From positions 384,001 to 448,000 of the forward strand of contig OZ219856.1 in the NCBI GenBank assembly GCA_964291395.2: a DNA stretch of 64,000 bases. Reading direction: 5' to 3'. Below are positions 1 to 64,000 of this stretch, in pieces (the stretch's first letter is position 1; the number at the start of each line of letters is the position of its first letter). The position numbers and the translations under genes were made by a program. Below the pieces are notes generated by a model. That model was not told the origin of the DNA. It searched no databases and saw only the letters and a program-made list of their open reading frames with translations. The DNA comes from Alphaproteobacteria bacterium (lineage in GTDB: Bacteria; Pseudomonadota; Alphaproteobacteria; UBA2966).

Positions 1-1
1 C

Positions 2-253
2 AACGACACCGACTACGGCCTGCACGCCACGGTGTTCACCCGGGACATCGACCGCGCCATCCACATGGCCCGCCGCCTGCCGTGCGGTACGGTCGCCGTG
101 AACGGGTTCACGGAAGGCGACGTCAAGACGCCCTTCGGCGGCTACAAGCGGTCGGGGTCCATGGCGCGCGAGAACGGCGTGGAAGCCTTGGACCAGTACG
201 TCCAAACCAAGACCATCTGGATCTCCGTCGGCGCGATGGACGCCGTCTCATGA
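2..253 (+). CDS. Aldehyde dehydrogenase, C-terminal part (5' truncated by window edge)
   Basis: Frame reads NDTDYGLHATVFTRD...PFGGYKRSG..RENG..ALDQY..TKTIW, the typical ALDH C-terminus. Confidence 0.9.
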   Translation, partial: NDTDYGLHATVFTRDIDRAIHMARRLPCGTVAVNGFTEGDVKTPFGGYKRSGSMARENGVEALDQYVQTKTIWISVGAMDAVS

Positions 254-292
254 CCGCCAAGACCCCGATCCTTTCCGTCACGGCCGGGTGCC

Positions 293-1120
293 TCATTCCA
301 CCGGCGCCGTGTCGTTGAATACCTGGGTGCGTTTCATGAGACGCCGCTGATCCGGCGGGAATTTTCCGCGGCCGTGCATGGTCGGCCTGTTGTCCCACAT
401 CACGAGGTCGCCCACCCGCCACCGGTGTGTCCAAATGAACTCCGGGCGCGCGACGTGGTCGGTGAGGAATTCGACCAATTCCCGACTCTCGCTTTCGTCG
501 AGTCCCACCACGGAGCGGGTGAACAGCGGCGTCACGTAGAGCGTCTTCCGCCCGGTCTCGGGATGGGTGCACACGATAGGATGATCGATGATCTGCGGCG
601 GATTGAGCGGGGTGTCCGGATGGCGGTGGGTCGCCCTGAGGCCTTTCAACCGTTCCTTCATCGCGGCGTCGAGCGCGTCGTAAGCGGCGTAGCCGCTGCC
701 CCAGCGTGTCTCGCCGCCGGTGTCGGGGATTTCCACGGCATAGAGGGCCGAGATGGTGCCGGGCTTCGGCATGTAGGCGAGGTCCGAGTGAAAGCCGATC
801 TCGCCGTCGCCGAGGGCCCCGATTTCTTTGCCGTTCTTCCTGATGTTGGAGACGAAGAGGATCTCCTTCACGGGCCTGTCCGGCATGTCGCGCACGTGGA
901 CCTCGGCCTTTCCAAAGTAATTGGTGAACCGGACCTGATCCTCGTCGCCGAGGTCCTGCTCCCGAAAGAAGATCACGCAATGATCCAGCAGCGTCCGACG
1001 GACCGCGGCGGCCGTCTCCCGGGGAAGCGGGTTCGACAGGTCGAGTCCCCGGACCTCGGCGCCGAGCGCCGCCCCCGTCGGAATGACGGTCATTCCCTCC
1101 ACGGCGTTGGGCTTGCTCAC
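293..1120 (-). CDS. TauD/TfdA family Fe(II)/2-oxoglutarate dioxygenase
   Basis: GAEVRGLDL N-terminus, HxD (FHSDLAY), HPIVCTHPETGRKTLY, WDNRPTMH motifs. Confidence 0.92.
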   Translation of the reverse strand: MSKPNAVEGMTVIPTGAALGAEVRGLDLSNPLPRETAAAVRRTLLDHCVIFFREQDLGDEDQVRFTNYFGKAEVHVRDMPDRPVKEILFVSNIRKNGKEIGALGDGEIGFHSDLAYMPKPGTISALYAVEIPDTGGETRWGSGYAAYDALDAAMKERLKGLRATHRHPDTPLNPPQIIDHPIVCTHPETGRKTLYVTPLFTRSVVGLDESESRELVEFLTDHVARPEFIWTHRWRVGDLVMWDNRPTMHGRGKFPPDQRRLMKRTQVFNDTAPVE

Positions 1121-1355
1121 TTTCCGGTTCCGCGGCCGACGAAGGTGCCGATGCTCATGGCCTCGATACGGCGACGGCCACGCCGCGGGCCGCCGTCATT
1201 CCGGCCGCAGACATCCGGAACGCGGGCGTCATTTGTCCCGTTTCACGGTATCGCGCGATTTCTTCCGGTGTCGGCACGGCCTGAGTTTATTTTTCGAGAC
1301 GGCGGCGAACAAGCGTATCGGCGCTCGCTCGGGCGCGCCGGAGGTTCCAACCCGC

Positions 1356-1386
1356 GGCGGTTCCAGTTTGACCGGAACCGCCCTAG
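1356..1386. repeat. Intergenic palindromic element, copy 1 (CTAG-terminated hairpin)
   Basis: GGCGGTTCC-N9-GGAACCGCC followed by CTAG; reverse complement resembles 58366-58397. Confidence 0.6.
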
Positions 1387-1444
1387 AGTCTGAAGGGCCC
1401 GTTCGTGCACCGGCGGGAGAGGATCAAGAAAGGGGAGACGCACC

Positions 1445-2107
1445 GTGACCAGGCAATCCGGCGACAGTACCACGCCCTGGCGGATCAAGGGTGATTGGTG
1501 GGATCTCTGCAATTGCGCGATCGGTTGTCCCTGCCTGTTCGGGGAGAATCCCACCCTTGGCTACTGCCAGGGGGTGCTGACCTACATCATCCGGGAGGGG
1601 CGCCACGGAGACGTTGATCTCGGCGGGCTCACCGTCATCCTGATCGTTCATTTCGAGGGCGAGCTCTTCGACAGGAACCGTGAGATCGGCATTCTCATCG
1701 ACGAGCGCGCCGATGCCGCGCAGCGGGAGGCGCTGGAGATCATCTTCAGCGGGCGCTCGGGCAGCGTGTTCGGCGCGATGCGTGACCTGAGAAAAAGCCT
1801 CGACGGAATAGAATACGTGCCGATCGACGCCAGTCAGGACGAGGAGGAATGGAGGGTGCAGGTCGCGGGCTTGATCGAGGGTCTCGGCGGCCCGTTCCGC
1901 AAGTTCCTCGTACCGGAGGGCGAGGCCTGTCGCATCCACAACCCGCCGCGGCCGGAAGTCGTCCCCGGGATCGTCACCGTCGGTCACGCCCTGCGCAATA
2001 TCATCACGGGACCGTTCGGACGCGATTGGGACTGGACCGGGCGCTCGGCCAAGCACATCGGTTTCGATCTCAGCGGCCCGGACGACTTCAGCTGGAAGAA
2101 CGCATAA
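1445..2107 (+). CDS. DUF1326 family protein
   Basis: W.IKGD..D.CNC..GCPC..G..PT.GYCQG cysteine motif and IDERADAAQREAL..IFSG; GGAG ribosome-binding site before GTG. Confidence 0.85.
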   Translation: MTRQSGDSTTPWRIKGDWWDLCNCAIGCPCLFGENPTLGYCQGVLTYIIREGRHGDVDLGGLTVILIVHFEGELFDRNREIGILIDERADAAQREALEIIFSGRSGSVFGAMRDLRKSLDGIEYVPIDASQDEEEWRVQVAGLIEGLGGPFRKFLVPEGEACRIHNPPRPEVVPGIVTVGHALRNIITGPFGRDWDWTGRSAKHIGFDLSGPDDFSWKNA

Positions 2108-2111
2108 CCTC

Positions 2112-3788
2112 ATGGCCAGCAACGAGATCACCGGCGCGCGCTATATCGCGGAAGCTCTCAAGCACCTCGGCGTGACCCACGTCTTCTTCATGGACGCGGT
2201 CCTGAGGCGCACCCTCGTCGAGATGGAGCAGGTCGGGATCACCCGCGTGCTGGCGCACTCGGAAAAGGCGGCGGCCTATATGGCCGACGCCTACGCGCGG
2301 GTGACCGGCCGCGTGGGCGTCTGCATGGCGCAATCGGTCGGCGCCGCCAACCTTGCCGCGGGCCTGCAGGATGCCTGGCTGCACCGGGCGCCGGTCCTTG
2401 CGATCACCGGCCGCAAGCCGCCCTTCGCCCGGGACCGCAACGCCTATCAGGAGGTCGAGCACGCGCCCCTTTACGCACCCGTTACCAAGATGCATGCCGA
2501 CGTCGACGTGATCGACGAGCTGCCGCGCTATCTCGAGCAGGCCTTTCGCGAGGCGACGGACGGCACGCCCCGTCCGGTGCATCTTGATCTCAACGGCCTC
2601 GGTGGCCAGGAGATCGAGAACGCAACGCTGCCGGGCGCCGACTTGCCGAACGCCGCGTATGGATCGCATCCCGTCCGGCGCCTGCGGCCGGATCCCGCGG
2701 AAATCGAGGCGGCCGCGGCGCGCCTCGCCAAGGCCAGGAAGCCAGTCCTGGTGGCGGGAGCGGGCGCCGTGCAGGCCGCTGCGCACGCCTCGGTGCGGTC
2801 GCTGGCGGAAACACTGTCGATTCCCATCGCCACGTCCCTCGGCGGCCGCGGCATCGTGCCCACGACCCATGCGCTCCACGTCGGCGTGGTCGGCACCTAT
2901 TCCGCGCCGGTCACCAACCAGCTCGTCCACGAGGCCGATCTCGTCATCTACGTGGGTTGTCACACGGGCGATCAGGTGACCAACGACTGGACCGTTCCGG
3001 CCCCCGGTACGGCGGTGATCCAAATCGACGTCGACGGCCGCGAGGTGGGGCGCAGCTATTCCGGCGTCAGCGGAATCGTCGGTGATCCGGGGATGGCGCT
3101 GGATGATCTGGCAGTGGCCGTCGATGGCGCGGGGGACCGCATTGACTGGGCCAGGGATGCGGGTGCCCGCTTCGATGAGTGGCGCGACTCCATGGCCGAG
3201 CATCGGGCGTCGGATGCGGTGCCGATGCGCGTCGAGCGTCTCTGTCATGAATTGAGCGAGGTGCTGCCCGAAGATGCCATCCTGGTGGCCGACACCGGCT
3301 ATTCGGGCATCTGGACGGGCACCGTGCTGGAACTGAGGCACCCGGACCAGACCTACCTGCGCGCCGCCGGGTCGCTGGGCTGGTCATTGCCGGCCGCGCT
3401 CGGGGCCAAGGCCGGGGCGCCCGGCCGGCCCGTCGTCTGCTTCACCGGCGACGGCGGCATCTACTACCACGTGCCGGAACTGGAAACCGCGCAGCGCCGC
3501 GGCCTCCCGGTCGTGGTTGTCGTCAACAACAACTCGGGCTTCGGCCAGGGGGTCGACAAGGTCCGGGACATCTACGGGGATACGCCCGGCAATCCGGACG
3601 ACCTCAACCGCTTCAACGACACGAACTTCGCCGACGTCGCCCGCGCGTTCGGCGTCGAGGGCATCCGGGTCGAGCGGCCCGGCGAAATCCGATCGGCCCT
3701 CGAGCGTGCACTGTCCCTCGACGCGCCCGTGCTGGTTGACGTCGTGACCGACCGCGAACCCCGCGCACCCGCGCCCTGGACACCGTGA
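2112..3788 (+). CDS. Thiamine diphosphate-dependent enzyme (acetolactate synthase/decarboxylase-like)
   Basis: E..AAYMADAYAR, GAANL..GL.DA, ThDP motif GDGG...NNN. Confidence 0.9.
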   Translation: MASNEITGARYIAEALKHLGVTHVFFMDAVLRRTLVEMEQVGITRVLAHSEKAAAYMADAYARVTGRVGVCMAQSVGAANLAAGLQDAWLHRAPVLAITGRKPPFARDRNAYQEVEHAPLYAPVTKMHADVDVIDELPRYLEQAFREATDGTPRPVHLDLNGLGGQEIENATLPGADLPNAAYGSHPVRRLRPDPAEIEAAAARLAKARKPVLVAGAGAVQAAAHASVRSLAETLSIPIATSLGGRGIVPTTHALHVGVVGTYSAPVTNQLVHEADLVIYVGCHTGDQVTNDWTVPAPGTAVIQIDVDGREVGRSYSGVSGIVGDPGMALDDLAVAVDGAGDRIDWARDAGARFDEWRDSMAEHRASDAVPMRVERLCHELSEVLPEDAILVADTGYSGIWTGTVLELRHPDQTYLRAAGSLGWSLPAALGAKAGAPGRPVVCFTGDGGIYYHVPELETAQRRGLPVVVVVNNNSGFGQGVDKVRDIYGDTPGNPDDLNRFNDTNFADVARAFGVEGIRVERPGEIRSALERALSLDAPVLVDVVTDREPRAPAPWTP

Positions 3789-4594
3789 CCGGAACGAGCG
3801 TCGCCTTGATCGGCTACGGCGGCATCGCCCGCACGGTAGCCGCACATCTGCCCGAGCTGGTGCCCGATTCGGGAGTCCGGGCGGTCCTGGTGCGTCCGGC
3901 CTACGTCGCGGCGACGCGTTCGGCTGTCGACGACTCGATCGCCGTCGTGGACACCATCGGGGCGCTGCTGGAATTCGATCCCGACGTCGTCGCGGAATGC
4001 GCCAGCCAATCGGCAGTCGGCGAATTCGGCGAGGCCGTGTTGGCGGGCGGGTGCGACTTGATGATCGCTTCGGTCGGTGCCCTGGCGGACGGCGCTTTGT
4101 GGGGACGCCTACGGACGGCGGCGTCGGCCAACGACGTTCAGGTATTCGCCCCCGCCGGGGCGGTCGGCGGTATGGACGCCCTGTCGGCGGCGAAGACGGC
4201 CGGACTCTCCCGGGTGCGCTACCGCTCGCGCAAACCGCCCGCGGCCTGGCGCGGATCGCCCGCCGAGGAGATCTGCGACCTCGAGGACGTGGTCGAGCCA
4301 ATCGTGTTCTACACCGGATCGGCCCGTGACGCGGCGCGGGACTACGCCAAGAACGCCAATGTTGCGGCGACGGTGGCGCTGGCCGGGATCGGGTTCGAGA
4401 AGACCGAGGTGGAGCTCTGCGCGGATCCGAGTATTTCGTCGAACGTCCACGACGTGACGGTGGAGGGTGCCGCCGGCAGCTTCCGGTTCGAGATCGCGGC
4501 CAAGCCGTTTCCGGACAACCCCAAGACCTCCATGCTGGCGGCCTTCAGCGTCGTGCGAGCGCTGGCCAACCGCGACTCCGCCCTCGTCGTGTGA
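3785..4594 (+). CDS. nadX: L-aspartate dehydrogenase family protein
   Basis: GYGGIA Rossmann motif, VAECAS, SVGAL, GAVGGMD, NANVAAT, NPKTSMLAA; overlaps upstream stop (GTGA). Confidence 0.88.
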   Translation: MTGTSVALIGYGGIARTVAAHLPELVPDSGVRAVLVRPAYVAATRSAVDDSIAVVDTIGALLEFDPDVVAECASQSAVGEFGEAVLAGGCDLMIASVGALADGALWGRLRTAASANDVQVFAPAGAVGGMDALSAAKTAGLSRVRYRSRKPPAAWRGSPAEEICDLEDVVEPIVFYTGSARDAARDYAKNANVAATVALAGIGFEKTEVELCADPSISSNVHDVTVEGAAGSFRFEIAAKPFPDNPKTSMLAAFSVVRALANRDSALVV

Positions 4595-4619
4595 AGTTCG
4601 GTGTGGCTGCGCTCGTGAT

Positions 4620-6038
4620 CTACCGTTCGTAGAGCGGGGCCTTGCCCTTGTACCCACTCCAGGCGAACCAGTAGGCGATGTGGCCCGGCAACCTGGCCAA
4701 GGTCTGGCCATCGTTGCCGACAAGAGACTCCTCCTCGACCCGCCAGCTCTGACCGCCAGACTCCAGCGTATCGAAGCCTCGAGACCCCGCCGTGAAGTCG
4801 CGCCCGCGGGCGTCATAGGCCCGCACGGTGCGCGAGGCCGCGTCTCCGATGAGCACGATGTCGAGCGTCCCGATGCGGTCGTTGATCACGCGCCCACCCT
4901 CGAACTCCGAAAGGGGCCAGGCCTTCTCGTGGACGCCGCTGCGCAACGCGAAGACATAGTCCTTCGGCTTGAGCCGCGTGTCCCTGACCAGTGCCGGGAA
5001 CATCAGGTGGGGGCTCGCGAAGTAGCCGGCGTAGGGACGTCCGGGCGTGTAGTCGCGCGAATATCCTGTATCCAGAGACAGCACCCTGGTGTCGGGGTGG
5101 CGGGCCAGCCAGCGCTTCCACGTCGTGATGGCAACCGGACGCACCTTGAGTTCGATGCCCGAGCCGGTGAGCGGCCCGACCACCGGCCGGCCGGTGAACT
5201 GGTTCCACAGCGAGTGGGTCTCCCGGTCGTACATCAGCTTGTTCGAGCGGTAGAGAAACCCGGACGAGCCGAAGACGAAGCGGTCCGGCCGTCCGTGCAC
5301 ACGGGTCTCGAACAGGATGCCCGAACCGCACAAGGTGCAGTAGGCCAGGGCGACGGGCACGCCGCCGATGACGTCGTTGAACATCTCGTGCCAGTCGAGA
5401 ATGCGCAGCGGGTAGGCTCGCGCATCCCCGGCGATTTCCACGCCGAACACCAGCTCCTCGTCGGTAATGTAGGTCGCCGCCTCCGGCGAGACATGCTTCG
5501 GGTCGTTCAGCGCCGGGATCCCGTCCTTCCGTACCCCGCCCCAGACGATCTCTTCGAGGCGAATTTCGTGCTTCACGCCTCGTTTCAGGAACAGGCGGAA
5601 ACTCGGGTCGATCAGAGCGAAGAGATCGGCCTTGAAGGCGTCGTACCCCTCGAACGGCACGATCTCTGGGTGTGCTTCCTGCCACAGGATCCAGGCGTGC
5701 CAGTCACCGCCCAGAGTTTCGTCCGTCAAGGCTTCCAAGGTGTCGGCGAGGGATCGATCGTGGTCCCGGAAATAGCGGAGGATCTGGATCAGCGCCGGCA
5801 CGACGTCGGCATTTCCCCGCTCCTGCAAGCTTCGCAACACCTGGCGTCGTCCATTGACGTCCGCCGAAAGGATTTGGCGAACCGATTCCTCGACGTTCGT
5901 CGCGGAGTCGACGGCACGATCCTGCGCTGCCGCACAAATCGAGAGCGCAAGGACCGCCACGGCGACGCTGACGGTGCCGGCGGCGGCGGGAAAGGGAGTG
6001 ATGAACGGGAGGCGCATGGCAAGGGGCTTGGGTTTCAT
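4620..6038 (-). CDS. DUF3179 domain-containing exported protein
   Basis: Signal-like N-terminus; GG..KDGIPAL, ARAYPLRIL.WHE..ND, YCTLCGSG, YDRET.SLW.Q, YWFAW. Confidence 0.85.
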   Translation of the reverse strand: MKPKPLAMRLPFITPFPAAAGTVSVAVAVLALSICAAAQDRAVDSATNVEESVRQILSADVNGRRQVLRSLQERGNADVVPALIQILRYFRDHDRSLADTLEALTDETLGGDWHAWILWQEAHPEIVPFEGYDAFKADLFALIDPSFRLFLKRGVKHEIRLEEIVWGGVRKDGIPALNDPKHVSPEAATYITDEELVFGVEIAGDARAYPLRILDWHEMFNDVIGGVPVALAYCTLCGSGILFETRVHGRPDRFVFGSSGFLYRSNKLMYDRETHSLWNQFTGRPVVGPLTGSGIELKVRPVAITTWKRWLARHPDTRVLSLDTGYSRDYTPGRPYAGYFASPHLMFPALVRDTRLKPKDYVFALRSGVHEKAWPLSEFEGGRVINDRIGTLDIVLIGDAASRTVRAYDARGRDFTAGSRGFDTLESGGQSWRVEEESLVGNDGQTLARLPGHIAYWFAWSGYKGKAPLYER

Positions 6039-6127
6039 GCGGGCATGGCATTTCGGGTGCTGCTACTGTTCCGGTTGCTTGATGCAACCCCACCACCTTC
6101 GGAAACGCTGCACAAGGGAGACAGTTC

Positions 6128-6511
6128 ATGAACCGCTATTTCAACCCGCCCGACCTGGCCCCGCCATTCGGGAACTACAGCCAAGGCGTCGAGATCACGG
6201 AGGCCGAGAAGATCGTCTACGTCGCCGGGCAGGTCGGTGTGGCATCTGACGGAACGGTGCCTAGAGACTTCGAGCAGCAGGCCGAGCAGGCCTTTCGCAA
6301 CGTTCAGGGCGTCTTGCGTGCCGCCGACCTGGACGTCGAGAACATCGTGTCGATGCGAACGTATCTTCTGAGTCGCGACGATATTCCCGGATTTCGAGCC
6401 GCGCGAGATCGCGTATTCGGGGAGGTCAAGCCGGCGGGTACGCTGCTGATCGTTGCCGGATTGGCGGCACCGGAGTGGCGGATCGAGATCGATGCCTTCG
6501 CCTACGGGTAG
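6128..6511 (+). CDS. RidA/YjgF family protein
   Basis: YSQG, VAGQVG, conserved Arg, IEIDA C-terminus; GGAG ribosome-binding site. Confidence 0.88.
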   Translation: MNRYFNPPDLAPPFGNYSQGVEITEAEKIVYVAGQVGVASDGTVPRDFEQQAEQAFRNVQGVLRAADLDVENIVSMRTYLLSRDDIPGFRAARDRVFGEVKPAGTLLIVAGLAAPEWRIEIDAFAYG

Positions 6512-6533
6512 GGGCGAAGGCATCCCGCGCTGA

Positions 6534-6821
6534 TCAATTCCCTTTGACCTCGACGAGGACGTTGCGGAATCGGGTGTCGCCGATGTTGCGGGCGTCGTGC
6601 CTGGAGCCTTCCTTGCCGCTCACGACATCTCCCGGCGCCATCGCCACGGTATCCACCGCACCGTCCTCGCGATGGATCTCGAGTTCGGAGCCCTCGACCA
6701 CGTAGTAGAAATAATCGTGGTTGTGCGTGTGCATGCCCGAGGCCTCGCCCGGGTCGAGAATGAGATTCCACACCTTGATCTCGTCATCCTCGAAAATGAC
6801 CTTGGTGCCGATTTCCGCCAT
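6534..6821 (-). CDS. Small cupin-domain protein
   Basis: GTKVIFEDD.IKVW..L.PGE..GMHTH.HDY...HDARN; start moved to ATG 6821 after GGGAGG. Confidence 0.8.
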   Translation of the reverse strand: MAEIGTKVIFEDDEIKVWNLILDPGEASGMHTHNHDYFYYVVEGSELEIHREDGAVDTVAMAPGDVVSGKEGSRHDARNIGDTRFRNVLVEVKGN

Positions 6822-6873
6822 GGGATCCTCCCGCCCTTTGTCCCGATTCCATACGCCATGCGATCCGTTTTGA

Positions 6874-7620
6874 CTAGCGCCCGCCGGCAACGTCCAGGCA
6901 CGTCGCGGTGACGTAGCTTGCCTCGTCGGAGCAGGCCCACACCACGAGATTCGCTACCTCCTCGGGCTCACCCAGCCGCCGCAACGGTGCATCCCGGTTG
7001 ACGGCCTCGGCCGCCACCGCAAGATCGACCTGATTGCCCTCCCAGATCTCCGTGCGCGTCGCTCCCGGCCGTACCGAGACCACGCGGATGCCTTCGGGCC
7101 CCACTTCCTTGGCGAGGCCCAACGTAAATGAATCGAGGGCGCCCTTGCTCGCGGCATAGGGAACGTCGCGCGGCCAGCCTCCGGTCCGGGAGGAAATCGA
7201 CGAGACGTTGACGATCACGCCGCCGCGGCCGCCCAGACGGTTCGACATGCGGCCGATGGCTTCCCTCGAGACGAGCGCCGGTCCGAAGACGTTCACGGCG
7301 AACGTTCTCTTGAACCTTTCCGGTTCGAAATCCGCGATCAACGTGTCGTAGTCGACTCCTGCATTGTTGATCACCGCTCCGGGCGCGCCCAGGCCATCGT
7401 CAAGCTCCTGGAACATGCGCAGGACGTCTTCTTCGACGCCCACGTCGGCCTGTACGGTGATCGCGCGCCGGCCCGCCGCCCGGACGTCCTCCGCGACGGC
7501 CTCAGCCTTGTCCTTCGACCGGCTGTAGTTCACCGCGACGTCCCAACCCCGCCGTCCGGCGAGGCGTGCGGTCGCCGCGCCGATGCCGCGGCTGGCTCCG
7601 GTGATCAGCATGACACTCAT
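6874..7620 (-). CDS. SDR family oxidoreductase
   Basis: TGASRGIG, NNAG, YAASK, RRLGEPEEVA; start MSVMLIT after GGAAAGGA. Confidence 0.9.
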   Translation of the reverse strand: MSVMLITGASRGIGAATARLAGRRGWDVAVNYSRSKDKAEAVAEDVRAAGRRAITVQADVGVEEDVLRMFQELDDGLGAPGAVINNAGVDYDTLIADFEPERFKRTFAVNVFGPALVSREAIGRMSNRLGGRGGVIVNVSSISSRTGGWPRDVPYAASKGALDSFTLGLAKEVGPEGIRVVSVRPGATRTEIWEGNQVDLAVAAEAVNRDAPLRRLGEPEEVANLVVWACSDEASYVTATCLDVAGGR

Positions 7621-7652
7621 GTCGGTCCTTTCCGATCGGCTCTCACGACACG

Positions 7653-8939
7653 TTACGCCCCGGCCGTCGGCAACGTATTCTTGCATACCCGCCCGTCCTG
7701 CATGATCAGGACAATCCGATCCTTGTCCCTGAGGACACGGACGTCCCGGGACGGATCGCCGTCCACGATCAGCAGATCGGCCGCCTTTCCCACCTCCAGC
7801 GTGCCCCACGACCCGCTCCGGCCGATCGCGCGAGCCGAGGTCCGGGTCGCCGCCTGGAGGACCTCCATTGCGGACAGTCCCAGATCCTGCAGATATTCCA
7901 TTTCGGAGACGAGGTCGTAAGGCGGGAAGACGTGCGCCGCGTCGGAGCCGACGCCGATCGGGGTTCCCGCGCGTCGGGCACGCTGGACGGTGTCCGCGCA
8001 GGCTTCGTAGGCCACCCGGCAGCGGTCGATGAACGTCTGCACGTCCGAGGGTTCCGTGCCGCCCGATCGGAGGAACGCCCGAGCGTAATCCTCGTTCACG
8101 CGGAAGTGCAGCCAGGAAATGGTCGGCACGAACACGCAGCCCGCCTCGGCCATCAGATCGAGGCCTTCGTCATCCGCGAATTCCCCGGAGTGAAGGGAGA
8201 TAACGCCGGCGCGGACCGCGTCCTTGATCCCGTCGGCATCGTGCGCGTGCGCGTGCACCGACTTGCCGAACTTCGCTGCTTCCTTCACGGCCGCGTCGAT
8301 CTCCTCGAAGGAAAGGTCCTGCGTGTCCCCGTCGATCCACGGGTTGCCCGGTGTCCCGCTGGCGGTCACCTTGACCCAATCGACACCGGATCGGATCTGC
8401 TTGCGCACGGCGGTCTGCATTTCCTCGGTGCCGTTCACGGCGACGCCGAGATAGGTCTCGTTCTCGTGGTAACCCCAGGCGCCGGTGTGATCTCCGATAC
8501 CGCCCGACCCCGACAGCATCTGGCCCGCCGCCACGACCTTGGGTCCCCTGATCACACCCTTGGCGACCGCATCCCGAACCGCCGTGCCGATGCGGCCCCG
8601 GCAGGCGCCGTCGCCCACCGCCGTGCAACCCGTCTCCAGGACCAGAGCCGCGTTCTCCGCGGCCTTGAGAACGTTGAACTCCAGGCTCTCGTTCATCTGC
8701 TGAAGGATGAGCGCGTATTCCTTGGCGTGATAGGTCAGGTGGGTATGCGCATCGATCAGTCCGGGCATGACCGTGCGGCCCTCCGCGTCGATGACCTCCA
8801 TGTCCGGGGTGGTCTCGAGCGAGGCACCCTCTCCGGACCGGCTGATCCGCCCCTGCTCGACGACCAAGGTCCAGCCGTGGCGGACGTCGATGTCCGTCCC
8901 GTCGACGAGACGTGCATTGACGATGGCGGTCGCCGCCAT
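7653..8939 (-). CDS. Metal-dependent amidohydrolase (Xaa-Pro dipeptidase-like subfamily)
   Basis: MPGLIDAHTH, KVTASG, HAHAH, GSDA, G.LEVGKAADL. Confidence 0.88.
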   Translation of the reverse strand: MAATAIVNARLVDGTDIDVRHGWTLVVEQGRISRSGEGASLETTPDMEVIDAEGRTVMPGLIDAHTHLTYHAKEYALILQQMNESLEFNVLKAAENAALVLETGCTAVGDGACRGRIGTAVRDAVAKGVIRGPKVVAAGQMLSGSGGIGDHTGAWGYHENETYLGVAVNGTEEMQTAVRKQIRSGVDWVKVTASGTPGNPWIDGDTQDLSFEEIDAAVKEAAKFGKSVHAHAHDADGIKDAVRAGVISLHSGEFADDEGLDLMAEAGCVFVPTISWLHFRVNEDYARAFLRSGGTEPSDVQTFIDRCRVAYEACADTVQRARRAGTPIGVGSDAAHVFPPYDLVSEMEYLQDLGLSAMEVLQAATRTSARAIGRSGSWGTLEVGKAADLLIVDGDPSRDVRVLRDKDRIVLIMQDGRVCKNTLPTAGA

Positions 8940-8942
8940 CGG

Positions 8943-10391
8943 CTAGCCCTGCGGCACGCCCGCGTCGTCGAGGAAACTCCGGTCGTTGACCGGATTGGGC
9001 CGGTCGCAGGGCAGGAACTCGCCCCGGCCCGCCTTGCCCACGAACTCTCCGTCATGCCAGATGATTTCGCCGCGAGACACGGTCACTTCGGGCCAGCCCT
9101 GGACGTCGAGTCCGTCATAGGGCGTGTAGTCCATGCCGTCGTGCAGACCGGCGATGGAAATGGTCGTTCGACGATCGGCATCCCACACCGCGAAATCCGC
9201 GTCCGAGCCGACGCCGATCGTGCCCTTGCGCGGGTAGAGGCCATAGATCTTGGCGGGATTCGTGGCGGAGACGGCAACCACCTGGTTGAGGTCGATGCCG
9301 CCCGCCGTCACGGCGCGGGAGAACAGCAGCGGCAGGCGCGTCTCCACCCCGGGCACGCCGTTGGTGATCCGGTTGAACGGCGGGTTCGGTCCGTGCACCA
9401 GCTTGCCCTGGGGGTCGTCATAGCGGAATGCCGCGTGATCCGACGAATAGACGTGGAAAACGCCGGTCTCCATGGCGTGCCATAGGGCGGCTTGGTTCTC
9501 GGGCGTTCCGGGCGGCGGCGCGCAGATGCACTTGGCGCCCTCCATGCCGTCCTTATCGAGATCGTTCTCGTTCAGGAACAGGTACTGGGGACAGGTTTCA
9601 CCGTACACCTTGAGACCGCGGCTCTGCGCCCACCGGATCGTCTCCGCCGCCTCGCCGGTGGCGACATGGACGATCAGGATCGGCACGTCGGCGATCTCGC
9701 CCAGGGTGATCGCCCGGTGCGCCGCCTCGCGTTCCACCGGCGGCTGGTGCGCGATGCCCTTGAACTTCGGCGCCACGCGGCCGCTCTCCAACAGCTTTCC
9801 GGTCAGCCAGACGATGCAGTCCGCGTTCTCGGCGTGAATCATCATCATGGCGCCGTGACGGCGCGCGACCGACATGACTTCCAGGATCTCATGGTCGCTC
9901 AGCATCAGGGCCTTGTAGGTCATGTAGACCTTGATCGAGGTGTAACCCTCCTCGATCAGCGACGGCACTTCCTGGCCGAGCACCTGAGCCGTGGGGTCGG
10001 CGACGATCAGGTGTATGGCGTAGTCGATGACCGCCTTGCCGACGGGCTTCCGGCGATACGCCTCGACGGCGGCGCGCAGCGATTCGCCCTTGATCTGCCG
10101 CGCGAAGGGAATCAGGGTCGTCGTCCCGCCGCAGGCCGCGGAAACCGTGGTCGTGTAGAAGTCCGTGCCGGGCCGGGCGCCCGTCTCCGGGGAGTCCTGC
10201 TCGATGTGAACGTGGGCGTCGATCCCGCCGGGCAGGACGTACTTACCGGTCGCGTCGACGGTTCGCGCAGCATCGCGCAGCCCGTCGCCCAGTGCGGCGA
10301 TCTTGCCGTTCCTGACTCCCACGTCGCAAACCCAGGTGTCGGCGGCCGTCACCACCGTGCCACCCCGGACCACGAGATCGAATTCCGTCAT
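8943..10391 (-). CDS. hydA: Dihydropyrimidinase / D-hydantoinase
   Basis: PGGIDAHVH, KVYMTY (carboxylated Lys), IHAEN, GETCPQYL, SSDHA, GVPGVETR, NPAKIYGLYPRKG; start could be 10391 or 10418. Confidence 0.92.
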   Translation of the reverse strand: MTEFDLVVRGGTVVTAADTWVCDVGVRNGKIAALGDGLRDAARTVDATGKYVLPGGIDAHVHIEQDSPETGARPGTDFYTTTVSAACGGTTTLIPFARQIKGESLRAAVEAYRRKPVGKAVIDYAIHLIVADPTAQVLGQEVPSLIEEGYTSIKVYMTYKALMLSDHEILEVMSVARRHGAMMMIHAENADCIVWLTGKLLESGRVAPKFKGIAHQPPVEREAAHRAITLGEIADVPILIVHVATGEAAETIRWAQSRGLKVYGETCPQYLFLNENDLDKDGMEGAKCICAPPPGTPENQAALWHAMETGVFHVYSSDHAAFRYDDPQGKLVHGPNPPFNRITNGVPGVETRLPLLFSRAVTAGGIDLNQVVAVSATNPAKIYGLYPRKGTIGVGSDADFAVWDADRRTTISIAGLHDGMDYTPYDGLDVQGWPEVTVSRGEIIWHDGEFVGKAGRGEFLPCDRPNPVNDRSFLDDAGVPQG

Positions 10392-10482
10392 GCGCGTCCC
10401 CCCTGTCCTGTCCATCACAGACTACGCTTTGCGGCGGGATGGTGCCAGGCACGGCGCCTGTCACCGAGGGCCTCGAGCCGCA

Positions 10483-10511
10483 TTGACACGCCGTATGCCG
10501 CCTTTCATCGT
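10483..10511 (+). promoter_or_regulatory. Putative sigma70 promoter of the urease-like cluster
   Basis: TTGACA, 17 bp spacer, CATCGT, about 85 bp upstream of ureE. Confidence 0.45.
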
Positions 10512-10595
10512 GACGGAAACGGGTTCGATGCTCGGCTCGTCCCGCGAGAGGGGGTCACCCGCGCATCGATCCGTTCTCAATGGACGGGTGACATC

Positions 10596-11045
10596 ATGCT
10601 CCGCCTGACCGGCATTGTGGGCCACGCGAGCGACGCCGAAATCGCGGACAGATTGCATGACCTCGGTCACCACGGACGCGTCGAGAGCATCGTCCTGAGG
10701 CGTGCCGATACTCTGCGCCATCGACTCAGGATCAATACGGACCGGGGCACCGAATGCGCGATCGCGCTCGCCCGGGACCAGCATCTGTCCCAGGGGGCCG
10801 TCCTTCTTCTCGAGGACGATCGGGCCATCGTCGTGCGCATGGAAGAGGAATCCTGGCTGCCGCTGGAACCGCGGGACGCCGCCACGGCGCTGGAACTCGG
10901 CTATTTCGCAGGCAACCTGCACTGGCGCGTCCGCTTCGACGGTGAAGTCCTCAAGGTGGCCCTGGAAGGTCCCGAGGCCGACTACATCGCCCGCATCGAG
11001 CCGTTTCTCGCCGACGGTCGGGTGAGGCGGGTTTACGATGGCTGA
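10596..11045 (+). CDS. ureE: Urease accessory protein UreE (short, no His-rich tail)
   Basis: RLR..TDRG.E.AI.L.R...L..G..L and ALELGYFAGNLHW (GNxH Ni motif); lies in the 3' part of ORF 9492..11045. Confidence 0.82.
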   Translation: MLRLTGIVGHASDAEIADRLHDLGHHGRVESIVLRRADTLRHRLRINTDRGTECAIALARDQHLSQGAVLLLEDDRAIVVRMEEESWLPLEPRDAATALELGYFAGNLHWRVRFDGEVLKVALEGPEADYIARIEPFLADGRVRRVYDG

Positions 11046-11718
11046 GCCGGCGCGCCTCCTCGCCGCGCTGCAGCACGGCGACAGCTTCTTTCCGAGTGGG
11101 GGCGTTTCCTTCTCCTGGGGCCTCGAATCGCTATGCGCGGAGGGTCTGGTCGCCGACGAGACGGATGTTTGCCGGTTCGTCCAAGGTCAGCTCAGCCATC
11201 GTTGGGCGACGTGCGACCGTCCTGCCTTGATCGCTGCCCATCGGGCAGGAAGGAATCTTGAGAGCGTTGCCCTCGTTGACGCGGAACTCGAGGCCCTGGC
11301 GCTGCCCCAGGGATTGCGCGTCGGCAGCCGGCGCGCCGGTGGGGCGCTCCTCAACGCCCATGAGCGATTGGAGACCCGACACGCCAAAGAGTATCGGCGG
11401 ATGGTCAAGACCGGATCGGCGTTCGGGCATCTCCCGGTGGTGCAGGGACTGGCATGGGGCGCCGTCGGGCTCGCCGAAGAAGTGGCGGCGGCCGTATCGG
11501 CCCACACCCTTTGCGTGGCCCTCCTGGGTGCGGCGCTTCGGCTCGGCGTCATCGGCCATGTGGGGGCGCAGCGGATTCTCGATGACATGCGGCCCGAAAT
11601 GACTCGCTTGCTGTCGTTGCCGGTCCCGCCGCCCGGCAACTTCAGCGCCTGCACCCCGGCCGCCGATATCGCCGTGATGCGCCACGAGACGGCGGAGGTT
11701 CGACTTTTCGCGAATTGA
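11038..11718 (+). CDS. ureF: Urease accessory protein UreF
   Basis: LQHGDSFFPSGG.SFSWGLE, AALRLG.IG...AQ, C-terminal HE....RLFAN. Confidence 0.92.
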   Translation: MAEPARLLAALQHGDSFFPSGGVSFSWGLESLCAEGLVADETDVCRFVQGQLSHRWATCDRPALIAAHRAGRNLESVALVDAELEALALPQGLRVGSRRAGGALLNAHERLETRHAKEYRRMVKTGSAFGHLPVVQGLAWGAVGLAEEVAAAVSAHTLCVALLGAALRLGVIGHVGAQRILDDMRPEMTRLLSLPVPPPGNFSACTPAADIAVMRHETAEVRLFAN

Positions 11719-11745
11719 AATCGACACCAGTCAGGGAGGAAGAGG

Positions 11746-12447
11746 ATGCTTCTGACACCCACCGAGATGGAGCGGTTGACCATCTTCACCGCGGCCGAGC
11801 TCGCGCGCCGGCATCAGGCCAAGGGGCTTCAACTCAATCATCCCGAGGCCGTCGCCATCATCGTCGATGAAATTCTCGAGCGCGCTCGCGAGGGCCAGAG
11901 CGTGGCGGAGCTGATCAGCTTGGGGTCAACCCTGCTCACGACGGATGATGTGCTGCCCGGCGTGGCGGACCTCATGCCGATGATCCAGGTGGAGGCGACC
12001 TTTCCTGACGGGACCAAGCTCGTCACGGTCCACGACCCGATCCGCCCGGGCAAGAAACCTATCGCCAAGAAGGACCGGATCGCGCCAGGTGAAATCATCG
12101 CGGCGGAAGGCGACATCGAGCTCAATGCCGGCCGTCGCACCGCGACGGTCAAGGCCGTGAATACCGGCGATCGGCCGATCCAGGTGGGCAGCCACTACCA
12201 CTTCTTCGAGGTGAACAAGGCGCTGGACTTCGATCGCGCAGCCGCATTCGGCATGCATCTCGACATTCCGGCGGGAACCGCCGTTCGCTTCGAGCCGGGC
12301 GAAAGCAAGGAGGTCACGCTGGTCGCCTTCGGCGGCACCGGCGAGGTCCATGGTCTCAATTCATTGACCGACGGGGCGACGCGCAGCGACAACCGCCGGG
12401 AAGAGGCGCTGCGGCTCGCCCGTGATGCCGGATTCAAGGGAGCCTGA
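11746..12447 (+). CDS. ureA: Fused urease gamma/beta subunit
   Basis: MLLTPTE.ERL...LNHPEA...[14 protein letters not shown] (gamma) joined to [22 protein letters not shown]...[14 protein letters not shown] (beta). Confidence 0.95.
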
Positions 12448-12450
12448 GCC

Positions 12451-14163
12451 ATGGCCACGATCACACGCAAGGAATACGCCGAGCTCTACGGCCCGACCAC
12501 CGGTGACGCGATCCGCCTCGGCGATACCTCGTTGCTCGCCGAAGTCGAGCACGACTTTGCCTTCCCGGGCGACGAATGCCTGCATGGCGGTGGCAAGACG
12601 CTCCGCGACGGGCTAGGTCTCACGGCCGGTTACGACAGCGCCGCGGGGTCGCTCGACATGCTGCTCTGCAATGCCCTGGTGATCGATCCCGTCCTCGGTG
12701 TCGTGAAGGCCGATATCGGCATCAAGGATGGCGTCCTCTCGGGCGTTGGCAAGGCCGGGAACCCGGCGGTGATGGATAACGTCGACCCGGCGCTGGTCTG
12801 CGGCGCGGCGACCACGGTCCGGGACGCCGAAGGCCTCATCGCAACACCGGGCGGCATCGACGTCCACGTCCACTTCGACAGCGCCCAGCTCTGCGAGCAC
12901 GCCATCGCCTCGGGGATCACCACCATGATCGGCGGCTCGCTCGGCCCCATCACCGTGGGCATCGACTGCGGCGGGGCCTGGAACGTTGGCAAGATGCTGC
13001 AGGCCGCCGAGCAGTGGCCGATCAATTTCGGCTTCCTCGGACGCGGCAACTCATCCAAGCCGCGGTCGCTACTCGATCAGATATCCGGCGGTTGCCTCGG
13101 CCTCAAGATCCATGAGGACTGGGGTGCCATGCCGGCGGTGATCGACACCTGCCTGTCGGTCGCCGACGACCTCGACTTCCAGGTTCAACTGCATACGGAC
13201 ACGCTCAACGAGAGCGGATTCCTGGAAGACACGCTGGCCGCGATCAACGGTCGCACCATCCACATGTACCACACCGAGGGAGCGGGCGGCGGCCACGCAC
13301 CCGACATCATCCGCGTGGCGGGAGAGGCCAACTGCCTGCCGTCTTCGACCAATCCCACCAATCCCTACACGGTCAACACCTTCGACGAGCACCTCGACAT
13401 GACGATGGTGTGTCATCACCTGAACCCGGCCATACCCGAGGACGTGGCTTTTGCGGAAAGCCGAATCCGGGCGCAGACCATCGCCGCCGAGGACGTGCTC
13501 CACGATATCGGCGCAATCTCGATGCTGGGCTCCGACAGTCAGGGCATGGGCCGGATCAACGAGGTGATCTGCCGGACCTGGCAGCTCGCCAGTAAGATGA
13601 AGGATCAGCGGGGGCGTTTGGACGAGGAACAGACCCGCATCGGGGACAACGAGCGCATCCGCCGGTATATCGCGAAGTACACCATCAACGCGGCCCGTAC
13701 GTTCGGGATCGATGATCACGTGGGATCTCTGGAACGTGGCAAGCTCGCCGACGTGGTGCTCTGGCGGCCGGGATTCTTCGGCATCAAGCCCGAGCTCGTG
13801 GTCAAGGGCGGTTTCATCGTCTGGGGTGCGATGGGCGACAGCGCCGCGTCGTTGATGACCTGCGAGCCGCTGATGATGCGTCCCCAGTGGGGAGCCTTTG
13901 GCGAGGCCCGCAAGGCGCTGAGCGCGAGCTTCGTCAACCAGGGCGCCGTGGACGCCGGCATCGCCGAGGGGCTCGGACTCAGGAAACGCGTGCTGCCGGC
14001 GCGGGGGACCCGCAAGCTCAACAAGCAGCACATGCTGCGCAACGACGCGTGCCCCGACATTCGCGTCAATCCGCAGACCTTCGACGTCTTCGTCGACGAC
14101 GAGCTGGCGACCTGCGAGCCGGCCTCGACGTTGCCGTTGACGCAGAGATACATGCTGCGATGA
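12451..14163 (+). CDS. ureC: Urease alpha subunit homolog with divergent active-site loop
   Basis: [56 protein letters not shown]. Confidence 0.93.
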
Positions 14164-14795
14164 ACGCCGCCGTCACACAGGACTCTCCCTCGGCTGCCCG
14201 GGTCGGCATCGGCGGGCCCGTCGGGTCGGGCAAGACCGCGCTGCTCGAGCAGTTGATCCCCCGGTTCGAGGCACGGGGCACCGAGATCGCGGTCGTGACC
14301 AACGATCTCGTGACAAAGGAGGACGCGGAGCGGCTACGCCGCAGCGGGTTGATCGCGCCGGACCGCGTCATGGCCGTCGAAGCCGGCGCCTGTCCCCACA
14401 CGGTCATCCGCGAGGACCCCACGCTCAACATCGAGGTCGCGGATCTGTTGGAAGACACGTTCGATCCGCTCGATCTCATCATCATCGAGAGCGGCGGGGA
14501 CAATCTCGCCTCCACGTTCTCCCTGGACCTCGTCGATTACTGGCTGTTCGTGATCGACGTGGCCGGCGGCGACGACATCCCCCGCAAGCGGGGCCCGGGT
14601 GTCGTGCAGAGCGACATCCTGGTGATCAACAAGGCGGACCTCGCACCCTACGTCGGTGTCGATCTCGACCGGATGATCGCCGAGGCCGCCGACGTGCGCT
14701 CGGGCCGTCCCGTGCTCGTGACCAACTGTGCCACCGGCGAGGGAGTCGACGCGGTCGTCGAGCGGCTGGTCCACGACGTGTTGTTCGATGAATAG
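14160..14795 (+). CDS. ureG: Urease accessory GTPase UreG
   Basis: [31 protein letters not shown]. Confidence 0.95.
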
Positions 14796-15660
14796 CATCG
14801 CCCCGCTGCCGCTCGCGGGAGAGGGACAGGGCGAGGGCCCTGGCCGCCTGTCCCTGACGTTTTCCCGTGACGGCGACGGCCGGACCTACTTGGACCGCCA
14901 ATTCGCGGGCTATCCGTTCCACGTCTGCCGGCCGCATTATTTCCCGCACGATGTACCGGGGATGGCAACGCTCTACGTTCAGTCGAGCGCAGGGGGCCTC
15001 TACCAGGAGGATGCGCACGACATCGAGATCGTTGCGAATGACTGGACGCGTGCTCACGTCACGACTCAGGCGTCGACCATCGTGCACGGCATGGAGCGCG
15101 GAGCCGCCGTGCAACGGACGACCGTCACCGCTGGTCCCGGAAGCCACGTGGAAGTGGTTCCGGATCCCCTGATCCTGTTCCCCGCCGCGAGTCTGTCGAC
15201 GACGCTGATGGCTCGCATCCACGATACGGCCACGGCCGTCATCGCGGAAGCGTTCCTGATGCACGACCCGGACTCGGCAGACGCGGCATTCGATTCCTTT
15301 CAGGCCGAAGCGGTCATCGGGGATTGGGACGGTACGACCCTTGCCGTTGACCGTTTTCGTATTTCGGGCCGCGACGTCTTTGCGGCGACGCCCGGAATTA
15401 CCGGGGCAGCGCGGGCGCAGGGCCTGCTCATGATCGTGGGGCGCGGAACGGACCAATCCGGCCTCATCGCAGCTCTGCGCGCAGATCTGGGCGTGCAGGA
15501 AGACGCATTCGGCGGCGTATCCGAATTGCCCAACGGTGCCGGCGTCTCGGTGCGGCTGCTGGCGCCTGACGGAGCCGCGCTCCGCGCCGCCATGCTCGCC
15601 GCCTGGGCGTCGGCCAGTGAGACTCTGACCGGTGTGCGGCCATTGCTGCGGCGCAAGTGA
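14788..15660 (+). CDS. ureD: Urease accessory protein UreD
   Basis: [23 protein letters not shown]; ends LLRRK; overlaps ureG stop. Confidence 0.9.
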
Positions 15661-15751
15661 ACGTGCTCTGCATTGGCGAGAGAATCTGGTGAGGTGCGCG
15701 AGAGATGTGGCGACGTCTTCGGGGATTCATTTGGAAGGTGGATAGGAAGCC

Positions 15752-16525
15752 ATGGAACCAGGCGTGAAGGGATTCGACCTGATCGATCGCGTGGCCGTCA
15801 TAACCGGCGGCAACGGTCGGATGGGGCGTGCCAGTGCCTTGAGGCTGGCGGCCGCCGGAGCCGAAGTGGTGGTCACCGACGTGACGCTCGACGGCGCGCA
15901 GGACATCGTCTCGGAGGTCGGGGAAGCCGGACGAAAAGCCCTTCCTGTGATCATGGTCGTCACCGACGGCGACGCTGTCCGGCTGACCGCCGATCGGATC
16001 GTCGCCGAGTTTGGCTCCGTCGACATCTTGGTCAATGCCGCCGGCGTGACCAAACGCCAACCCGCCGAAGAGTTTCCCGAGGCAGATTGGGACCGGATTA
16101 TCGGCATCAATCTCAAGGGCACCTTCCTGTGCTGCCAGCTTTCGGGCGCCCGATGATCGCTTCGGGCCGCGGCACCATCGTCAACCTGGCCTCGATCGGC
16201 GGGGTCATCGCTCTCCCCAACAGCGTTGCCTATTGTGCCAGCAAGGGCGGCGTCGTTCAGGTGACTCGCACGCTCGCGGTCGAATGGGCGCCGCACGGGG
16301 TGCGGTCAATGCCATTGCGCCGTCGCCTATTGACACGCCGCTCGTCCGAGCCGTGTTGGACGCGCCGAGCCCGAATATCGGCAGCGCATGTTGGAGAACG
16401 TTCCCCTGGGCCGCATGGGCAAGCCCGAGGAAGTCGCCGATGCGGTGCTGTATCCGGCATCCGACGCCTCGGCCCTGGCGACCGGGACCGTCCTGCCGGT
16501 GGATGGCGGCTACATGGCGCGGTAG
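15752..16525 (+). pseudogene. Frameshifted SDR oxidoreductase
   Basis: SDR motifs (TGGNGRMG/VNAAG; NLASI..YCASK; VNAIAP; PLGRMGKPEEVA..VDGG) lie in four successive segments separated by three -1 shifts near 16140, 16305 and 16365. Confidence 0.8.
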
Positions 16526-16603
16526 GCGGTCGATTGTTGACTCGTCTCTGGCTCGGGCTCATCGTGAGACCTCGCCGCGCGAGATGCTGGCCGGGCTGGT
16601 TGC

Positions 16604-17425
16604 ATGCTGACTGCCGAGGAAAAGCAGACATTCGACGAAGAGGGGCTGGTCGTGCCCGGCTACCGGCTCCCCGACGACTTGATGAGCGACCTTCGCGCGC
16701 TGACGGATCGGGTCATCGCGGAAACACCGCAGATACCGCCGGATTTCCTGTTCAGTCCGCATTTGCCCTGGGCCGGACAGAAGGACACGAGCCTGAGCGA
16801 CGGCTTCATGGCCATCTGCCATCGCCCCGAGATCCTCGACGCGGTCGAGGCCCTCATCGGTCCCGACATCATCTTGTGGGCGAGTCGAATCTTCTGCAAG
16901 CCGGCGCGCACCGGCCTGGAGATCCCCTGGCACCAGGACGGCACATCGGGCTGGCCGATGCGGCCGCTGGCGTCCGTCGCGGTCTGGATTGCCGTGGATG
17001 ATTCCACGGCCGAGAACGGCTGCATGCGCTACATCCCGGGGTCCCACAAGCTGGGCGAGCTGCCGTTTGAGTTCTCCTCGCGTACGGACCTGGCGGTCAA
17101 CGTCGAGATCGACAACAGGGAATTCGATGCTTCGACCTCCCGCGACAACGTACTCGAGTCAGGACAATTCTCGATCCACCACATGTTCCTGGTGCACAGC
17201 TCGCAGCCCAACCTGTCCGGCAAGCGCCGCGCCGGGTTCGCGATGCGGGTCATGCCCGCGACCTCCCATTACGACCGCTCGAACGTCGTGGAGAGCCCGT
17301 CGAACCGGTACGACTTCGACCTCGCCAACGCGCCGCTCTTCCTGCTGCGCGGGGTTGACGCCTGTGGCCGGAACGACATCGTCACCGGACCCGTCGAGCC
17401 GCTGGATCTGAAGAAAGTCGGCTGA
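16604..17425 (+). CDS. Phytanoyl-CoA dioxygenase (PhyH) family protein
   Basis: PWHQD, VWIA.DDST.ENGCM.YIPGSH, LVH.S.PN.S..RR. Confidence 0.9.
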   Translation: MLTAEEKQTFDEEGLVVPGYRLPDDLMSDLRALTDRVIAETPQIPPDFLFSPHLPWAGQKDTSLSDGFMAICHRPEILDAVEALIGPDIILWASRIFCKPARTGLEIPWHQDGTSGWPMRPLASVAVWIAVDDSTAENGCMRYIPGSHKLGELPFEFSSRTDLAVNVEIDNREFDASTSRDNVLESGQFSIHHMFLVHSSQPNLSGKRRAGFAMRVMPATSHYDRSNVVESPSNRYDFDLANAPLFLLRGVDACGRNDIVTGPVEPLDLKKVG

Positions 17426-17512
17426 CGGGCGCGGCGGCCTTGAGCTGCGCGGCAAGAGCGTCGACAAACTTCAACCAGAGGTTGCAATCGGAAATGCGCT
17501 CTGCACCGCTGC

Positions 17513-18424
17513 TCAGGCAGCCGTCGATGCGGCCTGTTTCTGCTGAGGTATGCCCAGCATCTCGCGCGCTTCCTCCGGCGTCGCCACCTCGCGGCCGAGC
17601 TCGCGGCAGATGCGCGCGGCACGTTCCACCAGCTGGGCGTTCGACGTCGCGAGTTCGCCGGGACCGTAGTAGACGTTGTCCTCCATGCCGACGCGTATGT
17701 TGCCGCCCATGGCGACCGCCATGGTCGACAACGGCAACTGGTGCTTGCCGACGGAGACGATCTGCCAGCTCGATCCCTCGGGAACCGCGTCGAGCATGGC
17801 CAGCAGGTTCGCCGGCGAGGCCGGGATGCCGCCCTGGATGCCCATCACGAAACTGAAGTGCATGGGATCTTCCAGGACGCCCTTCTTCTTGAGATCGAGC
17901 ATGTTGGCGATGTGAGAGAGATCGTAGACCTCGAGCTCGTTGTGGATTCCCCGGTACTTGCAGCCTTCGACGAACTCCGTGTTCCACGCCTTGGAGTTGG
18001 AGAAGAGGAATTCGTCGCCCTTGTGGTCGAAATGGAAGGTCCCGCAGTTCACGGTCAACATGTCCGGCTGGGGCGCCAGTTCGAGGAGGTTCATCCGCTC
18101 CTCGAGCGAGAAGTTGTGGCCGGTCCCCTTTTCGTCGAACCAGATGCCGATGCCGCTGCCGACCTGGGTGATCATGCTGGAACAGCGGCCCATGACGCCG
18201 TCGACCACGTCGTTATAGATGTCGAGATCGGCGGACGTCCTTCCTTCCTTGTCCCGCACGTGGATGTGCGCGACCGAGGCGCCGGCGTTGTAGCAATCGT
18301 AGAAGTCGCTCACGATCTCGTCCGGCTGTTCGGGCAGGGCCGGGTTGGCTTCCCGTCCGTGCAGGCCGCCCGTGGTGGCGATGGTGATGATCACCTTGTC
18401 CTGATGTGTGAGGTTCGGTTTCAT
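17513..18424 (-). CDS. Beta-keto acid cleavage enzyme (BKACE/DUF849, Kce-like)
   Basis: IITIATTGG, NPALP..P.EI, AGASVAHIHVRD, ELEVYD, RVGMEDN. Confidence 0.9.
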   Translation of the reverse strand: MKPNLTHQDKVIITIATTGGLHGREANPALPEQPDEIVSDFYDCYNAGASVAHIHVRDKEGRTSADLDIYNDVVDGVMGRCSSMITQVGSGIGIWFDEKGTGHNFSLEERMNLLELAPQPDMLTVNCGTFHFDHKGDEFLFSNSKAWNTEFVEGCKYRGIHNELEVYDLSHIANMLDLKKKGVLEDPMHFSFVMGIQGGIPASPANLLAMLDAVPEGSSWQIVSVGKHQLPLSTMAVAMGGNIRVGMEDNVYYGPGELATSNAQLVERAARICRELGREVATPEEAREMLGIPQQKQAASTAA

Positions 18425-18493
18425 GGCGTCCTCCCGATGAATTCAATGGCCTTGCCGGATTACGGCACTTTACGTTGCCGGTGGTCCATGTCC

Positions 18494-19261
18494 TCAAGAC
18501 GCTTCTCTGTGGAACAGCCGCGGTCCGAACGCCTGCATGATGGGCATGACCTCGATCTCGTTGACGTTCAGGTTCGGCGGCAGCGTGACCACGGCGTGGA
18601 CGACTTCCGCCATGTCCGAAGGCTTCACGGTCTCGAAGCCGGTGTAGTGGGCCCGGCCCTTCTCCTCGTCCCGCATCTGCACGTAGGCGAACTCGGACTC
18701 GACGTTGCCGGGGACCAGCAAGGTCACGTGGACGTGGCTGCCGAGCAGGTCGGAACGCAGGTTGTAGGTGAAGTAGTGGACGAAGGACTTGGTTCCCGCG
18801 TAGACGGATGATCCCGCCGGCCCTTTGTGATTGGCCGTTGAGGAACCGACGTTGATGATGTGGCCGCGGTCGCGGGCAAGCATCCCAGGGAGTGCCGCGT
18901 GCGTGCAATACATGACGCCTTTGCAGTTGATGTCGACCATGCGTTCCCAATCGTCGAGGGATGCCTGTTGGGCCACGTCGGCCCCGAGGGCATTGCCGGC
19001 GTTGTTGACGAGTACGGTAATCTCCGAGAATTCGGCCGGTAGGTTCGCGAACGCCGATTCCACCGCGGCCCGGTCCGAGACGTCGAAAGGCGCAACGTGG
19101 CAACGGTCGCCGATCTCCGCCTGAATTTGCTCCAGCCGCTCCTTCCGGCGGCCATTGAGGATGACGCGGGCGCCTGCGGCGGCGAATTTCTGTCCGACCG
19201 CACGGCCGATACCCGAGGTTGCGCCGGTGATGAATACGACTTGGTCCGACAGATCAGCCAT
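18494..19261 (-). CDS. SDR, YdfG-like NADP-dependent 3-hydroxy acid dehydrogenase
   Basis: TGATSGIG, GRR.ERL, NNAG.ALG, YAGTK, NVNEIEVMP. Confidence 0.88.
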   Translation of the reverse strand: MADLSDQVVFITGATSGIGRAVGQKFAAAGARVILNGRRKERLEQIQAEIGDRCHVAPFDVSDRAAVESAFANLPAEFSEITVLVNNAGNALGADVAQQASLDDWERMVDINCKGVMYCTHAALPGMLARDRGHIINVGSSTANHKGPAGSSVYAGTKSFVHYFTYNLRSDLLGSHVHVTLLVPGNVESEFAYVQMRDEEKGRAHYTGFETVKPSDMAEVVHAVVTLPPNLNVNEIEVMPIMQAFGPRLFHREAS

Positions 19262-19466
19262 CAGGGGCGTCCTCCTTCGCATGCCATTGTCCACGGTTCG
19301 CACATGTTACCCTGTGTGTAAATGACGGTTCGGGCACAAGACAAGGCTCCGGCGAGTGAGGTCGGGGTGGGATTCGGAGATGACTCGCCTCCGCCGGACC
19401 TTCGAGCTTGACCGCCTTGTGTCCGGTCCCATACGTGTCGCGGGAGCGACAGGCCGGTAGGGGAGG

Positions 19467-19982
19467 ATGATGTCGGAAGAAGCTCGAACGCGTGTGGAAT
19501 TCGACGAGCACGGTAAGCGGACGACCTATGACGAGATCGAGGTCGGCAAGGATCTCGGATCGCTCGAGTGGGTGGTCGGCGGGAACGACATCGAGAAACA
19601 GTGTGCCATCGATGAAGACTTCCATCCGTGGTTTGCCCTGGATTCGGAATGGAACGGCGTCATCGCGCCGCCGCAGATTCAGTACCGTCCGCCGCGCTGG
19701 CTTCTGTCGCGCACCTACAACATCCGCGGCGTGTTCTACAGATGGGACTTCGAGAATCTGAAGCCCATCCGGCCCGGGGAGAAGATCACGGTAACCGGCC
19801 GCATTCTCGACAAGTGGATTGACCGCGACCGCGAATTCATGAGCTACGAGGCCGAGGGCCGCGACGCGGGGGGCGAGCTCGTGTTCCGGACGACGCGCGT
19901 GCACGCGCTCGACGTCGTCAGGCGCACGGCTCCGCGGAAGGGCGTCGGACAGGACAGCGGCGTCAAGCAGGAAAAAATCTGA
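19467..19982 (+). CDS. Hotdog-fold (MaoC-like) dehydratase subunit
   Basis: HPWF....IAPP, PIRPGE.ITVTGRI.DK; paired with the next MaoC gene; GGAGG ribosome-binding site. Confidence 0.7.
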   Translation: MMSEEARTRVEFDEHGKRTTYDEIEVGKDLGSLEWVVGGNDIEKQCAIDEDFHPWFALDSEWNGVIAPPQIQYRPPRWLLSRTYNIRGVFYRWDFENLKPIRPGEKITVTGRILDKWIDRDREFMSYEAEGRDAGGELVFRTTRVHALDVVRRTAPRKGVGQDSGVKQEKI

Positions 19983-19985
19983 GCG

Positions 19986-20396
19986 ATGGCTATCATCGGC
20001 AAGGATACGCCCGTCGGCACCGAACTGCCGGTCTTCGCCCGCCGGTTCCGCAACGAGATGTTCGCCATGGGCGACATCAAGACCATCCATAATGACGATG
20101 CGGCCGCCCAACGGGAGGGCCTGCCCCGCGCCGTTGCCGTCGGCCCACAGGTCGCCGCGCTGATCTTCCGCATGATGCGTTCCTGCTTCGAGGAAGGCTG
20201 GATCGTCGGCGGCAGGGTCGCGCTGACCTTCCGCCGTCCCGTCTGGTCGAACGACTTCGCCACGGCGCACGGCGTGATCAAGGACAAGGAAGTGGAAAGC
20301 GACAAGGTGCGCGTGGTTTGCGACGTCTGGGTCGAGCGCGGCGACGGCGAGAAGGCGATCGTCGGAACCTGCAGCGCCTTGGTGCCGGGCGCGTAA
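19986..20396 (+). CDS. MaoC family dehydratase
   Basis: TIHNDD.AA..EGL..AVA.G hydratase-like motif, L.FRRPV. Confidence 0.78.
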   Translation: MAIIGKDTPVGTELPVFARRFRNEMFAMGDIKTIHNDDAAAQREGLPRAVAVGPQVAALIFRMMRSCFEEGWIVGGRVALTFRRPVWSNDFATAHGVIKDKEVESDKVRVVCDVWVERGDGEKAIVGTCSALVPGA

Positions 20397-20419
20397 GGCG
20401 GCGGACCGGTCGTCTCCGA

Positions 20420-22483
20420 ATGGACATTCACGTCGGCATCGACGTCGGGGGCACGTTCACGGATGTCGCCGTCAATGTGCCGGAGGCAAATCGATTCATT
20501 CATTTCAAGCTGCCCAGCACGCCGGGTGAGCCCGATCGCGCGATCGTCGAGGGTGTCGCCCGGGCACTGGCCGAGAATGATCTGAATGCGCGGGACGTCA
20601 TGCGGCTCTCCCACGGCACCACGGTGGGCACCAACGCCCTGATCCAGCGTCGCTGCGGCCGTGTCGCCGTCGTGACCACGGAAGGCTTCCGCGACTTGAT
20701 CGAGATCGGGCGTCAGGTCCGACCCCGCATGTACGACATTCATCTCGATTACCCATCGCCCATCGTGCCCCGTCAGCTTCGCTTCGAGGTACGTGAGCGG
20801 CGCCGCGCCGATGGGACGGTACACCTCCCCCTCGACGAGGCCGGACTGAGGGATCTGGCCCGCACGTTGGTCGATGCGGAGGTGGAGTGTGTCGTGGTGT
20901 GCTTCCTCAATTCTTACGCTTGGCCGGAACACGAGGAACGGGCCGTGGCGCTTCTGAGAGCGACGCTGCCGCCGGCCGTTCACGTCCTCTCCTCGACGTC
21001 CGTCTATCCGGAATTCCGAGAGTACGAGCGGTTCTCGACCGCAGTCCTCAACGGTGCCCTGCTTACCGTCATGAATGCATACCTGAATCGGTTCACGGTG
21101 GGTCTCGAAGGCATCGGCGTACGGGCTGACCCGAAGGTCAGCCAAAGCGCGGGTGGATTGATGTCGCTCGGGATGGCGCGGCGGCTGCCCATTCGCGCGT
21201 CATTGTCGGGGCCGGCCGCCGGTGTGTCCGGTGCCGCGGTCCGGGCCGCCGCTGCGGGCTTCGAGGATATCATCACGCTCGATGTCGGCGGGACGAGCAC
21301 GGATGTTAGCCTGATGAAGGGTGGAATCCCCGGCGAGGTGTACGAACATGAGATCGCCGGCTTTCCGCTGAGGTTGCCTGCGATCGACGTGAACGCGGTC
21401 GGCGCGGGCGGTGGCTCCATCGCCTGGATCGACTCGGATGACCTGTTGAAGGTAGGTCCCATGAGCGCAGGGGCAGATCCGGGGCCGGCTTGTTATGCGC
21501 TCGGCGGCGGCCAGGCCACGGTGACGGACGCCAATGTTGTGCTGGGGCGCCTCAATGGGGACGCCTTGCTGGGTGGGGGCATGCCCATCGCCAAGCCCCT
21601 TGCTGTCGAGGCGGTTCGGCGATTGGCGGCATGCCTGGATCTGGAATTGGAGGAAACGGCCCTCGGGATCGTCCGGGTGTCGGCGGCAACGGTGGTCAAA
21701 GCCATCCGTGCGATCTCCGTGGAGCGAGGTCACGATCCGTCCGGATTCGCCCTCTATGCCTTCGGCGGCGCGGGTCCCCTGTTCGCCGTTGACGTCGCCC
21801 GCCAGCTCGATATCGCCCGGGTCATCGTCCCGCCGCATCCCGGTATCTTGTGCGCCGAAGGCTTGCTCAACTGCGACATGGCGAGCGATTTCGTGAAATC
21901 GGCGCTGGTGGCCGCGGGCACGGATGCACCGCCCGCCCTGAATTCGGCGCGTAGAGAGCTCCTGGCGCGCTCGGGGAGCTGGCTCGACGAGGAAGGCGTG
22001 CCTCCGGATAGAAGATCACTATCGTGGTCTGTCGATATGCGTTACCGCGGCCAGAACTTCGAGATCGGCGTCGCGAGCGACGGGGAGGAATTCGACGCGG
22101 CGGCCTGCGAATGCCTCGTCCAGGCCTTTCATGCTGCGCACGAGGCCAACTATGGGTTCGCGTCGCCGGACGAGCCCGTGGAATTCGTCAATCTCAAGCT
22201 CAAGGGGATGGCGAACCTCGATCAGCCGGACCCGGCGGTCTGGGTCGTGTCGACCGAAGGCAAGCCTCATGCGTCGCGGGACGTCGTCTTCGGGGGCGCG
22301 GAACGCATCACCGCCCCGCTGTATAGGCGTGAAGAACTGGGACGCGATCAGGTCATCGAGGGGCCGGCGGTGGTTGAGCAGTTCGACTCGACCCTGCTCG
22401 TCTTTCCGGGCGATCACGGCCGGGTCGACGACTGGGGGAACATCGTGATCACGCTCGCGGAGGGTGGCCCGTCATGGAACTGA
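20420..22483 (+). CDS. Hydantoinase A / oxoprolinase family ATP-binding subunit
   Basis: GIDVGGTFTD, HGTTVGTNA, SGPAAG, DVGGTSTD, GAGGGS, SAGADPGPACY. Confidence 0.93.
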   Translation: MDIHVGIDVGGTFTDVAVNVPEANRFIHFKLPSTPGEPDRAIVEGVARALAENDLNARDVMRLSHGTTVGTNALIQRRCGRVAVVTTEGFRDLIEIGRQVRPRMYDIHLDYPSPIVPRQLRFEVRERRRADGTVHLPLDEAGLRDLARTLVDAEVECVVVCFLNSYAWPEHEERAVALLRATLPPAVHVLSSTSVYPEFREYERFSTAVLNGALLTVMNAYLNRFTVGLEGIGVRADPKVSQSAGGLMSLGMARRLPIRASLSGPAAGVSGAAVRAAAAGFEDIITLDVGGTSTDVSLMKGGIPGEVYEHEIAGFPLRLPAIDVNAVGAGGGSIAWIDSDDLLKVGPMSAGADPGPACYALGGGQATVTDANVVLGRLNGDALLGGGMPIAKPLAVEAVRRLAACLDLELEETALGIVRVSAATVVKAIRAISVERGHDPSGFALYAFGGAGPLFAVDVARQLDIARVIVPPHPGILCAEGLLNCDMASDFVKSALVAAGTDAPPALNSARRELLARSGSWLDEEGVPPDRRSLSWSVDMRYRGQNFEIGVASDGEEFDAAACECLVQAFHAAHEANYGFASPDEPVEFVNLKLKGMANLDQPDPAVWVVSTEGKPHASRDVVFGGAERITAPLYRREELGRDQVIEGPAVVEQFDSTLLVFPGDHGRVDDWGNIVITLAEGGPSWN

Positions 22484-24198
22484 CCGCCATCCAGGTCGAG
22501 CTGCTGCGTAACGCGCTCGGCAGCATCGTCGACGAGATGTACGTGGCGCTGATGAAAAGCGCCTACTCGACCAATATCAAGGAGCGCCGCGACCACTCAA
22601 CGGCGATCTTCGACACCAAGGGGCGTGTCGTGGTTCAGGGTGAAAGCCTGCCGCTTCACTTGGCATCCATGCTCGGTCTCGTGGAGGTCGTTCTCGAGCG
22701 GAGCCGCGACGATCCCTTGCGGCCGGGCGACATGATCGTCTCCAACGACCCCTTCGTCGGCCGGGGCTCGCACCTGCCGGACGTGGCCTTTGTGGCGCCG
22801 GTGTTCGTCGGTGAGCGGCTCGCCTGCTTCGTCGCCAACATCGCCCATCACGCGGATATCGGAGGCATGGCCCCTGGCAGCATGGCGGGCGGTATGACGG
22901 AGATCTACCAGGAAGGGTTGCGGATCCCGCCCGTGCGGTTGGTCCGTGCTGGCGAGATCGTCGACGATCTGTTCGATCTCATCCTGCTGAACGTTCGCGT
23001 GCCCGAGGAGCGCCGCGGGGACTATCTGGCGCAGGTTGCCGCCAACCGGCTGGGCGAGCGGCGCTGTCACGAGCTGCTCGAACGCTGGTCCCTGGAACGG
23101 TTCCGGGCCGGAACGGACGCCATCATCGACGCCGTCGCCAAGCGGACCCGCGCCGCCCTAATCGAAGTGCCCGACGGCACCTACACCTTCAACGACGTCA
23201 TGGATGACGACGGTCTCGGCACCCGGGACATTCCCGTTGCCGTGCGCATTGACGTTGTGGGAGACGAGATCCATTTCGATTTCTCGGGATCGGCGCCCCA
23301 GGTGCGCGGCAACATCAACGTCAGCCGGTCCGCGCTCGAAGCAAGCGTGCTCTATGCCGTCAAGGCGCTCGTCGACCCGGACGGACCGACGAACCACGGT
23401 ATGCTCGATGCCATCCACATCGAGGCTCCCGAAGGCTCCGTGGTCAATGCCGTCTTCCCGGCGGCGACGGCGGCGCGTTCCCAGGTCAGCCAGCGCCTGA
23501 TCGACGTCATCCTGGGGGCGCTGGCGCCGGCATTGCCCGACCGGGTGATCGCCGCGGGCAACGGGGCGAACACCCTGGCCACGTTCTCGGGCGATGACGC
23601 CAATGGAAACTTCTACGTCTACATGGAAGCGATGGGCGGCGGAGCGGGTGCCCGCTCCTACAAGGACGGAACCGACGGCGTGCAGGTCCATTCGACCAAC
23701 ACCTCGAACCTGCCGATCGAATCGCTCGAGCGGGAATACCCCATTCTGATCGAACGTTACGAACTGGTGCCGGACACGGGCGGCGCCGGCACATGGCGAG
23801 GGGGACTTGCCCTTCGCCGCGCCTATCGCCCGATCGGCCACGCGGCGGTCTTCAGTGGACAGGGCGAGCGCATTCTGAACAAGCCCTGGGGGCTCTTCGG
23901 CGGCGGCGAGGGAGCGACCGGCTCCTTCCACTTGGTTCACGACGATGGCCGCAGCGAAACGCTCGCCGTCAAGCCGCATACGGTGGAAATACCGCCAGAC
24001 GCCACCCTCTGCATCACGACGCCGGGCGCTGGTGGCTATGGCCCGCCCGAGGGACGCAGCAAGCGCCGCTTGGCCCTGGACGTAGCCAGCGGAAAACTGT
24101 CGCCTGGACGGCTTGAGGAGCAATACGGTTGCGACGTATCTGAATTGCCTGATGTAGTGGATTCCACCGATACTGTTCGCGTCGTTCGGGACGACTAG
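22474..24198 (+). CDS. Hydantoinase B / oxoprolinase family subunit
   Basis: SAYSTNIKERRDHS, NDPF..GSHLPD, HHADIGG..PGS, EGLRIPP, GGAGTWRGG, TPGAGGYG. Confidence 0.93.
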   Translation: MELTAIQVELLRNALGSIVDEMYVALMKSAYSTNIKERRDHSTAIFDTKGRVVVQGESLPLHLASMLGLVEVVLERSRDDPLRPGDMIVSNDPFVGRGSHLPDVAFVAPVFVGERLACFVANIAHHADIGGMAPGSMAGGMTEIYQEGLRIPPVRLVRAGEIVDDLFDLILLNVRVPEERRGDYLAQVAANRLGERRCHELLERWSLERFRAGTDAIIDAVAKRTRAALIEVPDGTYTFNDVMDDDGLGTRDIPVAVRIDVVGDEIHFDFSGSAPQVRGNINVSRSALEASVLYAVKALVDPDGPTNHGMLDAIHIEAPEGSVVNAVFPAATAARSQVSQRLIDVILGALAPALPDRVIAAGNGANTLATFSGDDANGNFYVYMEAMGGGAGARSYKDGTDGVQVHSTNTSNLPIESLEREYPILIERYELVPDTGGAGTWRGGLALRRAYRPIGHAAVFSGQGERILNKPWGLFGGGEGATGSFHLVHDDGRSETLAVKPHTVEIPPDATLCITTPGAGGYGPPEGRSKRRLALDVASGKLSPGRLEEQYGCDVSELPDVVDSTDTVRVVRDD

Positions 24199-24233
24199 CG
24201 TTCCGGCCGGCTCGGCCTTGCGGAGGATGGAGC

Positions 24234-24623
24234 ATGACGATGGTGACACGGGGGATCAAGCAACTGATCGCGGAAGCGAATGCCGCAATCGACACGGTTT
24301 CCGTTGCCGACGCGATGGTGATGCATGGGGACTCCGATGTCGTCTTCGTGGACGTTCGCGAGACGGTCGAACTTCGGCAGGCGGGCTCCGTCGCGGGAGC
24401 GGTGCACGCGCCGCGCGGATTTCTCGAGTTCATGGCGGATCCGGAAAGCCCTCTGCACAAACCGGAGCTCGCGAGCGGTGCCCGGCTGCTGCTCTACTGC
24501 GCCTCGGGCGGACGCTCGGCGCTGGCCGCCAAGGCTTTGGTGGATATGGGGTTCGAGAACGTCGCCCACATCTTGGGCGGATTCGCTGCTTGGCAGGAGG
24601 CCCACGGACCAGTCGAGTCCTGA
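24234..24623 (+). CDS. Rhodanese-like domain protein
   Basis: VDVRE..E, HAPRG.LEF.ADP, YCASGGRSA, GGF.AW. Confidence 0.88.
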   Translation: MTMVTRGIKQLIAEANAAIDTVSVADAMVMHGDSDVVFVDVRETVELRQAGSVAGAVHAPRGFLEFMADPESPLHKPELASGARLLLYCASGGRSALAAKALVDMGFENVAHILGGFAAWQEAHGPVES

Positions 24624-24839
24624 TGGGTCCTGCGCCGCGGCGCGGTGAAGGAACGTTTGGGAGCGAATCTCAAAAAATGGGACTCGAGGCGAGACCCGCT
24701 CCCCTGTGGTGTGCTATGAAGCCGCAAGGCGCGGGGTACGAATTCGCTGGGCCCGGCGGATATCGCACAGTTTGTTCATAACCGTTTGCAAAATAAAGAT
24801 AACCCCGCCAATCAACATCAAAATCACAAGGAGGACTCG

Positions 24840-25985
24840 ATGCGTGTAACGCTATCCGTGATCAAGGCTGACGTGGGCTCCATTGGCGGTCATACGCAGC
24901 CCTCGGATCGGATGATGGAGGCGGTCCGCGAGGAAGTCGCCGGAGCGATCGGTCGGGGCCTGATCGTCGATGGATACGTCTCCCACACTGGAGACGACAT
25001 CGCCATCATCATGAGCCACACCCGTGGCGAGAACGACACGGACATCCATCAATTCGCCTGGAACGCCTTCCTTAAGGCGACCGACATCGCCCGGGAGTAC
25101 GGTCTCTATGGAGCCGGACAGGATCTGCTCGTCGATGCGCCCTCGGGAAATGTCCGCGGTGCCGGACCGGCAGTCGCCGAGATCGAATTCGAGCACACGC
25201 TGGAGAAACCGCGGCCAGCCGAGTCGTTCATGGTGTTCGCGGCCGACAAGTGCGGTCCCGGTGCGTACAACCTGCCGTTGTTTCTCGGCTTTGCCGATCC
25301 CATGTTCTGCGCCGGATTGATGCTGCCGCAGATGATAAAGGGATTCACGTTCCACGTGATCGACATGGACAACACGGCCGGCGATTCGCTCATCGAACTC
25401 AACACGCCGGAGGACTATTACCACCTCACGGCGCTGCTCCGGGACAACGAACGCTTCGGCATCGACTCGATCTATTCTCGGACCTACGACACCAAAGCCG
25501 CGGCAGTTTCCGCGCAGCGCCTGCACTCCATCGCGGGTACCTACACCGGCAAGGACGATCCTGTAGCGATCATCCGCAACCAAGGTGTCTTTCCGGCACC
25601 CGAAGAACTCGTTTCGCCGTTCGCCAAGGCGCACTATGTCGGCGGCGATGCGCGAGGGTCCCACAACATGCCGCTCATGCCGGTGGCGATCAACACCGCC
25701 GTGGCCGGCGTCTACTGCCTGCCCATCGTGAGTTGCCTGGGCTTCTCGCTGGGTCGCGACGGGCATTTCTCCGATGCCGTGACGGACTTCTTCGACAACG
25801 TGGCTTGGGACGAGGTTCGTCGGCGCGCCCAGAACAAGGGCAACGAGATGCGCCTCCAGGGCTGGTCGGGGCCCGCCATGCTGCCTTACACCGAGCTTGA
25901 GTATGGCGGATTCCGCGATACGGTCACGGGGCTGGTCGACCGTTTCCAAATTCGCGGGAGTACGGAGGCCGAGGCGGCCGAATAA
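24840..25985 (+). CDS. fbp: Bifunctional fructose-1,6-bisphosphate aldolase/phosphatase (class V FBPase)
   Basis: TLSVIKADVGS.GGH, GDDI, GLYGAGQDLL, GNVRG.GP, ADK..PGAYN.P, YTGKDDP; AAGGAGG ribosome-binding site. Confidence 0.92.
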   Translation: MRVTLSVIKADVGSIGGHTQPSDRMMEAVREEVAGAIGRGLIVDGYVSHTGDDIAIIMSHTRGENDTDIHQFAWNAFLKATDIAREYGLYGAGQDLLVDAPSGNVRGAGPAVAEIEFEHTLEKPRPAESFMVFAADKCGPGAYNLPLFLGFADPMFCAGLMLPQMIKGFTFHVIDMDNTAGDSLIELNTPEDYYHLTALLRDNERFGIDSIYSRTYDTKAAAVSAQRLHSIAGTYTGKDDPVAIIRNQGVFPAPEELVSPFAKAHYVGGDARGSHNMPLMPVAINTAVAGVYCLPIVSCLGFSLGRDGHFSDAVTDFFDNVAWDEVRRRAQNKGNEMRLQGWSGPAMLPYTELEYGGFRDTVTGLVDRFQIRGSTEAEAAE

Positions 25986-26137
25986 CCGGCGATGCATCAC
26001 GTAGAGCCATACGGCCGCTTCGCGGATTATCCGCGTTACGGTCGTCTTGCATCGGTGACGGGGCGCAGCTCAAGCGCCACGCGCGAGCGCAATATCCCGG
26101 AAAATGTCTCGGAAAGCGACGGACCGGCCGCCAGGAA

Positions 26138-26359
26138 CTAGAGCCAGCCCGAGCGCCAGGACGCCTTGGCCTTACAGCTCCGGCAGATACGCTCGCCGGA
26201 CCATGCGCTTTCGAACTGCTCTCCACACGCCAGACAACGACGCACTCTGCTTTCATAAACCGGTGTGGAAGCCTCGTCTTCGCCCCACACATCCCCGGAA
26301 TCGTCTGCTGAATGCGAAACGAGATCCAAGGGATTCGAAGATTCTGTGCCGTGATCCAT
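26138..26359 (-). CDS. Small zinc-finger hypothetical protein
   Basis: RRCLACG..F.SAWSGERICRSCK....WR, a CxxC...CxxC pattern recalled from alphaproteobacterial small proteins; AAGGA upstream. Confidence 0.7.
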   Translation of the reverse strand: MDHGTESSNPLDLVSHSADDSGDVWGEDEASTPVYESRVRRCLACGEQFESAWSGERICRSCKAKASWRSGWL

Positions 26360-26711
26360 TCCTTAGTCCGCACCCCGATTGTGGTTCAGGCCGTCCCATA
26401 CCGTCCGGAACCATGGTCATATGTCAAAAGTCATAAGCGCCACCAGCAAGTCTGGCGCACCAAACCTACCAAGAAACGGCCGCAACAACTCCGTTTGCAC
26501 GTTGCAACCGGGAGGCACTCGGTACGCCATACCAGCGGCTTGTCGGCCTTAATGGAAGGTGGACCATAGCACGGATGGCGCCTGGTTCCTACTAAAATTT
26601 CGAACCGAAGAAGCCGGATTAGCCTCTAATCAATTGAAGTAAGGAAATTTTTTCGTTAATGCCGCACAAGGTTTCGAACGATCGTTCTGCTGCCTCGATC
26701 CGGCGGATCCG

Positions 26712-27743
26712 CTACTCGGCTGCCTTCCGGATCGCTCCGAGTTCTCGGCATCTGGGCATGACCTCCTCGACGAACAGATTCATGGATGCTTTGACCATGT
26801 CGAGCGGCAGACCGCCGAAATTCATCCAGCAGATGAGGTTGTTGATGCCGGCAACTTCGTTGAGTTCCTGGATCTTTTCGATGCAGGTTTCCGGGCCGCC
26901 GAAGATCATCTGGCCCCGTTCGTGATCGCCGATCGGGCGGAATTGGGCCGTAGACTTCATGTAATAGTCGACGTAGTCGGTGCCTTTACGCTTGGCTTCG
27001 GCATCCGACTCCGCGACGAACACGTGGCGCACGCACGTGAACGGAAAGTCGAGATCGTCGAGACCTTGGTTCGCCCGTGCCTCCCGCATGAGGTTGTGCG
27101 CCTGTCCCAGTTGATCCGGCGGCGCCCACGCCGACAGCATGTGGTAGCCGTGCTTGGCGACATAGTTGATCACCTCGTGCGTGCCCAGCCGCGTAGCGAC
27201 CCAGACCGGCGGGTGAGGCTTTTGAATCGGTCGGGGCACGAGGCTGAGCCTCGGGACATTCCAGTACTTTCCTTCATAGGTGAACTCATCCGTCGTCCAG
27301 ACGCCAAGGATGATCTCCAGGGCCTCGTTGAAGCGCTCTAGCTTCTCCTCGATGGGAACCCTCAATCCTTCGAACTCATATTTCCTGTACCCGAGCCCGA
27401 CCCCGAAATCGATGCGTCCGCCCGACAGGATGTCCGCCATCGCAACCTCTTCCGCCGTGAGCAGTGGATGTTCCAGCGGCAGAATCTTGACCGCCGTCGC
27501 GATGCGGACATTTTCGGTGATCATGGCCACGGCACAGGCCATGGCGTAGGGCGAGGCACAGACGCAGTACTCGCCGTCGACGTCCGGCACGTAAGGAACC
27601 GAGGAGAAGTGGTGCTCCGTCAGCCATACGGAGTCGAAACCGAGCCTGTCCGCCAGCTTGAACTGCTCGATATGCTCCGCGTAGACCTGGACCTCCGACT
27701 TGGTAAACGGCTGTTCCATCAGGTGAAAAGTGCCGAACTTCAT
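26712..27743 (-). CDS. Luciferase-like (LLM class) flavin-dependent monooxygenase
   Basis: MKFG.F, ADRLGFDSVWLTEHHF, AEEVAM.DILSGGR..FGVG.GY, PRPIQKPHPP.W. Confidence 0.92.
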   Translation of the reverse strand: MKFGTFHLMEQPFTKSEVQVYAEHIEQFKLADRLGFDSVWLTEHHFSSVPYVPDVDGEYCVCASPYAMACAVAMITENVRIATAVKILPLEHPLLTAEEVAMADILSGGRIDFGVGLGYRKYEFEGLRVPIEEKLERFNEALEIILGVWTTDEFTYEGKYWNVPRLSLVPRPIQKPHPPVWVATRLGTHEVINYVAKHGYHMLSAWAPPDQLGQAHNLMREARANQGLDDLDFPFTCVRHVFVAESDAEAKRKGTDYVDYYMKSTAQFRPIGDHERGQMIFGGPETCIEKIQELNEVAGINNLICWMNFGGLPLDMVKASMNLFVEEVMPRCRELGAIRKAAE

Positions 27744-27870
27744 ATGCTTTTCCTCTACCACTGCAAGGAGCGTCGTAAATTCTGCCGTCCACTATAGACC
27801 ACGCACACCCTCCTTCGCCAAGGCCGCGGCGGGTATGCCCTCAGGAGTTGCGCAGGCTGTGACGGACGGG

Positions 27871-29037
27871 TCAGTACGACTTGGGCAGCCCCAGTTCCCG
27901 CTCGCTGATGTAATTGAGAATCATCTCGCGGCTCACCGGGGCGATGCGGGCGACGAAAATCTCGCGCAGGTAGCGTTCGACGTGGAACTCCTTGGCGTAT
28001 CCCATGCCTCCGTGAGTCATCACGGCCCGCTCGCACGCGCGGAACGCGGATTCCGCGCCGAGATACTTGGCGGCGTTGGCTTCGGCACCGCAGGGCCGTC
28101 CCTCGTCGTAGAGCTGGGCCGCCTTGAAGGCGAGCAGATTCGCGGCTTCGAGCTCGCACCAGCTCATCGCCAAGGGATGCTGGATGGCCTGGTTCTGGCC
28201 AATAGGGCGGTCGAAGACGATGCGTTCGCAGGCGTACTCCGCAGCCCGCCGAATGGCGACGCGCCCGATACCGACGGCCTCCGCCGCCACCAGGATGCGT
28301 TCCGGGTTGAGGCCGTCGAGGAGATATCGGAATCCCTTGCCCTCATCTCCAATCAAATCCTGGCTCGGCACCGGCAATCCATCGATGAATACCGAATTCG
28401 AATCGACGGCCTTCCGGCCCATCTTGTCGATCACTCGGGCCTCGATGTAGTCGCGGTCGAAGTCGGTATAGAACAGCGACATGCCGTCGGTGGGCTTGGC
28501 ACACTTTTCGATGGGTGTCGTACGGGCCAACAGCATGATTTTGGTCGCCGTCTGGGCGACGGAGGTCCAAATCTTGCGGCCGTTCACGATGTACTGGTTG
28601 CCCGACCGTTCGGCGCGCGTCTCGATCTTGGTCGTATCGAGGCCCGCGTTGGGTTCGGTGACCCCGAAGCAGATCCGATCCTCGCCCCCGATCAGGGGAG
28701 TCAGCATGCGTTCCTTTTGCTCGTCGGTGCCGTGCTTGGCGATGGGTTTCGGACTGAAAATGTTCATGTGAATGGCGGAAGCGCCCGAAAAGCACGCGCC
28801 CGATTCGGCGATGGTCTGCATCATGACCGCCGCTTCGACGACACCGAGGCCGGACCCGCCGTACTCCTCCGGCAGCGAAATCCCGAGCCATCCGCCATCC
28901 GCCACGTCCTTGGCGAACGCCTCTGGAAATCCGCCTTCCCGGTCGAGCTTCAGCCAGTAATCGTCGTCATACTTCGCGCACAGTTTCGCCACTGCGGCGC
29001 GGATGTCGTTTTGCTCTGGCGTGAGACTGGAGTCCAT
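27871..29037 (-). CDS. Acyl-CoA dehydrogenase
   Basis: PEEYGGSGLG, FGVTEPNAGLDT, NGRKIWTS, LNPER, HGGMGYAKE.HVER. Confidence 0.92.
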   Translation of the reverse strand: MDSSLTPEQNDIRAAVAKLCAKYDDDYWLKLDREGGFPEAFAKDVADGGWLGISLPEEYGGSGLGVVEAAVMMQTIAESGACFSGASAIHMNIFSPKPIAKHGTDEQKERMLTPLIGGEDRICFGVTEPNAGLDTTKIETRAERSGNQYIVNGRKIWTSVAQTATKIMLLARTTPIEKCAKPTDGMSLFYTDFDRDYIEARVIDKMGRKAVDSNSVFIDGLPVPSQDLIGDEGKGFRYLLDGLNPERILVAAEAVGIGRVAIRRAAEYACERIVFDRPIGQNQAIQHPLAMSWCELEAANLLAFKAAQLYDEGRPCGAEANAAKYLGAESAFRACERAVMTHGGMGYAKEFHVERYLREIFVARIAPVSREMILNYISERELGLPKSY

Positions 29038-29138
29038 GGCTGGTATGTGGTTCGCATTCGAGTTTCCGCGAAACGGTGGCTCCGATTGTTCACGGGATCG
29101 GCTAAATTGCAAATCGAGTCGAGTGAGAGGAGCTTGTG

Positions 29139-30272
29139 ATGAAAATGCGCGCCGCCGTCCTGCACGAACAAGGCCGGGCGCGGCCGTTCGCCGACAGCAG
29201 GCCTATGACCATCGAGGAGCTCGACATCGAAGGGCCGCGCGCGGACGAAGTGCTGATCGAGATGGTGGCCGCGGGACTATGCCATTCCGATCTCTCCACT
29301 CTGCAAGGCCACCGTCCCCGCAGGCTGCCGACGGTGCTTGGCCATGAAGGCGGCGGGATCGTTCGCGAAGTCGGTCCGGGTGTCGGCGAGGTCAAGGTCG
29401 GAGACCACGTCGTGCTGGGGCCGGTGCTCGCCTGCGGCGAGTGCCGGGACTGTCTCACCGGTCATCCGGCGTTGTGCACGGCGTCGCAAGCCGCGAAATC
29501 GCACGGAACGATGCTGGACGGGACGTCCCGGTTGAGTTGGGATGGGCGGGAGATCTTCCATACCAGCGGCGTGTCCTGCTTTGCTGAATACTCCGTCGCG
29601 TCCCGCTTTTCCCTGGTGGTAATCGACCCGGATCTGCCCTTGGCGGAATCGGCTCTGTTCGGCTGTGCCGTGATGACGGGCGTGGGTGCCGTGGTGAACA
29701 CGGCGCGGGTCCCGGCCGGTGCCGCCATCGCTGTCGTGGGTCTCGGCGGCGTCGGTCTTTCGGCGATTCTCGGAGGCACCCTGGCGGGTGCCGAAAAGAT
29801 CGTCGCCGTAGATGTCCACGACGAGAAGCTGTTGCTGGCCCGGGAAATCGGCGCGACGCATTCCTTTCGGGCTTCCGACGAGGACTGCGCGGAAGCCGTC
29901 CGGGAATTGACCGACGGGGGAGTCGACTTCGCCTTCGAGATGTCCGGCGTCACGCGAGGCATGAAGACGGCCTACGACCTGGTACGACGGGGCGGCGTGA
30001 TGGTGACCGCGAGCCTGCCCGCGGCCGCCGAGGAGTTCGCCTTCAATGCTTACGATCTGGTCTCGGGTGAAAAGACCGTGCGCGGCTGTTACATGGGAAG
30101 CTGTGTGCCCAAGCGAGACATCCCCCGGTTCCTGCGCATGTACAAGCGCGGGCGGCTGCCGGTCGAGAAACTCATGAGCGCGATGATTTCCCTCGACGAC
30201 GTCAACCTTGGCTTTGACCGCTTGGCGGAAGGTAGGATGGCACGGCAGGTCATCGGCTTCACAGGAGGTTGA
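29139..30272 (+). CDS. Zn-dependent alcohol dehydrogenase (class III-like)
   Basis: GLCHSD, GHEG.G, CGECRDC, GCAVMTGVGA, GLGGVG. Confidence 0.92.
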   Translation: MKMRAAVLHEQGRARPFADSRPMTIEELDIEGPRADEVLIEMVAAGLCHSDLSTLQGHRPRRLPTVLGHEGGGIVREVGPGVGEVKVGDHVVLGPVLACGECRDCLTGHPALCTASQAAKSHGTMLDGTSRLSWDGREIFHTSGVSCFAEYSVASRFSLVVIDPDLPLAESALFGCAVMTGVGAVVNTARVPAGAAIAVVGLGGVGLSAILGGTLAGAEKIVAVDVHDEKLLLAREIGATHSFRASDEDCAEAVRELTDGGVDFAFEMSGVTRGMKTAYDLVRRGGVMVTASLPAAAEEFAFNAYDLVSGEKTVRGCYMGSCVPKRDIPRFLRMYKRGRLPVEKLMSAMISLDDVNLGFDRLAEGRMARQVIGFTGG

Positions 30273-30275
30273 TCC

Positions 30276-30791
30276 CTGTTCTGGCGTGCGCTCATGTCCA
30301 TTACCGTTCTGCCGGGAACGGCGCTGGTGATCGTACCGGGCGTGTTGCTTTGGGCCGGTTCCAGAACGTCCTGGGCGGCGGAACCCGGCGCAGCGTCGGC
30401 GCTCGGCCTCGCGTTTGGCGTGTTCTGCGGTGCCGTCGGGCTGGCACTCGCAGGGTGGACCGTCGTGGACTTCGCGCGCCGCGGGCGGGGAACCCTCGCG
30501 CCCTGGGATCCGCCGGTGAAACTGCTGGTGACCGGGCCCTATAGGTACGTCCGGAACCCCATGATTATCGGCGTTGCCCTGGTGCTCGTGTCGGAAGCCC
30601 TCCTGCTGCATGCCGCCTGGATCGCGGCGTGGGCCGTGATCTTTTTCCTGATCAACGCCGCGTACATCCCCAAAAGCGAGGAGCCGGGGCTCGCGCGGCG
30701 GTTTGGCGGCGACTACCAGCGCTATCGGGAAAACGTGCCCCGCTGGATTCCGAGATTGACGCCATGGCGGCCTCGCGGAGAGCCGCATTGA
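30276..30791 (+). CDS. Isoprenylcysteine carboxyl methyltransferase / phospholipid methyltransferase family membrane protein
   Basis: GTLAPWDPP..L.V.GPYRYVRNPM, EE..L..RFG..Y..Y...VPRW; start uncertain (CTG 30276 or ATG 30294). Confidence 0.85.
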   Translation: MFWRALMSITVLPGTALVIVPGVLLWAGSRTSWAAEPGAASALGLAFGVFCGAVGLALAGWTVVDFARRGRGTLAPWDPPVKLLVTGPYRYVRNPMIIGVALVLVSEALLLHAAWIAAWAVIFFLINAAYIPKSEEPGLARRFGGDYQRYRENVPRWIPRLTPWRPRGEPH

Positions 30792-30804
30792 GGCTCACTC
30801 CGCG

Positions 30805-31983
30805 CTACGGCCCGCCGTAAAGCCAGTCCAGTCCTTCCAGGGCTTTCTCCTGGGTCCGGGCGCCGAGCAGTTGGTTTCGGAGATCCCGCCGAACACCGTC
30901 CGCGTGGTAGACGTCGCCGAGAAACCGCGCCATGAGCTGCACCCGCCCGGTCCTCAGGTAGCGGTCTTTCTGATAGGCTTTGAAGGCTCTTTCCGGATCG
31001 CCGCCGGACTCGGCGATCTTGTCCGCCACGCAAAGGCCGTCCTCGATGGCCATGGCGGCACCTTGTGCGAAGTACTGCAGCATCGGATGGGCGGCATCGC
31101 CGATCAGCGTGATCCGGCCTCGGGACCACACGTCCGTGGGTTCCCGGTCGCACAAAACCCACATGCGCCAGTCCGCGACCTTCTCGATGAGACTCATCGG
31201 TAGCGGCCCGACGTCGGCGAAATGTCGCATCAGCTCATCCCGGTCGCCGGGCTCGTTCCATCCCTCGACGTACGTGTCGCTGTGGAAGACGGCGACGACA
31301 TTGAACAGCTCCCAATCGCGGATCGGGTAGTGGATGAGATGGTTGCGCGGAGCGGCCCAAAGGAGGGCGGCGTTCTGCCTGAGCCCTTCGGGAACTTGGT
31401 CCATGGATAGCACGGCCCGGTAGGCGACGTGCCCCGAGACCTGTGGCATCTCTTCGCCGAATAGACAGGCACGCACGACGGACCAGAGGCCGTCGGCGCC
31501 GATCAGCGCGCGTCCTCGGTATTTGCTGCCGTCTTCGGTCTCGACGGTCACCTGTTCGCCGTCGTCACGAACCTGCACCACCCGGCGCGACGTCTCGAGC
31601 GTGATATGCTCCGAGGCCCGGCACGCTTCGACCAGCACGTCGAGCATGTCGGCCCGATGGTGGATGGCGTAGGGATAGCCGTAACGTTCCTGGCAGGCGT
31701 CCTTGACCCGCACCCGCGTGATCTCCTGGCCAGTGAGGCCGTCCATCATCGACAGATGATCGACGAACACCGCTTTCTCCTTCATTTGTTCCATGACCCC
31801 GAGACGATCGCAGGCGCGAAACACGTTTGGGGCCAGATGGATGCCGGCGCCGATCTCGCGAAACTCGGACGATTGCTCCAGCACGCGGCTCGGAATACCC
31901 CGTCGGGACAATGCCAGCGCGGTGGCGAGTCCTCCGAGGCCGCCGCCCGCGATCAGGACTTCCGCGCCGTTGGTGTTGTTCAC
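30805..31983 (-). CDS. FAD-dependent aromatic monooxygenase (3-hydroxybenzoate 6-hydroxylase/salicylate hydroxylase-like)
   Basis: GGGLGGL, EIGAGI, GADG.WS, GDAAHPMLQY.AQGA..AIED, RTGRVQ. Confidence 0.9.
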   Translation of the reverse strand: MNNTNGAEVLIAGGGLGGLATALALSRRGIPSRVLEQSSEFREIGAGIHLAPNVFRACDRLGVMEQMKEKAVFVDHLSMMDGLTGQEITRVRVKDACQERYGYPYAIHHRADMLDVLVEACRASEHITLETSRRVVQVRDDGEQVTVETEDGSKYRGRALIGADGLWSVVRACLFGEEMPQVSGHVAYRAVLSMDQVPEGLRQNAALLWAAPRNHLIHYPIRDWELFNVVAVFHSDTYVEGWNEPGDRDELMRHFADVGPLPMSLIEKVADWRMWVLCDREPTDVWSRGRITLIGDAAHPMLQYFAQGAAMAIEDGLCVADKIAESGGDPERAFKAYQKDRYLRTGRVQLMARFLGDVYHADGVRRDLRNQLLGARTQEKALEGLDWLYGGP

Positions 31984-32084
31984 GCTCTCTCCGCTCGAGG
32001 TATCAGGCTTGACCGTCGCCCCAACGAACGCGGATCGGAAGACGACCGGTCGCCCCGCCGAGGCCTGGGTGAGGCTTCGCCGTG

Positions 32085-32717
32085 CTAGGCGAGTGGTTCT
32101 TCGACGAGGGGCATCGCCTTCAGCCAGCGTTCGACGTCTTCCTCGTTGTCGAACAGCGTTTCCAGCTCTTCGCGGGCCTCTTCCACGGTCTGCAGCACCG
32201 ACTCGACGTTGCTGATGTCGTTACCGGCGAGGCTCGTGGCCAACTCCAGGCGGATGCCGTTGTTGTCGTAGAAATACGCCGACCAGAATCGGCCGCCGAG
32301 GGACACGGGACCCACGACGTCGATGCCGCGGCTCTTCACGTGCTCGACCATCCCGTCCAGCTTGTCCGGCGGTACGTGGAAGGCGAGGTGCTGCATGCCG
32401 CCCGGCAGGTCCCGGTCGGAACGGTCGAGCCCCTTCGGATACTCGAAGAAGGCCAGCAGGGAATCGTTACCCATACCGAAGAAGTAGTGGCGCAGATCGT
32501 CGTAAGGTGGCTGGCCACGATCCGGGGCGTAGGGTACCCGGCGGACATGGAGGAGCTGCATACCCATGACCTCGGTATAGAACTCCATGGTCTCGGCCAT
32601 GTCATCGGTGACCAGCGCCAGATGGTCCACGCCGCGCGTGGTCGGTGTCGTCAGCTTCGTACCGGTGAATTTGGCCTTCTTGGGCCTGGCTTTCGGATCA
32701 GCGTCAGTGATGGCCAT
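32085..32717 (-). CDS. VOC / glyoxalase family protein
   Basis: GVDHLAL, FYTEVMG, HYFF, HLAF, YFYDNNGIRLEL. Confidence 0.88.
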   Translation of the reverse strand: MAITDADPKARPKKAKFTGTKLTTPTTRGVDHLALVTDDMAETMEFYTEVMGMQLLHVRRVPYAPDRGQPPYDDLRHYFFGMGNDSLLAFFEYPKGLDRSDRDLPGGMQHLAFHVPPDKLDGMVEHVKSRGIDVVGPVSLGGRFWSAYFYDNNGIRLELATSLAGNDISNVESVLQTVEEAREELETLFDNEEDVERWLKAMPLVEEPLA

Positions 32718-32735
32718 CTCTCTTCCTCCCTCGCT

Positions 32736-33581
32736 TCAAAGGAATTCCTTCACTGCGCGGATCAGCCCGTCCGGATCCTCGCCGCCGACGTTGTGCGCGG
32801 TATCGAGTTCCACGAGCGTCACGTTGGCGTTCGCTTCCTTCACCTTCGGCACGGTCTCCTCGGCGAACATGTCCGACCGGGTCCCGCGAACGACGAGGAT
32901 GGGGCACCGGATGGCGCCGAGCCGCTCCCACATGTCGGCACCCAGCGGCTCCCGCTTCCCCGTCTCGCGTTGTTTGCGGAACTTCTCGCGGAACACCGTG
33001 TCGCGCTTGATCACGAACCCGCCGTCGACGGGCTTGAGGTAGTTCTCCATGCGGGTGCGGACCGAGGAATCCCGCGGCGAGTGCGGGTCCTGGCCGAAGT
33101 ACTCCAGGGCCGCGTCGACGTCCACGAAGACGTCGGGCACGTCGGCCACGATGTTCATGACCCGCTTGCCGCCCGCCGGAGCGTTGACCGGCGAGGAATC
33201 GACAAGCACCAGCTTCTCGACGTGGTCCGGATGGCCGGCCGTAAAGTAGGTGGAATTGCGCCCCCCCATGGAGTGGCCCATAACGACGGCCTTCGGCCAC
33301 TCGAGGTGATCCAGGAGATTGCGCATGTCGCCGGCGAAATCGTCGAGGCCGTACTTTCCGGTGGGGCTCCACGTGGAGTCGCCGAAGCCGCGCATGTCCA
33401 TGACCGCGACTTCGCGGTCGCTACCGAGCGCGGCGGCGATGTCGATCCAGTCATACGAGAAATAAGAGAGGCCGTGGACGATCAGCATCGGCGTCGCGCC
33501 AGGGCTGCCGAAATGCCGGTAGTGAATGGTTACGTCGTCCGAGTCACAGGTCCCCGTGCGGCGTTCCGGTGTGGTCGACAT
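32736..33581 (-). CDS. Alpha/beta hydrolase
   Basis: VHG, DMRGFGDS, GHSMGG nucleophile elbow, C-terminal His (AHNV). Confidence 0.88.
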   Translation of the reverse strand: MSTTPERRTGTCDSDDVTIHYRHFGSPGATPMLIVHGLSYFSYDWIDIAAALGSDREVAVMDMRGFGDSTWSPTGKYGLDDFAGDMRNLLDHLEWPKAVVMGHSMGGRNSTYFTAGHPDHVEKLVLVDSSPVNAPAGGKRVMNIVADVPDVFVDVDAALEYFGQDPHSPRDSSVRTRMENYLKPVDGGFVIKRDTVFREKFRKQRETGKREPLGADMWERLGAIRCPILVVRGTRSDMFAEETVPKVKEANANVTLVELDTAHNVGGEDPDGLIRAVKEFL

Positions 33582-33761
33582 GCAATGTCCTCGCCCTCTC
33601 TCGCACCCTCGGCAACAGGATAGAACAGGGAGCGATGGGCCGCAAAGTGATCGCGTCCTGATGACCGTCCGAGTAAGGAGTTGAAGGTGACGATCGAAAA
33701 ACCGCATCCTGCCGGTCGACGCCCAAGGCGCGGGCCTTCGCAGGCTTCTTGACCGAACGTT

Positions 33762-34835
33762 TCAAGGAATGACGCGCTTCTCCCGCAATTCGTCGAACAT
33801 ACGGAGAAACATGTCGCCCGTGTCGACGAATTCGTGGAACCCGAGACGGCGGATCCGGTTGTAATCGGAGATCATGTCGTAGTCGGTGGACAGCATGTAG
33901 TCACCAAAGGGCCAGTGGGCGATGTCTTCGAGCCTGTACGGCATGAGCCCATACTTGGCGACGATCCCCTCCCACAAGGGCTCCTTGTCGCCCATCATCC
34001 GGGCCAGATTGATGGTCTGAACGGGCCCCGCCTCCAGATCGAAGTACGCGGCGATCCTGGGCCACAGGTCCTCCCAACGGAACACGTCGCCGTTGGAGAT
34101 GTTGAAACCCTGGTCCGCGCACTCGGGCGTCGTCGCCAGCCAAGTCATGAACCGGACCAGTAGATCGACGTCCACCGCCTGGACGACGGTACGATAGGCG
34201 CGTTCCTCGCCCGGATAGCGCAGCGGCAGCCCGAGCTCCTTGGAGATGGTTGCGTAGGCGGCGATGAGATTGACGAGGTTGAAGGGCTTGCCCAGCGACC
34301 AGCCGCAGACGATCGGCGGCCGGAGACTCGACCAGGACCAGCTCTTGCCTTCGCTCTCGGATTCCAGAAATTTCTGTTGGCTGACGTAGAAGTTGGGGCC
34401 CATGTGGGTGGGATCGGTCTCGCGCGCCGGGTTGGTCCAGGGACCGAGGTGGGCGCCGTAGTATTTGGTGCCCTGGGCCAGGCAGACGTGGCGCAGCCCC
34501 TTGGCGACGGGTTCGACGACCCGCAGGGGATTGACCAGCAGCGCCGTGTTGGCCGGGTCCTGTTCGGCCCAGGTCGGCCGGTCCGTGTAGCCCGCGAAAA
34601 AGATATGCGTTACATGGCCGAGCCGGCCCAGCTTCGCCTCGCAATCGCCCGGATCGAGCAGATCGACGGAGATGTGTTCCATCCGGGAGGGGTAGTCGGG
34701 GGCGCCGCGCGAAAGTCCGATGACGTCCCAATCTTCGAGCGTGTCCAGATGCCGTATGAGGTTGCCGCCGATGATCCCGGTTGCACCGATCACCAGGGCC
34801 GTTTTTCGTTCAGCCGCTCGGTTCGTCCGGGGCAT
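33762..34835 (-). CDS. Atypical SDR, progesterone 5-beta-reductase/iridoid synthase (PRISE)-like
   Basis: ALVIGATGIIG, W.VIGLSR, QGTKYYG.H, PNFY, LPLRYPG, FNISNGD.FRW..LW. Confidence 0.8.
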   Translation of the reverse strand: MPRTNRAAERKTALVIGATGIIGGNLIRHLDTLEDWDVIGLSRGAPDYPSRMEHISVDLLDPGDCEAKLGRLGHVTHIFFAGYTDRPTWAEQDPANTALLVNPLRVVEPVAKGLRHVCLAQGTKYYGAHLGPWTNPARETDPTHMGPNFYVSQQKFLESESEGKSWSWSSLRPPIVCGWSLGKPFNLVNLIAAYATISKELGLPLRYPGEERAYRTVVQAVDVDLLVRFMTWLATTPECADQGFNISNGDVFRWEDLWPRIAAYFDLEAGPVQTINLARMMGDKEPLWEGIVAKYGLMPYRLEDIAHWPFGDYMLSTDYDMISDYNRIRRLGFHEFVDTGDMFLRMFDELREKRVIP

Positions 34836-35759
34836 CTACGGAAGCGGGTCCCGTACCGACCGATCGTCGGCATCGCCCCGAATGTCTCCCGTCGCGGCGT
34901 TATTCACGGAAAATCCCCCGGACCAGTCGGGCGGCATGGGGCAGGGGCGGGGGTCGTGCCGGGCGTAGGCGGCGGGCTCGCCGCGCACGATCGTTCCGGT
35001 GTTCGCGCTGCGTTGGGGCAAGTAGGTGTACGGAAAGGCGTCCGCCGCCGTGTACGTGTTGACCAGGAGTGGCCGCCCGCGGTCGGAGCGGTTGGGATCG
35101 GAGCCATGCACCGTGCGACAATTGTGCACCGTGACCGAGCCCGCCGGTCCCATGAGCAGGGGCGCTTCGTCAACCCGCAAGTCCTCGAGGTCCCGGTCCT
35201 GTATGCAGGCCGTCCAGACATTGTCGTCCGTGTAGTGACGGTACACGTCGCCCTTGTGGCTGGCCGGGACGGCGCGGACGGGGCCCTGGTCCGGTCCCAC
35301 GTCTTCCAGCAACGTCCCGATCGAGAGCGGCGAGTAGTTGGTATGCGGATAGAACTGGATGTCCTGGTGCCACTTCACTTCCTGGCCCACACGAGCCCAT
35401 TTGAAGTTCAGCAGCGCGTGGCTGAACCGGACGTCGGGGCCGACGAGGTCGGCCGCGATGTCGGGCAGGACCGACTCGGCCGCGTAGGTCCAGAAATCGG
35501 GGTGGTGCACGTCGGGGCAGTTGAGCCGGAGGAGGCGCGGGTCGTCCGCGGCGTGACCCTTTTCGAGCCAGATCGCCTCGTCCGAGTCCGTCATCGACCG
35601 GGACCGTTCGATGATCTCGTCCACGGCGGCGCGAAGCCGGGACAGCCAGTGATCTTCGATCAGGCCTTCGATCAGAAGGTACCCGTTCTCGAAATAGAAT
35701 TGGCGTTGGGACTGGCTGAGCGCGCGCGGGGGAAGCGCCAGGATGTCGTCGTCGTTCAT
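34836..35759 (-). CDS. Phytanoyl-CoA dioxygenase (PhyH) family protein
   Basis: LNFK, WHQD..FYPHTN, P.SHKG, TVHGS.PN.S; start MNDDD at 35759. Confidence 0.88.
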   Translation of the reverse strand: MNDDDILALPPRALSQSQRQFYFENGYLLIEGLIEDHWLSRLRAAVDEIIERSRSMTDSDEAIWLEKGHAADDPRLLRLNCPDVHHPDFWTYAAESVLPDIAADLVGPDVRFSHALLNFKWARVGQEVKWHQDIQFYPHTNYSPLSIGTLLEDVGPDQGPVRAVPASHKGDVYRHYTDDNVWTACIQDRDLEDLRVDEAPLLMGPAGSVTVHNCRTVHGSDPNRSDRGRPLLVNTYTAADAFPYTYLPQRSANTGTIVRGEPAAYARHDPRPCPMPPDWSGGFSVNNAATGDIRGDADDRSVRDPLP

Positions 35760-35937
35760 GGTTCCGCGAGGATACCATGCGGCCGTATTCGGAAACACCG
35801 AGCCCCTCTCTTGATTGCGTGGGTTCCGTCCCCATAATTGCGAGGTATCGGGGTGATCTCGTTGCCGCCGCCCGGAATGACCGCAAGGAAGCCGACCTCG
35901 GTCCCAACGGGCGCAATACTGACAGGGAGGACTGGGC

Positions 35938-36921
35938 ATGACGCTCGACGGCGAGCTCGCGAAAAGGATGTACTCGAACATGTGGCGCATTCGCCTGTTC
36001 GAGGAGGAAGCGAACCGCCAGACCGGCCTCGGGAACGTGGTCGGCACGCTTCATCTTTATTGCGGCGAGGAGGCGGTCGGCGTGGGCATTTGCGCTCATC
36101 TCGATGACGGCGACTACATCCTGGGCACGCACCGCAGTCACGGGCACTGCCTGGCCAAGGGCGCTCCGATGGACGACATGATGGCGGAGCTTTTCGGCAA
36201 GGAGACGGGCACCTGTTCGGGGAAAGGCGGGTCCATGCACGTGGCCGATCTCTCCAAGAACATCCTGGGCGCCAACGGTATCGTCGCCGGCGGCATCGGC
36301 CCGGCTACCGGGACGGCCATGGCGACGAAAATCCGCGGCACGCACCAGGTGTCGGTCTGCTTCTTCGGCGACGGTGCCGCCGCGCGGGGGCCGTTCCACG
36401 AGGGTATTCTCATGGGTTCCCTTTGGAAACTGCCGGTCGTCTACGTCTGCGAGAACAACGGATACCAGCAGTGGGTGCGGCGCGAGAACGTCGCCGTGGT
36501 GGACTCGGTGGCCACGATGGCGGCTTCCTACGGCATCCCCGGCGTGTCCGTGGACGGCCAGAACATCGTCGAGGTGTACGAGGCGGCAGGGGAGGCCATC
36601 GACCGGGCGCGTCGCGGCGAGGGACCCACGCTCATCGAGGCCAGGACCTACCGCTATTTCGGGCACAGCTTGGGCGACCGCGAGGAGTACCGAACTCGGG
36701 AAGAAGTCGATGAGTGGCGCAACAACCGGGACCCGATCAACATCTTCCGCGAGTACATGTCGGAGCGCCAATGGCTGACCGAGCGGGAGGATGAGGATAT
36801 CCAGGCCGCGGCGAAGGAAGATGTGGCCGCCGCCGTCAAGTTCGCGGATGAGAGCGCCTATCCGCCGCTCGAGGCGGCCTATACCGATGTGTTGGACACG
36901 GAGTGGAGGGTAGACGCATGA
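35938..36921 (+). CDS. 2-oxoacid/acetoin dehydrogenase E1 alpha subunit
   Basis: HLYCGEEA, THRSHGH, GKGGSMH, FFGDGA...ENN, TYRY.GHS. Confidence 0.92.
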   Translation: MTLDGELAKRMYSNMWRIRLFEEEANRQTGLGNVVGTLHLYCGEEAVGVGICAHLDDGDYILGTHRSHGHCLAKGAPMDDMMAELFGKETGTCSGKGGSMHVADLSKNILGANGIVAGGIGPATGTAMATKIRGTHQVSVCFFGDGAAARGPFHEGILMGSLWKLPVVYVCENNGYQQWVRRENVAVVDSVATMAASYGIPGVSVDGQNIVEVYEAAGEAIDRARRGEGPTLIEARTYRYFGHSLGDREEYRTREEVDEWRNNRDPINIFREYMSERQWLTEREDEDIQAAAKEDVAAAVKFADESAYPPLEAAYTDVLDTEWRVDA

Positions 36922-37889
36922 GCACGCTGACAATACGCGATGCCCTTCACGATGCGATCCACGAGGAAATGGAGCGCGACGAGAGCGTCTTCGTGATCGG
37001 TGAGGACGTCGTGGCGCACGGCGGTCCTTACACGGTGACCGAGGGCATCGCCGAGCGGTTCCCCGACCGGATCTTCGAGACCCCGATCGCCGAGGCTGGA
37101 ATCGTCGGTGTGGGCGTCGGCGCGGCCATGGCGGGCATGCGTCCGGTGGTAGAGATCATGTATCTCGACTTCATCACTTGCGCCATGGACGAGGTCGTCA
37201 ATCAAGCCGCCAAAATGCGCTACATGACGGGCGGTCAGGCCAGTGTCCCGATCGTGATCCGGCTGCCCTGCGGTCTGGGCCGTTACATAGCGGCGCAGCA
37301 CTCCCAGATCATGGAGTCCTGGTTCATGCACGTACCGGGGCTTCAGGTCGTCGTGCCCTCGACGCCGAAGGATGCCAAGGGCTTGCTCAAGACGGCGGTG
37401 CGCAGCCCCGATCCGGTCCTGTTCTTCGAATACAAACGCATCTACACCGCCGAGGGGGAGGTGCCGGAAGAGGAGTATCTGATCCCCTTCGGCGTGGCGG
37501 AGACGAAGCGCGAGGGCGAGGACGTGACGGTCGTGGCGGTCGGCCCGATGGTCGGCAAGGCGCTGGAGGCGGGCGTGATCCTGGAGGACGACGGATACGA
37601 TATCGAAGTTATCGATCCGCGCACGCTGTCGCCGCTCGACACGGAAACGATCCGTGCCTCGGTGGGCAAGACCGGCCGTGCGGTTATCTGCGAAGAGGAT
37701 TCGTCATTCGCCGGAACCGGCGCGGAAATCGCCGCGATGATCGCGGAGAACTGCTTCAAGGATCTGCAGGCACCCGTGGTGCGTGTCGGCATGCCGCACG
37801 TGCCGATGCCCTTCGCGCCGCCTCTCGCGGACAGCGTGGTGCCCCAGGTCGACAGCGTCGTCGACGCCGTCCGTCGCGTCATGGCCTGA
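36918..37889 (+). CDS. 2-oxoacid/acetoin dehydrogenase E1 beta subunit
   Basis: GEDV, TPIAEAG, RPVVEIM, NQAAK, QHSQ, IDPRTL.PLD. Confidence 0.92.
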   Translation: MSTLTIRDALHDAIHEEMERDESVFVIGEDVVAHGGPYTVTEGIAERFPDRIFETPIAEAGIVGVGVGAAMAGMRPVVEIMYLDFITCAMDEVVNQAAKMRYMTGGQASVPIVIRLPCGLGRYIAAQHSQIMESWFMHVPGLQVVVPSTPKDAKGLLKTAVRSPDPVLFFEYKRIYTAEGEVPEEEYLIPFGVAETKREGEDVTVVAVGPMVGKALEAGVILEDDGYDIEVIDPRTLSPLDTETIRASVGKTGRAVICEEDSSFAGTGAEIAAMIAENCFKDLQAPVVRVGMPHVPMPFAPPLADSVVPQVDSVVDAVRRVMA

Positions 37890-37909
37890 GTGGATCGCGG
37901 ACGGCAGAC

Positions 37910-39061
37910 ATGGCGACACGATTTCGCTTGGCGGCGTTCGGCCACACGATGGAGGTCGGACGCATCGTCGAATGGAAGGTCTCGGAAGGCGACGCGATCA
38001 AGGAAGGCGACGAGATTCTTGCCGTCGAGACGGACAAGGCCGTCGTAGACGTGGAGGCGCCCATCGGCGGCGTTCTGCTGAAGATCGTCGGGCGGACCGA
38101 TCAGGAACTTCCGGTCGGCGCGACGTTGGCGTGGATCGGCGAGGCCGGCGAAGAGGTTCCCGATGAGCCTGAGGAAGCGCCCGCCCCCTCGGTGGCGGAC
38201 GCGCCGCCGAAGGAGCGGGTAACCCCCGTGGCCCGCCGCCTCGCCGAGCGCCACGGCGTCGACGCCGATGCGCTCGAGGGGACCGGGCCGGGCGGCCGCG
38301 TGACAAAGGAAGACGTGCAGAAGGCGGTCGAGTCCGGTACGGCGCCCAGGAAGGAAGACGAGGTGCCGGAAGGCGTGGAGGTCATCCCGCTCGCGGGGCT
38401 TCGCAAGGTCGCGGCGGAACGCCTGACGGCGAATTGGGCGCGGGCGCCCCAGGTGACCGAAGGAATCGAGGTTGATTTCTCGGCCTGCCTGGAGGTCCGG
38501 CGACGCAATCGGGACTCCTGGAGGGAGGAGTTCGGGGTCGAGCCCACGATCAACGACATCGTCCTTCTGGCGACGGCGGCGGCGCTCAAGGACAATCCCG
38601 CGCTCAATGCGGCGTTGGTCGACGGTGCCATCCACCGGTACGCCCGCATCAACCTCAACGTCGCCGTCGACACCGAGGAGGGCCTGACCGTTCCCGTCGT
38701 CAAGGACGCGGGCGAGGCGGGACTCGGGGAGATCGCCAAAGCCGTGGCGGAACTGGCGGAAAAGGCGCGTAACAGGCGGCTGAGCCCCGAAGACCTCGAG
38801 GGGGGGACCTTCACGGTCACCAACCTCGGCGGCATGGGCGTGGACTGGTTCACGCCGGTGCTCAATCCGCCCCAGGCGGCGATCCTGGGCGTGGGACGGG
38901 TGCGCCGCACGCCGGTCGTCGACGGGGACGAGGTGGCCGTGCGCGACCGCGTGACCTTCGTGCTGTCCTTCGATCACCGGGTCGTGGACGGCGCGCCGTG
39001 CGCGCGCTTCCTCGCCCGTCTCAGGGAGCTGATCGAGGATCCGTCCGCCTGGCTCGTTTGA
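37910..39061 (+). CDS. Dihydrolipoamide acyltransferase E2
   Basis: Lipoyl site VETDKA, subunit-binding domain TPVARRLA..GTGPGGRV, catalytic FDHRVVDG. Confidence 0.92.
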   Translation: MATRFRLAAFGHTMEVGRIVEWKVSEGDAIKEGDEILAVETDKAVVDVEAPIGGVLLKIVGRTDQELPVGATLAWIGEAGEEVPDEPEEAPAPSVADAPPKERVTPVARRLAERHGVDADALEGTGPGGRVTKEDVQKAVESGTAPRKEDEVPEGVEVIPLAGLRKVAAERLTANWARAPQVTEGIEVDFSACLEVRRRNRDSWREEFGVEPTINDIVLLATAAALKDNPALNAALVDGAIHRYARINLNVAVDTEEGLTVPVVKDAGEAGLGEIAKAVAELAEKARNRRLSPEDLEGGTFTVTNLGGMGVDWFTPVLNPPQAAILGVGRVRRTPVVDGDEVAVRDRVTFVLSFDHRVVDGAPCARFLARLRELIEDPSAWLV

Positions 39062-39221
39062 GTTCGCTCTTAAACCCTGATGCGGATCGAGGTATGCCGC
39101 TTCGATCGATTGGCGGTTCGGGGTCGGTCGGCCGAGGCGATGAAACCGGACCGATATCGAAACGCCCGACAGCGGTTGGCGGTACCTTGGTCCCTTGGCT
39201 CCAAGCGCCGTCTCCCGGCAA

Positions 39222-39604
39222 CCCGGTCGCGGTCCTGCTCTGCTCCATCGCTTGCCGTGCCAGGCAACTATGCCCGAACCGCTTGTTCTCGACTTCGTCG
39301 TCGAACCGGCCGAAGTGGCGTTCCTCGTCCAGGACGAGATCCTCGAACAGCTTCTTGGTAGCGGTATCGGCGTTGGCGCCGCGTTCGACCGCGGTGCGCG
39401 TATCCGTTCGGCGGCCGAGGGATGGGACGCAAGACCGCTCGTTTGTGTCCGCCCCCAAGCACTCTTGATGACCGGCCACCCGGCAGGCGAAGCTGGTTGT
39501 TCCTCGTCCAGGACGAGATCCTCGAACAGCTTCTTGGTAGCGGTATCGGCGTTGGCGCCGCATTCGACCGCGGTGCGCTTGAAGACGCTCGCGAGCAACT
39601 CGAT
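39222..39604 (-). pseudogene. Bacterioferritin-like gene remnant (internally deleted, partly duplicated)
   Basis: IELLASVFKRTAVE|CGANADTATKKLFEDLVLDEE and ...LVLDEERHFGRFDDEVEN.KRFG..CLARQ resemble ferritin-like helices with an ExxH motif. Confidence 0.55.
39320..39578. repeat. 80-bp direct repeat, two copies (39320-39399 and 39499-39578)
   Basis: GTTCCTCGTCCAGGACGAG...GACCGCGGTGCGC repeated with one mismatch, 99 bp between copies. Confidence 0.92.
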
Positions 39605-39605
39605 G

Positions 39606-39981
39606 CGGACCGCCGTCAGTATGAGGCGATCGGTTTCGAGGATCTGTACAGCGCGATCGATGCCGATGACGTCGACCGGATCGAGCGACTGCTGACGATG
39701 CGCCCGGTTTCGTCAACTCCACCGACGAGGCGCCTCCTCCGATTCACTGGGCAATCTACCGAGACAAACGCGGAGCGGTGGAGGTGCTTCTGAGATCTCG
39801 CGCTGCGGGATCGGGATCGCGATGCAACGCCGCTCGACTATGCGGTCCGAAGGGAATTGATCCCGTTGTTGATCTCGCGTGGCGCCAACCTCGATAGCGG
39901 AGTGCGGGTGGCGCTCAAAGGCGCTTCCGGAGGATTCGAGGAATATGCCGAGTTGCCGGACCGCCGTCAGTATGAGGCGAT
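39606..39981. repeat. 25-bp direct repeat (39606-39630 and 39957-39981)
   Basis: CGGACCGCCGTCAGTATGAGGCGAT occurs twice. Confidence 0.9.
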
Positions 39982-40015
39982 TGTTGACCTGCTTCGTGAA
40001 CTCGGTTCGCCATGA
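39631..40015 (+). pseudogene. Frameshifted ankyrin-repeat protein gene
   Basis: Across shifted frames: LYSAIDADDVDRIERLL; PPPIHWAIYRDKRGAVEVLL; DRDRDATPLDYAV..LIPLLISRGAN; YEAIVDLLRELG-stop. Confidence 0.65.
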
Positions 40016-40216
40016 CCTCGCTCCCTCCGGCAGGTTCCGCTATGTCAATCCGCAGCAGAGAGACCGCCCCGATGAACGGTCGCCGACTCGTCAATGCGCG
40101 GAGTGCGCCGCCATACCGTCCGCGCCATCGCTCGTCGGCGGCTGAAACCGCGGTAGTGCCGGATCGACGAACGCCTTCGGCCGTGTTACGGCCGCCCGAC
40201 CGTTCACCTGTGTGGC

Positions 40217-41707
40217 TCATTGTCCGGAATTTGGCAAGGACACCGATGATCCAGTCCGCCCGCTCCGCAGCGCATGCGCCATGAGAAGGTGGGCCACGCA
40301 GGCGGTGAGCTTCTTGCCGGTCGGGATGTGCAGGAACTCGTTGGGGCCGTGCGCGTTGGAGCCGGGCCCCAACAGTCCGGTGATCAGAAACTGCGCGTCG
40401 GGGAATTTCTCGCCGAGCATCCCCATGAAGGGAATCGTGCCGCCTTCACCCATGTAGACGGCCGGCTTGCCGAAGTAGGTCATCGACGCGTCGTCCGTCG
40501 CGGCTTCGAGCCAGCCGGCCAGAGGCGGAGCGTCCCAACCGTCGGCCACAGTGTCGAACTCGGCGGTGATCCGGGCACCGTAGGGTGGATCTTCGGTCAG
40601 CGCCTTCTCGAGGTCGACCACGATCTCCGAGGCTCTGGCAGTCGGCGGGATGCGCAGGGACAACGCCAGCGACGTCGTCGGCCGCAGCACGTTTCCGGCA
40701 TCTCCAAGATCCGGCAACCCCGATTGTCCGGTAACGGAGAGCGCCGGCCGCCACGTTCTGTTGAGGATCAGTTCGGCGAGGTCGGACCCGGTCGCCCGCG
40801 CGCCGTCGACGAATGGAAACTTGCGCCAGACCATGTCGCCGAGGTTCTGGGCGGCGACCCCTGCCTGGGTAACCCGCTCGGGCGGGATCTCCACGTTCGC
40901 CGATGCTACCCGGACGGCTCCCGACCCTTCGTCGTCGATTCGCGACAGAAGCTGGCGCGCGATCCGGAAACTGGAAGCCACGATGCCGCTCGCGTCCCCG
41001 CTGTGCACACCCTCGTCGAGGATGTCCACGTGCAATGTTCCGGAGACCAGCCCCCTGAGGGACGTTGTGCTCCAGAGCTGATCGTAATTGCCGCAGCCGG
41101 AATCGAGGCAGACGACGAGGTTCGGGGCTCCGATTCGCTCGGCGAGCGCATCGATGTAGAAGGGGAGGTCATAGCTGCCGCTCTCCTCGCACCCCTCGAT
41201 GAGGATCACGCAGCGGCCGTGCTTGCCGTCGAAGCGGTGGAGGGCCTCGATGGCGGTCAAAGACGCGTAGGCGGCGTAGCCGTCGTCCGCCCCGCCACGG
41301 CCATAGAGTTTGTCGTTTTCGCGAACCGGCTTCCAGGGTCCGAGGCCGTCGCGCCACCCCGACATCTCGGGCTGCTTGTCCAGATGACCGTACAGCAGAA
41401 CCGTCTCCCCGCCGGCATATGGCGCGATGCCGGGGTGTTCCATGTAGATCAGGGGCGTACGGCCTTCGAGCCGGACGACCTCGACTTCGAGATCCTCGAT
41501 CTCGCGCGTCCGACACCACGCCTCGATGTGCGCGACCGCCTCGTCGATGTAGCCGTTGTCCCGCCAGTCGGCGTCGAAGGCAGGGGACTTGGCGGGAATC
41601 TCGATGTAGGTCTCGAGCTCGGGGATGATCTCCCGTTCCCAGGCTTCGTCTACGAATGCGGAGATCCGCGTGTCATCGAGACGGACCTCCGGGATTTCCG
41701 ATGTCAC
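40217..41707 (-). CDS. M20 family metallopeptidase/dipeptidase
   Basis: YGHLDKQP, LYGRGGADDG, EESGS, HSG, GGTIPF, NAHGPNE; GTG start after GGAGG. Confidence 0.9.
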   Translation of the reverse strand: MTSEIPEVRLDDTRISAFVDEAWEREIIPELETYIEIPAKSPAFDADWRDNGYIDEAVAHIEAWCRTREIEDLEVEVVRLEGRTPLIYMEHPGIAPYAGGETVLLYGHLDKQPEMSGWRDGLGPWKPVRENDKLYGRGGADDGYAAYASLTAIEALHRFDGKHGRCVILIEGCEESGSYDLPFYIDALAERIGAPNLVVCLDSGCGNYDQLWSTTSLRGLVSGTLHVDILDEGVHSGDASGIVASSFRIARQLLSRIDDEGSGAVRVASANVEIPPERVTQAGVAAQNLGDMVWRKFPFVDGARATGSDLAELILNRTWRPALSVTGQSGLPDLGDAGNVLRPTTSLALSLRIPPTARASEIVVDLEKALTEDPPYGARITAEFDTVADGWDAPPLAGWLEAATDDASMTYFGKPAVYMGEGGTIPFMGMLGEKFPDAQFLITGLLGPGSNAHGPNEFLHIPTGKKLTACVAHLLMAHALRSGRTGSSVSLPNSGQ

Positions 41708-41842
41708 GCGGAGTCCTCCACGGCGTTTCCTCGAAGACCCCCACAATACCGCGAACAGGCGCGAGTGGCACGACAGTCCGGGTCCATACGGGCACCATGG
41801 CGGTCCGAGCTCCGCTTCACTCCGACGGCGGGGGAAACCGGC

Positions 41843-42598
41843 TCAGACGATCAGGACCACCAGGCCGACGGCGAAGATGAACCAAAGCGCGGCCCGCCGG
41901 TACAAACGATCCGAGGCGGCTCGAAAAAACCGGGCGCCGACCCAGATTCCGAATGCGTATGGAAGCATGATCAGGGCGAACCTGATCAGCGTCTGGTGCC
42001 CGATGGCGCCCTGTGCCGCCATGGAGACGATCGTGCTGATGGGGAATATCGTCGAAACGAACAGGATATTGGCCCGCGTTACCGCCGCTTCGACGGGTGC
42101 GGACAGAAGGTACAGGGAGTAGATCGGACCGGACGTCGCGCTTGATCCGGCGACGAGTCCGGAGAGCATGCCCGTCAGGCCGCCGGCGATGGACCCGCGC
42201 GGCCCGCGGTATGTCCAACCTGACAACATGATCACGGCGAAAAGCAGCACGATTCCGCCGATGGAGCGGCGCATGAAATCCGCGTCGGTCGCGAGCAGGA
42301 CGTATGTCCCGAACGGGATGGTCGCGGCGCCGCAAAGGGCGACGGGCAATGATTCCCGAACCTGCACGCGCCGTCTGATCTGCGGCCACAACAGGACAAC
42401 GGCCGTAGTACTGGTCATGGTGACGATCGCGATGGCATCCGTTGGATTGAAAATGACCGCGAACAACGGTGACATGATCAGGCCTGCGCCGAATCCGGCG
42501 AAACCGAAAATCACGCCCGACAGGACCGAGGCGATGACCGCGTAAAGAAGGTCGGTGTTCAGCGAGTCCGCAAGTATTTCCATGCCGGCGGCCGGCAT
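41843..42598 (-). CDS. TSUP (TauE/SafE sulfite exporter) family membrane protein
   Basis: G...GFAGFG.GL...P motif, repeated SG..AG...SGP, about 8 hydrophobic segments. Confidence 0.85.
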   Translation of the reverse strand: MPAAGMEILADSLNTDLLYAVIASVLSGVIFGFAGFGAGLIMSPLFAVIFNPTDAIAIVTMTSTTAVVLLWPQIRRRVQVRESLPVALCGAATIPFGTYVLLATDADFMRRSIGGIVLLFAVIMLSGWTYRGPRGSIAGGLTGMLSGLVAGSSATSGPIYSLYLLSAPVEAAVTRANILFVSTIFPISTIVSMAAQGAIGHQTLIRFALIMLPYAFGIWVGARFFRAASDRLYRRAALWFIFAVGLVVLIV

Positions 42599-42603
42599 GC
42601 CGT

Positions 42604-44064
42604 TCAGGCGACGTGACTGAGCCGGGTGTTGCCCTTCTCTACGAAGACATAGCTGACCTCGGGCCGGTGGGAGATCTCCTGGATCAGGGTCGCGACCGGT
42701 GTCCGTGCCATGGGCCGCCCCTCGCGCACCTTGCAGGCCTCGCGCCAGGCATCGAGGAGCTTGGGCTTGAAGTGCATGGCGAGGATCAGTTCTTCGTCCG
42801 ATTCGAAGGGACCGTGCTCGGCCCGGAAGCCTTCCACCATGGGCTTGAGCAGGGCACCCGGCCGGTCCGTGATGGGCTCCTCGCCGTCGGCGATCCGATC
42901 CAAGACATTGGGATCGACGGGCGCGGCCAGTTCGCCGTACCAGCCCAGGACGTAGCGCTTAATCTCGGTCTGAACGGTCGTATACCGTTCCGCTTCGACG
43001 ACGTTCAGCAGCGCCTGAACGCCAATGAACTGGGACATCGGGCTCACCATGATGGGCCAGCCCAGTTCCTCGCGCATGCGGACGATTTCCTCAAGCACCG
43101 CCGGAAGCTTGTCGTGGAGGCCGATCTCCTCCATCTGCTTCTCGAGGTTGCTCCGCATGCCGCCGGGAACCTGATGCCGGAACAACCCGGGGTCGTAGGC
43201 GACGGGCGCACCGATGGGTTTGCCGTGCTTGATCGCCTGCTGTCGGAAATGCTCCGCGATTGCGTCGACCTTGTCGAAATCCAGGTCCAGGTCCATGCCC
43301 TGGTTACGCGCCTCGTGGGCGATCAGCTCGGTCGGCGGATTCGATGTGGCATGCGCGATCGGCGAGATCGCCGTATGTACGACGTCGACGCCCAGGGGAA
43401 GGGACTCGAGCGCGACGAGAGGTCCCAGCCCCGAGGTGCAGTGCGTGTGCAGATGAAGATCGATCCCGTCGCCGATCGCCGCCCGCACCGCAGGCACGAG
43501 GGTACGGACGCGGTCCGGCGTCAATAGGGCGCCTGAATCCTTGATCTGGACCGCATCCACGCCGAGGACGACGAGTTCTTTCGCCTTCTCGACGAAGTGC
43601 TCGTCGGTGTGGACCGGGCTCTCGCTGAATACGATGGAGCCGACGGCGTGCAATCCGGCGTCCTTCGTTGCCTTGATCGATACGGTCATGTTGCGCGTGT
43701 CGTTGAGCGCGTCGAACGTGTTGATGCAGCCGATGCCGTGCCGCGCGAGCGCATCGATGGTCAGCGGGAATACGTCGTCGGCGAACAGGTCCCAACCGAG
43801 AACGTTAAGGCTCCGGATATAGACGTTCTTGAGGGTTCGTGGAGCGAGCCGCTGGATCATCCGCAGGCGTTCCCAGGGATCCTCCGCCAGGTAGTAGATG
43901 CAGGATTCGAACACGGCCGAACCGGCGACCCCCATCACGCCGTAGGCCGCCTCGTCCATGGTCGGGATGATGGGCTCCATCATCTCGCTGGTCATGCGGG
44001 TCGCCCAAAGGCTCTGATGGGCGTCTCGCAGCGCCGTTTCCCAGATTCGGAGCTTTCTGCTCAT
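42604..44064 (-). CDS. Pyruvate carboxylase B/oxaloacetate decarboxylase alpha-like carboxyltransferase, no biotinyl domain
   Basis: LRDAHQSLWATRM, EDPWERL, FDALND, IKD, HTHCT.G, HQVPGGM.SNL, MVSP.SQ. Confidence 0.87.
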   Translation of the reverse strand: MSRKLRIWETALRDAHQSLWATRMTSEMMEPIIPTMDEAAYGVMGVAGSAVFESCIYYLAEDPWERLRMIQRLAPRTLKNVYIRSLNVLGWDLFADDVFPLTIDALARHGIGCINTFDALNDTRNMTVSIKATKDAGLHAVGSIVFSESPVHTDEHFVEKAKELVVLGVDAVQIKDSGALLTPDRVRTLVPAVRAAIGDGIDLHLHTHCTSGLGPLVALESLPLGVDVVHTAISPIAHATSNPPTELIAHEARNQGMDLDLDFDKVDAIAEHFRQQAIKHGKPIGAPVAYDPGLFRHQVPGGMRSNLEKQMEEIGLHDKLPAVLEEIVRMREELGWPIMVSPMSQFIGVQALLNVVEAERYTTVQTEIKRYVLGWYGELAAPVDPNVLDRIADGEEPITDRPGALLKPMVEGFRAEHGPFESDEELILAMHFKPKLLDAWREACKVREGRPMARTPVATLIQEISHRPEVSYVFVEKGNTRLSHVA

Positions 44065-45434
44065 GCCGTCATGCTCTCCTGTGGCATCACCTGTCCGATG
44101 TTCTTTTCCAGCCACTGTGTATTGAATTTGCCTTTCCTGAAGGCCTCGGATTCGAGCAGGGAAAGGTGGAAGGGAATGGTCGACGGAATGCCGTCGATGA
44201 CGTAACCCGCCAGAGCCGTCCGCATCTTTTCGATGGCCTCGGCGCGGTTGGCGGCCCAGACGATGACCTTGGCGATCATGGAATCGTAGTAGGGAGGCAC
44301 CGTATAGCCGGCATAACAATGCGAATCGATCCGCACACCAGGTCCGCCGGGCGCGACATACGCGGCGAGCGTTCCGGGGGACGGCATAAAATTACGGGCG
44401 CCGTCTTCCGCGTTGATGCGGCATTCAATCGCATGGCCGCGCAACTTCACGTCCTTCTGCTTCAGCGACAGGCCCTCGCCGCCCGCGATCAGGAGCTGCT
44501 CGCGAACCAGATCGACGCCGGTCAGCATCTCGGTGACGGGGTGCTCGACCTGGATGCGCGTATTCATTTCGATGAAGTGGAACGCCTGCTCGTCGAGGTC
44601 GACGAGAAATTCGACGGTGCCCGCGCCTTCGTAGTCCACGCTCGCCGCCAAGGCGGCTGCGGCCTCGTGGAGGTCCTGTCTCAGGGCACGCGTGATGACC
44701 GGGCAAGGGCCTTCCTCCACCAGCTTCTGGTGACGCCGCTGCATCGAGCAATCGCGCTCGCCCACATGTATAACGTCGCCTTGCCCGTCGCCCAATACCT
44801 GGACTTCCACGTGACGCGCGTTCCCGATGTATCTCTCCAGATAGATCGACGAATCGCCGAACGCTGCCTGTGCCTCGGCCTGCGCCGAGAGTGCGTTGCG
44901 AGAAAGTTGGGCCGGCGTCTCGGCCAGCATCATGCCCCGCCCGCCGCCACCCGCCGCCGCCTTGATCAGGACGGGGTAGCCGATCTTCTCAGCGACCGCG
45001 GCCAATTCACCGGGGTCGACGGCCTTGCCGTCGGAGCCGGGAACCGTCGGCACGCCGGCCTCCGCCGCCACGGTACGCGCCACCGCCTTGTCCGCCATCT
45101 GTCGGATGGAATGTCCCGTGGGGCCGACGAACTTGATGCCTGCGTCGACGCAGGCATCGGAAAACGCTGCATTCTCGGCGAGAAAGCCATAGCCCGGGTG
45201 AATGCCGTCGGCTTTCACGTACATGGCGGCGCCGATCAGCGACCCCGCGTTGAGGTAACTTCGCGTTGCCTGCGCCGGGCCGATACAGACCGCTTTGTCC
45301 GCAAGACGGACATGGAGCGAGTCGTGGTCCGCCTCGGAGTAGACGGCCACCGTTTCGATACCCAGCTCCCGGCAGGCTCGAATGACCCGCACGGCGATCT
45401 CGCCGCGATTGGCGATGAGGACTCGGCGGAGCAT
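44061..45434 (-). CDS. accC: Biotin carboxylase
   Basis: LIANRGEIA, IHPGYGFLAEN, KAAAGGGGRGM, RDCSMQRRHQK, EMNTRIQVEH, YYDSMIAK. Confidence 0.93.
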   Translation of the reverse strand: MLRRVLIANRGEIAVRVIRACRELGIETVAVYSEADHDSLHVRLADKAVCIGPAQATRSYLNAGSLIGAAMYVKADGIHPGYGFLAENAAFSDACVDAGIKFVGPTGHSIRQMADKAVARTVAAEAGVPTVPGSDGKAVDPGELAAVAEKIGYPVLIKAAAGGGGRGMMLAETPAQLSRNALSAQAEAQAAFGDSSIYLERYIGNARHVEVQVLGDGQGDVIHVGERDCSMQRRHQKLVEEGPCPVITRALRQDLHEAAAALAASVDYEGAGTVEFLVDLDEQAFHFIEMNTRIQVEHPVTEMLTGVDLVREQLLIAGGEGLSLKQKDVKLRGHAIECRINAEDGARNFMPSPGTLAAYVAPGGPGVRIDSHCYAGYTVPPYYDSMIAKVIVWAANRAEAIEKMRTALAGYVIDGIPSTIPFHLSLLESEAFRKGKFNTQWLEKNIGQVMPQESMTA

Positions 45435-45454
45435 TCGACTCTTGCGAGCGTCGA

Positions 45455-45949
45455 TCAATTGGGCTCGAACCACATGACGGTCTGATTCGCGCCCACGGCT
45501 TCCGCGTTTTCGACGGGAATGCTCAACACCAGGCCGTCACAGGGTGCTTTCAGCGTGTTCATCACCTTCATCACGTCGAGGATGCAGACGGTGTCGCCGC
45601 TCATTACCTTGTCGCCTTCTTCGACGAAGGGATCAGCGCCCGGTGCCGGCGCCCGGTAGAACGTTCCGGACAACGGGGAATTGAGTGCTACGGCGGTATC
45701 GCTTGGTGCGGCAGAGCCGACGGTGTCGGTCGCGGGTTCCGTCGTCGCGGGCTGCGAAGCGGGGCTCGCCGTCGGCGTCTCGGGCATCGCTGTCGGCGGG
45801 GCGACTGTCGTCGTGACCGCCGGCCCCCCTTCGGCATCGTGCTTACGGACAATCAGCTTGAAGTCGTCGACTTCGATATGGATTTCCTTGGTCGACGACT
45901 GGTCGATAATCTTGAGAATCTCCTGAACGTCTTCGTAGGTGAGTGACAC
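45455..45949 (-). CDS. accB: Biotin carboxyl carrier protein
   Basis: Pro/Ala/Thr-rich linker, SPLSGTFYRAPAPG..PFV, biotin site DVMKVMN. Confidence 0.88.
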   Translation of the reverse strand: MSLTYEDVQEILKIIDQSSTKEIHIEVDDFKLIVRKHDAEGGPAVTTTVAPPTAMPETPTASPASQPATTEPATDTVGSAAPSDTAVALNSPLSGTFYRAPAPGADPFVEEGDKVMSGDTVCILDVMKVMNTLKAPCDGLVLSIPVENAEAVGANQTVMWFEPN

Positions 45950-46272
45950 CGTGCAGCCCTCTGTCGGCTCTTTCGCCCGAACGGATGATCTGTTTCGCGC
46001 GCCATTCATGCGGGGCGCGGTCGATGACGACGCCCGAAGAGCGCGGGCCTACGAAGCATATCCGGGAATGCGAGTCAACTTGACGGCCGCCCCGGCACGG
46101 ACCGGAGTCCGGCGAAGATGAGGCGCATCGCAGACCCGCCCTCGCAGGAGAGGGAGCCGGACCCGGGTTCGGATCTGAACTCCGATTCCGAGTGGCCCCG
46201 CATCCGGCGATTTGCGCAACTCCATCGCTTCCGATTGAATGCGGGCACGACAGCAGTGCGGATTGGATCGAC

Positions 46273-46821
46273 ATGAACACCCAACCGGCCGTGACATCGA
46301 ACAACCCTGCGGAACAGCTCTACGAGCGTGTACGCAGTCATGGCATCGACTTCTTCGTCTCCGTGCCGTGCAGCCTTCTCGGCGAGGTCATCGAGATTCT
46401 CGAGGGCGATACCGAGGTGACCTACACGCCGGTCACACGGGAAGAAGAGGGCATCGGCGTTCTCGCGGGCGCCTACCTGGCGGGCCGCCGGCCGGCCATC
46501 GTCATGCAGAACTCGGGGTACGGCAACATCGTCAACGCGGTGTGCTCGCTCGTGAACTATTACAGCATTCCGATCGTCATGCTGGTCAGCCACCGCGGGA
46601 GCGCGGGTGAGCGGATCGAGGCCCAAGTTCCCATGGGTGATGCCGTGCAGGGCGTCATGGAAGCCTCGGGCGTCAAATGTGTGCCCATCGCGCATCCTTC
46701 GGATCTCGACGGCGTGGACGAGGGGATCGAGTGGGCCCTGGCCGAAGAGAAGTCGATCGCGTTCCTGTTTCCGTTCAGTTTCTGGCAGGATGCGGAAACC
46801 TACGTGCCCGAACACCGATAG
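46273..46821 (+). CDS. comD: Sulfopyruvate decarboxylase alpha subunit-like
   Basis: SVPC, TREEEGIG..AGAYLAG..PAI.MQNSG.GN..N, SHRG...E.I.AQ.PMG. Confidence 0.82.
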   Translation: MNTQPAVTSNNPAEQLYERVRSHGIDFFVSVPCSLLGEVIEILEGDTEVTYTPVTREEEGIGVLAGAYLAGRRPAIVMQNSGYGNIVNAVCSLVNYYSIPIVMLVSHRGSAGERIEAQVPMGDAVQGVMEASGVKCVPIAHPSDLDGVDEGIEWALAEEKSIAFLFPFSFWQDAETYVPEHR

Positions 46822-46830
46822 GGGGAACGG

Positions 46831-47394
46831 ATGCGCCGCTACGAAGCCACCCGCGAGATCATGAACGCGATCGGCGACGAGTTCGTCGTATGCAACATCG
46901 GGCATCCAAGCCAGGAGATCTTCGAGCTGCGGGACCGGCCGGAGAACTTCTACATGTTCGGATCGATGGGGCTCTCCTCGTCTATCGGCTTGGGGGTGGC
47001 GATGGCGCAGGATCGTATGGTCGTCGCCCTGGATGGCGACGGATCGGTCGCCATGAACATGGGAACGCTGGCGACCATCGGACTCGTGCGTCCCAAGAAT
47101 TACATGCTCGTCATCATCGACAATCGGTCATATGGCTCCACCGGGTTTCAGCGCTCGTTCACGGCCGACAATCTCCGGCTGGAAGAGGTCGCCAGGGGCT
47201 CCGGCGTAGAGAGCGTCGTGGCGGTTCATCGGGAGACCGAGATCGCACCGACCGTGACCCGCCTCCTCAAGGAGGACGGCCCCCATGTCCTGGTCGTCAA
47301 ATGCGAGCCCGGAATGCCCGATGGCATCGGGGTCATTCCCATCGACGGAATGGAAGTGCGCAACCGGTTCATGGCGGCCGCGAAGCCAGGGTAA
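46831..47394 (+). CDS. comE: Sulfopyruvate decarboxylase beta subunit-like
   Basis: CNIG.PS.E, DRPENFYM.GSMGL.SSIGLG, DGDGS, IDN..YGSTG.Q. Confidence 0.82.
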   Translation: MRRYEATREIMNAIGDEFVVCNIGHPSQEIFELRDRPENFYMFGSMGLSSSIGLGVAMAQDRMVVALDGDGSVAMNMGTLATIGLVRPKNYMLVIIDNRSYGSTGFQRSFTADNLRLEEVARGSGVESVVAVHRETEIAPTVTRLLKEDGPHVLVVKCEPGMPDGIGVIPIDGMEVRNRFMAAAKPG

Positions 47395-47690
47395 AGCGGA
47401 TAACCGATGCCGCACCGGACAAACGGCAAAGGCGGGGTCCGACACCACCTTCCCGCCCGGGTATTCCTCGTCACTCGGCCGAGCGGATCTGCACGCTGCT
47501 GTCCGTCAGGGCTGATCAACGAACTGAGGGAATACTCGACGTACTCCCGCAGCAGCCCCGGCGTGTCACGCTGAGCGCAGCCGCGACCCGTCGTTCGTCA
47601 TCTTCTCCCCGACTGAAACACGGTCGGGCCCGGGACGACGCAGGCACCATAACCGGATGGCGACCTCGGAAAATCACAAACGCGCGAGGC

Positions 47691-48458
47691 TCAGGGTGCG
47701 AACTGCTCGTTCAAAATGCGTTCCTCGAGGTCGTGTTCCGGGTCGAATAGGAGTTGCAGGCTTCGCGTACTGTCTTCGCGCACGTCGACGGAGACGACGT
47801 CCCGAACCTCCGTGTGATCCGCGACCGCGCTGACCGGCCGTTTCCCGTTTTCGAGGACGTCGAACCGGACCTTGGCGCTCCGGGGCAGGATCGCACCGCG
47901 CCATCGCCGGGGACGGAAGGCGCTGATCGGCGTAAGTGCAAGTACCTCGGCGGAAAGGGGCAGGATCGGACCGTGAGCGGACAGGTTGTAGGCGGTGCTG
48001 CCGGCCGGTGTCGAAATCAGAACGCCATCGCAGATGAGTTCGTCGAGCCGGACAACCTTGTCGACCGTTATCCGGACCTTCGCCGCCTGATAAGTCTCGC
48101 GGAGCAGGGAGACTTCGTTGACGGCGATGGCGCGCCGCGTCTTCCCGTCCGCCGTCTTGACCGTCATGCGCAGTGGATGCAACGTCACGGTCTCTGCCTT
48201 CGCCACCCGTGCCTTCAGGTCTCCGTCGCTGAATTCGTTCATCAGGAATCCAACCGATCCCTGGTTTAAGCCGTAAATCGGCACCCCTCGGTTCATGAAC
48301 CTGTGCAACGTCTCGAGCATGAAGCCGTCGCCACCGATGGCCACGATGACATCGGCCTTGGAGGGCGGCACGTGCGCATATCGTGATTGGAGGGCGGCAC
48401 GCGCTCCTTTCGCCTGCGCCGTGTCGGTCGCTACGAAGGCGATATCGGTTTTCTTCAT
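47691..48458 (-). CDS. nadK: NAD kinase
   Basis: GGDGFML, GSVGFL, NEV, DG...[15 protein letters not shown]. Confidence 0.95.
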
Positions 48459-48509
48459 GGACGGGACAGTGCCGACGGGAGCCCCTTGCGGCTCGGCAGC
48501 ATAGTGGGG

Positions 48510-49592
48510 CTAACCGCCAGTGACACTCATGTGCCGAGGGACGGCCGGGTCCCGATGACGCCGGTCGATGACGAAGTCATGGCCTTTGGGCTTGCGGCCG
48601 ATGGCTTCGTCGATGCTGGCGTGCAGCAGGGTATCGTCGTCGGGAGCAAGCCGAAGCGGCGCGCGCAAATCCGCCGCATCCTGCTGTCCAAGGCACATGT
48701 ACAACGTGCCCGTGCACGTGAGACGGACGCGGTTGCACAGTTCGCAGAAATTGTGGGATAGCGGGGTGATGAACCCAAGACGGCGGCCGGTCTCGCGGAT
48801 GCGCACGTAGCGGGACGGGCCGCCGGTCCGGTAATCCGTCTCCTCGAGCGTCCAGCGATTCCTGAGGCCGGCGCGAACCATCGACAGCGGCAGATACCGG
48901 TCGGTGCGATCCTCGTCGATCTCGCCCATCGGCATCGTTTCGATCAGTGTAAGGTCGAGTCCCTCGTCGCCGCACCATCGGATGATGGTATCGAATTCGT
49001 CGTCGTTCACGCCCCGCAAGGCGACGGTGTTGATCTTGATCTCGTGCCCCGCCGCCTGAGCGGCACGGACACCCTTCAGCACCCGCGCGAGATCGCCCCG
49101 CCGCGTGATCGTGCGAAACTTTCCGGGGTCCAACGTGTCGAGCGATACGTTGATCCGGCGGACACCCGCCGCGAACAGATCGGCGGCATGCTTCTCGAGC
49201 TGGCTGCCGTTGGTCGTCAAAGTGAGCTCGTCCAAGAGACCCGAGTCCAGATGCCGGCCAAGTCGCCGGAACAACTGCATGACGTCTCGGCGGACCAGGG
49301 GTTCCCCGCCCGTGATTCGGAGTTTGCGAACACCGCGTTCCGCGAACGCGGTGCAGATCCGGTCCAGTTCCTCGAGCGTGAGAACTTCGGCTTTGGGCAG
49401 GAAGCTCATGTCTTCCGCCATGCAGTAGACGCAGCGGAAATCGCAGCGGTCCGTGACGGAGACCCGCAGATACGTGACGCGGCGTCCGAACGGATCAATG
49501 AGGCCGCCGTCCGCCGACCGGCCTTGCTCCGCCAGCCAGAGACGATCGCTCTCGATCGTTTTCGCCTCGCTTGGAATGGTACCGTTCCCCAT
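48510..49592 (-). CDS. moaA: GTP 3',8-cyclase MoaA
   Basis: [18 protein letters not shown] radical SAM motif, [16 protein letters not shown]-terminal MSVTGG; start uncertain. Confidence 0.95.
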
Positions 49593-49593
49593 G

Positions 49594-49621
49594 GTCGTTA
49601 TATTCCCTAAAACATAACACT
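49594..49621. promoter_or_regulatory. Putative ModE/MopA molybdate-responsive operator
   Basis: GTCGTTATATT-N6-AACATAACACT resembles ATCGNTATATA-N6-TATATANCGAT; lies between divergent moaA and fdhD, with modE nearby. Confidence 0.65.
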
Positions 49622-49715
49622 TTTCAAGTGTTTCAAGAAGTCCTGCGCCCGCCGGATCCCTCCGGCAAGACGCGTTTCCCTTGGCGGATGCGTTCCGGCG
49701 GCGCATAGTGATGTC

Positions 49716-50597
49716 ATGTCCAGGTTCATCGTGACGCCTGATCCGCAGAATCCGCGCCTCGTCGAAACCGTCCGCGCCACCGATCACACGGGCATGGACA
49801 CGGAGGCGTCCGTGCCGGTGGAGAGACCGCTTACGCTTTTTCTCAATTCCCGGGAAGTGGTCACCATGATGACCATCGGGGACTATCCCGAGTGTCTGGC
49901 GATCGGTTACCTGTTGAATCAGAACATGCTTCAGCCGACGGAAGAGATCGTCGGGATCGACGTCGACGACGAAATCGACGTCGTCGTGGTTCGAACGGAG
50001 GAGGAAACCGATTTCGAGGAGAAGCTGAAGCGGAAGACGCTGACTTCCGGGTGCGCCCAGGGCACGGTGTTCGGCGACGTAATGGAGAAGTTCGACGAGG
50101 TCATTCTACCGCCCGACGCCGTCGTGCGGACCTCGTGGATCTACAGGTTGTCCCGCGCGATCAATACGCAGCCGAGCATTTATCTTCGCGCAGGAGCCAT
50201 CCACGGATGTGTGCTGTGCGAGGCGGACCAGCCGCTGATCTATATGGAGGACGTGGGGCGGCACAACGCGATCGACAAGATCGCCGGCTACATGCTCCTC
50301 AACGGCATGGGACCGAAGAACAAGATTTTCTACACGACGGGCCGCCTGACCAGTGAGATGGTCATAAAGTGCGTGCAGATGCGGATCCCAATCCTCATTT
50401 CCCGGTCCGGGTTCACGGCCTGGGGGGTCGAGCTCGCGCGCCGGGCGAACCTGACGTTGATCGGGCGGGCCAAGGGCAAGCGGTTTCTCTGTGTTTCGGG
50501 GGAGGAGCGCATCGTCTTCGATGCCGATCCCGACCAAGTGCCGGAGGAGAGCGCCCGGGTCCAGCGCAAGGCGAGCCTGCGGGAAGATGTCGTCTGA
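49716..50597 (+). CDS. fdhD: Formate dehydrogenase accessory sulfurtransferase FdhD
   Basis: [40 protein letters not shown]. Confidence 0.93.
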
Positions 50598-51215
50598 CGT
50601 CGTCGGCGTCCTCCTCGCCGGCGGGCAGTCGCGGCGCATGGGCGGCGGCGACAAGTGTCTTAAGACCGTCGGCGGGGAAACGCTTCTCTCCCGCGTGATC
50701 GCGCGGGCACGACCGCAGGTCGGACCGCTCCTTCTCAACGCCAACGGCGACCCCACCCGATTCTCGGGCTTCGGCTTGCCTGTGGTGGCCGACGTGGTGG
50801 AGGGTTTTCACGGCCCGCTCGCCGGCGTTCTCACCGGTATGGACTGGGCGGCCGACCAGGTGCCCGCTACCCGTTGGATCGCGACCTTCGCCACAGACGC
50901 CCCCTTCTTTCCGCTCGACCTCGTCGATCGGTTGCTGGCGGCCGTGGAAGGGGCGGCGGCGGAGCTTGCGTGCGCCAAGTCGGCGGGGCGGACCCATCCG
51001 GTCTTCGGCCTCTGGCCCGTGGCTCTCGCTGGCGATCTGCGTTCGACTTTGGTCGACGAGCAGCTACGCAGGATCGATGCGTGGACGGCGCGCCACCGCC
51101 TCGTGGAGGTATCGTTCCCGACCGATTCGATCCGTTCTTCAACCTCAACAGTCCCGAAGACCTGGCGGCGGCGGCGTGCCTGGCCCGCGGTAATTCGGAA
51201 ACGAAGAAACAGTGA
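50587..51215 (+). CDS. mobA: Molybdenum cofactor guanylyltransferase MobA, frameshifted near 3' end as sequenced
   Basis: LAGGQSRRMGGGDK, GPLAG, D.PF.P.DL, HPVFGLW; the conserved DPFFNLN.PEDL tail is in another frame after about 51127. Confidence 0.85.
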
Positions 51216-51367
51216 AGCGCTCGCCGGGGCGGATGGGGATGCGAGCTATGGCATGCCTCCTCAACGATAACCGACGATTTCGACCTCGGACGGACCTGGC
51301 CTGCCGCCGGCCATTCGAAGCAGATTCGCCGCCAGTCATTGATGCGGGGACTCTATTGAACGTGGCC

Positions 51368-51396
51368 TTGACACGACTCACAATCCTTTCTCTCAT
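51368..51396 (+). promoter_or_regulatory. Putative sigma70 promoter of modE
   Basis: TTGACA, 17 bp spacer, TCTCAT; GAGGAG ribosome-binding site downstream. Confidence 0.4.
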
Positions 51397-51417
51397 CGGC
51401 GCCGTGAGGAGGGCGCC

Positions 51418-51792
51418 ATGGCGCGGCCCGGAAAGTCCAAAAAGCAGCGGCCCCAGGTACGCATCTTGTTCGGTTCCGTCTATCCGCTGGGACCGGGCAA
51501 GGCCTCGCTGATCGAGGCGGTGGGGCGGACCGGATCGATCTCCGCGGCGGCGCGCGAGCTGGGCATGTCCTATCGGCGTGCCTGGCAGCTGATCGACGCC
51601 ACGAACAAATGCTTCCGGCAGCCGCTCGTGGAAACCGCCACGGGGGGGCGCGGCGGCGGAGGTGCCACGGTGACCCCGTTCGGCGAAGAGGTGCTGGACC
51701 GCTTCCGGACGATCGAGGCGAAAGCGGTCGCCAGCGTCGACCGCGATATCACGGAATTCGAGCGTTACCTGGCCGACGAGCCTTCCGGTTGA
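51418..51792 (+). CDS. modE: ModE-type winged-helix regulator (DNA-binding domain only)
   Basis: LGPGK..L.EA....GSISAAAR.LGMSYRRAW...V....GG.GGGGA..T; no TOBE domains. Confidence 0.85.
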   Translation: MARPGKSKKQRPQVRILFGSVYPLGPGKASLIEAVGRTGSISAAARELGMSYRRAWQLIDATNKCFRQPLVETATGGRGGGGATVTPFGEEVLDRFRTIEAKAVASVDRDITEFERYLADEPSG

Positions 51793-51810
51793 GCAGGACG
51801 AGCGCGGGCG

Positions 51811-54564
51811 TTACTCGGCCGCGACGTTCGCCTCGAGCTTCTCCACTTTTGCCGCGCAGTACTTGAATTCGGGGATCTTGCCGAACGGGTCGAGCGCCGC
51901 GTTGGTCAGCAGGTTTGCCGCGGCTTCCACGAAGGCGAAGGGGACGAAAACGGTCCCGGGCGGCACGCCTGAGTCGATGCGGGCCGCGAGCTCGATCGTC
52001 CCGCGGCGGGTCGAGACCCGCACGTGATCGCCCCCCTTGGCGCCCACGCCCCGCAGATCCTGCGGAGCCATGTGGCAGACGGCCTCGGGTTCGATCGTGT
52101 CGAGAACGCTGGCTCGCCTGGTTATGGCGCCGGTATGCCAGTGTTCGAGGACGCGCCCCGTGGTCAGGATCATCGGATAGTCCTCGTCGGGCTGCTCGTC
52201 CGGCGGAATGATCCCGGCAGGCACGAACCTGCCGCGGCCGGACGGCGTCGGATAGCCGTCACCGAAGATGATCGGCTTCCCCGGATCGTCCTCCGAAGCG
52301 CACGGATAGGTGACGGCACTATCCCGCCACAGTCGCTCCCACGAAATTCCCTTGATGCTGTTCATGCATTCCCGCATTTCCTCGTAGACATCCGCGGGGC
52401 CGGTGTAGTTCCAGTCGAGTCCGATGCGACGGGCGATCTCCTGGATGATCCACCAGTCCTGGCGCGCGTCGCCGGGCATGGGCAGCGCCGAGCGCCCCAT
52501 CTGGACCTGTCGGTTCGTGTTCGTGACCGTTCCATCCTTCTCCGGCCACGCCGAGGCCGGCAGGACGACGTCGGCGAACATCGCCGTTTCGGTCATGAAG
52601 ATGTCCTGAACGACGAGATGTTCAAGCCGGGCCAGCGCTTCGCGTGCGTGACTCACGTCGGGATCCGACATGGCCGGGTTTTCGCCCATGATGTAAAGGG
52701 CCCTGATGTCGCCGTCGTAGGCGGCGTTGGCGATCTCGACCACCGTGAGACCCCGATTCGGATCGAGTTCCGCATCCCAGTACTTCTCGAACCTTTCCTT
52801 GGCTTCCGGGCTGTCGACGGCTTGATAGTCGGGGTAGACGATTGGGATGAGACCCGCGTCCGAGGCGCCCTGAACGTTGTTCTGGCCGCGCAGTGGATGA
52901 AGGCCGGTGCCTGGTCTCCCGACCTGACCCGTCATCAGGGCGAGCGATATCAGGCACCGCGCGTTGTCCGTCCCGTGGACATGCTGCGAGATCCCCATGC
53001 CCCAGAAGATCATCGCCGAGCGGGCGTTGCCGATGATCTCCGCGACCGTCCGAATCGTGTCGGGGTCGATGCCGCAGATCGGTGCCATCGCCTCGGGCGA
53101 GAACGCCTTCAGATGCTCCTTGAGTTCGTCGAACCCGTCGGTGAAGCCTGCGATGTAGTTCTCGTCATAAAGCCCCCGTTCCGTGATCACGTGCATGATG
53201 GCGTTGAGCAGCGCCACGTCCGAACCGCTCTTGAATTGCAGCATGTGGGTCGCGTGCCGCGACAAGGCCTGGCCGCGCGGGTCCATGACGATCAGTTTCA
53301 CGCCGTTCTTGGTCGCGTTCTTGAAGAACGTGGCCGCGACGGGATGGTTGACGGTGGGATTGGCGCCCGTGACGACGATCACGTCCGCATTGGTCGCTTC
53401 GGTAAAGGGCGCGGTGACCGCACCGGATCCGACGCACTCCAGCAGCGCCGCCACCGAGGAGGCGTGACAGAGGCGTGTACAGTGGTCGACGTTGTTGGTG
53501 CCGAACCCCACGCGTACCAGCTTCTGAACGAGGTAGGCTTCTTCGTTCGATCCCTTGGCCGAGCCGAAGCCTGCCATGGCCTGGCCACCGTGCTCGTCGC
53601 GAATGCGTTTCAAGCCCGAGGCGGCGAGATCGAGCGCCTCCTCCCAGGTCGCTTCGCGGAAATGAGTCAACGGATTCATCGGGTCGATTTCCAGGGACGT
53701 GTCCTTGCCGACACCTTCCTTGCGGATGAGCGGCTTGGTCAGGCGGCCGGGGTGGGCGACGTAGTCGAATCCATAGCGGCCCTTGACGCACAGCCGCCCA
53801 TGATTGGCGGGCCCGTCGCGGCCGTCCACGGATAGGATCTTGTCATCCTTGATGTTGTAGGTGATCTGGCAGCCGACACCGCAGTAAGGGCAGACACTGT
53901 CCACCCGGCGGTCGATTTCCTCCTTGCCGACCTCCGCGGCGGGCATCAGCGCGCCGGTGGGACAGGCTTGTACGCATTCGCCGCAGCCCACGCAGGTACT
54001 CTCCCCCATGGGGTCGTCGAAGTCGAAGACGATCTTGGCGTGGTGTCCCCGGTAGGCCATGCCGATCACGTCGTTGACCTGCATCTCGCGGCAGGCTCGG
54101 ACGCACAGATTGCAGTGGATGCAGGCGTCAAGATTGACGGCCATTGCGGGGTGGCTCACGTCGGCCGTCGGGCCCGTTCGGACCGGGAAGCGGCTTTCCC
54201 GCGTGCCCATTTCGTCGGCCCACTGCCACAGCCGCGACTTCGGATCGTGGGCCGACTCCCGTGGTGGCTGGTCCGCCAGCAGCAGTTCCATGACCATGGC
54301 GCGGGCCGTCGTCGCCCGCTCGCTCGCGGTGTTCACGATCATGCCTTCGGCGGGTTTGCGGATGCACGACGCGGCCAGTACGCGCTCACCCTCGATCTCG
54401 ATCATGCAGGCGCGGCAGTTGCCGTCCGCCCGATAAAGGGGCGCCGTCGACCAGCAGAGGTGGGGAATGTCCGTGTCGTACCGTGCCGCAACCTGCCAGA
54501 TGCTCTCTCCGGGCCGGGCCGTGACTTCCTGGCCGTCGAGGGTAAAGGTGACCGTATCGGTCAT
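51811..54564 (-). CDS. fdhF: NAD-linked formate dehydrogenase alpha subunit (Cys ligand)
   Basis: N-terminal 2Fe-2S and 4Fe-4S clusters, CPYCGVGC, LCVKGR, NNVDHCTRLCHASS, LRGQNNVQG, KIPEFK. Confidence 0.95.
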   Translation of the reverse strand: MTDTVTFTLDGQEVTARPGESIWQVAARYDTDIPHLCWSTAPLYRADGNCRACMIEIEGERVLAASCIRKPAEGMIVNTASERATTARAMVMELLLADQPPRESAHDPKSRLWQWADEMGTRESRFPVRTGPTADVSHPAMAVNLDACIHCNLCVRACREMQVNDVIGMAYRGHHAKIVFDFDDPMGESTCVGCGECVQACPTGALMPAAEVGKEEIDRRVDSVCPYCGVGCQITYNIKDDKILSVDGRDGPANHGRLCVKGRYGFDYVAHPGRLTKPLIRKEGVGKDTSLEIDPMNPLTHFREATWEEALDLAASGLKRIRDEHGGQAMAGFGSAKGSNEEAYLVQKLVRVGFGTNNVDHCTRLCHASSVAALLECVGSGAVTAPFTEATNADVIVVTGANPTVNHPVAATFFKNATKNGVKLIVMDPRGQALSRHATHMLQFKSGSDVALLNAIMHVITERGLYDENYIAGFTDGFDELKEHLKAFSPEAMAPICGIDPDTIRTVAEIIGNARSAMIFWGMGISQHVHGTDNARCLISLALMTGQVGRPGTGLHPLRGQNNVQGASDAGLIPIVYPDYQAVDSPEAKERFEKYWDAELDPNRGLTVVEIANAAYDGDIRALYIMGENPAMSDPDVSHAREALARLEHLVVQDIFMTETAMFADVVLPASAWPEKDGTVTNTNRQVQMGRSALPMPGDARQDWWIIQEIARRIGLDWNYTGPADVYEEMRECMNSIKGISWERLWRDSAVTYPCASEDDPGKPIIFGDGYPTPSGRGRFVPAGIIPPDEQPDEDYPMILTTGRVLEHWHTGAITRRASVLDTIEPEAVCHMAPQDLRGVGAKGGDHVRVSTRRGTIELAARIDSGVPPGTVFVPFAFVEAAANLLTNAALDPFGKIPEFKYCAAKVEKLEANVAAE

Positions 54565-56261
54565 GTGACTTCCTCCGGAAAAAACTCGAGGACGTGCTTG
54601 AGCGGGTTGGGGGCCGCCTGACCCAGCCCGCAAATCGAGGCGTCCACCATGCATTGCCCGAGTTCTTCGAGCAACGGGGTGTCCCACGCGGGTTGCTGCA
54701 TCAGCTTGACGGCCTTTTCCGTGCCGACCCGGCAAGGCGTGCATTGACCGCAGCTCTCGTCCTCGAAGAACCGCATGAGATTGAGGGCGCTGGCCCTCAC
54801 GCTGTCCGCCTGGGACAAGACGACGACGGCCGCGGACCCGATCAAGCCTCCGTGTTCCTCGAGGGTGCCGAAATCGAGCGGCACGTCGGCGAGTGACGCG
54901 GGCAGGATCCCGCCGGATGCTCCGCCCGGCAGGTAAGCTTTGAACAGATGGCCGTCCGCCATCCCGCCGCAGTACTCGTCGATCAATTCGCGCGCGGTGA
55001 TGCCTGCCGGCGCGAACTTGACACCGGGGTCTTTGACCCGGCCCGAAACGGAGAACGACCTCGGTCCCTTGCAGCCGTTTCGTCCCTGGTCCGCGTACCA
55101 ATGCGCCCCGCGCTCGAGAATGTCGCGCACCCAGTAAAGCGTCTCGGCGTTGTTGATCAGCGTGGGGCGGCCGAACAGTCCGACCTGAGAAGGAAACGGC
55201 GGTTTGTGACGGGGCAATCCGCGCTTGCCTTCGATACTCTCCAGCATCGCCGATTCCTCGCCGCAGATATAGGCGCCCGCGCCCCGGCGAACGTGGATCG
55301 TCACGCCATCCGCCAGCCCTTCCGCGCCAATGCGGCCGAGTTCGGCCATCAACAGCTTGCGGACGGCAGGGTACTCGTCACGCAAGTAGATGTAGACGTC
55401 TTCCGCTTCGACGACCCAGGCGGCGATCAGCATGCCTTCGAGGAATCGATGGGGATCCGTCTCGAGATAGTGTCGGTCCTTGAAAGTTCCGGGCTCCCCT
55501 TCATCGGCATTGATGGCCATGAGCCGCGGCCGGGGTTCCTGCCGGACGAACTGCCATTTGCGGGCCGTGGGAAATCCGGCGCCGCCTAGACCCCGAAGAC
55601 CGCTTTGTTCGATGCATTCGAGGACGTCTTCGACGGATTTGTCGCCGCCGATGCATGCCTTAAGGGCCGAATAGCCGCCGTGTGCCACGTAGTCGTCGAA
55701 TCCGATGTACGCGGCCATCGCTTCGTCGGTCTCGCCGTTGTTGACCGCGCGGCTGACCGTTTCGACGTTTGCCTGCTTCATGTAGTTGTGTCCCACGCAG
55801 GCGACGGGAGCGCCCTCGCACCGTCCCATACACGGGCCGGGCACGACCCGCACGTCCTCACCCAATCCCTGTCTGAGTTCCTCGATGAGGCGCGGCGCTC
55901 CAAACAGTTCGCAGGTTAGGCTGTCGCAAACCCGGACCGTGATCTCGGGCAGGGTGGCGTCGTCGTCGATCACGTCCCAATGCGCATAGAAGGTGGCCGT
56001 CTCGAATACCTCCGCCATCGGCAGCCGCAGGTCGTGGGCGAGCGCCGCCAAGTGGCGGTGGGAGAGGCGGTTGTAGCGATCCTGGATGAGATGCAAGTAC
56101 TCGATCAGGAGGTCGCGCCGCCGAGGCGTGCCGCCAAGCAGCGCCTGGATTTCCTGCACAGCTTCGGGATCGACCTGCCGGCCCTTCAGGAAGGGGCGGG
56201 CCTTGCCGCGCCGGGCACCCGGGCTCTGCATTTTGCCACTGAACTTCTCCGATCCCGGCAT
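54561..56261 (-). CDS. Formate dehydrogenase beta subunit (NuoE-like plus NuoF-like fusion)
   Basis: RRDLLIEYLHLIQD, VCDSLTC..CMGRC, GLRGLGGAGFP, NADEGEPGTFKD, GAGAYICGEE, ESCGQCTPCR..SICGLG. Confidence 0.92.
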   Translation of the reverse strand: MPGSEKFSGKMQSPGARRGKARPFLKGRQVDPEAVQEIQALLGGTPRRRDLLIEYLHLIQDRYNRLSHRHLAALAHDLRLPMAEVFETATFYAHWDVIDDDATLPEITVRVCDSLTCELFGAPRLIEELRQGLGEDVRVVPGPCMGRCEGAPVACVGHNYMKQANVETVSRAVNNGETDEAMAAYIGFDDYVAHGGYSALKACIGGDKSVEDVLECIEQSGLRGLGGAGFPTARKWQFVRQEPRPRLMAINADEGEPGTFKDRHYLETDPHRFLEGMLIAAWVVEAEDVYIYLRDEYPAVRKLLMAELGRIGAEGLADGVTIHVRRGAGAYICGEESAMLESIEGKRGLPRHKPPFPSQVGLFGRPTLINNAETLYWVRDILERGAHWYADQGRNGCKGPRSFSVSGRVKDPGVKFAPAGITARELIDEYCGGMADGHLFKAYLPGGASGGILPASLADVPLDFGTLEEHGGLIGSAAVVVLSQADSVRASALNLMRFFEDESCGQCTPCRVGTEKAVKLMQQPAWDTPLLEELGQCMVDASICGLGQAAPNPLKHVLEFFPEEVT

Positions 56262-56536
56262 ATTTCCTCACAGGGCCCTGGTGCAAATCGAGACGACCGG
56301 CTCCAGGCGATGGGCCGGACGATCACGCATGCTAGTTTCGTTCTTGTCCATTCTCAAACCACGAGGCTTTGCATCGGCGTCACGGGAACCCATACCGGCT
56401 CCCTTGTATTTCGCCAAATCGGCCATACGCTCTCGTTTCCATGCCATTATTCTACATGGACCTTGCGGTACGCATAAGCGAAATCACCAATTAAGAAAAT
56501 TTTTCGGTGATTCGGACGCTCGGCAGGCACGGAACG

Positions 56537-56740
56537 TCATGAAGGCGGAGAACTGCCCGCGGCGGGAGAGGCGGCCCGGACGACCGTCAGCGAAACCACG
56601 TCCGTGTTGATCAGCTTCTTGCCCGCGTGCTCAAAGTTCGTCGTCACGCGGTTGCCGACGGCGGACTGTACCTGCCCGAGGCCCCATTCCGGATGCTCGG
56701 GGTGGCGCACGAAGGTCCCGGGTGTGAGATCCGTGAACAT
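56537..56740 (-). CDS. DUF3553 family small protein
   Basis: PG..VRHP..PEWGLGQVQS..GNRVT.NFEHAGK..IN. Confidence 0.85.
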   Translation of the reverse strand: MFTDLTPGTFVRHPEHPEWGLGQVQSAVGNRVTTNFEHAGKKLINTDVVSLTVVRAASPAAGSSPPS

Positions 56741-56916
56741 GGAGGTCACTCGATCGGCGGCGTCATGGCCGTAGATGTCGATGGCGAGTAGAATTACCTG
56801 GTTTTCATAGCACATATTCGCTCCGTATGCCGGCGCCCTCGTGGCCGGCACGACGGGAGCGGTCGCGGAGCTTCCGCAGGCACCGATCACGGCTTGGGCA
56901 TCTCGGGGAGGAGCGG

Positions 56917-57444
56917 ATGAGTCGGTTTTTTGGAGAGATCCGTCAAAACGGCTATGTCGTTCGTGACATCCAGGCGGCGATGACGCACTGGATTGACGTC
57001 ATCGGCGTAGGGCCATGGTTCTACACCGAGCGGTTCCCGTTTCACGGCTTTCGGTACAAGGGGCAGGCTTCCGACCCGCACGTCTCCATTGCGCTCGCGA
57101 ACTCCGGCCCTCTGCAGATCGAGCTGATCCAGCAGCGCAACGATGCGCCCTCCATGTTCAAGGACTTCATCGATGCGGGACGTGAAGGGCTGCAGCATGT
57201 GGCGTACTGGCCGGAGGATATCGACGGGCTCCTCGATCCCCTGTTGAAGCGGGGATACACCATTGGACAGACCGCGCAGGTCGGCCGGCTGGGACGGTTC
57301 GTCTACCTGGAGACGGAGACGCACCCCGGCACCGTCGTCGAGGTCTCCCATCTGACTCCGACGCGCAGGGCGGCGTTCGACCGGGTGCGAGAGGCGTCCA
57401 GGAACTGGGACGGCAGCGACCCGATCCGCGAGATCTCGCTTTGA
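56917..57444 (+). CDS. VOC family protein (methylmalonyl-CoA epimerase-like)
   Basis: QNGYVVRDI..A..HW...GVGPW, QIELIQ, GLQHVAY, YLET; GGAGGAG ribosome-binding site. Confidence 0.87.
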   Translation: MSRFFGEIRQNGYVVRDIQAAMTHWIDVIGVGPWFYTERFPFHGFRYKGQASDPHVSIALANSGPLQIELIQQRNDAPSMFKDFIDAGREGLQHVAYWPEDIDGLLDPLLKRGYTIGQTAQVGRLGRFVYLETETHPGTVVEVSHLTPTRRAAFDRVREASRNWDGSDPIREISL

Positions 57445-58329
57445 TCAGCCGGCGAAGAACGCCTCGCGAATGCCGGTGGCGCCCGTCCCCTGGATGGCGA
57501 ACAGGGCGCCGGCCAGCGGGGAGGCCTCGTTGTCGCCCGGCTCGATCTCCCAGGACAGAGACGTGACGTAGATGACGTCGAGGTCGGTCCCGCCGAACGT
57601 GCACATGGTCGGGTAGCGGATCGGCATTTGTATCGTCCGCATCAGCTTTCCGCTCGGGTCGTATTGGGCGACCTCCCAGCCGTCGATGTGTGCGGCCCAG
57701 TAACAGCCGTCGGTGTCGACGGTGGCGCCGTCGATGCGTCCTTGCTTGCCCTCTCGTGAGATGAACTCCCGCCGGTTGGCGATGTCGCCCGTCGCGATGT
57801 CGAAATCGTAGGCGTACACCACGCGTCCTCGGGAGTCGGAGTAGTACATGGTCTCGTTGTCGGGACTCCAGGCGATTCCGTTGGTGACGAAAAAGCCTTC
57901 GTCCATCACCGTGCAGGTGAGATCGGTGTCGAGCCGCACCAGCTTTCCCAGCCTGTCGTTGAAGGTCGTGTCCATGGTCCCGCTCCAGTAACGCCCGGCC
58001 CGGTCGCACTTGCCGTCGTTGAGGCGGGTGATCGGATTGTCGGGGTCGGGATTGGCGATCGGCGTAACATCGCCGGTATCCAAGTCGATGAAGCTGAAAC
58101 CCCTCTCCCACAATCCCGCGACGATCCCGCCTTTCTCGCGGAACACCATGGAGCCGATCGTCTCCGGCACGTCCCAGGTCGTCACGTCGCCGGTCGCCGG
58201 ATCGACACGGTGCACCGCCGGTCTGTCGGCGTCGACCCAGTAGAGCGTGTTCTCCTTCCAGTTCCAGATTGGCCCTTCGCCAAGGATGTCGGGTCCCTCC
58301 CAGACGCATTCGACTTCGGCTTCGGCCAC
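57445..58329 (-). CDS. SMP-30/gluconolactonase/LRE family protein
   Basis: LGEGPIW, RLNDGKCD..GR.W.GTM, NGIAWSPD, DG..VD.DG.YW, PT..TFGG. Confidence 0.92.
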   Translation of the reverse strand: MAEAEVECVWEGPDILGEGPIWNWKENTLYWVDADRPAVHRVDPATGDVTTWDVPETIGSMVFREKGGIVAGLWERGFSFIDLDTGDVTPIANPDPDNPITRLNDGKCDRAGRYWSGTMDTTFNDRLGKLVRLDTDLTCTVMDEGFFVTNGIAWSPDNETMYYSDSRGRVVYAYDFDIATGDIANRREFISREGKQGRIDGATVDTDGCYWAAHIDGWEVAQYDPSGKLMRTIQMPIRYPTMCTFGGTDLDVIYVTSLSWEIEPGDNEASPLAGALFAIQGTGATGIREAFFAG

Positions 58330-58365
58330 GGTATCCTCCTCTTACGGCGGTCATCTGTCGGTATG

Positions 58366-58397
58366 CTAGAGCGGTTCCCGTTCGACTGGAAGCGCTC
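58366..58397. repeat. Intergenic palindromic element, copy 2
   Basis: CTAGAGCGGTTCC-N9-GGAAGCGCTC; similar to the reverse complement of 1356-1386. Confidence 0.6.
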
Positions 58398-58491
58398 CGG
58401 CGTTGTCTGTTGTCCGCCACGTGGGAGCGGGTTGCGCTTCCGCCAAAGGAGGATCGCCCGGGCGTTCGGCGGGCGCGGCCGGTGGCGAGCG

Positions 58492-59835
58492 TCAGAGCCC
58501 GTTCGCCGCGATGAAGTCGTCGATCCGATCGAGCAGTTCGCCGAAGCGCGGATTGTAGGTCAGCCGCGCCAGCGGCTCCCCGTCGGGGACCGCCGCCCGG
58601 TTGTCGCCGAACACCTCGCCGCGCCAGGGGTGCGGGGCCGCGAGGCAGCGGGCGACCGCATCGGCGCTCTCGCCGGAGCTCTGACCGCAGCTTCGATAGT
58701 CGCCGTCCGCGCCGTAATGCGCGTTGCCCGGCGCGATATGGATGGATTGATGGGAGAAGCCGGCGATCCTTTGTTCAGGCAGGAGACTGTTGGCGTAGCG
58801 GATGCGCACGTCGGCCGGATCCACCCCCTCTCGCGGGTCCCGGCGGTACACAACCAGCCGGCTGCCCGGATGGGAGAAGCGGGTCTCGAACCAGGCGCGG
58901 TTGGTGGCCACGTCGATGACGGGGTCGTCGGCGCTCTGCGCCATGAACACGGGCGCGGCGACGCTGCGTCGTTCCAGCGACCGCGCCAGCTCCCGGGTGA
59001 GCAGGAAGGTCTCCGCGGTGGCGTTCACCGGCATCGCCTCGTAGCGCGCATAGTCGTCCGGCGGGTCCCGGTCCAGCCAGTCGAGGACATGGCGCAGCCA
59101 GACCGTCTGGCGGACCAGCCAGGCGCGCTCGAGCGCGAGGGCGGGCGAGAACACGAAGGCGCCCTCCACCGCGGGATCGTCGAGCAAGGCGTGGATGGAA
59201 AGCAGTCCTCCGAGCGAGAAGCCGCCGACGAAGACCGCGTCGGCGTCCCTTTTCAGCGTGGTCAGACCGAACCGGGTCGCGGCCAGCCAGTCGCCGCGCC
59301 TCGCATCGAGCAGGTCTCCCGGCCGCGTGCCGTGTCCCGGCAGCAGCATCGCCCGGACCAGAAAGCAGCGCGCGGCGAACGCATCGGCCAGGTCCCGCAT
59401 CGCCAGGGGCATGTCGGCCAGGCCGTGCAGGAGCAGAACGCCCCGGCCCGAGCGGCCGCTCGGCGCTAACGGACAACCCTCGGCGGGTGCCCGCTCGAAG
59501 GGCGAGGCGGCGGCGAGCTCCATCGCTGTCCGACCGGGATTCACGTACACCTTGTGGCGTTCGAGCCTCTCGCGCGTTTGTCGGACGTAGTCGTCGAAGT
59601 CGCGATAACGGGTCGGATCGAACGGCAACCCCTCCCCGGAGAGCTCGAACCGTGCATCGTCGGCGCTGCGGCCCTGGGACGATGCATCGGCGGGAAACGG
59701 CTGGCCGGTCGCAACGAGGCACACCGCGAGAAACATGCCGGCCGGGCCGGCGCGCGGGCGATGCCGAAGGAACCGGACGGCGGTCTTCCCGGGCGGCCAT
59801 TCGCTCCGCCGAGCGGACGGGAATCGCAGCCTCAA
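58492..59835 (-). CDS. Exported alpha/beta hydrolase (esterase/lipase-like)
   Basis: LLLHGL.D.P, LPGHGT, GGFSLGG, D.V.D, FSH; hydrophobic leader; start uncertain. Confidence 0.8.
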   Translation of the reverse strand: MRLRFPSARRSEWPPGKTAVRFLRHRPRAGPAGMFLAVCLVATGQPFPADASSQGRSADDARFELSGEGLPFDPTRYRDFDDYVRQTRERLERHKVYVNPGRTAMELAAASPFERAPAEGCPLAPSGRSGRGVLLLHGLADMPLAMRDLADAFAARCFLVRAMLLPGHGTRPGDLLDARRGDWLAATRFGLTTLKRDADAVFVGGFSLGGLLSIHALLDDPAVEGAFVFSPALALERAWLVRQTVWLRHVLDWLDRDPPDDYARYEAMPVNATAETFLLTRELARSLERRSVAAPVFMAQSADDPVIDVATNRAWFETRFSHPGSRLVVYRRDPREGVDPADVRIRYANSLLPEQRIAGFSHQSIHIAPGNAHYGADGDYRSCGQSSGESADAVARCLAAPHPWRGEVFGDNRAAVPDGEPLARLTYNPRFGELLDRIDDFIAANGL

Positions 59836-60080
59836 GGTGTCTTCAAGTATTTGAATACCCTATATCCGATGGCGGTCGGCCCGGGAACGATTGCATCGAG
59901 CGGACGCGCCGGTAACCTGCTCTTTGCGGGTTGCGCCGCAGAGACGCAGTGGAGGAGGCGCCTTTTGCGACGCTCAAAGTCGAAGGGCTCCACTGTGACT
60001 GTGAACTTTCTGGCGCCGAAATCCACTTCGTAGTCGGAAATCACGCCGATTCTCAAGAGTCGATATAGGGCCTTGTCGTT
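59832..60080 (-). pseudogene. Possible remnant of a RecQ-like helicase C-terminal region
   Basis: Frame reads KALYRLLRIGVISDYEVDFG.RKF.V.V, recalled from RecQ-like helicases; no helicase core nearby. Confidence 0.35.
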
Positions 60081-60125
60081 TCACGTCGCCTCCGGTGCAG
60101 AAGAACCGGTCGCCCGGTGCGGCCT

Positions 60126-60785
60126 CTACCACGGGTGCTCGCGTCCGTCCCAAGTCCAGAACCGGCCGTGCCGGGAGTCGTCGAGGCTGGCCATGACCTC
60201 GTAGATGCCGCGGGCGCTCTCTTCCACCGAGATCGTGGCTCGGGGACCGCCCATGTCGGTACGCACCCATCCCGGATGGATGACCACCGCGAGACAACCC
60301 TGTTCGCGCCACCTTCCCTCGAGCGCCCGGAACCGGTCGTTGAGCGCCGCCTTCGACTCGCCGTACGTCCCGAGGCTGCGGCGCGACCCGCGACGTGCGC
60401 CCAACTGGCTGGTGATGAGCGCGATCTTTCGCTGCTCGCTACGTGTGACCGCGCCCATCAGCAATTCGGTCATCTCGATCGGCGCCTCTGCGTTGACTCG
60501 GTGCACGGCTGCGGCGCTCATGCCGTCGCCCTGGACCCCCGCGTTGTGGATCAAGACGTCGATCGCCTCATCTCCCAACGCATCGCGGAATGCCCGCTGC
60601 TGCGCGGCGTCGGTCACGTCGAGTCCGTGGAGACAGACGTCGCCGGTCACCGCGCCGAGTGCCCCGGGGTTCTCCCGGGTGCGTGTCGTTGCGTGCACCC
60701 GCCACCCCTCGTCCGCGTATCGCTTGACCAGTCCCAGACCGATGCCTCGGCTTGCGCCGATCACCGCCACGGTCGGCATGCTCAT
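60126..60785 (-). CDS. SDR oxidoreductase (CsgA/C-factor-like)
   Basis: GASRGIG, HNAG, YGESKAALN, HPGWVRTDMGG, C-terminal G...PW. Confidence 0.88.
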   Translation of the reverse strand: MSMPTVAVIGASRGIGLGLVKRYADEGWRVHATTRTRENPGALGAVTGDVCLHGLDVTDAAQQRAFRDALGDEAIDVLIHNAGVQGDGMSAAAVHRVNAEAPIEMTELLMGAVTRSEQRKIALITSQLGARRGSRRSLGTYGESKAALNDRFRALEGRWREQGCLAVVIHPGWVRTDMGGPRATISVEESARGIYEVMASLDDSRHGRFWTWDGREHPW

Positions 60786-60915
60786 CCTCCTCTCCGGTCC
60801 CTACACCCGGCGTGCACGGGCAACATAGCGACAAATGCAGACCTTGCGGAACACCAAGGCGCTCGCGGAGCTGAGGGCAAGGACGCGGGCGTTGCGCACT
60901 ACGCTCGCGCACCGG

Positions 60916-61317
60916 CTATTCTGACGCGACCACCCAGCCCAGGCCATCGATGATCGGGCAATCCGGCCTTTCGTCACCCTTGCAGGCGTCCACGAGATGG
61001 GCGAGCTCGTCGTGCAGCGACTGCAGCTCCCGCTGCTTCTCCGCGATCTCTTCCAGCCGCTTCGTCGCGATGCGCTTCACGTCGGCGCTGGAGCGGTTCT
61101 GGTCCTCGTAGAGGCTCAGCAGCTCACGGCACTCGTCGATCGAGAACCCGAACTCCCGCGCCCGGCGCACGAACACCAGCTTCCGCACGGAGCCGTCGTC
61201 GTATGCCCTGTATCCCGCCTCCGATCGCTCCGGCGCCGACACCAGGTCGATGTCCGCGTAGTAGCGGACCGTCTTCACCGGCAGTCCCGCTATCCTCGCC
61301 GCCGCAGAAATATTCAC
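60916..61317 (-). CDS. cueR: Cu(I)-responsive MerR regulator CueR
   Basis: NIS.AA...GL..KTVRYY, GYR.Y, RAR.FGFS, metal loop CKGDERPDCPI; GGAGGAG before GTG. Confidence 0.92.
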   Translation of the reverse strand: MNISAAARIAGLPVKTVRYYADIDLVSAPERSEAGYRAYDDGSVRKLVFVRRAREFGFSIDECRELLSLYEDQNRSSADVKRIATKRLEEIAEKQRELQSLHDELAHLVDACKGDERPDCPIIDGLGWVVASE

Positions 61318-61330
61318 CGCCGACTCCTCC

Positions 61331-61361
61331 TTGACTCTCCAGTAACTGGAAACCCTAGGTT
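61331..61361 (+). promoter_or_regulatory. CueR-type promoter/operator
   Basis: TTGACT, 19 bp spacer containing palindrome TCCAGT-A-ACTGGA, then TAGGTT; classic MerR geometry. Confidence 0.85.
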
Positions 61362-61391
61362 GTCGCACAGGACCAATCAACCGGTATCGAC

Positions 61392-61838
61392 ATGACCGCC
61401 ATAGCCGCAAGCATTGCCATCGACTGGCGCTGCCGCCACACCTGGCGCCGGGCATCGAAGAACACGGCCTGGTGTCTCCTGGGCTGCGCCATCGGCGATT
61501 TCGGCACCATCGCCTTCTTCCAGTTCACCGGCATCCCCTGGCCCACGCTGGCGATCATGATCCTTGCGATCGTGAACGGCCTGCTGACCTCGATCGCGCT
61601 GGAGACCGTGATCCTGGCCCGCCAGATGGATCTCCGGACCGCTTTCCGGACGGCGATCGGCATGTCCTTTATCTCCATGGTTGCCATGGAGACCATGATG
61701 AATGCGGTGGACTGGGCGCTGACCGGCGGTGCGGTGCTGACCTGGTGGGTCGTGCCGCTCATGCTGGCGGCCGGCTTCGTCACCCCGCTTCCCTACAACT
61801 ACTGGCGGCTGAAGGCACTCGGACGGGCATGTCATTGA
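61392..61838 (+). CDS. DUF4396 family membrane protein
   Basis: NTAWCLLGCAIGD, A.RTA.GMS.ISM..ME..MN, GF.TPLPYNYW. Confidence 0.8.
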   Translation: MTAIAASIAIDWRCRHTWRRASKNTAWCLLGCAIGDFGTIAFFQFTGIPWPTLAIMILAIVNGLLTSIALETVILARQMDLRTAFRTAIGMSFISMVAMETMMNAVDWALTGGAVLTWWVVPLMLAAGFVTPLPYNYWRLKALGRACH

Positions 61839-62272
61839 GATGGGCCGTGATCGTGCTCGCCCCGGCCGTCGCGGTTGGTATCGGCGGGTACGTCTACGTC
61901 ACCTCTCCGGATCACCAGAGCGAACGACGGCTGGAAGCCGGCCAGGCCAATGCCGCTCTCGCCGAAGTTTCCCTGCCGGAGGCGCTGTCCGCGCGCGCGA
62001 AGCTCGGGCAACGGGCTTTCGATGCGAAGTGCGCGTCATGCCATGGCGGAAACGCCGCAGGACGGGATGGGCTGGCTCCGCCGTTGGTGCACAACATTTA
62101 CGAACCCGGCCATCACGGGGACGAGTCGTTTCAACGGGCGGTCGCCATGGGCGTCAGGGCCCACCATTGGACATTCGGGAACATGCCGCCTGTCGAGGGT
62201 CTGACCCGCGGAGACGTGTCCCTGATCGTGGCCTACATCCGGGAGCTTCAACGCGCCAACGGTATCCAATGA
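61829..62272 (+). CDS. Membrane-anchored cytochrome c
   Basis: Hydrophobic N-terminus, CASCHG, PPLVH.IYEP.HH.D, HHW.FGNMPP. Confidence 0.85.
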   Translation: MSLRWAVIVLAPAVAVGIGGYVYVTSPDHQSERRLEAGQANAALAEVSLPEALSARAKLGQRAFDAKCASCHGGNAAGRDGLAPPLVHNIYEPGHHGDESFQRAVAMGVRAHHWTFGNMPPVEGLTRGDVSLIVAYIRELQRANGIQ

Positions 62273-62610
62273 AGGGATTCCTCCTTGCCGGACTTCTGGC
62301 CCTGGCGGCAACGCCGGCGCTGGCCCATTCCGGCCTCGACGCGACCGCGCCGATGAACGGCGCCGTGCTGGAGGAGGCTCCGCCCCATATCGTCCTCACC
62401 TTTGCCAAACGCACCCGCCTGACACGGGTCCGGATGGCCCATGGCGACAATCAGGCGGTCGATGTCGACCTTGGCGGCCAGACTTCTTTCGCGACCCGGT
62501 TCGTGGTTCCGTTGACGGACATGGGCAGCGGCCTCTACCGGATCGAGTTGCGCGGCCTCTCGGGCGACGGACACCCCGTGCGCAACGCCTTCACATTCAG
62601 GGTGCAATGA
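62269..62610 (+). CDS. copC: Copper resistance protein CopC
   Basis: Signal peptide ending ALA-HS, P.NGA, C-terminal S.DGH. Confidence 0.85.
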   Translation: MKGFLLAGLLALAATPALAHSGLDATAPMNGAVLEEAPPHIVLTFAKRTRLTRVRMAHGDNQAVDVDLGGQTSFATRFVVPLTDMGSGLYRIELRGLSGDGHPVRNAFTFRVQ

Positions 62611-62613
62611 TCC

Positions 62614-63492
62614 TTGCCCGACACCTGGGAACTGGCCTCGGCCTTCGCGCGGTCCCTGCTCTATCTCGGGGTGCTCGGAAGCGTCGGCCTGGTCCTCGCC
62701 CGCATCGTCTTCCGCCGGGAGACCGGCGGTCTGCACGATCCCATGGTCCGGCAGGCGACGGCTCTCGCGACGCTCGCGCTTCTGGCTGCCGGCCTCGGCT
62801 TCGCCCTGAAGGGCGCTGCCATGACGGGCGGGTTCTCGGGCATGACCGACCCCGAGATGCTGGGGCTCCTCTGGCAGACCCCGGCCGGGACGGCGCTCCT
62901 GCTCCGGGTTGCCGGCCTGATTACGATCCTTGTCGCCCTTCGCGTCCCCGCTATCGGCCTTCCTCTCGCCGCCGTCGGCGGCCTGATGACGCTGTGGTCA
63001 TTTACCGGGGTGGGGCATGTCGCCGATGCGGGGGCGCTCTGGCTCGAAATGCTGCTTCTGCTGCATCTCGCCGGCGTGGCGTTCTGGATCGGCATCCTCT
63101 CGCCTCTCCGCACGCTTGCCGGCGACCCCGAAGGGCTCTCCCTCGCGGCCGGCCTGGGCCATCGTTTCGGTCGCATCGCCGCGTTCACGGTGCCGGTCCT
63201 GATCGCCGCCGGGATCGTCATGGCATGGCGCCTGCTCGGGGAAGCTTCCGCCCTGGTCGCGACGGGATACGGCCTCACCCTGCTTGCGAAAATCGGCGCG
63301 CTCGGCCTGCTGCTAGGCGCCGCGGCGGCCAACAAGCTCCGTTTCGTTCCGGCCGTGAGGGCGGGCGACCGGAGCGCGGCTTTCGCGCTGCGACGTTCCA
63401 TCGCGGTCGAGTGGGCCGCGGTCTGTTTCGTCCTCCTGGCGACGGCCGTTCTGACCACGGTGCCGGACTTGCCGCCCGGAGGTGATCCGTGA
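62614..63492 (+). CDS. copD: Copper resistance membrane protein CopD
   Basis: Multiple TM segments, GH, LHL....FWIG.L, T.YG.TL..K, AANKLR. Confidence 0.85.
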   Translation: MPDTWELASAFARSLLYLGVLGSVGLVLARIVFRRETGGLHDPMVRQATALATLALLAAGLGFALKGAAMTGGFSGMTDPEMLGLLWQTPAGTALLLRVAGLITILVALRVPAIGLPLAAVGGLMTLWSFTGVGHVADAGALWLEMLLLLHLAGVAFWIGILSPLRTLAGDPEGLSLAAGLGHRFGRIAAFTVPVLIAAGIVMAWRLLGEASALVATGYGLTLLAKIGALGLLLGAAAANKLRFVPAVRAGDRSAAFALRRSIAVEWAAVCFVLLATAVLTTVPDLPPGGDP

Positions 63493-64000
63493 ACCGAAGA
63501 GAGTTCCTCATAGCCTCGACCGCAGCGGTTCTGCTCCCGACGACCGGCTGGGCGGCGCCCACCATCCGCTTGAGGGCCGGGCCCGTCAACGCAAGGATCC
63601 TGCCCGAACCCAAAAGCCTCACCCCGATGCTCGGCTTCAACGGCACGACCCCCGGACCCGAACTCCGCGCCCGCCAGGGGGACCGGATGTCGGTCGCCTT
63701 CGAGAACGGAACGGGACAGCGCTCCGCCGTCCACTGGCACGGCATCCATCTCGACAACGCGATGGACGGGGTGCCGGAGCTGACGCAGGAGCCGGTCGAA
63801 CCGGGCGCGGCCTTCCACTACGCCTTCGATGTCCCTTACGCCGGCACCTACTGGTACCACGCCCACCATCGCTCCTGGGAGCAGGTCGCCAGGGGTCTTT
63901 ACGGGCCCCTGATCGTCGAGGAGCCGGACCCGCCCGCCGTCGCCCGCGACATTACCGTCGTCCTCGACGACTGGCGCCTGGAACGTAACGGCTCGCTGCA
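63489..64000 (+). CDS. Multicopper oxidase, N-terminal part (truncated by window end)
   Basis: Tat signal NRREFL, FNG..PGP, VHWHG, GTYWYHAH; absent from ORF track because it has no stop in the window. Confidence 0.92.
   Translation, partial: MNRREFLIASTAAVLLPTTGWAAPTIRLRAGPVNARILPEPKSLTPMLGFNGTTPGPELRARQGDRMSVAFENGTGQRSAVHWHGIHLDNAMDGVPELTQEPVEPGAAFHYAFDVPYAGTYWYHAHHRSWEQVARGLYGPLIVEEPDPPAVARDITVVLDDWRLERNGSL

Follow-up and report, generated by a model that had tools for sequence, protein, structure and literature searches.

The window, i.e., the whole 64,000-nt stretch of DNA analysed here, encodes the complete urease cassette of a sponge-associated alphaproteobacterium, most likely a true urease that splits urea (probability of about 0.75). 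This reading is favoured because relatives of the cassette adjoin importers and urea-releasing ureohydrolases, and because no other ureC was found in four of the five genomes with the ureohydrolase arrangement. The cassette is probably also horizontally mobile and self-contained, and it belongs to a distinct, highly conserved urease lineage, hereafter the short-loop lineage. Urease is regarded as almost absolutely urea-specific. The solved urease structures matched here all share the same substrate-contacting loop, and it is exactly these contacts that the short-loop lineage alters, with the catalytic machinery kept. This lineage, which is borne on plasmids, strongly conserved and widely found (in sponge symbionts, methylotrophs and Aminobacter), represents a natural experiment on the determinants of urease specificity and affinity, with relevance for annotating how marine symbionts cycle the nitrogen of urea, guanidine and amides.

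The original prediction described a complete ureE-F-(AB)-C-G-D cluster, and all of its genes were indeed found in this order between positions 10596 and 15660 of the forward strand (Table 1). Pfam and NCBIfam profiles identify the gamma and beta subunits together with UreD, UreF, UreG and UreE, and the fused ureAB product matches both the Urease_gamma and the Urease_beta domains. None of the six reading frames is interrupted, and start and stop codons overlap: the start of ureF overlaps the stop of ureE, the ureC stop and ureG start form an ATGA overlap, and the likely ATG of ureD, in a frame open from 14728, overlaps the end of ureG. Comparison by blastn of positions 1-30000 with the closest relative, locus L003 (UreC 95% identical), gave a single match of 80% identity over 5124 nt, pairing the cassette with positions 6122-11236 of L003; within the first 30 kb, DNA similarity to L003 is confined to this block. 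The SDR gene directly downstream of the cassette is apparently frameshifted.

On the other side, a divergent region of about 200 bp was said to be shared with an operon encoding a dihydropyrimidinase, an amidohydrolase, an SDR and a cupin, and the gap measures 177-204 bp, depending on the choice of the hydantoinase start codon. The adjacency of the two operons is not an assembly artefact, because contigs that span the junction were found in two further sponge metagenome runs (X11, covering 8900-11522, and X14, covering 9517-12954). A scan of the divergent region for sigma-70-like promoters and terminators gave no match. The best NCBIfam match of the amidohydrolase, NF051886, reaches 252 bits, under the cut-off of 500. 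In one sponge metatranscriptome run, near-identical contigs (0-2 differences) were found on ureE/F, ureAB/C, ureG and ureD, which would be a weak hint of cassette expression, since RNA libraries can contain DNA.

Table 1. Features of the urease cassette and of the divergent operon, in positions of the window
Feature	Position	Strand	Support
Cupin_2 protein	6534-6890	-	Cupin_2 44.3 bits
SDR oxidoreductase	6874-7620	-	adh_short_C2 169.8 bits
Amidohydrolase-superfamily enzyme	7653-8939	-	Amidohydro_1 124.9 bits
Dihydropyrimidinase/D-hydantoinase	8943-10391 (ORF to 10418)	-	NF009941 723.3 vs cut-off 647
Divergent intergenic region, hydantoinase gene to ureE	10392-10595	.	L003 shares only the last ~21 nt
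ure cassette, DNA-similarity block	10575-15664	+	blastn vs closest relative locus L003
ureE, nickel metallochaperone, 149 aa, without His-rich tail	10596-11045	+	Pfam UreE_N 39.5 bits
ureF, urease accessory protein	11038-11718	+	Pfam UreF 99.6 bits
Fused ureAB, gamma/beta structural subunit	11746-12447	+	NF009671 358.6 bits vs cut-off 243
ureC, catalytic alpha subunit, 570 aa, short-loop lineage	12451-14163	+	TIGR01792 823.3 vs cut-off 680
ureG, nickel-insertion GTPase	14160-14795	+	TIGR00101 233.1 bits vs cut-off 204.2
ureD, urease accessory scaffold protein	14788-15660	+	Pfam UreD 109.4 bits

Besides the TIGR01792 urease equivalog, UreC exceeds the cut-off of NF009686 (866.2 versus 354) over its full length, and its best solved relatives are the jack bean and K. 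aerogenes ureases (~688 bits, full length). In its active site, 13 of the 14 positions checked are retained. These include all of the nickel ligands (His139 and His141 of the HxH motif, Lys219, His248, His274 and Asp362), the catalytic and substrate-binding residues His221, Asp223, Cys321, His322 and Arg338 (His219, Asp221, Cys319-His320 and Arg336 in K. aerogenes numbering), as well as Gly279 and Met366. The flap motif MVCHHLN is unbroken.

The remodelling of the pocket, which had been suspected from the start, is real, as all 80 relatives depart from the canonical state both in the urea-contacting loop and at Ala363/366. In the window UreC, residues 161-175 form a 15-residue loop, re-sequenced and three residues shorter than the canonical GGGTGPAxGTxATTCTPG that it replaces, and Gly365 stands at the position of Ala363 (K. 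aerogenes) or Ala366 (S. pasteurii). The canonical urea-contacting positions, i.e., the Ala167/170 loop (GGGTGPAxGTxATTC) and Ala363/366, are thus not kept. The short Ala170-type loop with its 12-residue signature and the Gly for Ala363/366 occur in 80/80 relatives, as do two lineage motifs that the window UreC matches, the 12-residue signature followed by [CS]GG and SDSQGMGR. By comparison, the loop is three residues longer than that of the clade in 31 of the 31 PDB urease sequences matching this segment. In S. pasteurii, the backbone positions of Ala170 and Ala366 form hydrogen bonds, through their carbonyls, with the urea nitrogen bound to Ni(2), and the C-beta of Ala366 touches the Ni(2)-bound water that is displaced by the substrate nitrogen (PMC7433671). 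The change of Ala366 to Gly therefore removes the C-beta contacting this water. In total, the clade and canonical ureases are told apart by 48 of the 570 positions, many of which adjoin active-site residues.

A FastTree phylogeny of 121 UreC sequences places the window protein in a clade of 81 sequences inside a short-loop superclade, apart from the canonical group (local supports of 0.82, 0.99, 0.98, 0.999 and 0.86); such a tree had been suggested as a check for a separate clade, and UreC does not nest among ordinary ureases. The outgroups were 15 of 150 listed proteins from a representative library with clustering at 50% identity, chosen as near-full-length, single-stretch rows with fragments left out; this library collapses ureases to a few clusters, in which the clade itself is unresolvable. 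Clade UreC proteins from different phyla are 78-95% identical, and 255 positions do not vary in the 81 sequences; the canonical ureC genes of the sampled genomes are merely 53-58% identical to them. Among the 80 related loci, homologues of ureE, ureF and ureAB are present in 69, 75 and 78, respectively, and the full maturation set is found in identical order and strand in 65. Carriers include the methylotrophs Methylorubrum, Methylobacterium, Methylophaga and Aminobacter. In a sample of 301 genomes, a canonical ureC co-occurs in 5 of 10 clade carriers, and it is present together with the clade ureC in 10 of 10 named genomes; keeping both copies fits functional divergence. Literature searches found no biochemically characterised member of the clade, nor a print description of another urease lineage, whether second, atypical or fused, or of an amiE/amiR/ureC/urtA link, which subscription journals may hold.

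Compared with the ureases of K. aerogenes (UreABC and UreDEFG; PDB 2KAU/1FWJ) and S. pasteurii (PDB 4UBP), to which UreC aligns over its full length with ~672-688 bits, the window cassette shares the nickel ligands, the carbamylated Lys, His219/221, Asp221/223, the flap Cys-His-His, Arg336/338, Asp360/362 and the four accessory proteins. In contrast to both, it has fused gamma and beta subunits, the order E-F-AB-C-G-D and a separate branch in the tree, in addition to the shorter loop, the Gly at Ala363/366 and the 48 clade-specific positions. The iron urease UreA2B2 of H. mustelae is not known to require UreDEFG, whereas the window cassette has all four. This enzyme and UreA/UreB of H. pylori (PDB 1E9Z, 3QGA) are likewise two-subunit ureases with a fused gamma-beta subunit, scoring ~659-666 bits against the window UreC, but they keep the long canonical loop. 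The same lineage as in the window is carried by the Aminobacter megaplasmids pMET1 of strain NyZ550 and p2 of A. niigataensis DMFA1 (UreC 80% identical), where PGAP annotates it as urease. The cluster there reads AmiC-like, ANTAR, binding protein, urtBCDE, ureE-F-AB-C-G-D and hupE, which places the cassette between urtBCDE and the HupE/UreJ nickel permease; its gene order is that of the window, and the pMET1 UreC also carries the loop and SDSQGMGR motifs. Unlike these plasmid loci, the window cassette is bare, without adjoining importer, ANTAR regulator or HupE, and is the sole urease of its genome.

More broadly, UrtB/C/E-type ABC components lie near the cassette in 28-33 of the 80 loci, and in one of them (L062) UrtB, C, D and E all exceed the urea-transporter equivalog cut-offs. 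The substrate-binding proteins adjoining the cassette score 325-466 bits, under the UrtA cut-off of 492.75; the best UrtA scores of three clade-only genomes (G181, G089 and G102) are 445-466 bits, just short of it. AmiR/ANTAR regulators are found in 19/80 loci and aliphatic amidases in 21/80. Because these accompany the sub-cut-off UrtA-like proteins, the signal to which the cassette regulon answers may be amides and not urea.

In 11 of the 80 loci, a tandem pair of arginase-family genes, encoding nickel ureohydrolases, lies directly upstream of ureE in the same direction, and seven of these 11 also contain HypB (at least 60% identity). The ureohydrolase of locus L018 shares 68.6% identity with genes on plasmids of metformin-degrading Pseudomonas. 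Work on this enzyme family (PMC11399263) shows that dimethylguanidine hydrolase produces dimethylamine and urea, and notes its clustering with urease genes, encoded downstream as in the 11 clade loci. The window differs from these dimethylguanidine/metformin hydrolase clusters in having no ureohydrolase pair. The one ureohydrolase-urease genome of the five in which the clade ureC is not alone has just two further matches, of 68%. The conserved contexts, with urea/amide importers and urea-releasing ureohydrolases, point to urea and not to an N-carbamoyl product.

By homology, UreD, UreF, UreG and UreE would load two nickel ions onto the site of UreC formed with the carbamylated Lys219, and the UreAB-UreC enzyme would then yield ammonia and carbamate from urea, using the bridging-hydroxide mechanism usual for ureases. 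Nickel supply is plausible, because a NicO-family nickel/cobalt transporter homologue (69 bits, above the Pfam cut-off) is encoded elsewhere in the genome; tblastn with two Aminobacter HupE queries found no HupE homologue there. The sponge-associated bacterium would most likely use its sole urease to dispose of or to assimilate urea. Whether the genome also carries a canonical ureC had been raised at the outset: none was found, as a single Urease_alpha match exceeds the cut-off and the other, of 21.5 bits, lies in an unrelated 686-aa frame. A search of the genome for urea carboxylase was negative. The original remark that no urea transporter lies nearby holds for all 59 ORFs of the window in a Pfam scan, and extends to the whole genome, where the best UrtA match reaches 79 bits against the cut-off of 492.75 and no urea importer is recognisable. 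An agmatinase-family ureohydrolase (183.7 bits versus a cut-off of 174.3) and a ureidoglycolate lyase family protein are encoded in the genome, and urea could be made inside the cell or else diffuse in, which would explain the absence of a transporter. The single arginase-family gene of the genome is only 29% identical to the clade-context ureohydrolases. An allantoicase search gave no match in this genome nor in control genomes, and a Creatinase_N protein encoded 4.5 kb beyond the left end of the window could not be identified as a creatinase.

The proposal that a ureido/N-carbamoyl or other product of the divergent operon is the substrate of the urease homologue, with the intergenic region co-regulating both operons, draws on the back-to-back arrangement, which related strains in other sponge metagenomes retain, on contigs of both operons in one metatranscriptome run and on the missing importer. 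We rejected it as very improbable on comparative data. The hydantoinase and amidohydrolase neighbours, whose conservation among homologues had been suggested as a check, are absent within ~8 kb of the cassette in all 80 related loci, and the reverse test was equally negative (0/2): when 300 genomes of the same class were compared, the closest two amidohydrolase homologues had no hydantoinase or urease genes within 9 kb. Similarity to L003 stops at the cassette borders, 21 nt upstream of ureE, no regulator or motif shared by the two operons was found, and the genome encodes three more hydantoinase paralogues elsewhere (58, 55 and 40% identity). N-carbamoyl products normally go to carbamoylases of other families, which hydrolyse them without urea release. 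Hence the hydantoinase neighbours appear to be lineage-specific and there by chance, without demonstrable functional tie, and the practical outcome for the window is negative: a hydantoinase-urease pathway has no comparative support.

Nothing in the window suggests that the urease scaffold has acquired a new activity here. A different substrate range would concern the short-loop lineage as a whole. It is unlikely, yet conceivable, that the lineage is a urease-derived hydrolase of shifted or widened range that might still accept urea. Doubtful candidates for its substrates would be N-methyl- or N,N-dimethylurea, hydroxyurea, formamide and other short amides, and the tentative cause would be the shorter Ala170-type loop together with the replacement of Ala by Gly on the pocket's Ni(2) side. 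The enzyme would then be a wider-pocket nickel amidohydrolase preferring, or adding, N-substituted ureas or small amides, which we consider a minor possibility, as we do substrates such as formamide or the methylurea and dimethylurea derived from methylated guanidines. The pocket-adjacent changes are fixed in the clade, Gly363 is present in 14/14 other members of the wider superclade, and the C-beta lost is the one that contacts the water replaced by the substrate nitrogen (PMC7433671). Methylotrophs are among the carriers, and a wider pocket would explain the co-retention of a canonical urease in most carriers and the links to AmiC/AmiR and ANTAR regulators, amidases, sub-threshold UrtA-like binding proteins and dimethylguanidine-hydrolase-like enzymes. 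If so, the cassette would be the sponge symbiont's sole entry point for such compounds and urea. However, all catalytic residues tuned to urea chemistry are retained, including the flap Cys-His-His and His221, and the altered positions contribute backbone carbonyls, which Gly still supplies. The ureohydrolases joined to the operon release urea, mostly in genomes without another ureC, and the present genome combines a sole urease with urea-forming enzymes, which again favours a true urease acting on urea.

It is hardly credible that the cassette arrived recently and is a passenger without function or in decay, as might be imagined from its discrete borders in an unrelated context and from the frameshifted appearance of the SDR gene right downstream. 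Against such decay stand the six intact ORFs with their overlapping start and stop codons, the strong conservation of UreC across phyla with its 255 invariant positions, and the transcript-library contigs that map on the cassette.

The six-gene ure cassette probably encodes a true nickel urease from a lineage that is distinct, mobile and uncharacterised (probability of about 0.75). Its genes are intact and tightly packed, with stops overlapping starts (10596-15660, + strand), and are separated by 177-204 bp from the divergent operon encoding a hydantoinase, an amidohydrolase, an SDR and a cupin. A Pfam scan of the 64-kb window, in which 59 ORFs were called, detected no urea-type transporter, and the best UrtA match in the whole genome carrying the window reached 79 bits, where the cut-off is 492.75. 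Gene calls, family matches and the ORF scan hence agree with the original prediction of a ure cluster facing a divergent operon with no urea transporter nearby. The junction between the ure and hydantoinase genes is not a misassembly: two further sponge metagenome runs contain contigs that span it.

Genes of the locus (window coordinates) and hydantoinase paralogues in the same genome (C1 coordinates)
Feature	Position	Strand	Remark
cupin	6534-6890	opposite to ure	
SDR	6874-7620	opposite to ure	
amidohydrolase-superfamily enzyme	7653-8939	opposite to ure	
dihydropyrimidinase/D-hydantoinase	8943-10391	opposite to ure	NF009941, 723 vs cut-off 647
ureE	10596-11045	+	expected family match
ureF	11038-11718	+	expected family match
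ureAB, fused gamma/beta	11746-12447	+	above NCBI curated cut-off
ureC	12451-14163	+	above NCBI curated cut-off
ureG	14160-14795	+	above NCBI curated cut-off
ureD	14788-15660	+	expected family match
SDR, directly 3' of ureD	15753-16526	+	
HyuA/HyuB-type ATP-dependent hydantoinase/oxoprolinase pair	20318-24195	+	adjoins MaoC, BKACE and SDR genes
hydantoinase paralogue	C1:1809470-1810867		58% identical to the window's
hydantoinase paralogue	C1:864407-865801		55% identical to the window's
hydantoinase paralogue	C1:902773-904131		40% identical to the window's

The window is a mosaic of genes for small-molecule catabolism. The SDR gene next to ureD can be read through only if the frame shifts two or more times (near 16145 and 16300), reflecting either a pseudogene or sequencing errors, and the best matches of the HyuA/HyuB-type pair are caprolactamase subunits (496 and 290 bits), far under the cut-off of 1000.

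The window UreC aligns end to end with the K. aerogenes and jack bean ureases (~688 bits) and keeps 13 of the 14 active-site positions checked (His139, His141, Lys219, His221, Asp223, His248, His274, Gly279, Cys321, His322, Arg338, Asp362 and Met366). It is also divergent in a specific way. A different sequence, shorter by three residues, takes the place of the canonical loop GGGTGPAxGTxATTCTPG, and a Gly occupies the position equivalent to Ala363 of K. aerogenes and Ala366 of S. pasteurii, which bears out the remodelled pocket proposed previously. According to a review, the carbonyls of Ala170 and Ala366 are hydrogen-bond acceptors for the Ni(2)-bound urea nitrogen, and the C-beta of Ala366 touches the water displaced by this nitrogen (PMC7433671); the pocket geometry discussed here is deduced from the sequence and this review. 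The longer loop is present in all 31 PDB urease sequences matching the loop segment, with no solved structure of the short-loop type among them. Defining a separating position as at least 95% one residue in the clade and at least 90% another in 20 canonical sequences, 48 of 570 positions separate the two; these cluster beside the HxH motif, the loop, Lys217, Asp221, His272 and Ala363, and in the GDPNASIPTPQP segment.

Scanning one genome per species recovered 80 loci encoding a UreC 78-95% identical to that of the window, in Alpha-, Beta- and Gammaproteobacteria, a Chloroflexota MAG and a Nakamurella MAG; Methylobacterium, Methylorubrum, Methylophaga, Paracoccus and Amorphus are among the genera represented. 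Both clade motifs are present in all 80, and the six genes keep the same order and strand in 65 (tblastn, at least 40% coverage), most remaining loci being cut by contig ends. Megaplasmids of Aminobacter, Shinella, Ancylobacter, Methylobacterium and Acinetobacter also carry the clade type (77-80% identity), the Aminobacter cassettes lying between urtBCDE and the gene of a HupE/UreJ nickel permease. A midpoint-rooted FastTree phylogeny was built from one alignment of 121 sequences (81 from the clade, 25 other ureC genes from the sampled genomes and 15 near-full-length representatives chosen from 150 listed). The clade sequences form a monophyletic group (local support 0.82, or 0.99 with the 70%-identical sister), which sits within a larger short-loop superclade (0.98 / 0.999 / 0.86), apart from canonical ureases. 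UreC is therefore not nested among ordinary ureases. In two loci, from a Sneathiellaceae MAG and Marinibaculum pumilum, a clade-type ureC (81% identical) is followed by ureD only; ureAB, ureF and ureG homologues were not detected in their 8-kb flanks, and TetR and glycosylase genes lie upstream in M. pumilum instead.

The gene contexts of the clade were scored by tblastn (at least 30% identity and 50% coverage). UrtA-like binding proteins were found in 39 of the 80 loci and UrtB/C/E-type components in 28-33; in one locus (L062), UrtB, C, D and E exceed the urea-transporter cut-offs. An aliphatic amidase and an AmiR/ANTAR regulator occur in 21 and 19 loci, respectively. In 11 loci, a tandem arginase-family pair lies directly upstream of ureE and co-directional with it (L007, L008, L018, L026, L031, L036, L037, L040, L046, L056 and, partially, L010). 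Seven of these loci add a HypB nickel GTPase (identity of 60% or more), and a NitT/TauT-type binding protein is often present too. The ureohydrolase of L018 is 68.6% identical to genes found on plasmids of Pseudomonas that degrade metformin. Enzymes of this kind, which are heteromeric and depend on nickel and HypAB, are reported to include dimethylguanidine hydrolase, which yields dimethylamine and urea and whose genes cluster with urease genes (PMC11399263). The clade ureC is the only ureC in four of five genomes with this arrangement, hence urea from the upstream enzyme would have no other urease to go to; the fifth holds two further 68% matches and nothing else. The arginase pair and cassette look like a dimethylguanidine/guanidine-hydrolase-to-urease module of sponge-associated and other uncultured Proteobacteria.

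The original prediction of a conserved linkage to hydantoinase and amidohydrolase genes did not hold, and coupling of UreC to the hydantoinase operon is very unlikely. Homologues of the hydantoinase, amidohydrolase and cupin were absent from the ~8-kb flanks of all 80 loci, and the SDR matched only distantly, in two loci (L004 and L012, at 33% and 28% identity), several kb downstream of ureD. Conversely, a close amidohydrolase homologue (49-52%) was found in only 2 of 300 other same-class genomes, and the 9 kb around it lack both hydantoinase and urease genes in each. The blastn match to the closest relative (UreC 95% identical) is confined to 10575-15664, beginning 21 nt ahead of the ureE start codon and ending 4 nt beyond the ureD stop codon. 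The hydantoinase has three paralogues elsewhere in the window's genome. The ure genes form a cassette inserted among unrelated neighbours.

A changed or broadened substrate range of the clade enzyme is an unlikely alternative to a genuine urease, kept alive by several observations. Both urea-contacting backbone positions are changed and fixed in the clade, amide-type regulators and the binding proteins, which score under the UrtA cut-off (325-407 vs 492.75), adjoin the cassette, and no characterised clade member was found. Coexistence with canonical ureases is also frequent: all ten named carrier genomes examined hold a 51-57% ureC as well. In an even sample of 301 same-class genomes, ureC occurs in 70 and the clade type in 10, the window's genome included; five of these also have the canonical type, one has only the 70% sister and four have the clade type alone. 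Outside the window's genome, the clade type is usually a second ureC copy.

The window's own genome (4.16 Mb, 98% complete) contains a single Urease_alpha match over the cut-off, hence no second ureC at this threshold, and no urea carboxylase was found in it. It encodes an agmatinase-family ureohydrolase (183.7 vs a cut-off of 174.3), a ureidoglycolate lyase family protein, several sarcosine oxidases and a NicO-family nickel/cobalt transporter. With these enzymes and the transporter, internal urea sources and a nickel supply are plausible without a dedicated importer. The 8900-15700 segment, or strain variants ~98% identical, occurs in public runs from 15 studies, with sponge metagenome a frequent label, as would fit a widespread population associated with sponges. 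In one metatranscriptomic run, contigs with 0-2 differences lie on the hydantoinase gene, ureE/F, ureAB/C, ureG and ureD, which hints only weakly at transcription, as DNA may be present in such libraries.

Other short-loop superclade members (L117, L118, L125, L129, L131, L132, L149 and the library representatives P0005-P0029) are 37-70% identical to the window UreC and seem more promising than the latter as sources of new activities. They show further changes next to the active site, with HEDWG becoming HEDYG or HEDLG, the second flap His replaced and, in some, the flap Cys changed to Ser or Ala. Some have no adjacent ureE/F/G, and their varied contexts include xanthine-dehydrogenase-like genes, creatininase, PhyH and HyuB.

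What the first reader, a model, noticed from the sequence alone, without database searches (positions are those of the whole stretch)
12931..13548. UreC keeps all Ni ligands but has lost the conserved GGGTGPxxGTxATTxTPG loop and has DSQG in place of DSQA
Seen: HxH, the carbamylated Lys in [14 protein letters not shown], the MVCHH flap and the SD aspartate are all present. At 12931-12981 the sequence is [17 protein letters not shown], about three residues shorter than canonical [20 protein letters not shown] (Klebsiella, from memory). DSQAMGR is DSQGMGR (codon 13543-13545), HIHxIxPQ is HVHFDSAQ and KFGGGK is LHGGGK. Known: backbone carbonyls of the Ala in the ATT loop and the Ala in DSQA contact the urea amino group. 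Inference: both contact sites changed together, which suggests an enlarged or reshaped pocket.
Basis: partly seen in the sequence, partly recalled or inferred. Interest (0 to 1): 0.78.

Follow-up and report, generated by a model that had tools for sequence, protein, structure and literature searches.

The report
Urease lineage with rebuilt urea-binding wall
This is an intact nickel urease gene set of a widespread, horizontally spread and biochemically untested lineage in which the two backbone positions that hold one nitrogen of urea are both changed, so it most likely still splits urea but could have altered kinetics or substrate range.

Summary
UreC (12451-14163, 570 aa) keeps every nickel ligand, the lysine that is carbamylated in known ureases, and the flap Cys-His. 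Its loop at 12931-12981 is three residues shorter than in solved ureases and lacks their A-T-T motif, and it reads DSQG where they read DSQA. This is a clade signature: 120 of 120 closest relatives share it. UreC identity jumps from at most 61% (canonical) to at least 77% (variant), with nothing between.

The gene lies in a complete ureE-ureF-fused ureAB-ureC-ureG-ureD cassette that travels as a unit, also on plasmids. Elsewhere its neighbours are urea/amide importers, aliphatic amidase, arginase-family and purine-breakdown genes, which points to urea as the substrate.

Of 19 carrier genomes, 15 also have a canonical urease. This genome has only the variant.

The two changes go together across the whole family. 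Pocket geometry could not be computed. No biochemical study of the lineage turned up.

Verdict: probably a true urease isozyme (0.65). A shifted substrate range is not excluded (about 0.2). The scan had already noted this lineage in another genome (e1-4766400).

The parts
10596..11045 (+). ureE, nickel chaperone
   Evidence: NCBIfam NF009752 UreE scores 194.8 bits (cut-off 162). It matches residues 12-156 of the translation from 10563, so the ATG at 10596 is the likely start.
11038..11718 (+). ureF, accessory protein
   Evidence: Pfam UreF PF01730, 99.6 bits. No NCBIfam hit.
11746..12447 (+). ureAB, fused gamma/beta structural subunit (233 aa)
   Evidence: NCBIfam NF009671 'bifunctional urease subunit gamma/beta', 358.6 bits (cut-off 243). 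The gamma and beta models match residues 1-100 and 113-211.
12451..14163 (+). ureC, catalytic alpha subunit of the variant lineage (570 aa)
   Evidence: TIGR01792 scores 823.3 bits (cut-off 680). It is 55-56% identical to solved ureases. The AlphaFold2 model has pLDDT 87.1 and pTM 0.92, with TM 0.96 and rmsd 1.8-1.9 A to jack bean, K. aerogenes and S. pasteurii ureases.
12580..12597 (+). LHGGGK (residues 44-49), clade-specific change where K. aerogenes has KFGGGK
   Evidence: L44 and H45 are fixed in 125 variant sequences, against K/F in 87-93% of 15 canonical ones.
12865..12888 (+). HVHFDSAQ (residues 139-146): the two HxH nickel ligands followed by the clade-specific DSA
12931..12981 (+). 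Rebuilt active-site loop [17 protein letters not shown] (residues 161-177), 3 residues shorter than canonical. Gly170 aligns with K. aerogenes Ala167 and S. pasteurii Ala170.
13543..13545 (+). Gly365 codon (GGC) in DSQGMGR, in place of the Ala whose carbonyl and C-beta line the Ni(2) site
14160..14795 (+). ureG, GTPase. Its ATG overlaps the ureC stop codon (ATGA).
   Evidence: TIGR00101 scores 234.7 bits (cut-off 204.2). Sequence read.
14728..15660 (+). ureD, accessory protein. The ORF runs from a GTG at 14728; the ATG at 14788, overlapping the end of ureG, is the more likely start.
   Evidence: Pfam UreD PF01774, 109.4 bits, residues 83-282. ORF.

Best explanation
The window carries a complete nickel-urease cassette, ureE-ureF-fused ureAB-ureC-ureG-ureD. 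It belongs to a distinct, highly conserved lineage that moves between bacteria by horizontal transfer.

The enzyme most likely still hydrolyses urea by the standard two-nickel mechanism. All metal ligands, the lysine that is carbamylated in known ureases, the substrate-orienting His/Asp/Arg residues and the flap Cys-His are present, and a full nickel-insertion set is encoded beside it.

What differs is the wall next to Ni(2) that accepts hydrogen bonds from the metal-bound urea nitrogen. One Ala sits in a loop that is now 3 residues shorter and rewritten. The other, in DSQA, is now Gly. These two changes are structurally coupled and are the signature of the lineage. They probably tune affinity, rate or tolerance for near-urea substrates rather than abolish urea hydrolysis.

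Shown: sequence features, clade structure, cassette mobility, gene neighbourhoods, fold. Inferred: nickel loading, urea as main substrate, any kinetic effect.
For: - **Catalytic residues:** all conserved in the alignments to solved ureases.
- **Family scores:** TIGR01792 823 bits against a cut-off of 680. UreAB, UreE and UreG score above their NCBIfam cut-offs; UreF and UreD match Pfam.
- **Fold:** TM 0.96, rmsd 1.8-1.9 A to ureases.
- **Purifying selection on the signature:** 120 of 120 relatives carry it.
- **Cassette order** conserved in most of 80 loci: UreAB 78, UreD 74, UreF 73, UreG 73, UreE 69.
- **Neighbours in the 80 loci:** UrtA-like binding protein 40, permeases 30 and 30, aliphatic amidase AmiE 21, AmiR/ANTAR regulator 19, arginase-family (urea-releasing type) genes 11.
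- **Annotated records:** urtBCDE plus HupE/UreJ beside allantoin genes in Aminobacter; urate and allantoin genes plus urtA in Methylobacterium radiotolerans; urtA in Acinetobacter.
- **Sole urease in some genomes:** it is the only urease in this genome and in 3 further genomes.
- **Habitat label:** DNA runs that hold the stretch include runs labelled sponge metagenome.
- **Weak hint of expression:** contigs of one RNA library cover parts of ureE, ureF, ureAB/ureC, ureG and ureD with 0-2 differences. The tool warns that DNA carry-over is possible.
Against: - Both first-shell contact positions for the Ni(2)-bound urea nitrogen differ from every solved urease.
- 15 of 19 carrier genomes also hold a canonical urease, against 123 of 400 sampled genomes of the phylum with any urease. 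This could mean the two are not redundant. I picked 15 of those 19 by hand, so the figure is not a random sample.
- The binding protein next to the cassette scores 414 bits, below the UrtA cut-off of 492.75. An aliphatic amidase with an amide-type regulator sits directly upstream in about a quarter of loci.
- This genome has no UrtA above cut-off, and the window's own flanks are cyclic-amide hydrolases, not urea genes.
- In a quick tree the lineage joins more divergent short-loop urease-like clades that have lost further active-site residues.
- My paper searches found no activity measurement for any member.
Confidence: 0.65

Rival explanations
1. Shifted or broadened substrate range. The rebuilt Ni(2)-side wall (Gly170 in the shortened loop, and Gly365 with no C-beta) makes room for, or reorients, a urea derivative or small amide, such as an N-substituted urea, a ureido compound or a short-chain amide. 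The lineage would then serve as a second, non-redundant hydrolase beside the canonical urease.
For: - Both changed positions are the hydrogen-bond acceptors for the metal-bound nitrogen, and the Ala366 C-beta touches that site.
- The changes are fixed in the clade, and 6 of the 7 absolute differences from canonical enzymes fall there.
- 15 of 19 carriers also have a canonical urease.
- AmiE with AmiR occurs in 21 and 19 of 80 loci, and the binding protein scores below the UrtA cut-off.
- Related short-loop cassettes sit beside isochorismatase-family and amidase-signature hydrolases.
- The title of a paper in the reference list of PMC6077230 says that even jack bean urease acts on formamide, acetamide and N-methylurea.
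Against: - Ala to Gly keeps the backbone carbonyls that do the hydrogen bonding.
- Every other catalytic and flap residue is unchanged.
- The neighbourhoods include urea-releasing pathways (arginase family, purine breakdown) and annotated urea transporters.
- Four genomes, this one included, have the variant as their only urease.
- No pocket geometry could be computed.
Confidence: 0.2
2. Neutral lineage signature. The loop was rewritten once in an ancestor, and Ala to Gly followed as a packing compensation. The enzyme would be kinetically indistinguishable from other ureases. It accompanies canonical ureases only because the cassette is mobile and is picked up by organisms that already use urea.
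For: - DSQG and non-canonical loops co-vary perfectly (8 to 0), as expected for a packing pair.
- The cassette is found on plasmids and in several phyla at 77-88% identity.
- It is not found in 5 genomes of the same genus or 7 of the same family, which fits recent acquisition.
Against: A neutral change would not be expected to stay letter-perfect in 120 of 120 relatives across classes. The absolute differences concentrate at the catalytic site and are not spread over the protein.
Confidence: 0.1
3. Inactive or non-catalytic urease-like protein, or one that uses another metal.
For: Brucella ure2 is reported not to encode an active urease (abstracts of PMC2868824 and PMC2492869 in the listing). 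The iron urease of H. mustelae exists as a solved structure (3qga).
Against: - All ligands and catalytic residues are intact.
- UreE, UreF, UreG and UreD are present and conserved with the cassette.
- A HupE/UreJ nickel-transporter family gene is adjacent in Aminobacter.
- Conservation is very strong.
Confidence: 0.05

Closest known systems
Canonical nickel ureases with solved structures (K. aerogenes UreABC, S. pasteurii, jack bean, H. pylori)
   Same: Same fold (TM 0.96, rmsd 1.8-1.9 A) at 53-56% identity. Same nickel ligands, carbamylation-site Lys, His221/Asp223/Arg338 and flap Cys-His. Same UreD/E/F/G maturation set.
   Different: The loop after the second strand is 3 residues shorter and lacks the A-T-T motif. 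Gly replaces both Ala residues whose carbonyls bind the Ni(2)-bound urea nitrogen. It also has HFDSAQ, LHGGGK and 46 clade-discriminating columns in all. The gamma and beta subunits are fused, and the gene order is E-F-AB-C-G-D.
Helicobacter ureases (fused gamma-beta subunit UreA plus UreB)
   Same: Two-gene structural arrangement with a fused gamma/beta chain. NF010592 matches the window's UreAB at 265 bits, below its cut-off of 353.
   Different: The best subunit model is NF009671, not the Helicobacter model. The alpha subunit scores 741 bits against NF010591, below its cut-off of 1083. The accessory gene order differs.
Haloarchaeal ureases (Haloarcula hispanica pHH400), the nearest canonical relatives found (61% identity)
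   Same: They share HF-N/D-SAQ after the HxH motif and a somewhat shortened loop.
   Different: Haloarcula keeps the A-T-T motif and DSQA, has separate beta, alpha and gamma genes, and the order B-C-A-G-D-E-F.
More divergent short-loop, DSQG/DTQG urease-like clades (representatives P0123, P0130 and P0134; locus L106 in a Marinibaculum genome; L108 on Aminobacter sp. SR38 pSR3)
   Same: Short non-canonical loop together with Gly after D-S/T-Q. Fused UreAB, and in L106 the same E-F-AB-C-G-D order. They group with the variant clade in the quick tree (SH-aLRT 93).
   Different: These clades have lost further conserved residues (Trp of HEDWG, flap Cys or second His) and evolve fast. The window's clade keeps all of these residues and is very slowly evolving.
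Brucella ure2 (second urease operon, reported inactive)
   Same: A second urease gene set in a genome that also has a working one (abstracts).
   Different: As recalled, not tested here, Brucella ure2 has separate ureA, ureB and ureC genes and a different gene order with urea and nickel transporters. No sequence comparison was made here.

Membership tests
Nickel urease alpha subunit (EC 3.5.1.5; TIGR01792 / PF00449) | Profile score above the curated equivalog cut-off | tested here: met
   TIGR01792 823.3 bits against 680; NF009686 866.2 against 354.
Nickel urease alpha subunit | Six metal-site residues: HxH, carbamylation-site Lys, two further His, Asp | tested here: met
   H139, H141, K219, H248, H274 and D362 align with the K. 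aerogenes and jack bean ligands. Carbamylation itself cannot be tested here.
Nickel urease alpha subunit | Substrate-orienting and acid/base residues: His of KxHED, Asp, flap Cys-His, Arg | tested here: met
   H221, D223, C321/H322 (MVCHH) and R338 are present.
Nickel urease alpha subunit | Ni(2)-side hydrogen-bond acceptor wall: Ala in the G-T-x-A-T-T loop and Ala of DSQA | tested here: not met
   The loop is 3 residues shorter with no A-T-T. Gly170 and Gly365 stand at the aligned positions. The role of the two Ala residues is taken from PMC7433671 passages. The backbone carbonyls may still be in place, but that could not be tested.
Nickel urease alpha subunit | Urease alpha fold: (beta/alpha)8 barrel plus beta domain | tested here: met
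   The AlphaFold2 model has pLDDT 87.1. The top 39 Foldseek matches are urease chains with TM 0.91-0.96.
Urease holoenzyme system | Gamma and beta structural partners | tested here: met
   Fused UreAB, NF009671 358.6 bits against 243.
Urease holoenzyme system | Nickel-insertion proteins UreD, UreE, UreF, UreG | tested here: met
   UreE and UreG score above their NCBIfam cut-offs. UreF and UreD match Pfam. All four are conserved with the cassette in 69-74 of 80 loci.
Urease holoenzyme system | Urea hydrolysis activity, nickel dependence | not testable with these tools
No published measurement for this lineage turned up.

The most novel reading that the evidence does not exclude
The short-loop, Gly-for-Ala group of urease cassettes may not be ordinary ureases. 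This window's clade is its most conserved and most widespread member. These cassettes may instead be nickel hydrolases whose rebuilt nitrogen-binding wall admits substituted ureas, ureido compounds or small amides. That would explain why most carriers keep a canonical urease as well, and why the cassette is often joined to amide-sensing and amidase genes.
Probability: 0.18. Interest if true: 0.8.

Novelty: new variant of a known kind. Interest (0 to 1): 0.5.

Why it matters
Urease is a textbook enzyme, and its substrate contacts are taken to be invariant. Here a lineage replaces both backbone positions that hold the metal-bound urea nitrogen yet keeps everything else. It is found in at least 541 stretches of a one-genome-per-species collection, and on plasmids of Aminobacter, Methylobacterium, Shinella, Ancylobacter and Acinetobacter.

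If it is a normal urease, it shows how much that wall can vary. It is also a natural test case for the proposed role of the two Ala carbonyls. If its kinetics or substrate range differ, then ureC-based surveys of urea use in soil, sea and sponge microbiomes lump together two functions.

All genes needed for a direct test are contained in about 5 kb.

Tried and rejected
- **Representative-library search.** At 50% clustering the lineage is merged with canonical ureases, so the search did not delimit the subfamily. It did supply divergent urease-like sequences.
- **Careful maximum-likelihood tree.** It did not finish in two runs of 288 s. Only the quick tree (SH-aLRT, midpoint drawing) is used.
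- **Sigma-54-type promoter upstream of ureE.** There is one 2-mismatch match at 10484-10498, but the window holds 41 such matches against 52.9 expected by chance. Rejected as evidence.
- **Window flanks as conserved context.** None of the two amidohydrolases, DUF3179, PhyH and BKACE genes was found beside the cassette in 80 other loci.
- **UrtA in this genome.** The best match scores 79 bits against a cut-off of 492.75, so a dedicated urea importer neither supports nor contradicts the reading.
- **Closest solved relative of the cassette-linked binding protein.** It is 8tg1, an entry with no informative name. A paper search for that code found nothing relevant.
- **Paper searches for a characterised member or a named second type of urease** found none. 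The library lacks most subscription journals, so this does not prove absence. Methylobacterium sp. NMS14P, whose plasmid carries the variant, is reported urease-positive (passages of PMC9904496). I did not check whether it also has a canonical urease, so this does not discriminate.
- **RNA-library contigs.** They also cover neighbouring genes at similar low depth, and the tool warns of DNA carry-over. I do not count them as proof of transcription.

Full report
**1. What is in the window**

The ORF at 12451-14163 (+) encodes a 570-aa protein. It scores 823 bits against the urease alpha equivalog TIGR01792, whose cut-off is 680. It aligns end to end with every solved urease at E about 1e-200.

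Five further genes surround it on the same strand:
- ureE, 10596-11045
- ureF, 11038-11718
- a fused gamma/beta gene ureAB, 11746-12447
- ureG, 14160-14795, whose ATG overlaps the ureC stop codon
- ureD, ending at 15660

These assignments rest.

**2. Check of the observation**

Residues 161-177 (12931-12981) read [17 protein letters not shown], and codon 13543-13545 is Gly365 in DSQGMGR.

HMMER's alignments to K. aerogenes and jack bean ureases put gaps of two and one residues in the window protein across this loop. They pair its T-V-G-I-D-C with the T-H-A-T-T-C of K. aerogenes. Gly170 therefore stands where K. aerogenes has Ala167.

A local search with the loop region shows the same three-residue difference against S. 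pasteurii, H. mustelae and Y. enterocolitica ureases. For H. pylori the local alignment ended before the loop.

The residues that are kept are H139/H141, K219, H221, D223, H248, H274, C321/H322, R338 and D362.

**3. It is a clade signature**

All 120 closest proteins in the large protein collection are 85-99% identical to the window's UreC. They come from MAGs labelled Gemmatimonadota, Alpha- and Gammaproteobacteria among others. All 120 carry the same loop (two have Ser for Cys, one has Arg for Trp), DSQGMGR and CLHGGGK. 117 of the 120 carry the exact [13 protein letters not shown].

In a collection holding one genome per species, at least 541 stretches encode a relative. The best 80 are 78-95% identical and come from Alpha-, Beta- and Gammaproteobacteria, a Chloroflexota MAG and a Nakamurella MAG. 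Cultured carriers include Amorphus, Pontibaca, Marinibaculum, Pelagibius, Paracoccus, Methylorubrum and Methylobacterium.

On plasmids the lineage occurs in Aminobacter, Shinella, Ancylobacter, Methylobacterium and Acinetobacter at 77-80% identity.

Identity to the window protein is bimodal. In 400 sampled genomes of the phylum, three matches are 77-81% identical and all the others are at most 59%. On plasmids the next best after 77% is 61%.

**4. The cassette moves as a unit**

In the 80 loci, UreAB was found in 78, UreD in 74, UreF in 73, UreG in 73 and UreE in 69, almost always in the order E-F-AB-C-G-D. None of the window's flanking genes recurs beside the cassette elsewhere.

No urease was found in five genomes of the same genus or seven of the same family. 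Genomes of the same order have canonical ureases at 56-58% identity. The cassette is therefore an acquired trait in this genome.

**5. What the changed positions do**

Passages of the review PMC7433671 make three relevant statements about S. pasteurii urease:
- The backbone carbonyls of alpha-Ala170 and alpha-Ala366 accept hydrogen bonds from the Ni(2)-bound nitrogen of diamidophosphate and of urea in the fluoride-urea complex.
- The Ala366 carbonyl also binds the distal nitrogen.
- The Ala366 C-beta makes van der Waals contact with the water at that site.

Ala to Gly keeps a backbone carbonyl but removes the C-beta and adds flexibility.

**6. The two changes are coupled across the family**

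Among 26 representatives of 50%-identity clusters that show both motifs:
- 16 have DSQA-type with the canonical loop
- 8 have DSQG-type with a non-canonical loop
- 0 have DSQG with a canonical loop
- 2 have DSQA with loops that look frameshifted

I aligned 125 variant and 15 canonical sequences. 46 columns separate the two groups. Only seven of these are fixed in both groups, and six of the seven lie in the loop (163, the gap after 167, 171, 172, 174 and the gap beside it) or at 365. The seventh is K/R198. The canonical set is small and was chosen by motif, which favours this result.

**7. Fold**

An AlphaFold2 model built from a 30-sequence alignment has mean pLDDT 87.1 and pTM 0.92. The block of residues 161-170 averages 73.

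Foldseek's best matches are ureases: TM 0.96 and rmsd 1.8-1.9 A to jack bean, K. aerogenes and S. pasteurii. Scores then drop steeply to other amidohydrolases.

No solved structure belongs to the variant lineage.

**8. Place in the family**

A quick maximum-likelihood tree of 59 full-length sequences recovers the variant clade with full support and a long stem of 0.4. It joins this clade to a group of faster-evolving urease-like proteins with short loops and DSQG (SH-aLRT 93, below the 95 mark). Canonical ureases fall on the other side. The careful search did not finish and the tree is unrooted.

Two members of such divergent groups were looked at:
- A third cassette in the Marinibaculum genome (L106) has the same E-F-AB-C-G-D order. 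Its alpha subunit is 54% identical and reads DTQG and HEDLG, with Ala in place of the flap Cys. It lies beside isochorismatase-family and amidase-signature genes and an ABC importer.
- A cassette on Aminobacter sp. SR38 plasmid pSR3 (L108) has another short loop, DSQG and MVSHH.

The nearest canonical relatives are the haloarchaeal ureases at 61% identity. They keep A-T-T and DSQA.

**9. Gene neighbourhoods elsewhere**

I clustered the ORFs of the 80 loci. Two recurring contexts appear.

The first context is an ABC importer:
- The binding protein (40 loci) is UrtA-like but scores 414 bits, below the UrtA cut-off of 492.75.
- It comes with two permeases (30 loci each) and ATPases (47 loci).
- An aliphatic amidase often lies directly upstream of ureE (21 loci; AmiE equivalog, 715 bits).
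- An AmiR/ANTAR regulator is present in 19 loci.

The second context, in 11 loci, is one or two arginase-family genes directly upstream of ureE, with a glutamine-synthetase-like gene in most of these loci. That gene was found in 10 of the 80 loci overall.

In annotated records:
- Aminobacter aminovorans pAA01 has allantoinase and allantoate amidohydrolase, a binding protein plus ANTAR regulator, urtBCDE, the cassette, and a HupE/UreJ family gene.
- Methylobacterium radiotolerans pMRAD01 has urate and allantoin genes, the cassette and urtA.
- An Acinetobacter plasmid has glnT, glutamate-synthase-like genes, urtA and the cassette.

Arginase-family enzymes and purine breakdown release urea, which speaks for urea as the substrate. 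The amidase and amide-regulator link leaves room for a wider role.

**10. Co-occurrence with canonical ureases**

I checked 19 carrier genomes. Fifteen also encode a canonical urease:
- five of five named isolates
- three of three in the random phylum sample
- seven of ten further genomes

Four have the variant only: this genome, two complete MAG chromosomes, and a close relative of this genome. For comparison, 123 of the 400 sampled genomes have any urease. Fifteen of the 19 were picked by me, so the share is indicative only.

**11. This genome**

It has no UrtA above cut-off. The cassette lies between a dihydropyrimidinase and another amidohydrolase on one side. On the other side are a broken-looking dehydrogenase gene, PhyH and BKACE genes, and hydantoinase A/B genes.

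Public runs that hold the stretch include several labelled sponge metagenome. One RNA library has contigs covering parts of five cassette genes with 0-2 differences. The neighbouring genes are covered too, and DNA carry-over cannot be excluded.

**12. Reading**

The most economical explanation is a true nickel urease isozyme of a separate mobile lineage, in which the Ni(2)-side wall was rebuilt once and has been held fixed since. I put this at 0.65.

A shifted or widened substrate range is the main rival, at about 0.2. A purely neutral signature (0.1) and an inactive or other-metal protein (0.05) follow.

I found no biochemical study of any member, but the searchable library omits most subscription journals. 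An earlier report of this scan (e1-4766400) described the same lineage in another genome and reached a similar view. My tests agree with it. They add the family-wide covariation, the identity gap, the co-occurrence counts and the link to more divergent short-loop cassettes.

Noticed in passing
window 15752-16610 (+): A short-chain dehydrogenase gene just after ureD appears split over three reading frames. The N-terminal 134 aa are in one frame, and the middle and C-terminal parts are readable in the other two. It is either a pseudogene or an assembly error. DNA contigs of one public run match this stretch without differences.
   Followed up: partly
L056 4641-10600 (Marinibaculum pumilum) and L055: In two of the 80 loci the variant ureC is not preceded by ureE, ureF and ureAB. 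In L056 it is preceded instead by a Cpn60/TCP-1 family gene (535 aa) and a 521-aa ORF with no Pfam match, and it is followed by ureD. L055's ORFs were not inspected.
   Followed up: partly
L106 (G043:C9:46340-64034): The same Marinibaculum genome has a third, more divergent urease-like cassette with the same E-F-AB-C-G-D order. Its alpha subunit reads DTQG and HEDLG and has Ala in place of the flap Cys. The cassette is flanked by an isochorismatase-family hydrolase, an amidase-signature enzyme and an ABC importer, which suggests a role with urea derivatives.
   Followed up: partly
L108 (Aminobacter sp. SR38 plasmid pSR3, 5295-12196): This is another short-loop, DSQG urease lineage (61% identical; flap MVSHH). 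Its gene order is AB-C-G-D-hypothetical-F, and a binding protein plus ANTAR regulator pair lies downstream. The same strain also carries the window's lineage on another plasmid.
   Followed up: partly
L011, L022, L030, L035, L040, L044, L050, L060 and others, directly upstream of ureE: Two adjacent arginase-family genes lie directly upstream of the cassette in most of 11 loci, with a glutamine-synthetase-like gene in most of them and an ABC-transporter ATPase gene. This may be a two-subunit guanidino-compound hydrolase feeding urea to the cassette.
   Followed up: partly
L064 11214-14311 and 15-16 other loci, downstream of ureD on the opposite strand: A CbbQ/NorQ-type AAA ATPase (16 of 80 loci) and a von Willebrand A protein (17 of 80 loci) recur next to the cassette. 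Such pairs are known as activases of other metalloenzymes (recalled).
   Followed up: no
window 8943-10418 (-), 7653-8939 (-), 20318-24195 (+), 40220-41746 (-): The cassette in this genome lies among cyclic-amide and carbamoyl-type hydrolase genes: a dihydropyrimidinase (723 bits against a cut-off of 647), a second amidohydrolase, hydantoinase A and B, and an M20 peptidase-family gene.
   Followed up: no
window 24786-25982 (+): This is a class V fructose-1,6-bisphosphatase (Pfam FBPase_3, 474 bits). As recalled, that family is typical of archaea and a few bacterial lineages.
   Followed up: no
window 10596-15660: Public runs that hold this stretch include six labelled sponge metagenome (five DNA, one RNA library), so the organism is probably sponge-associated.
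   Followed up: partly
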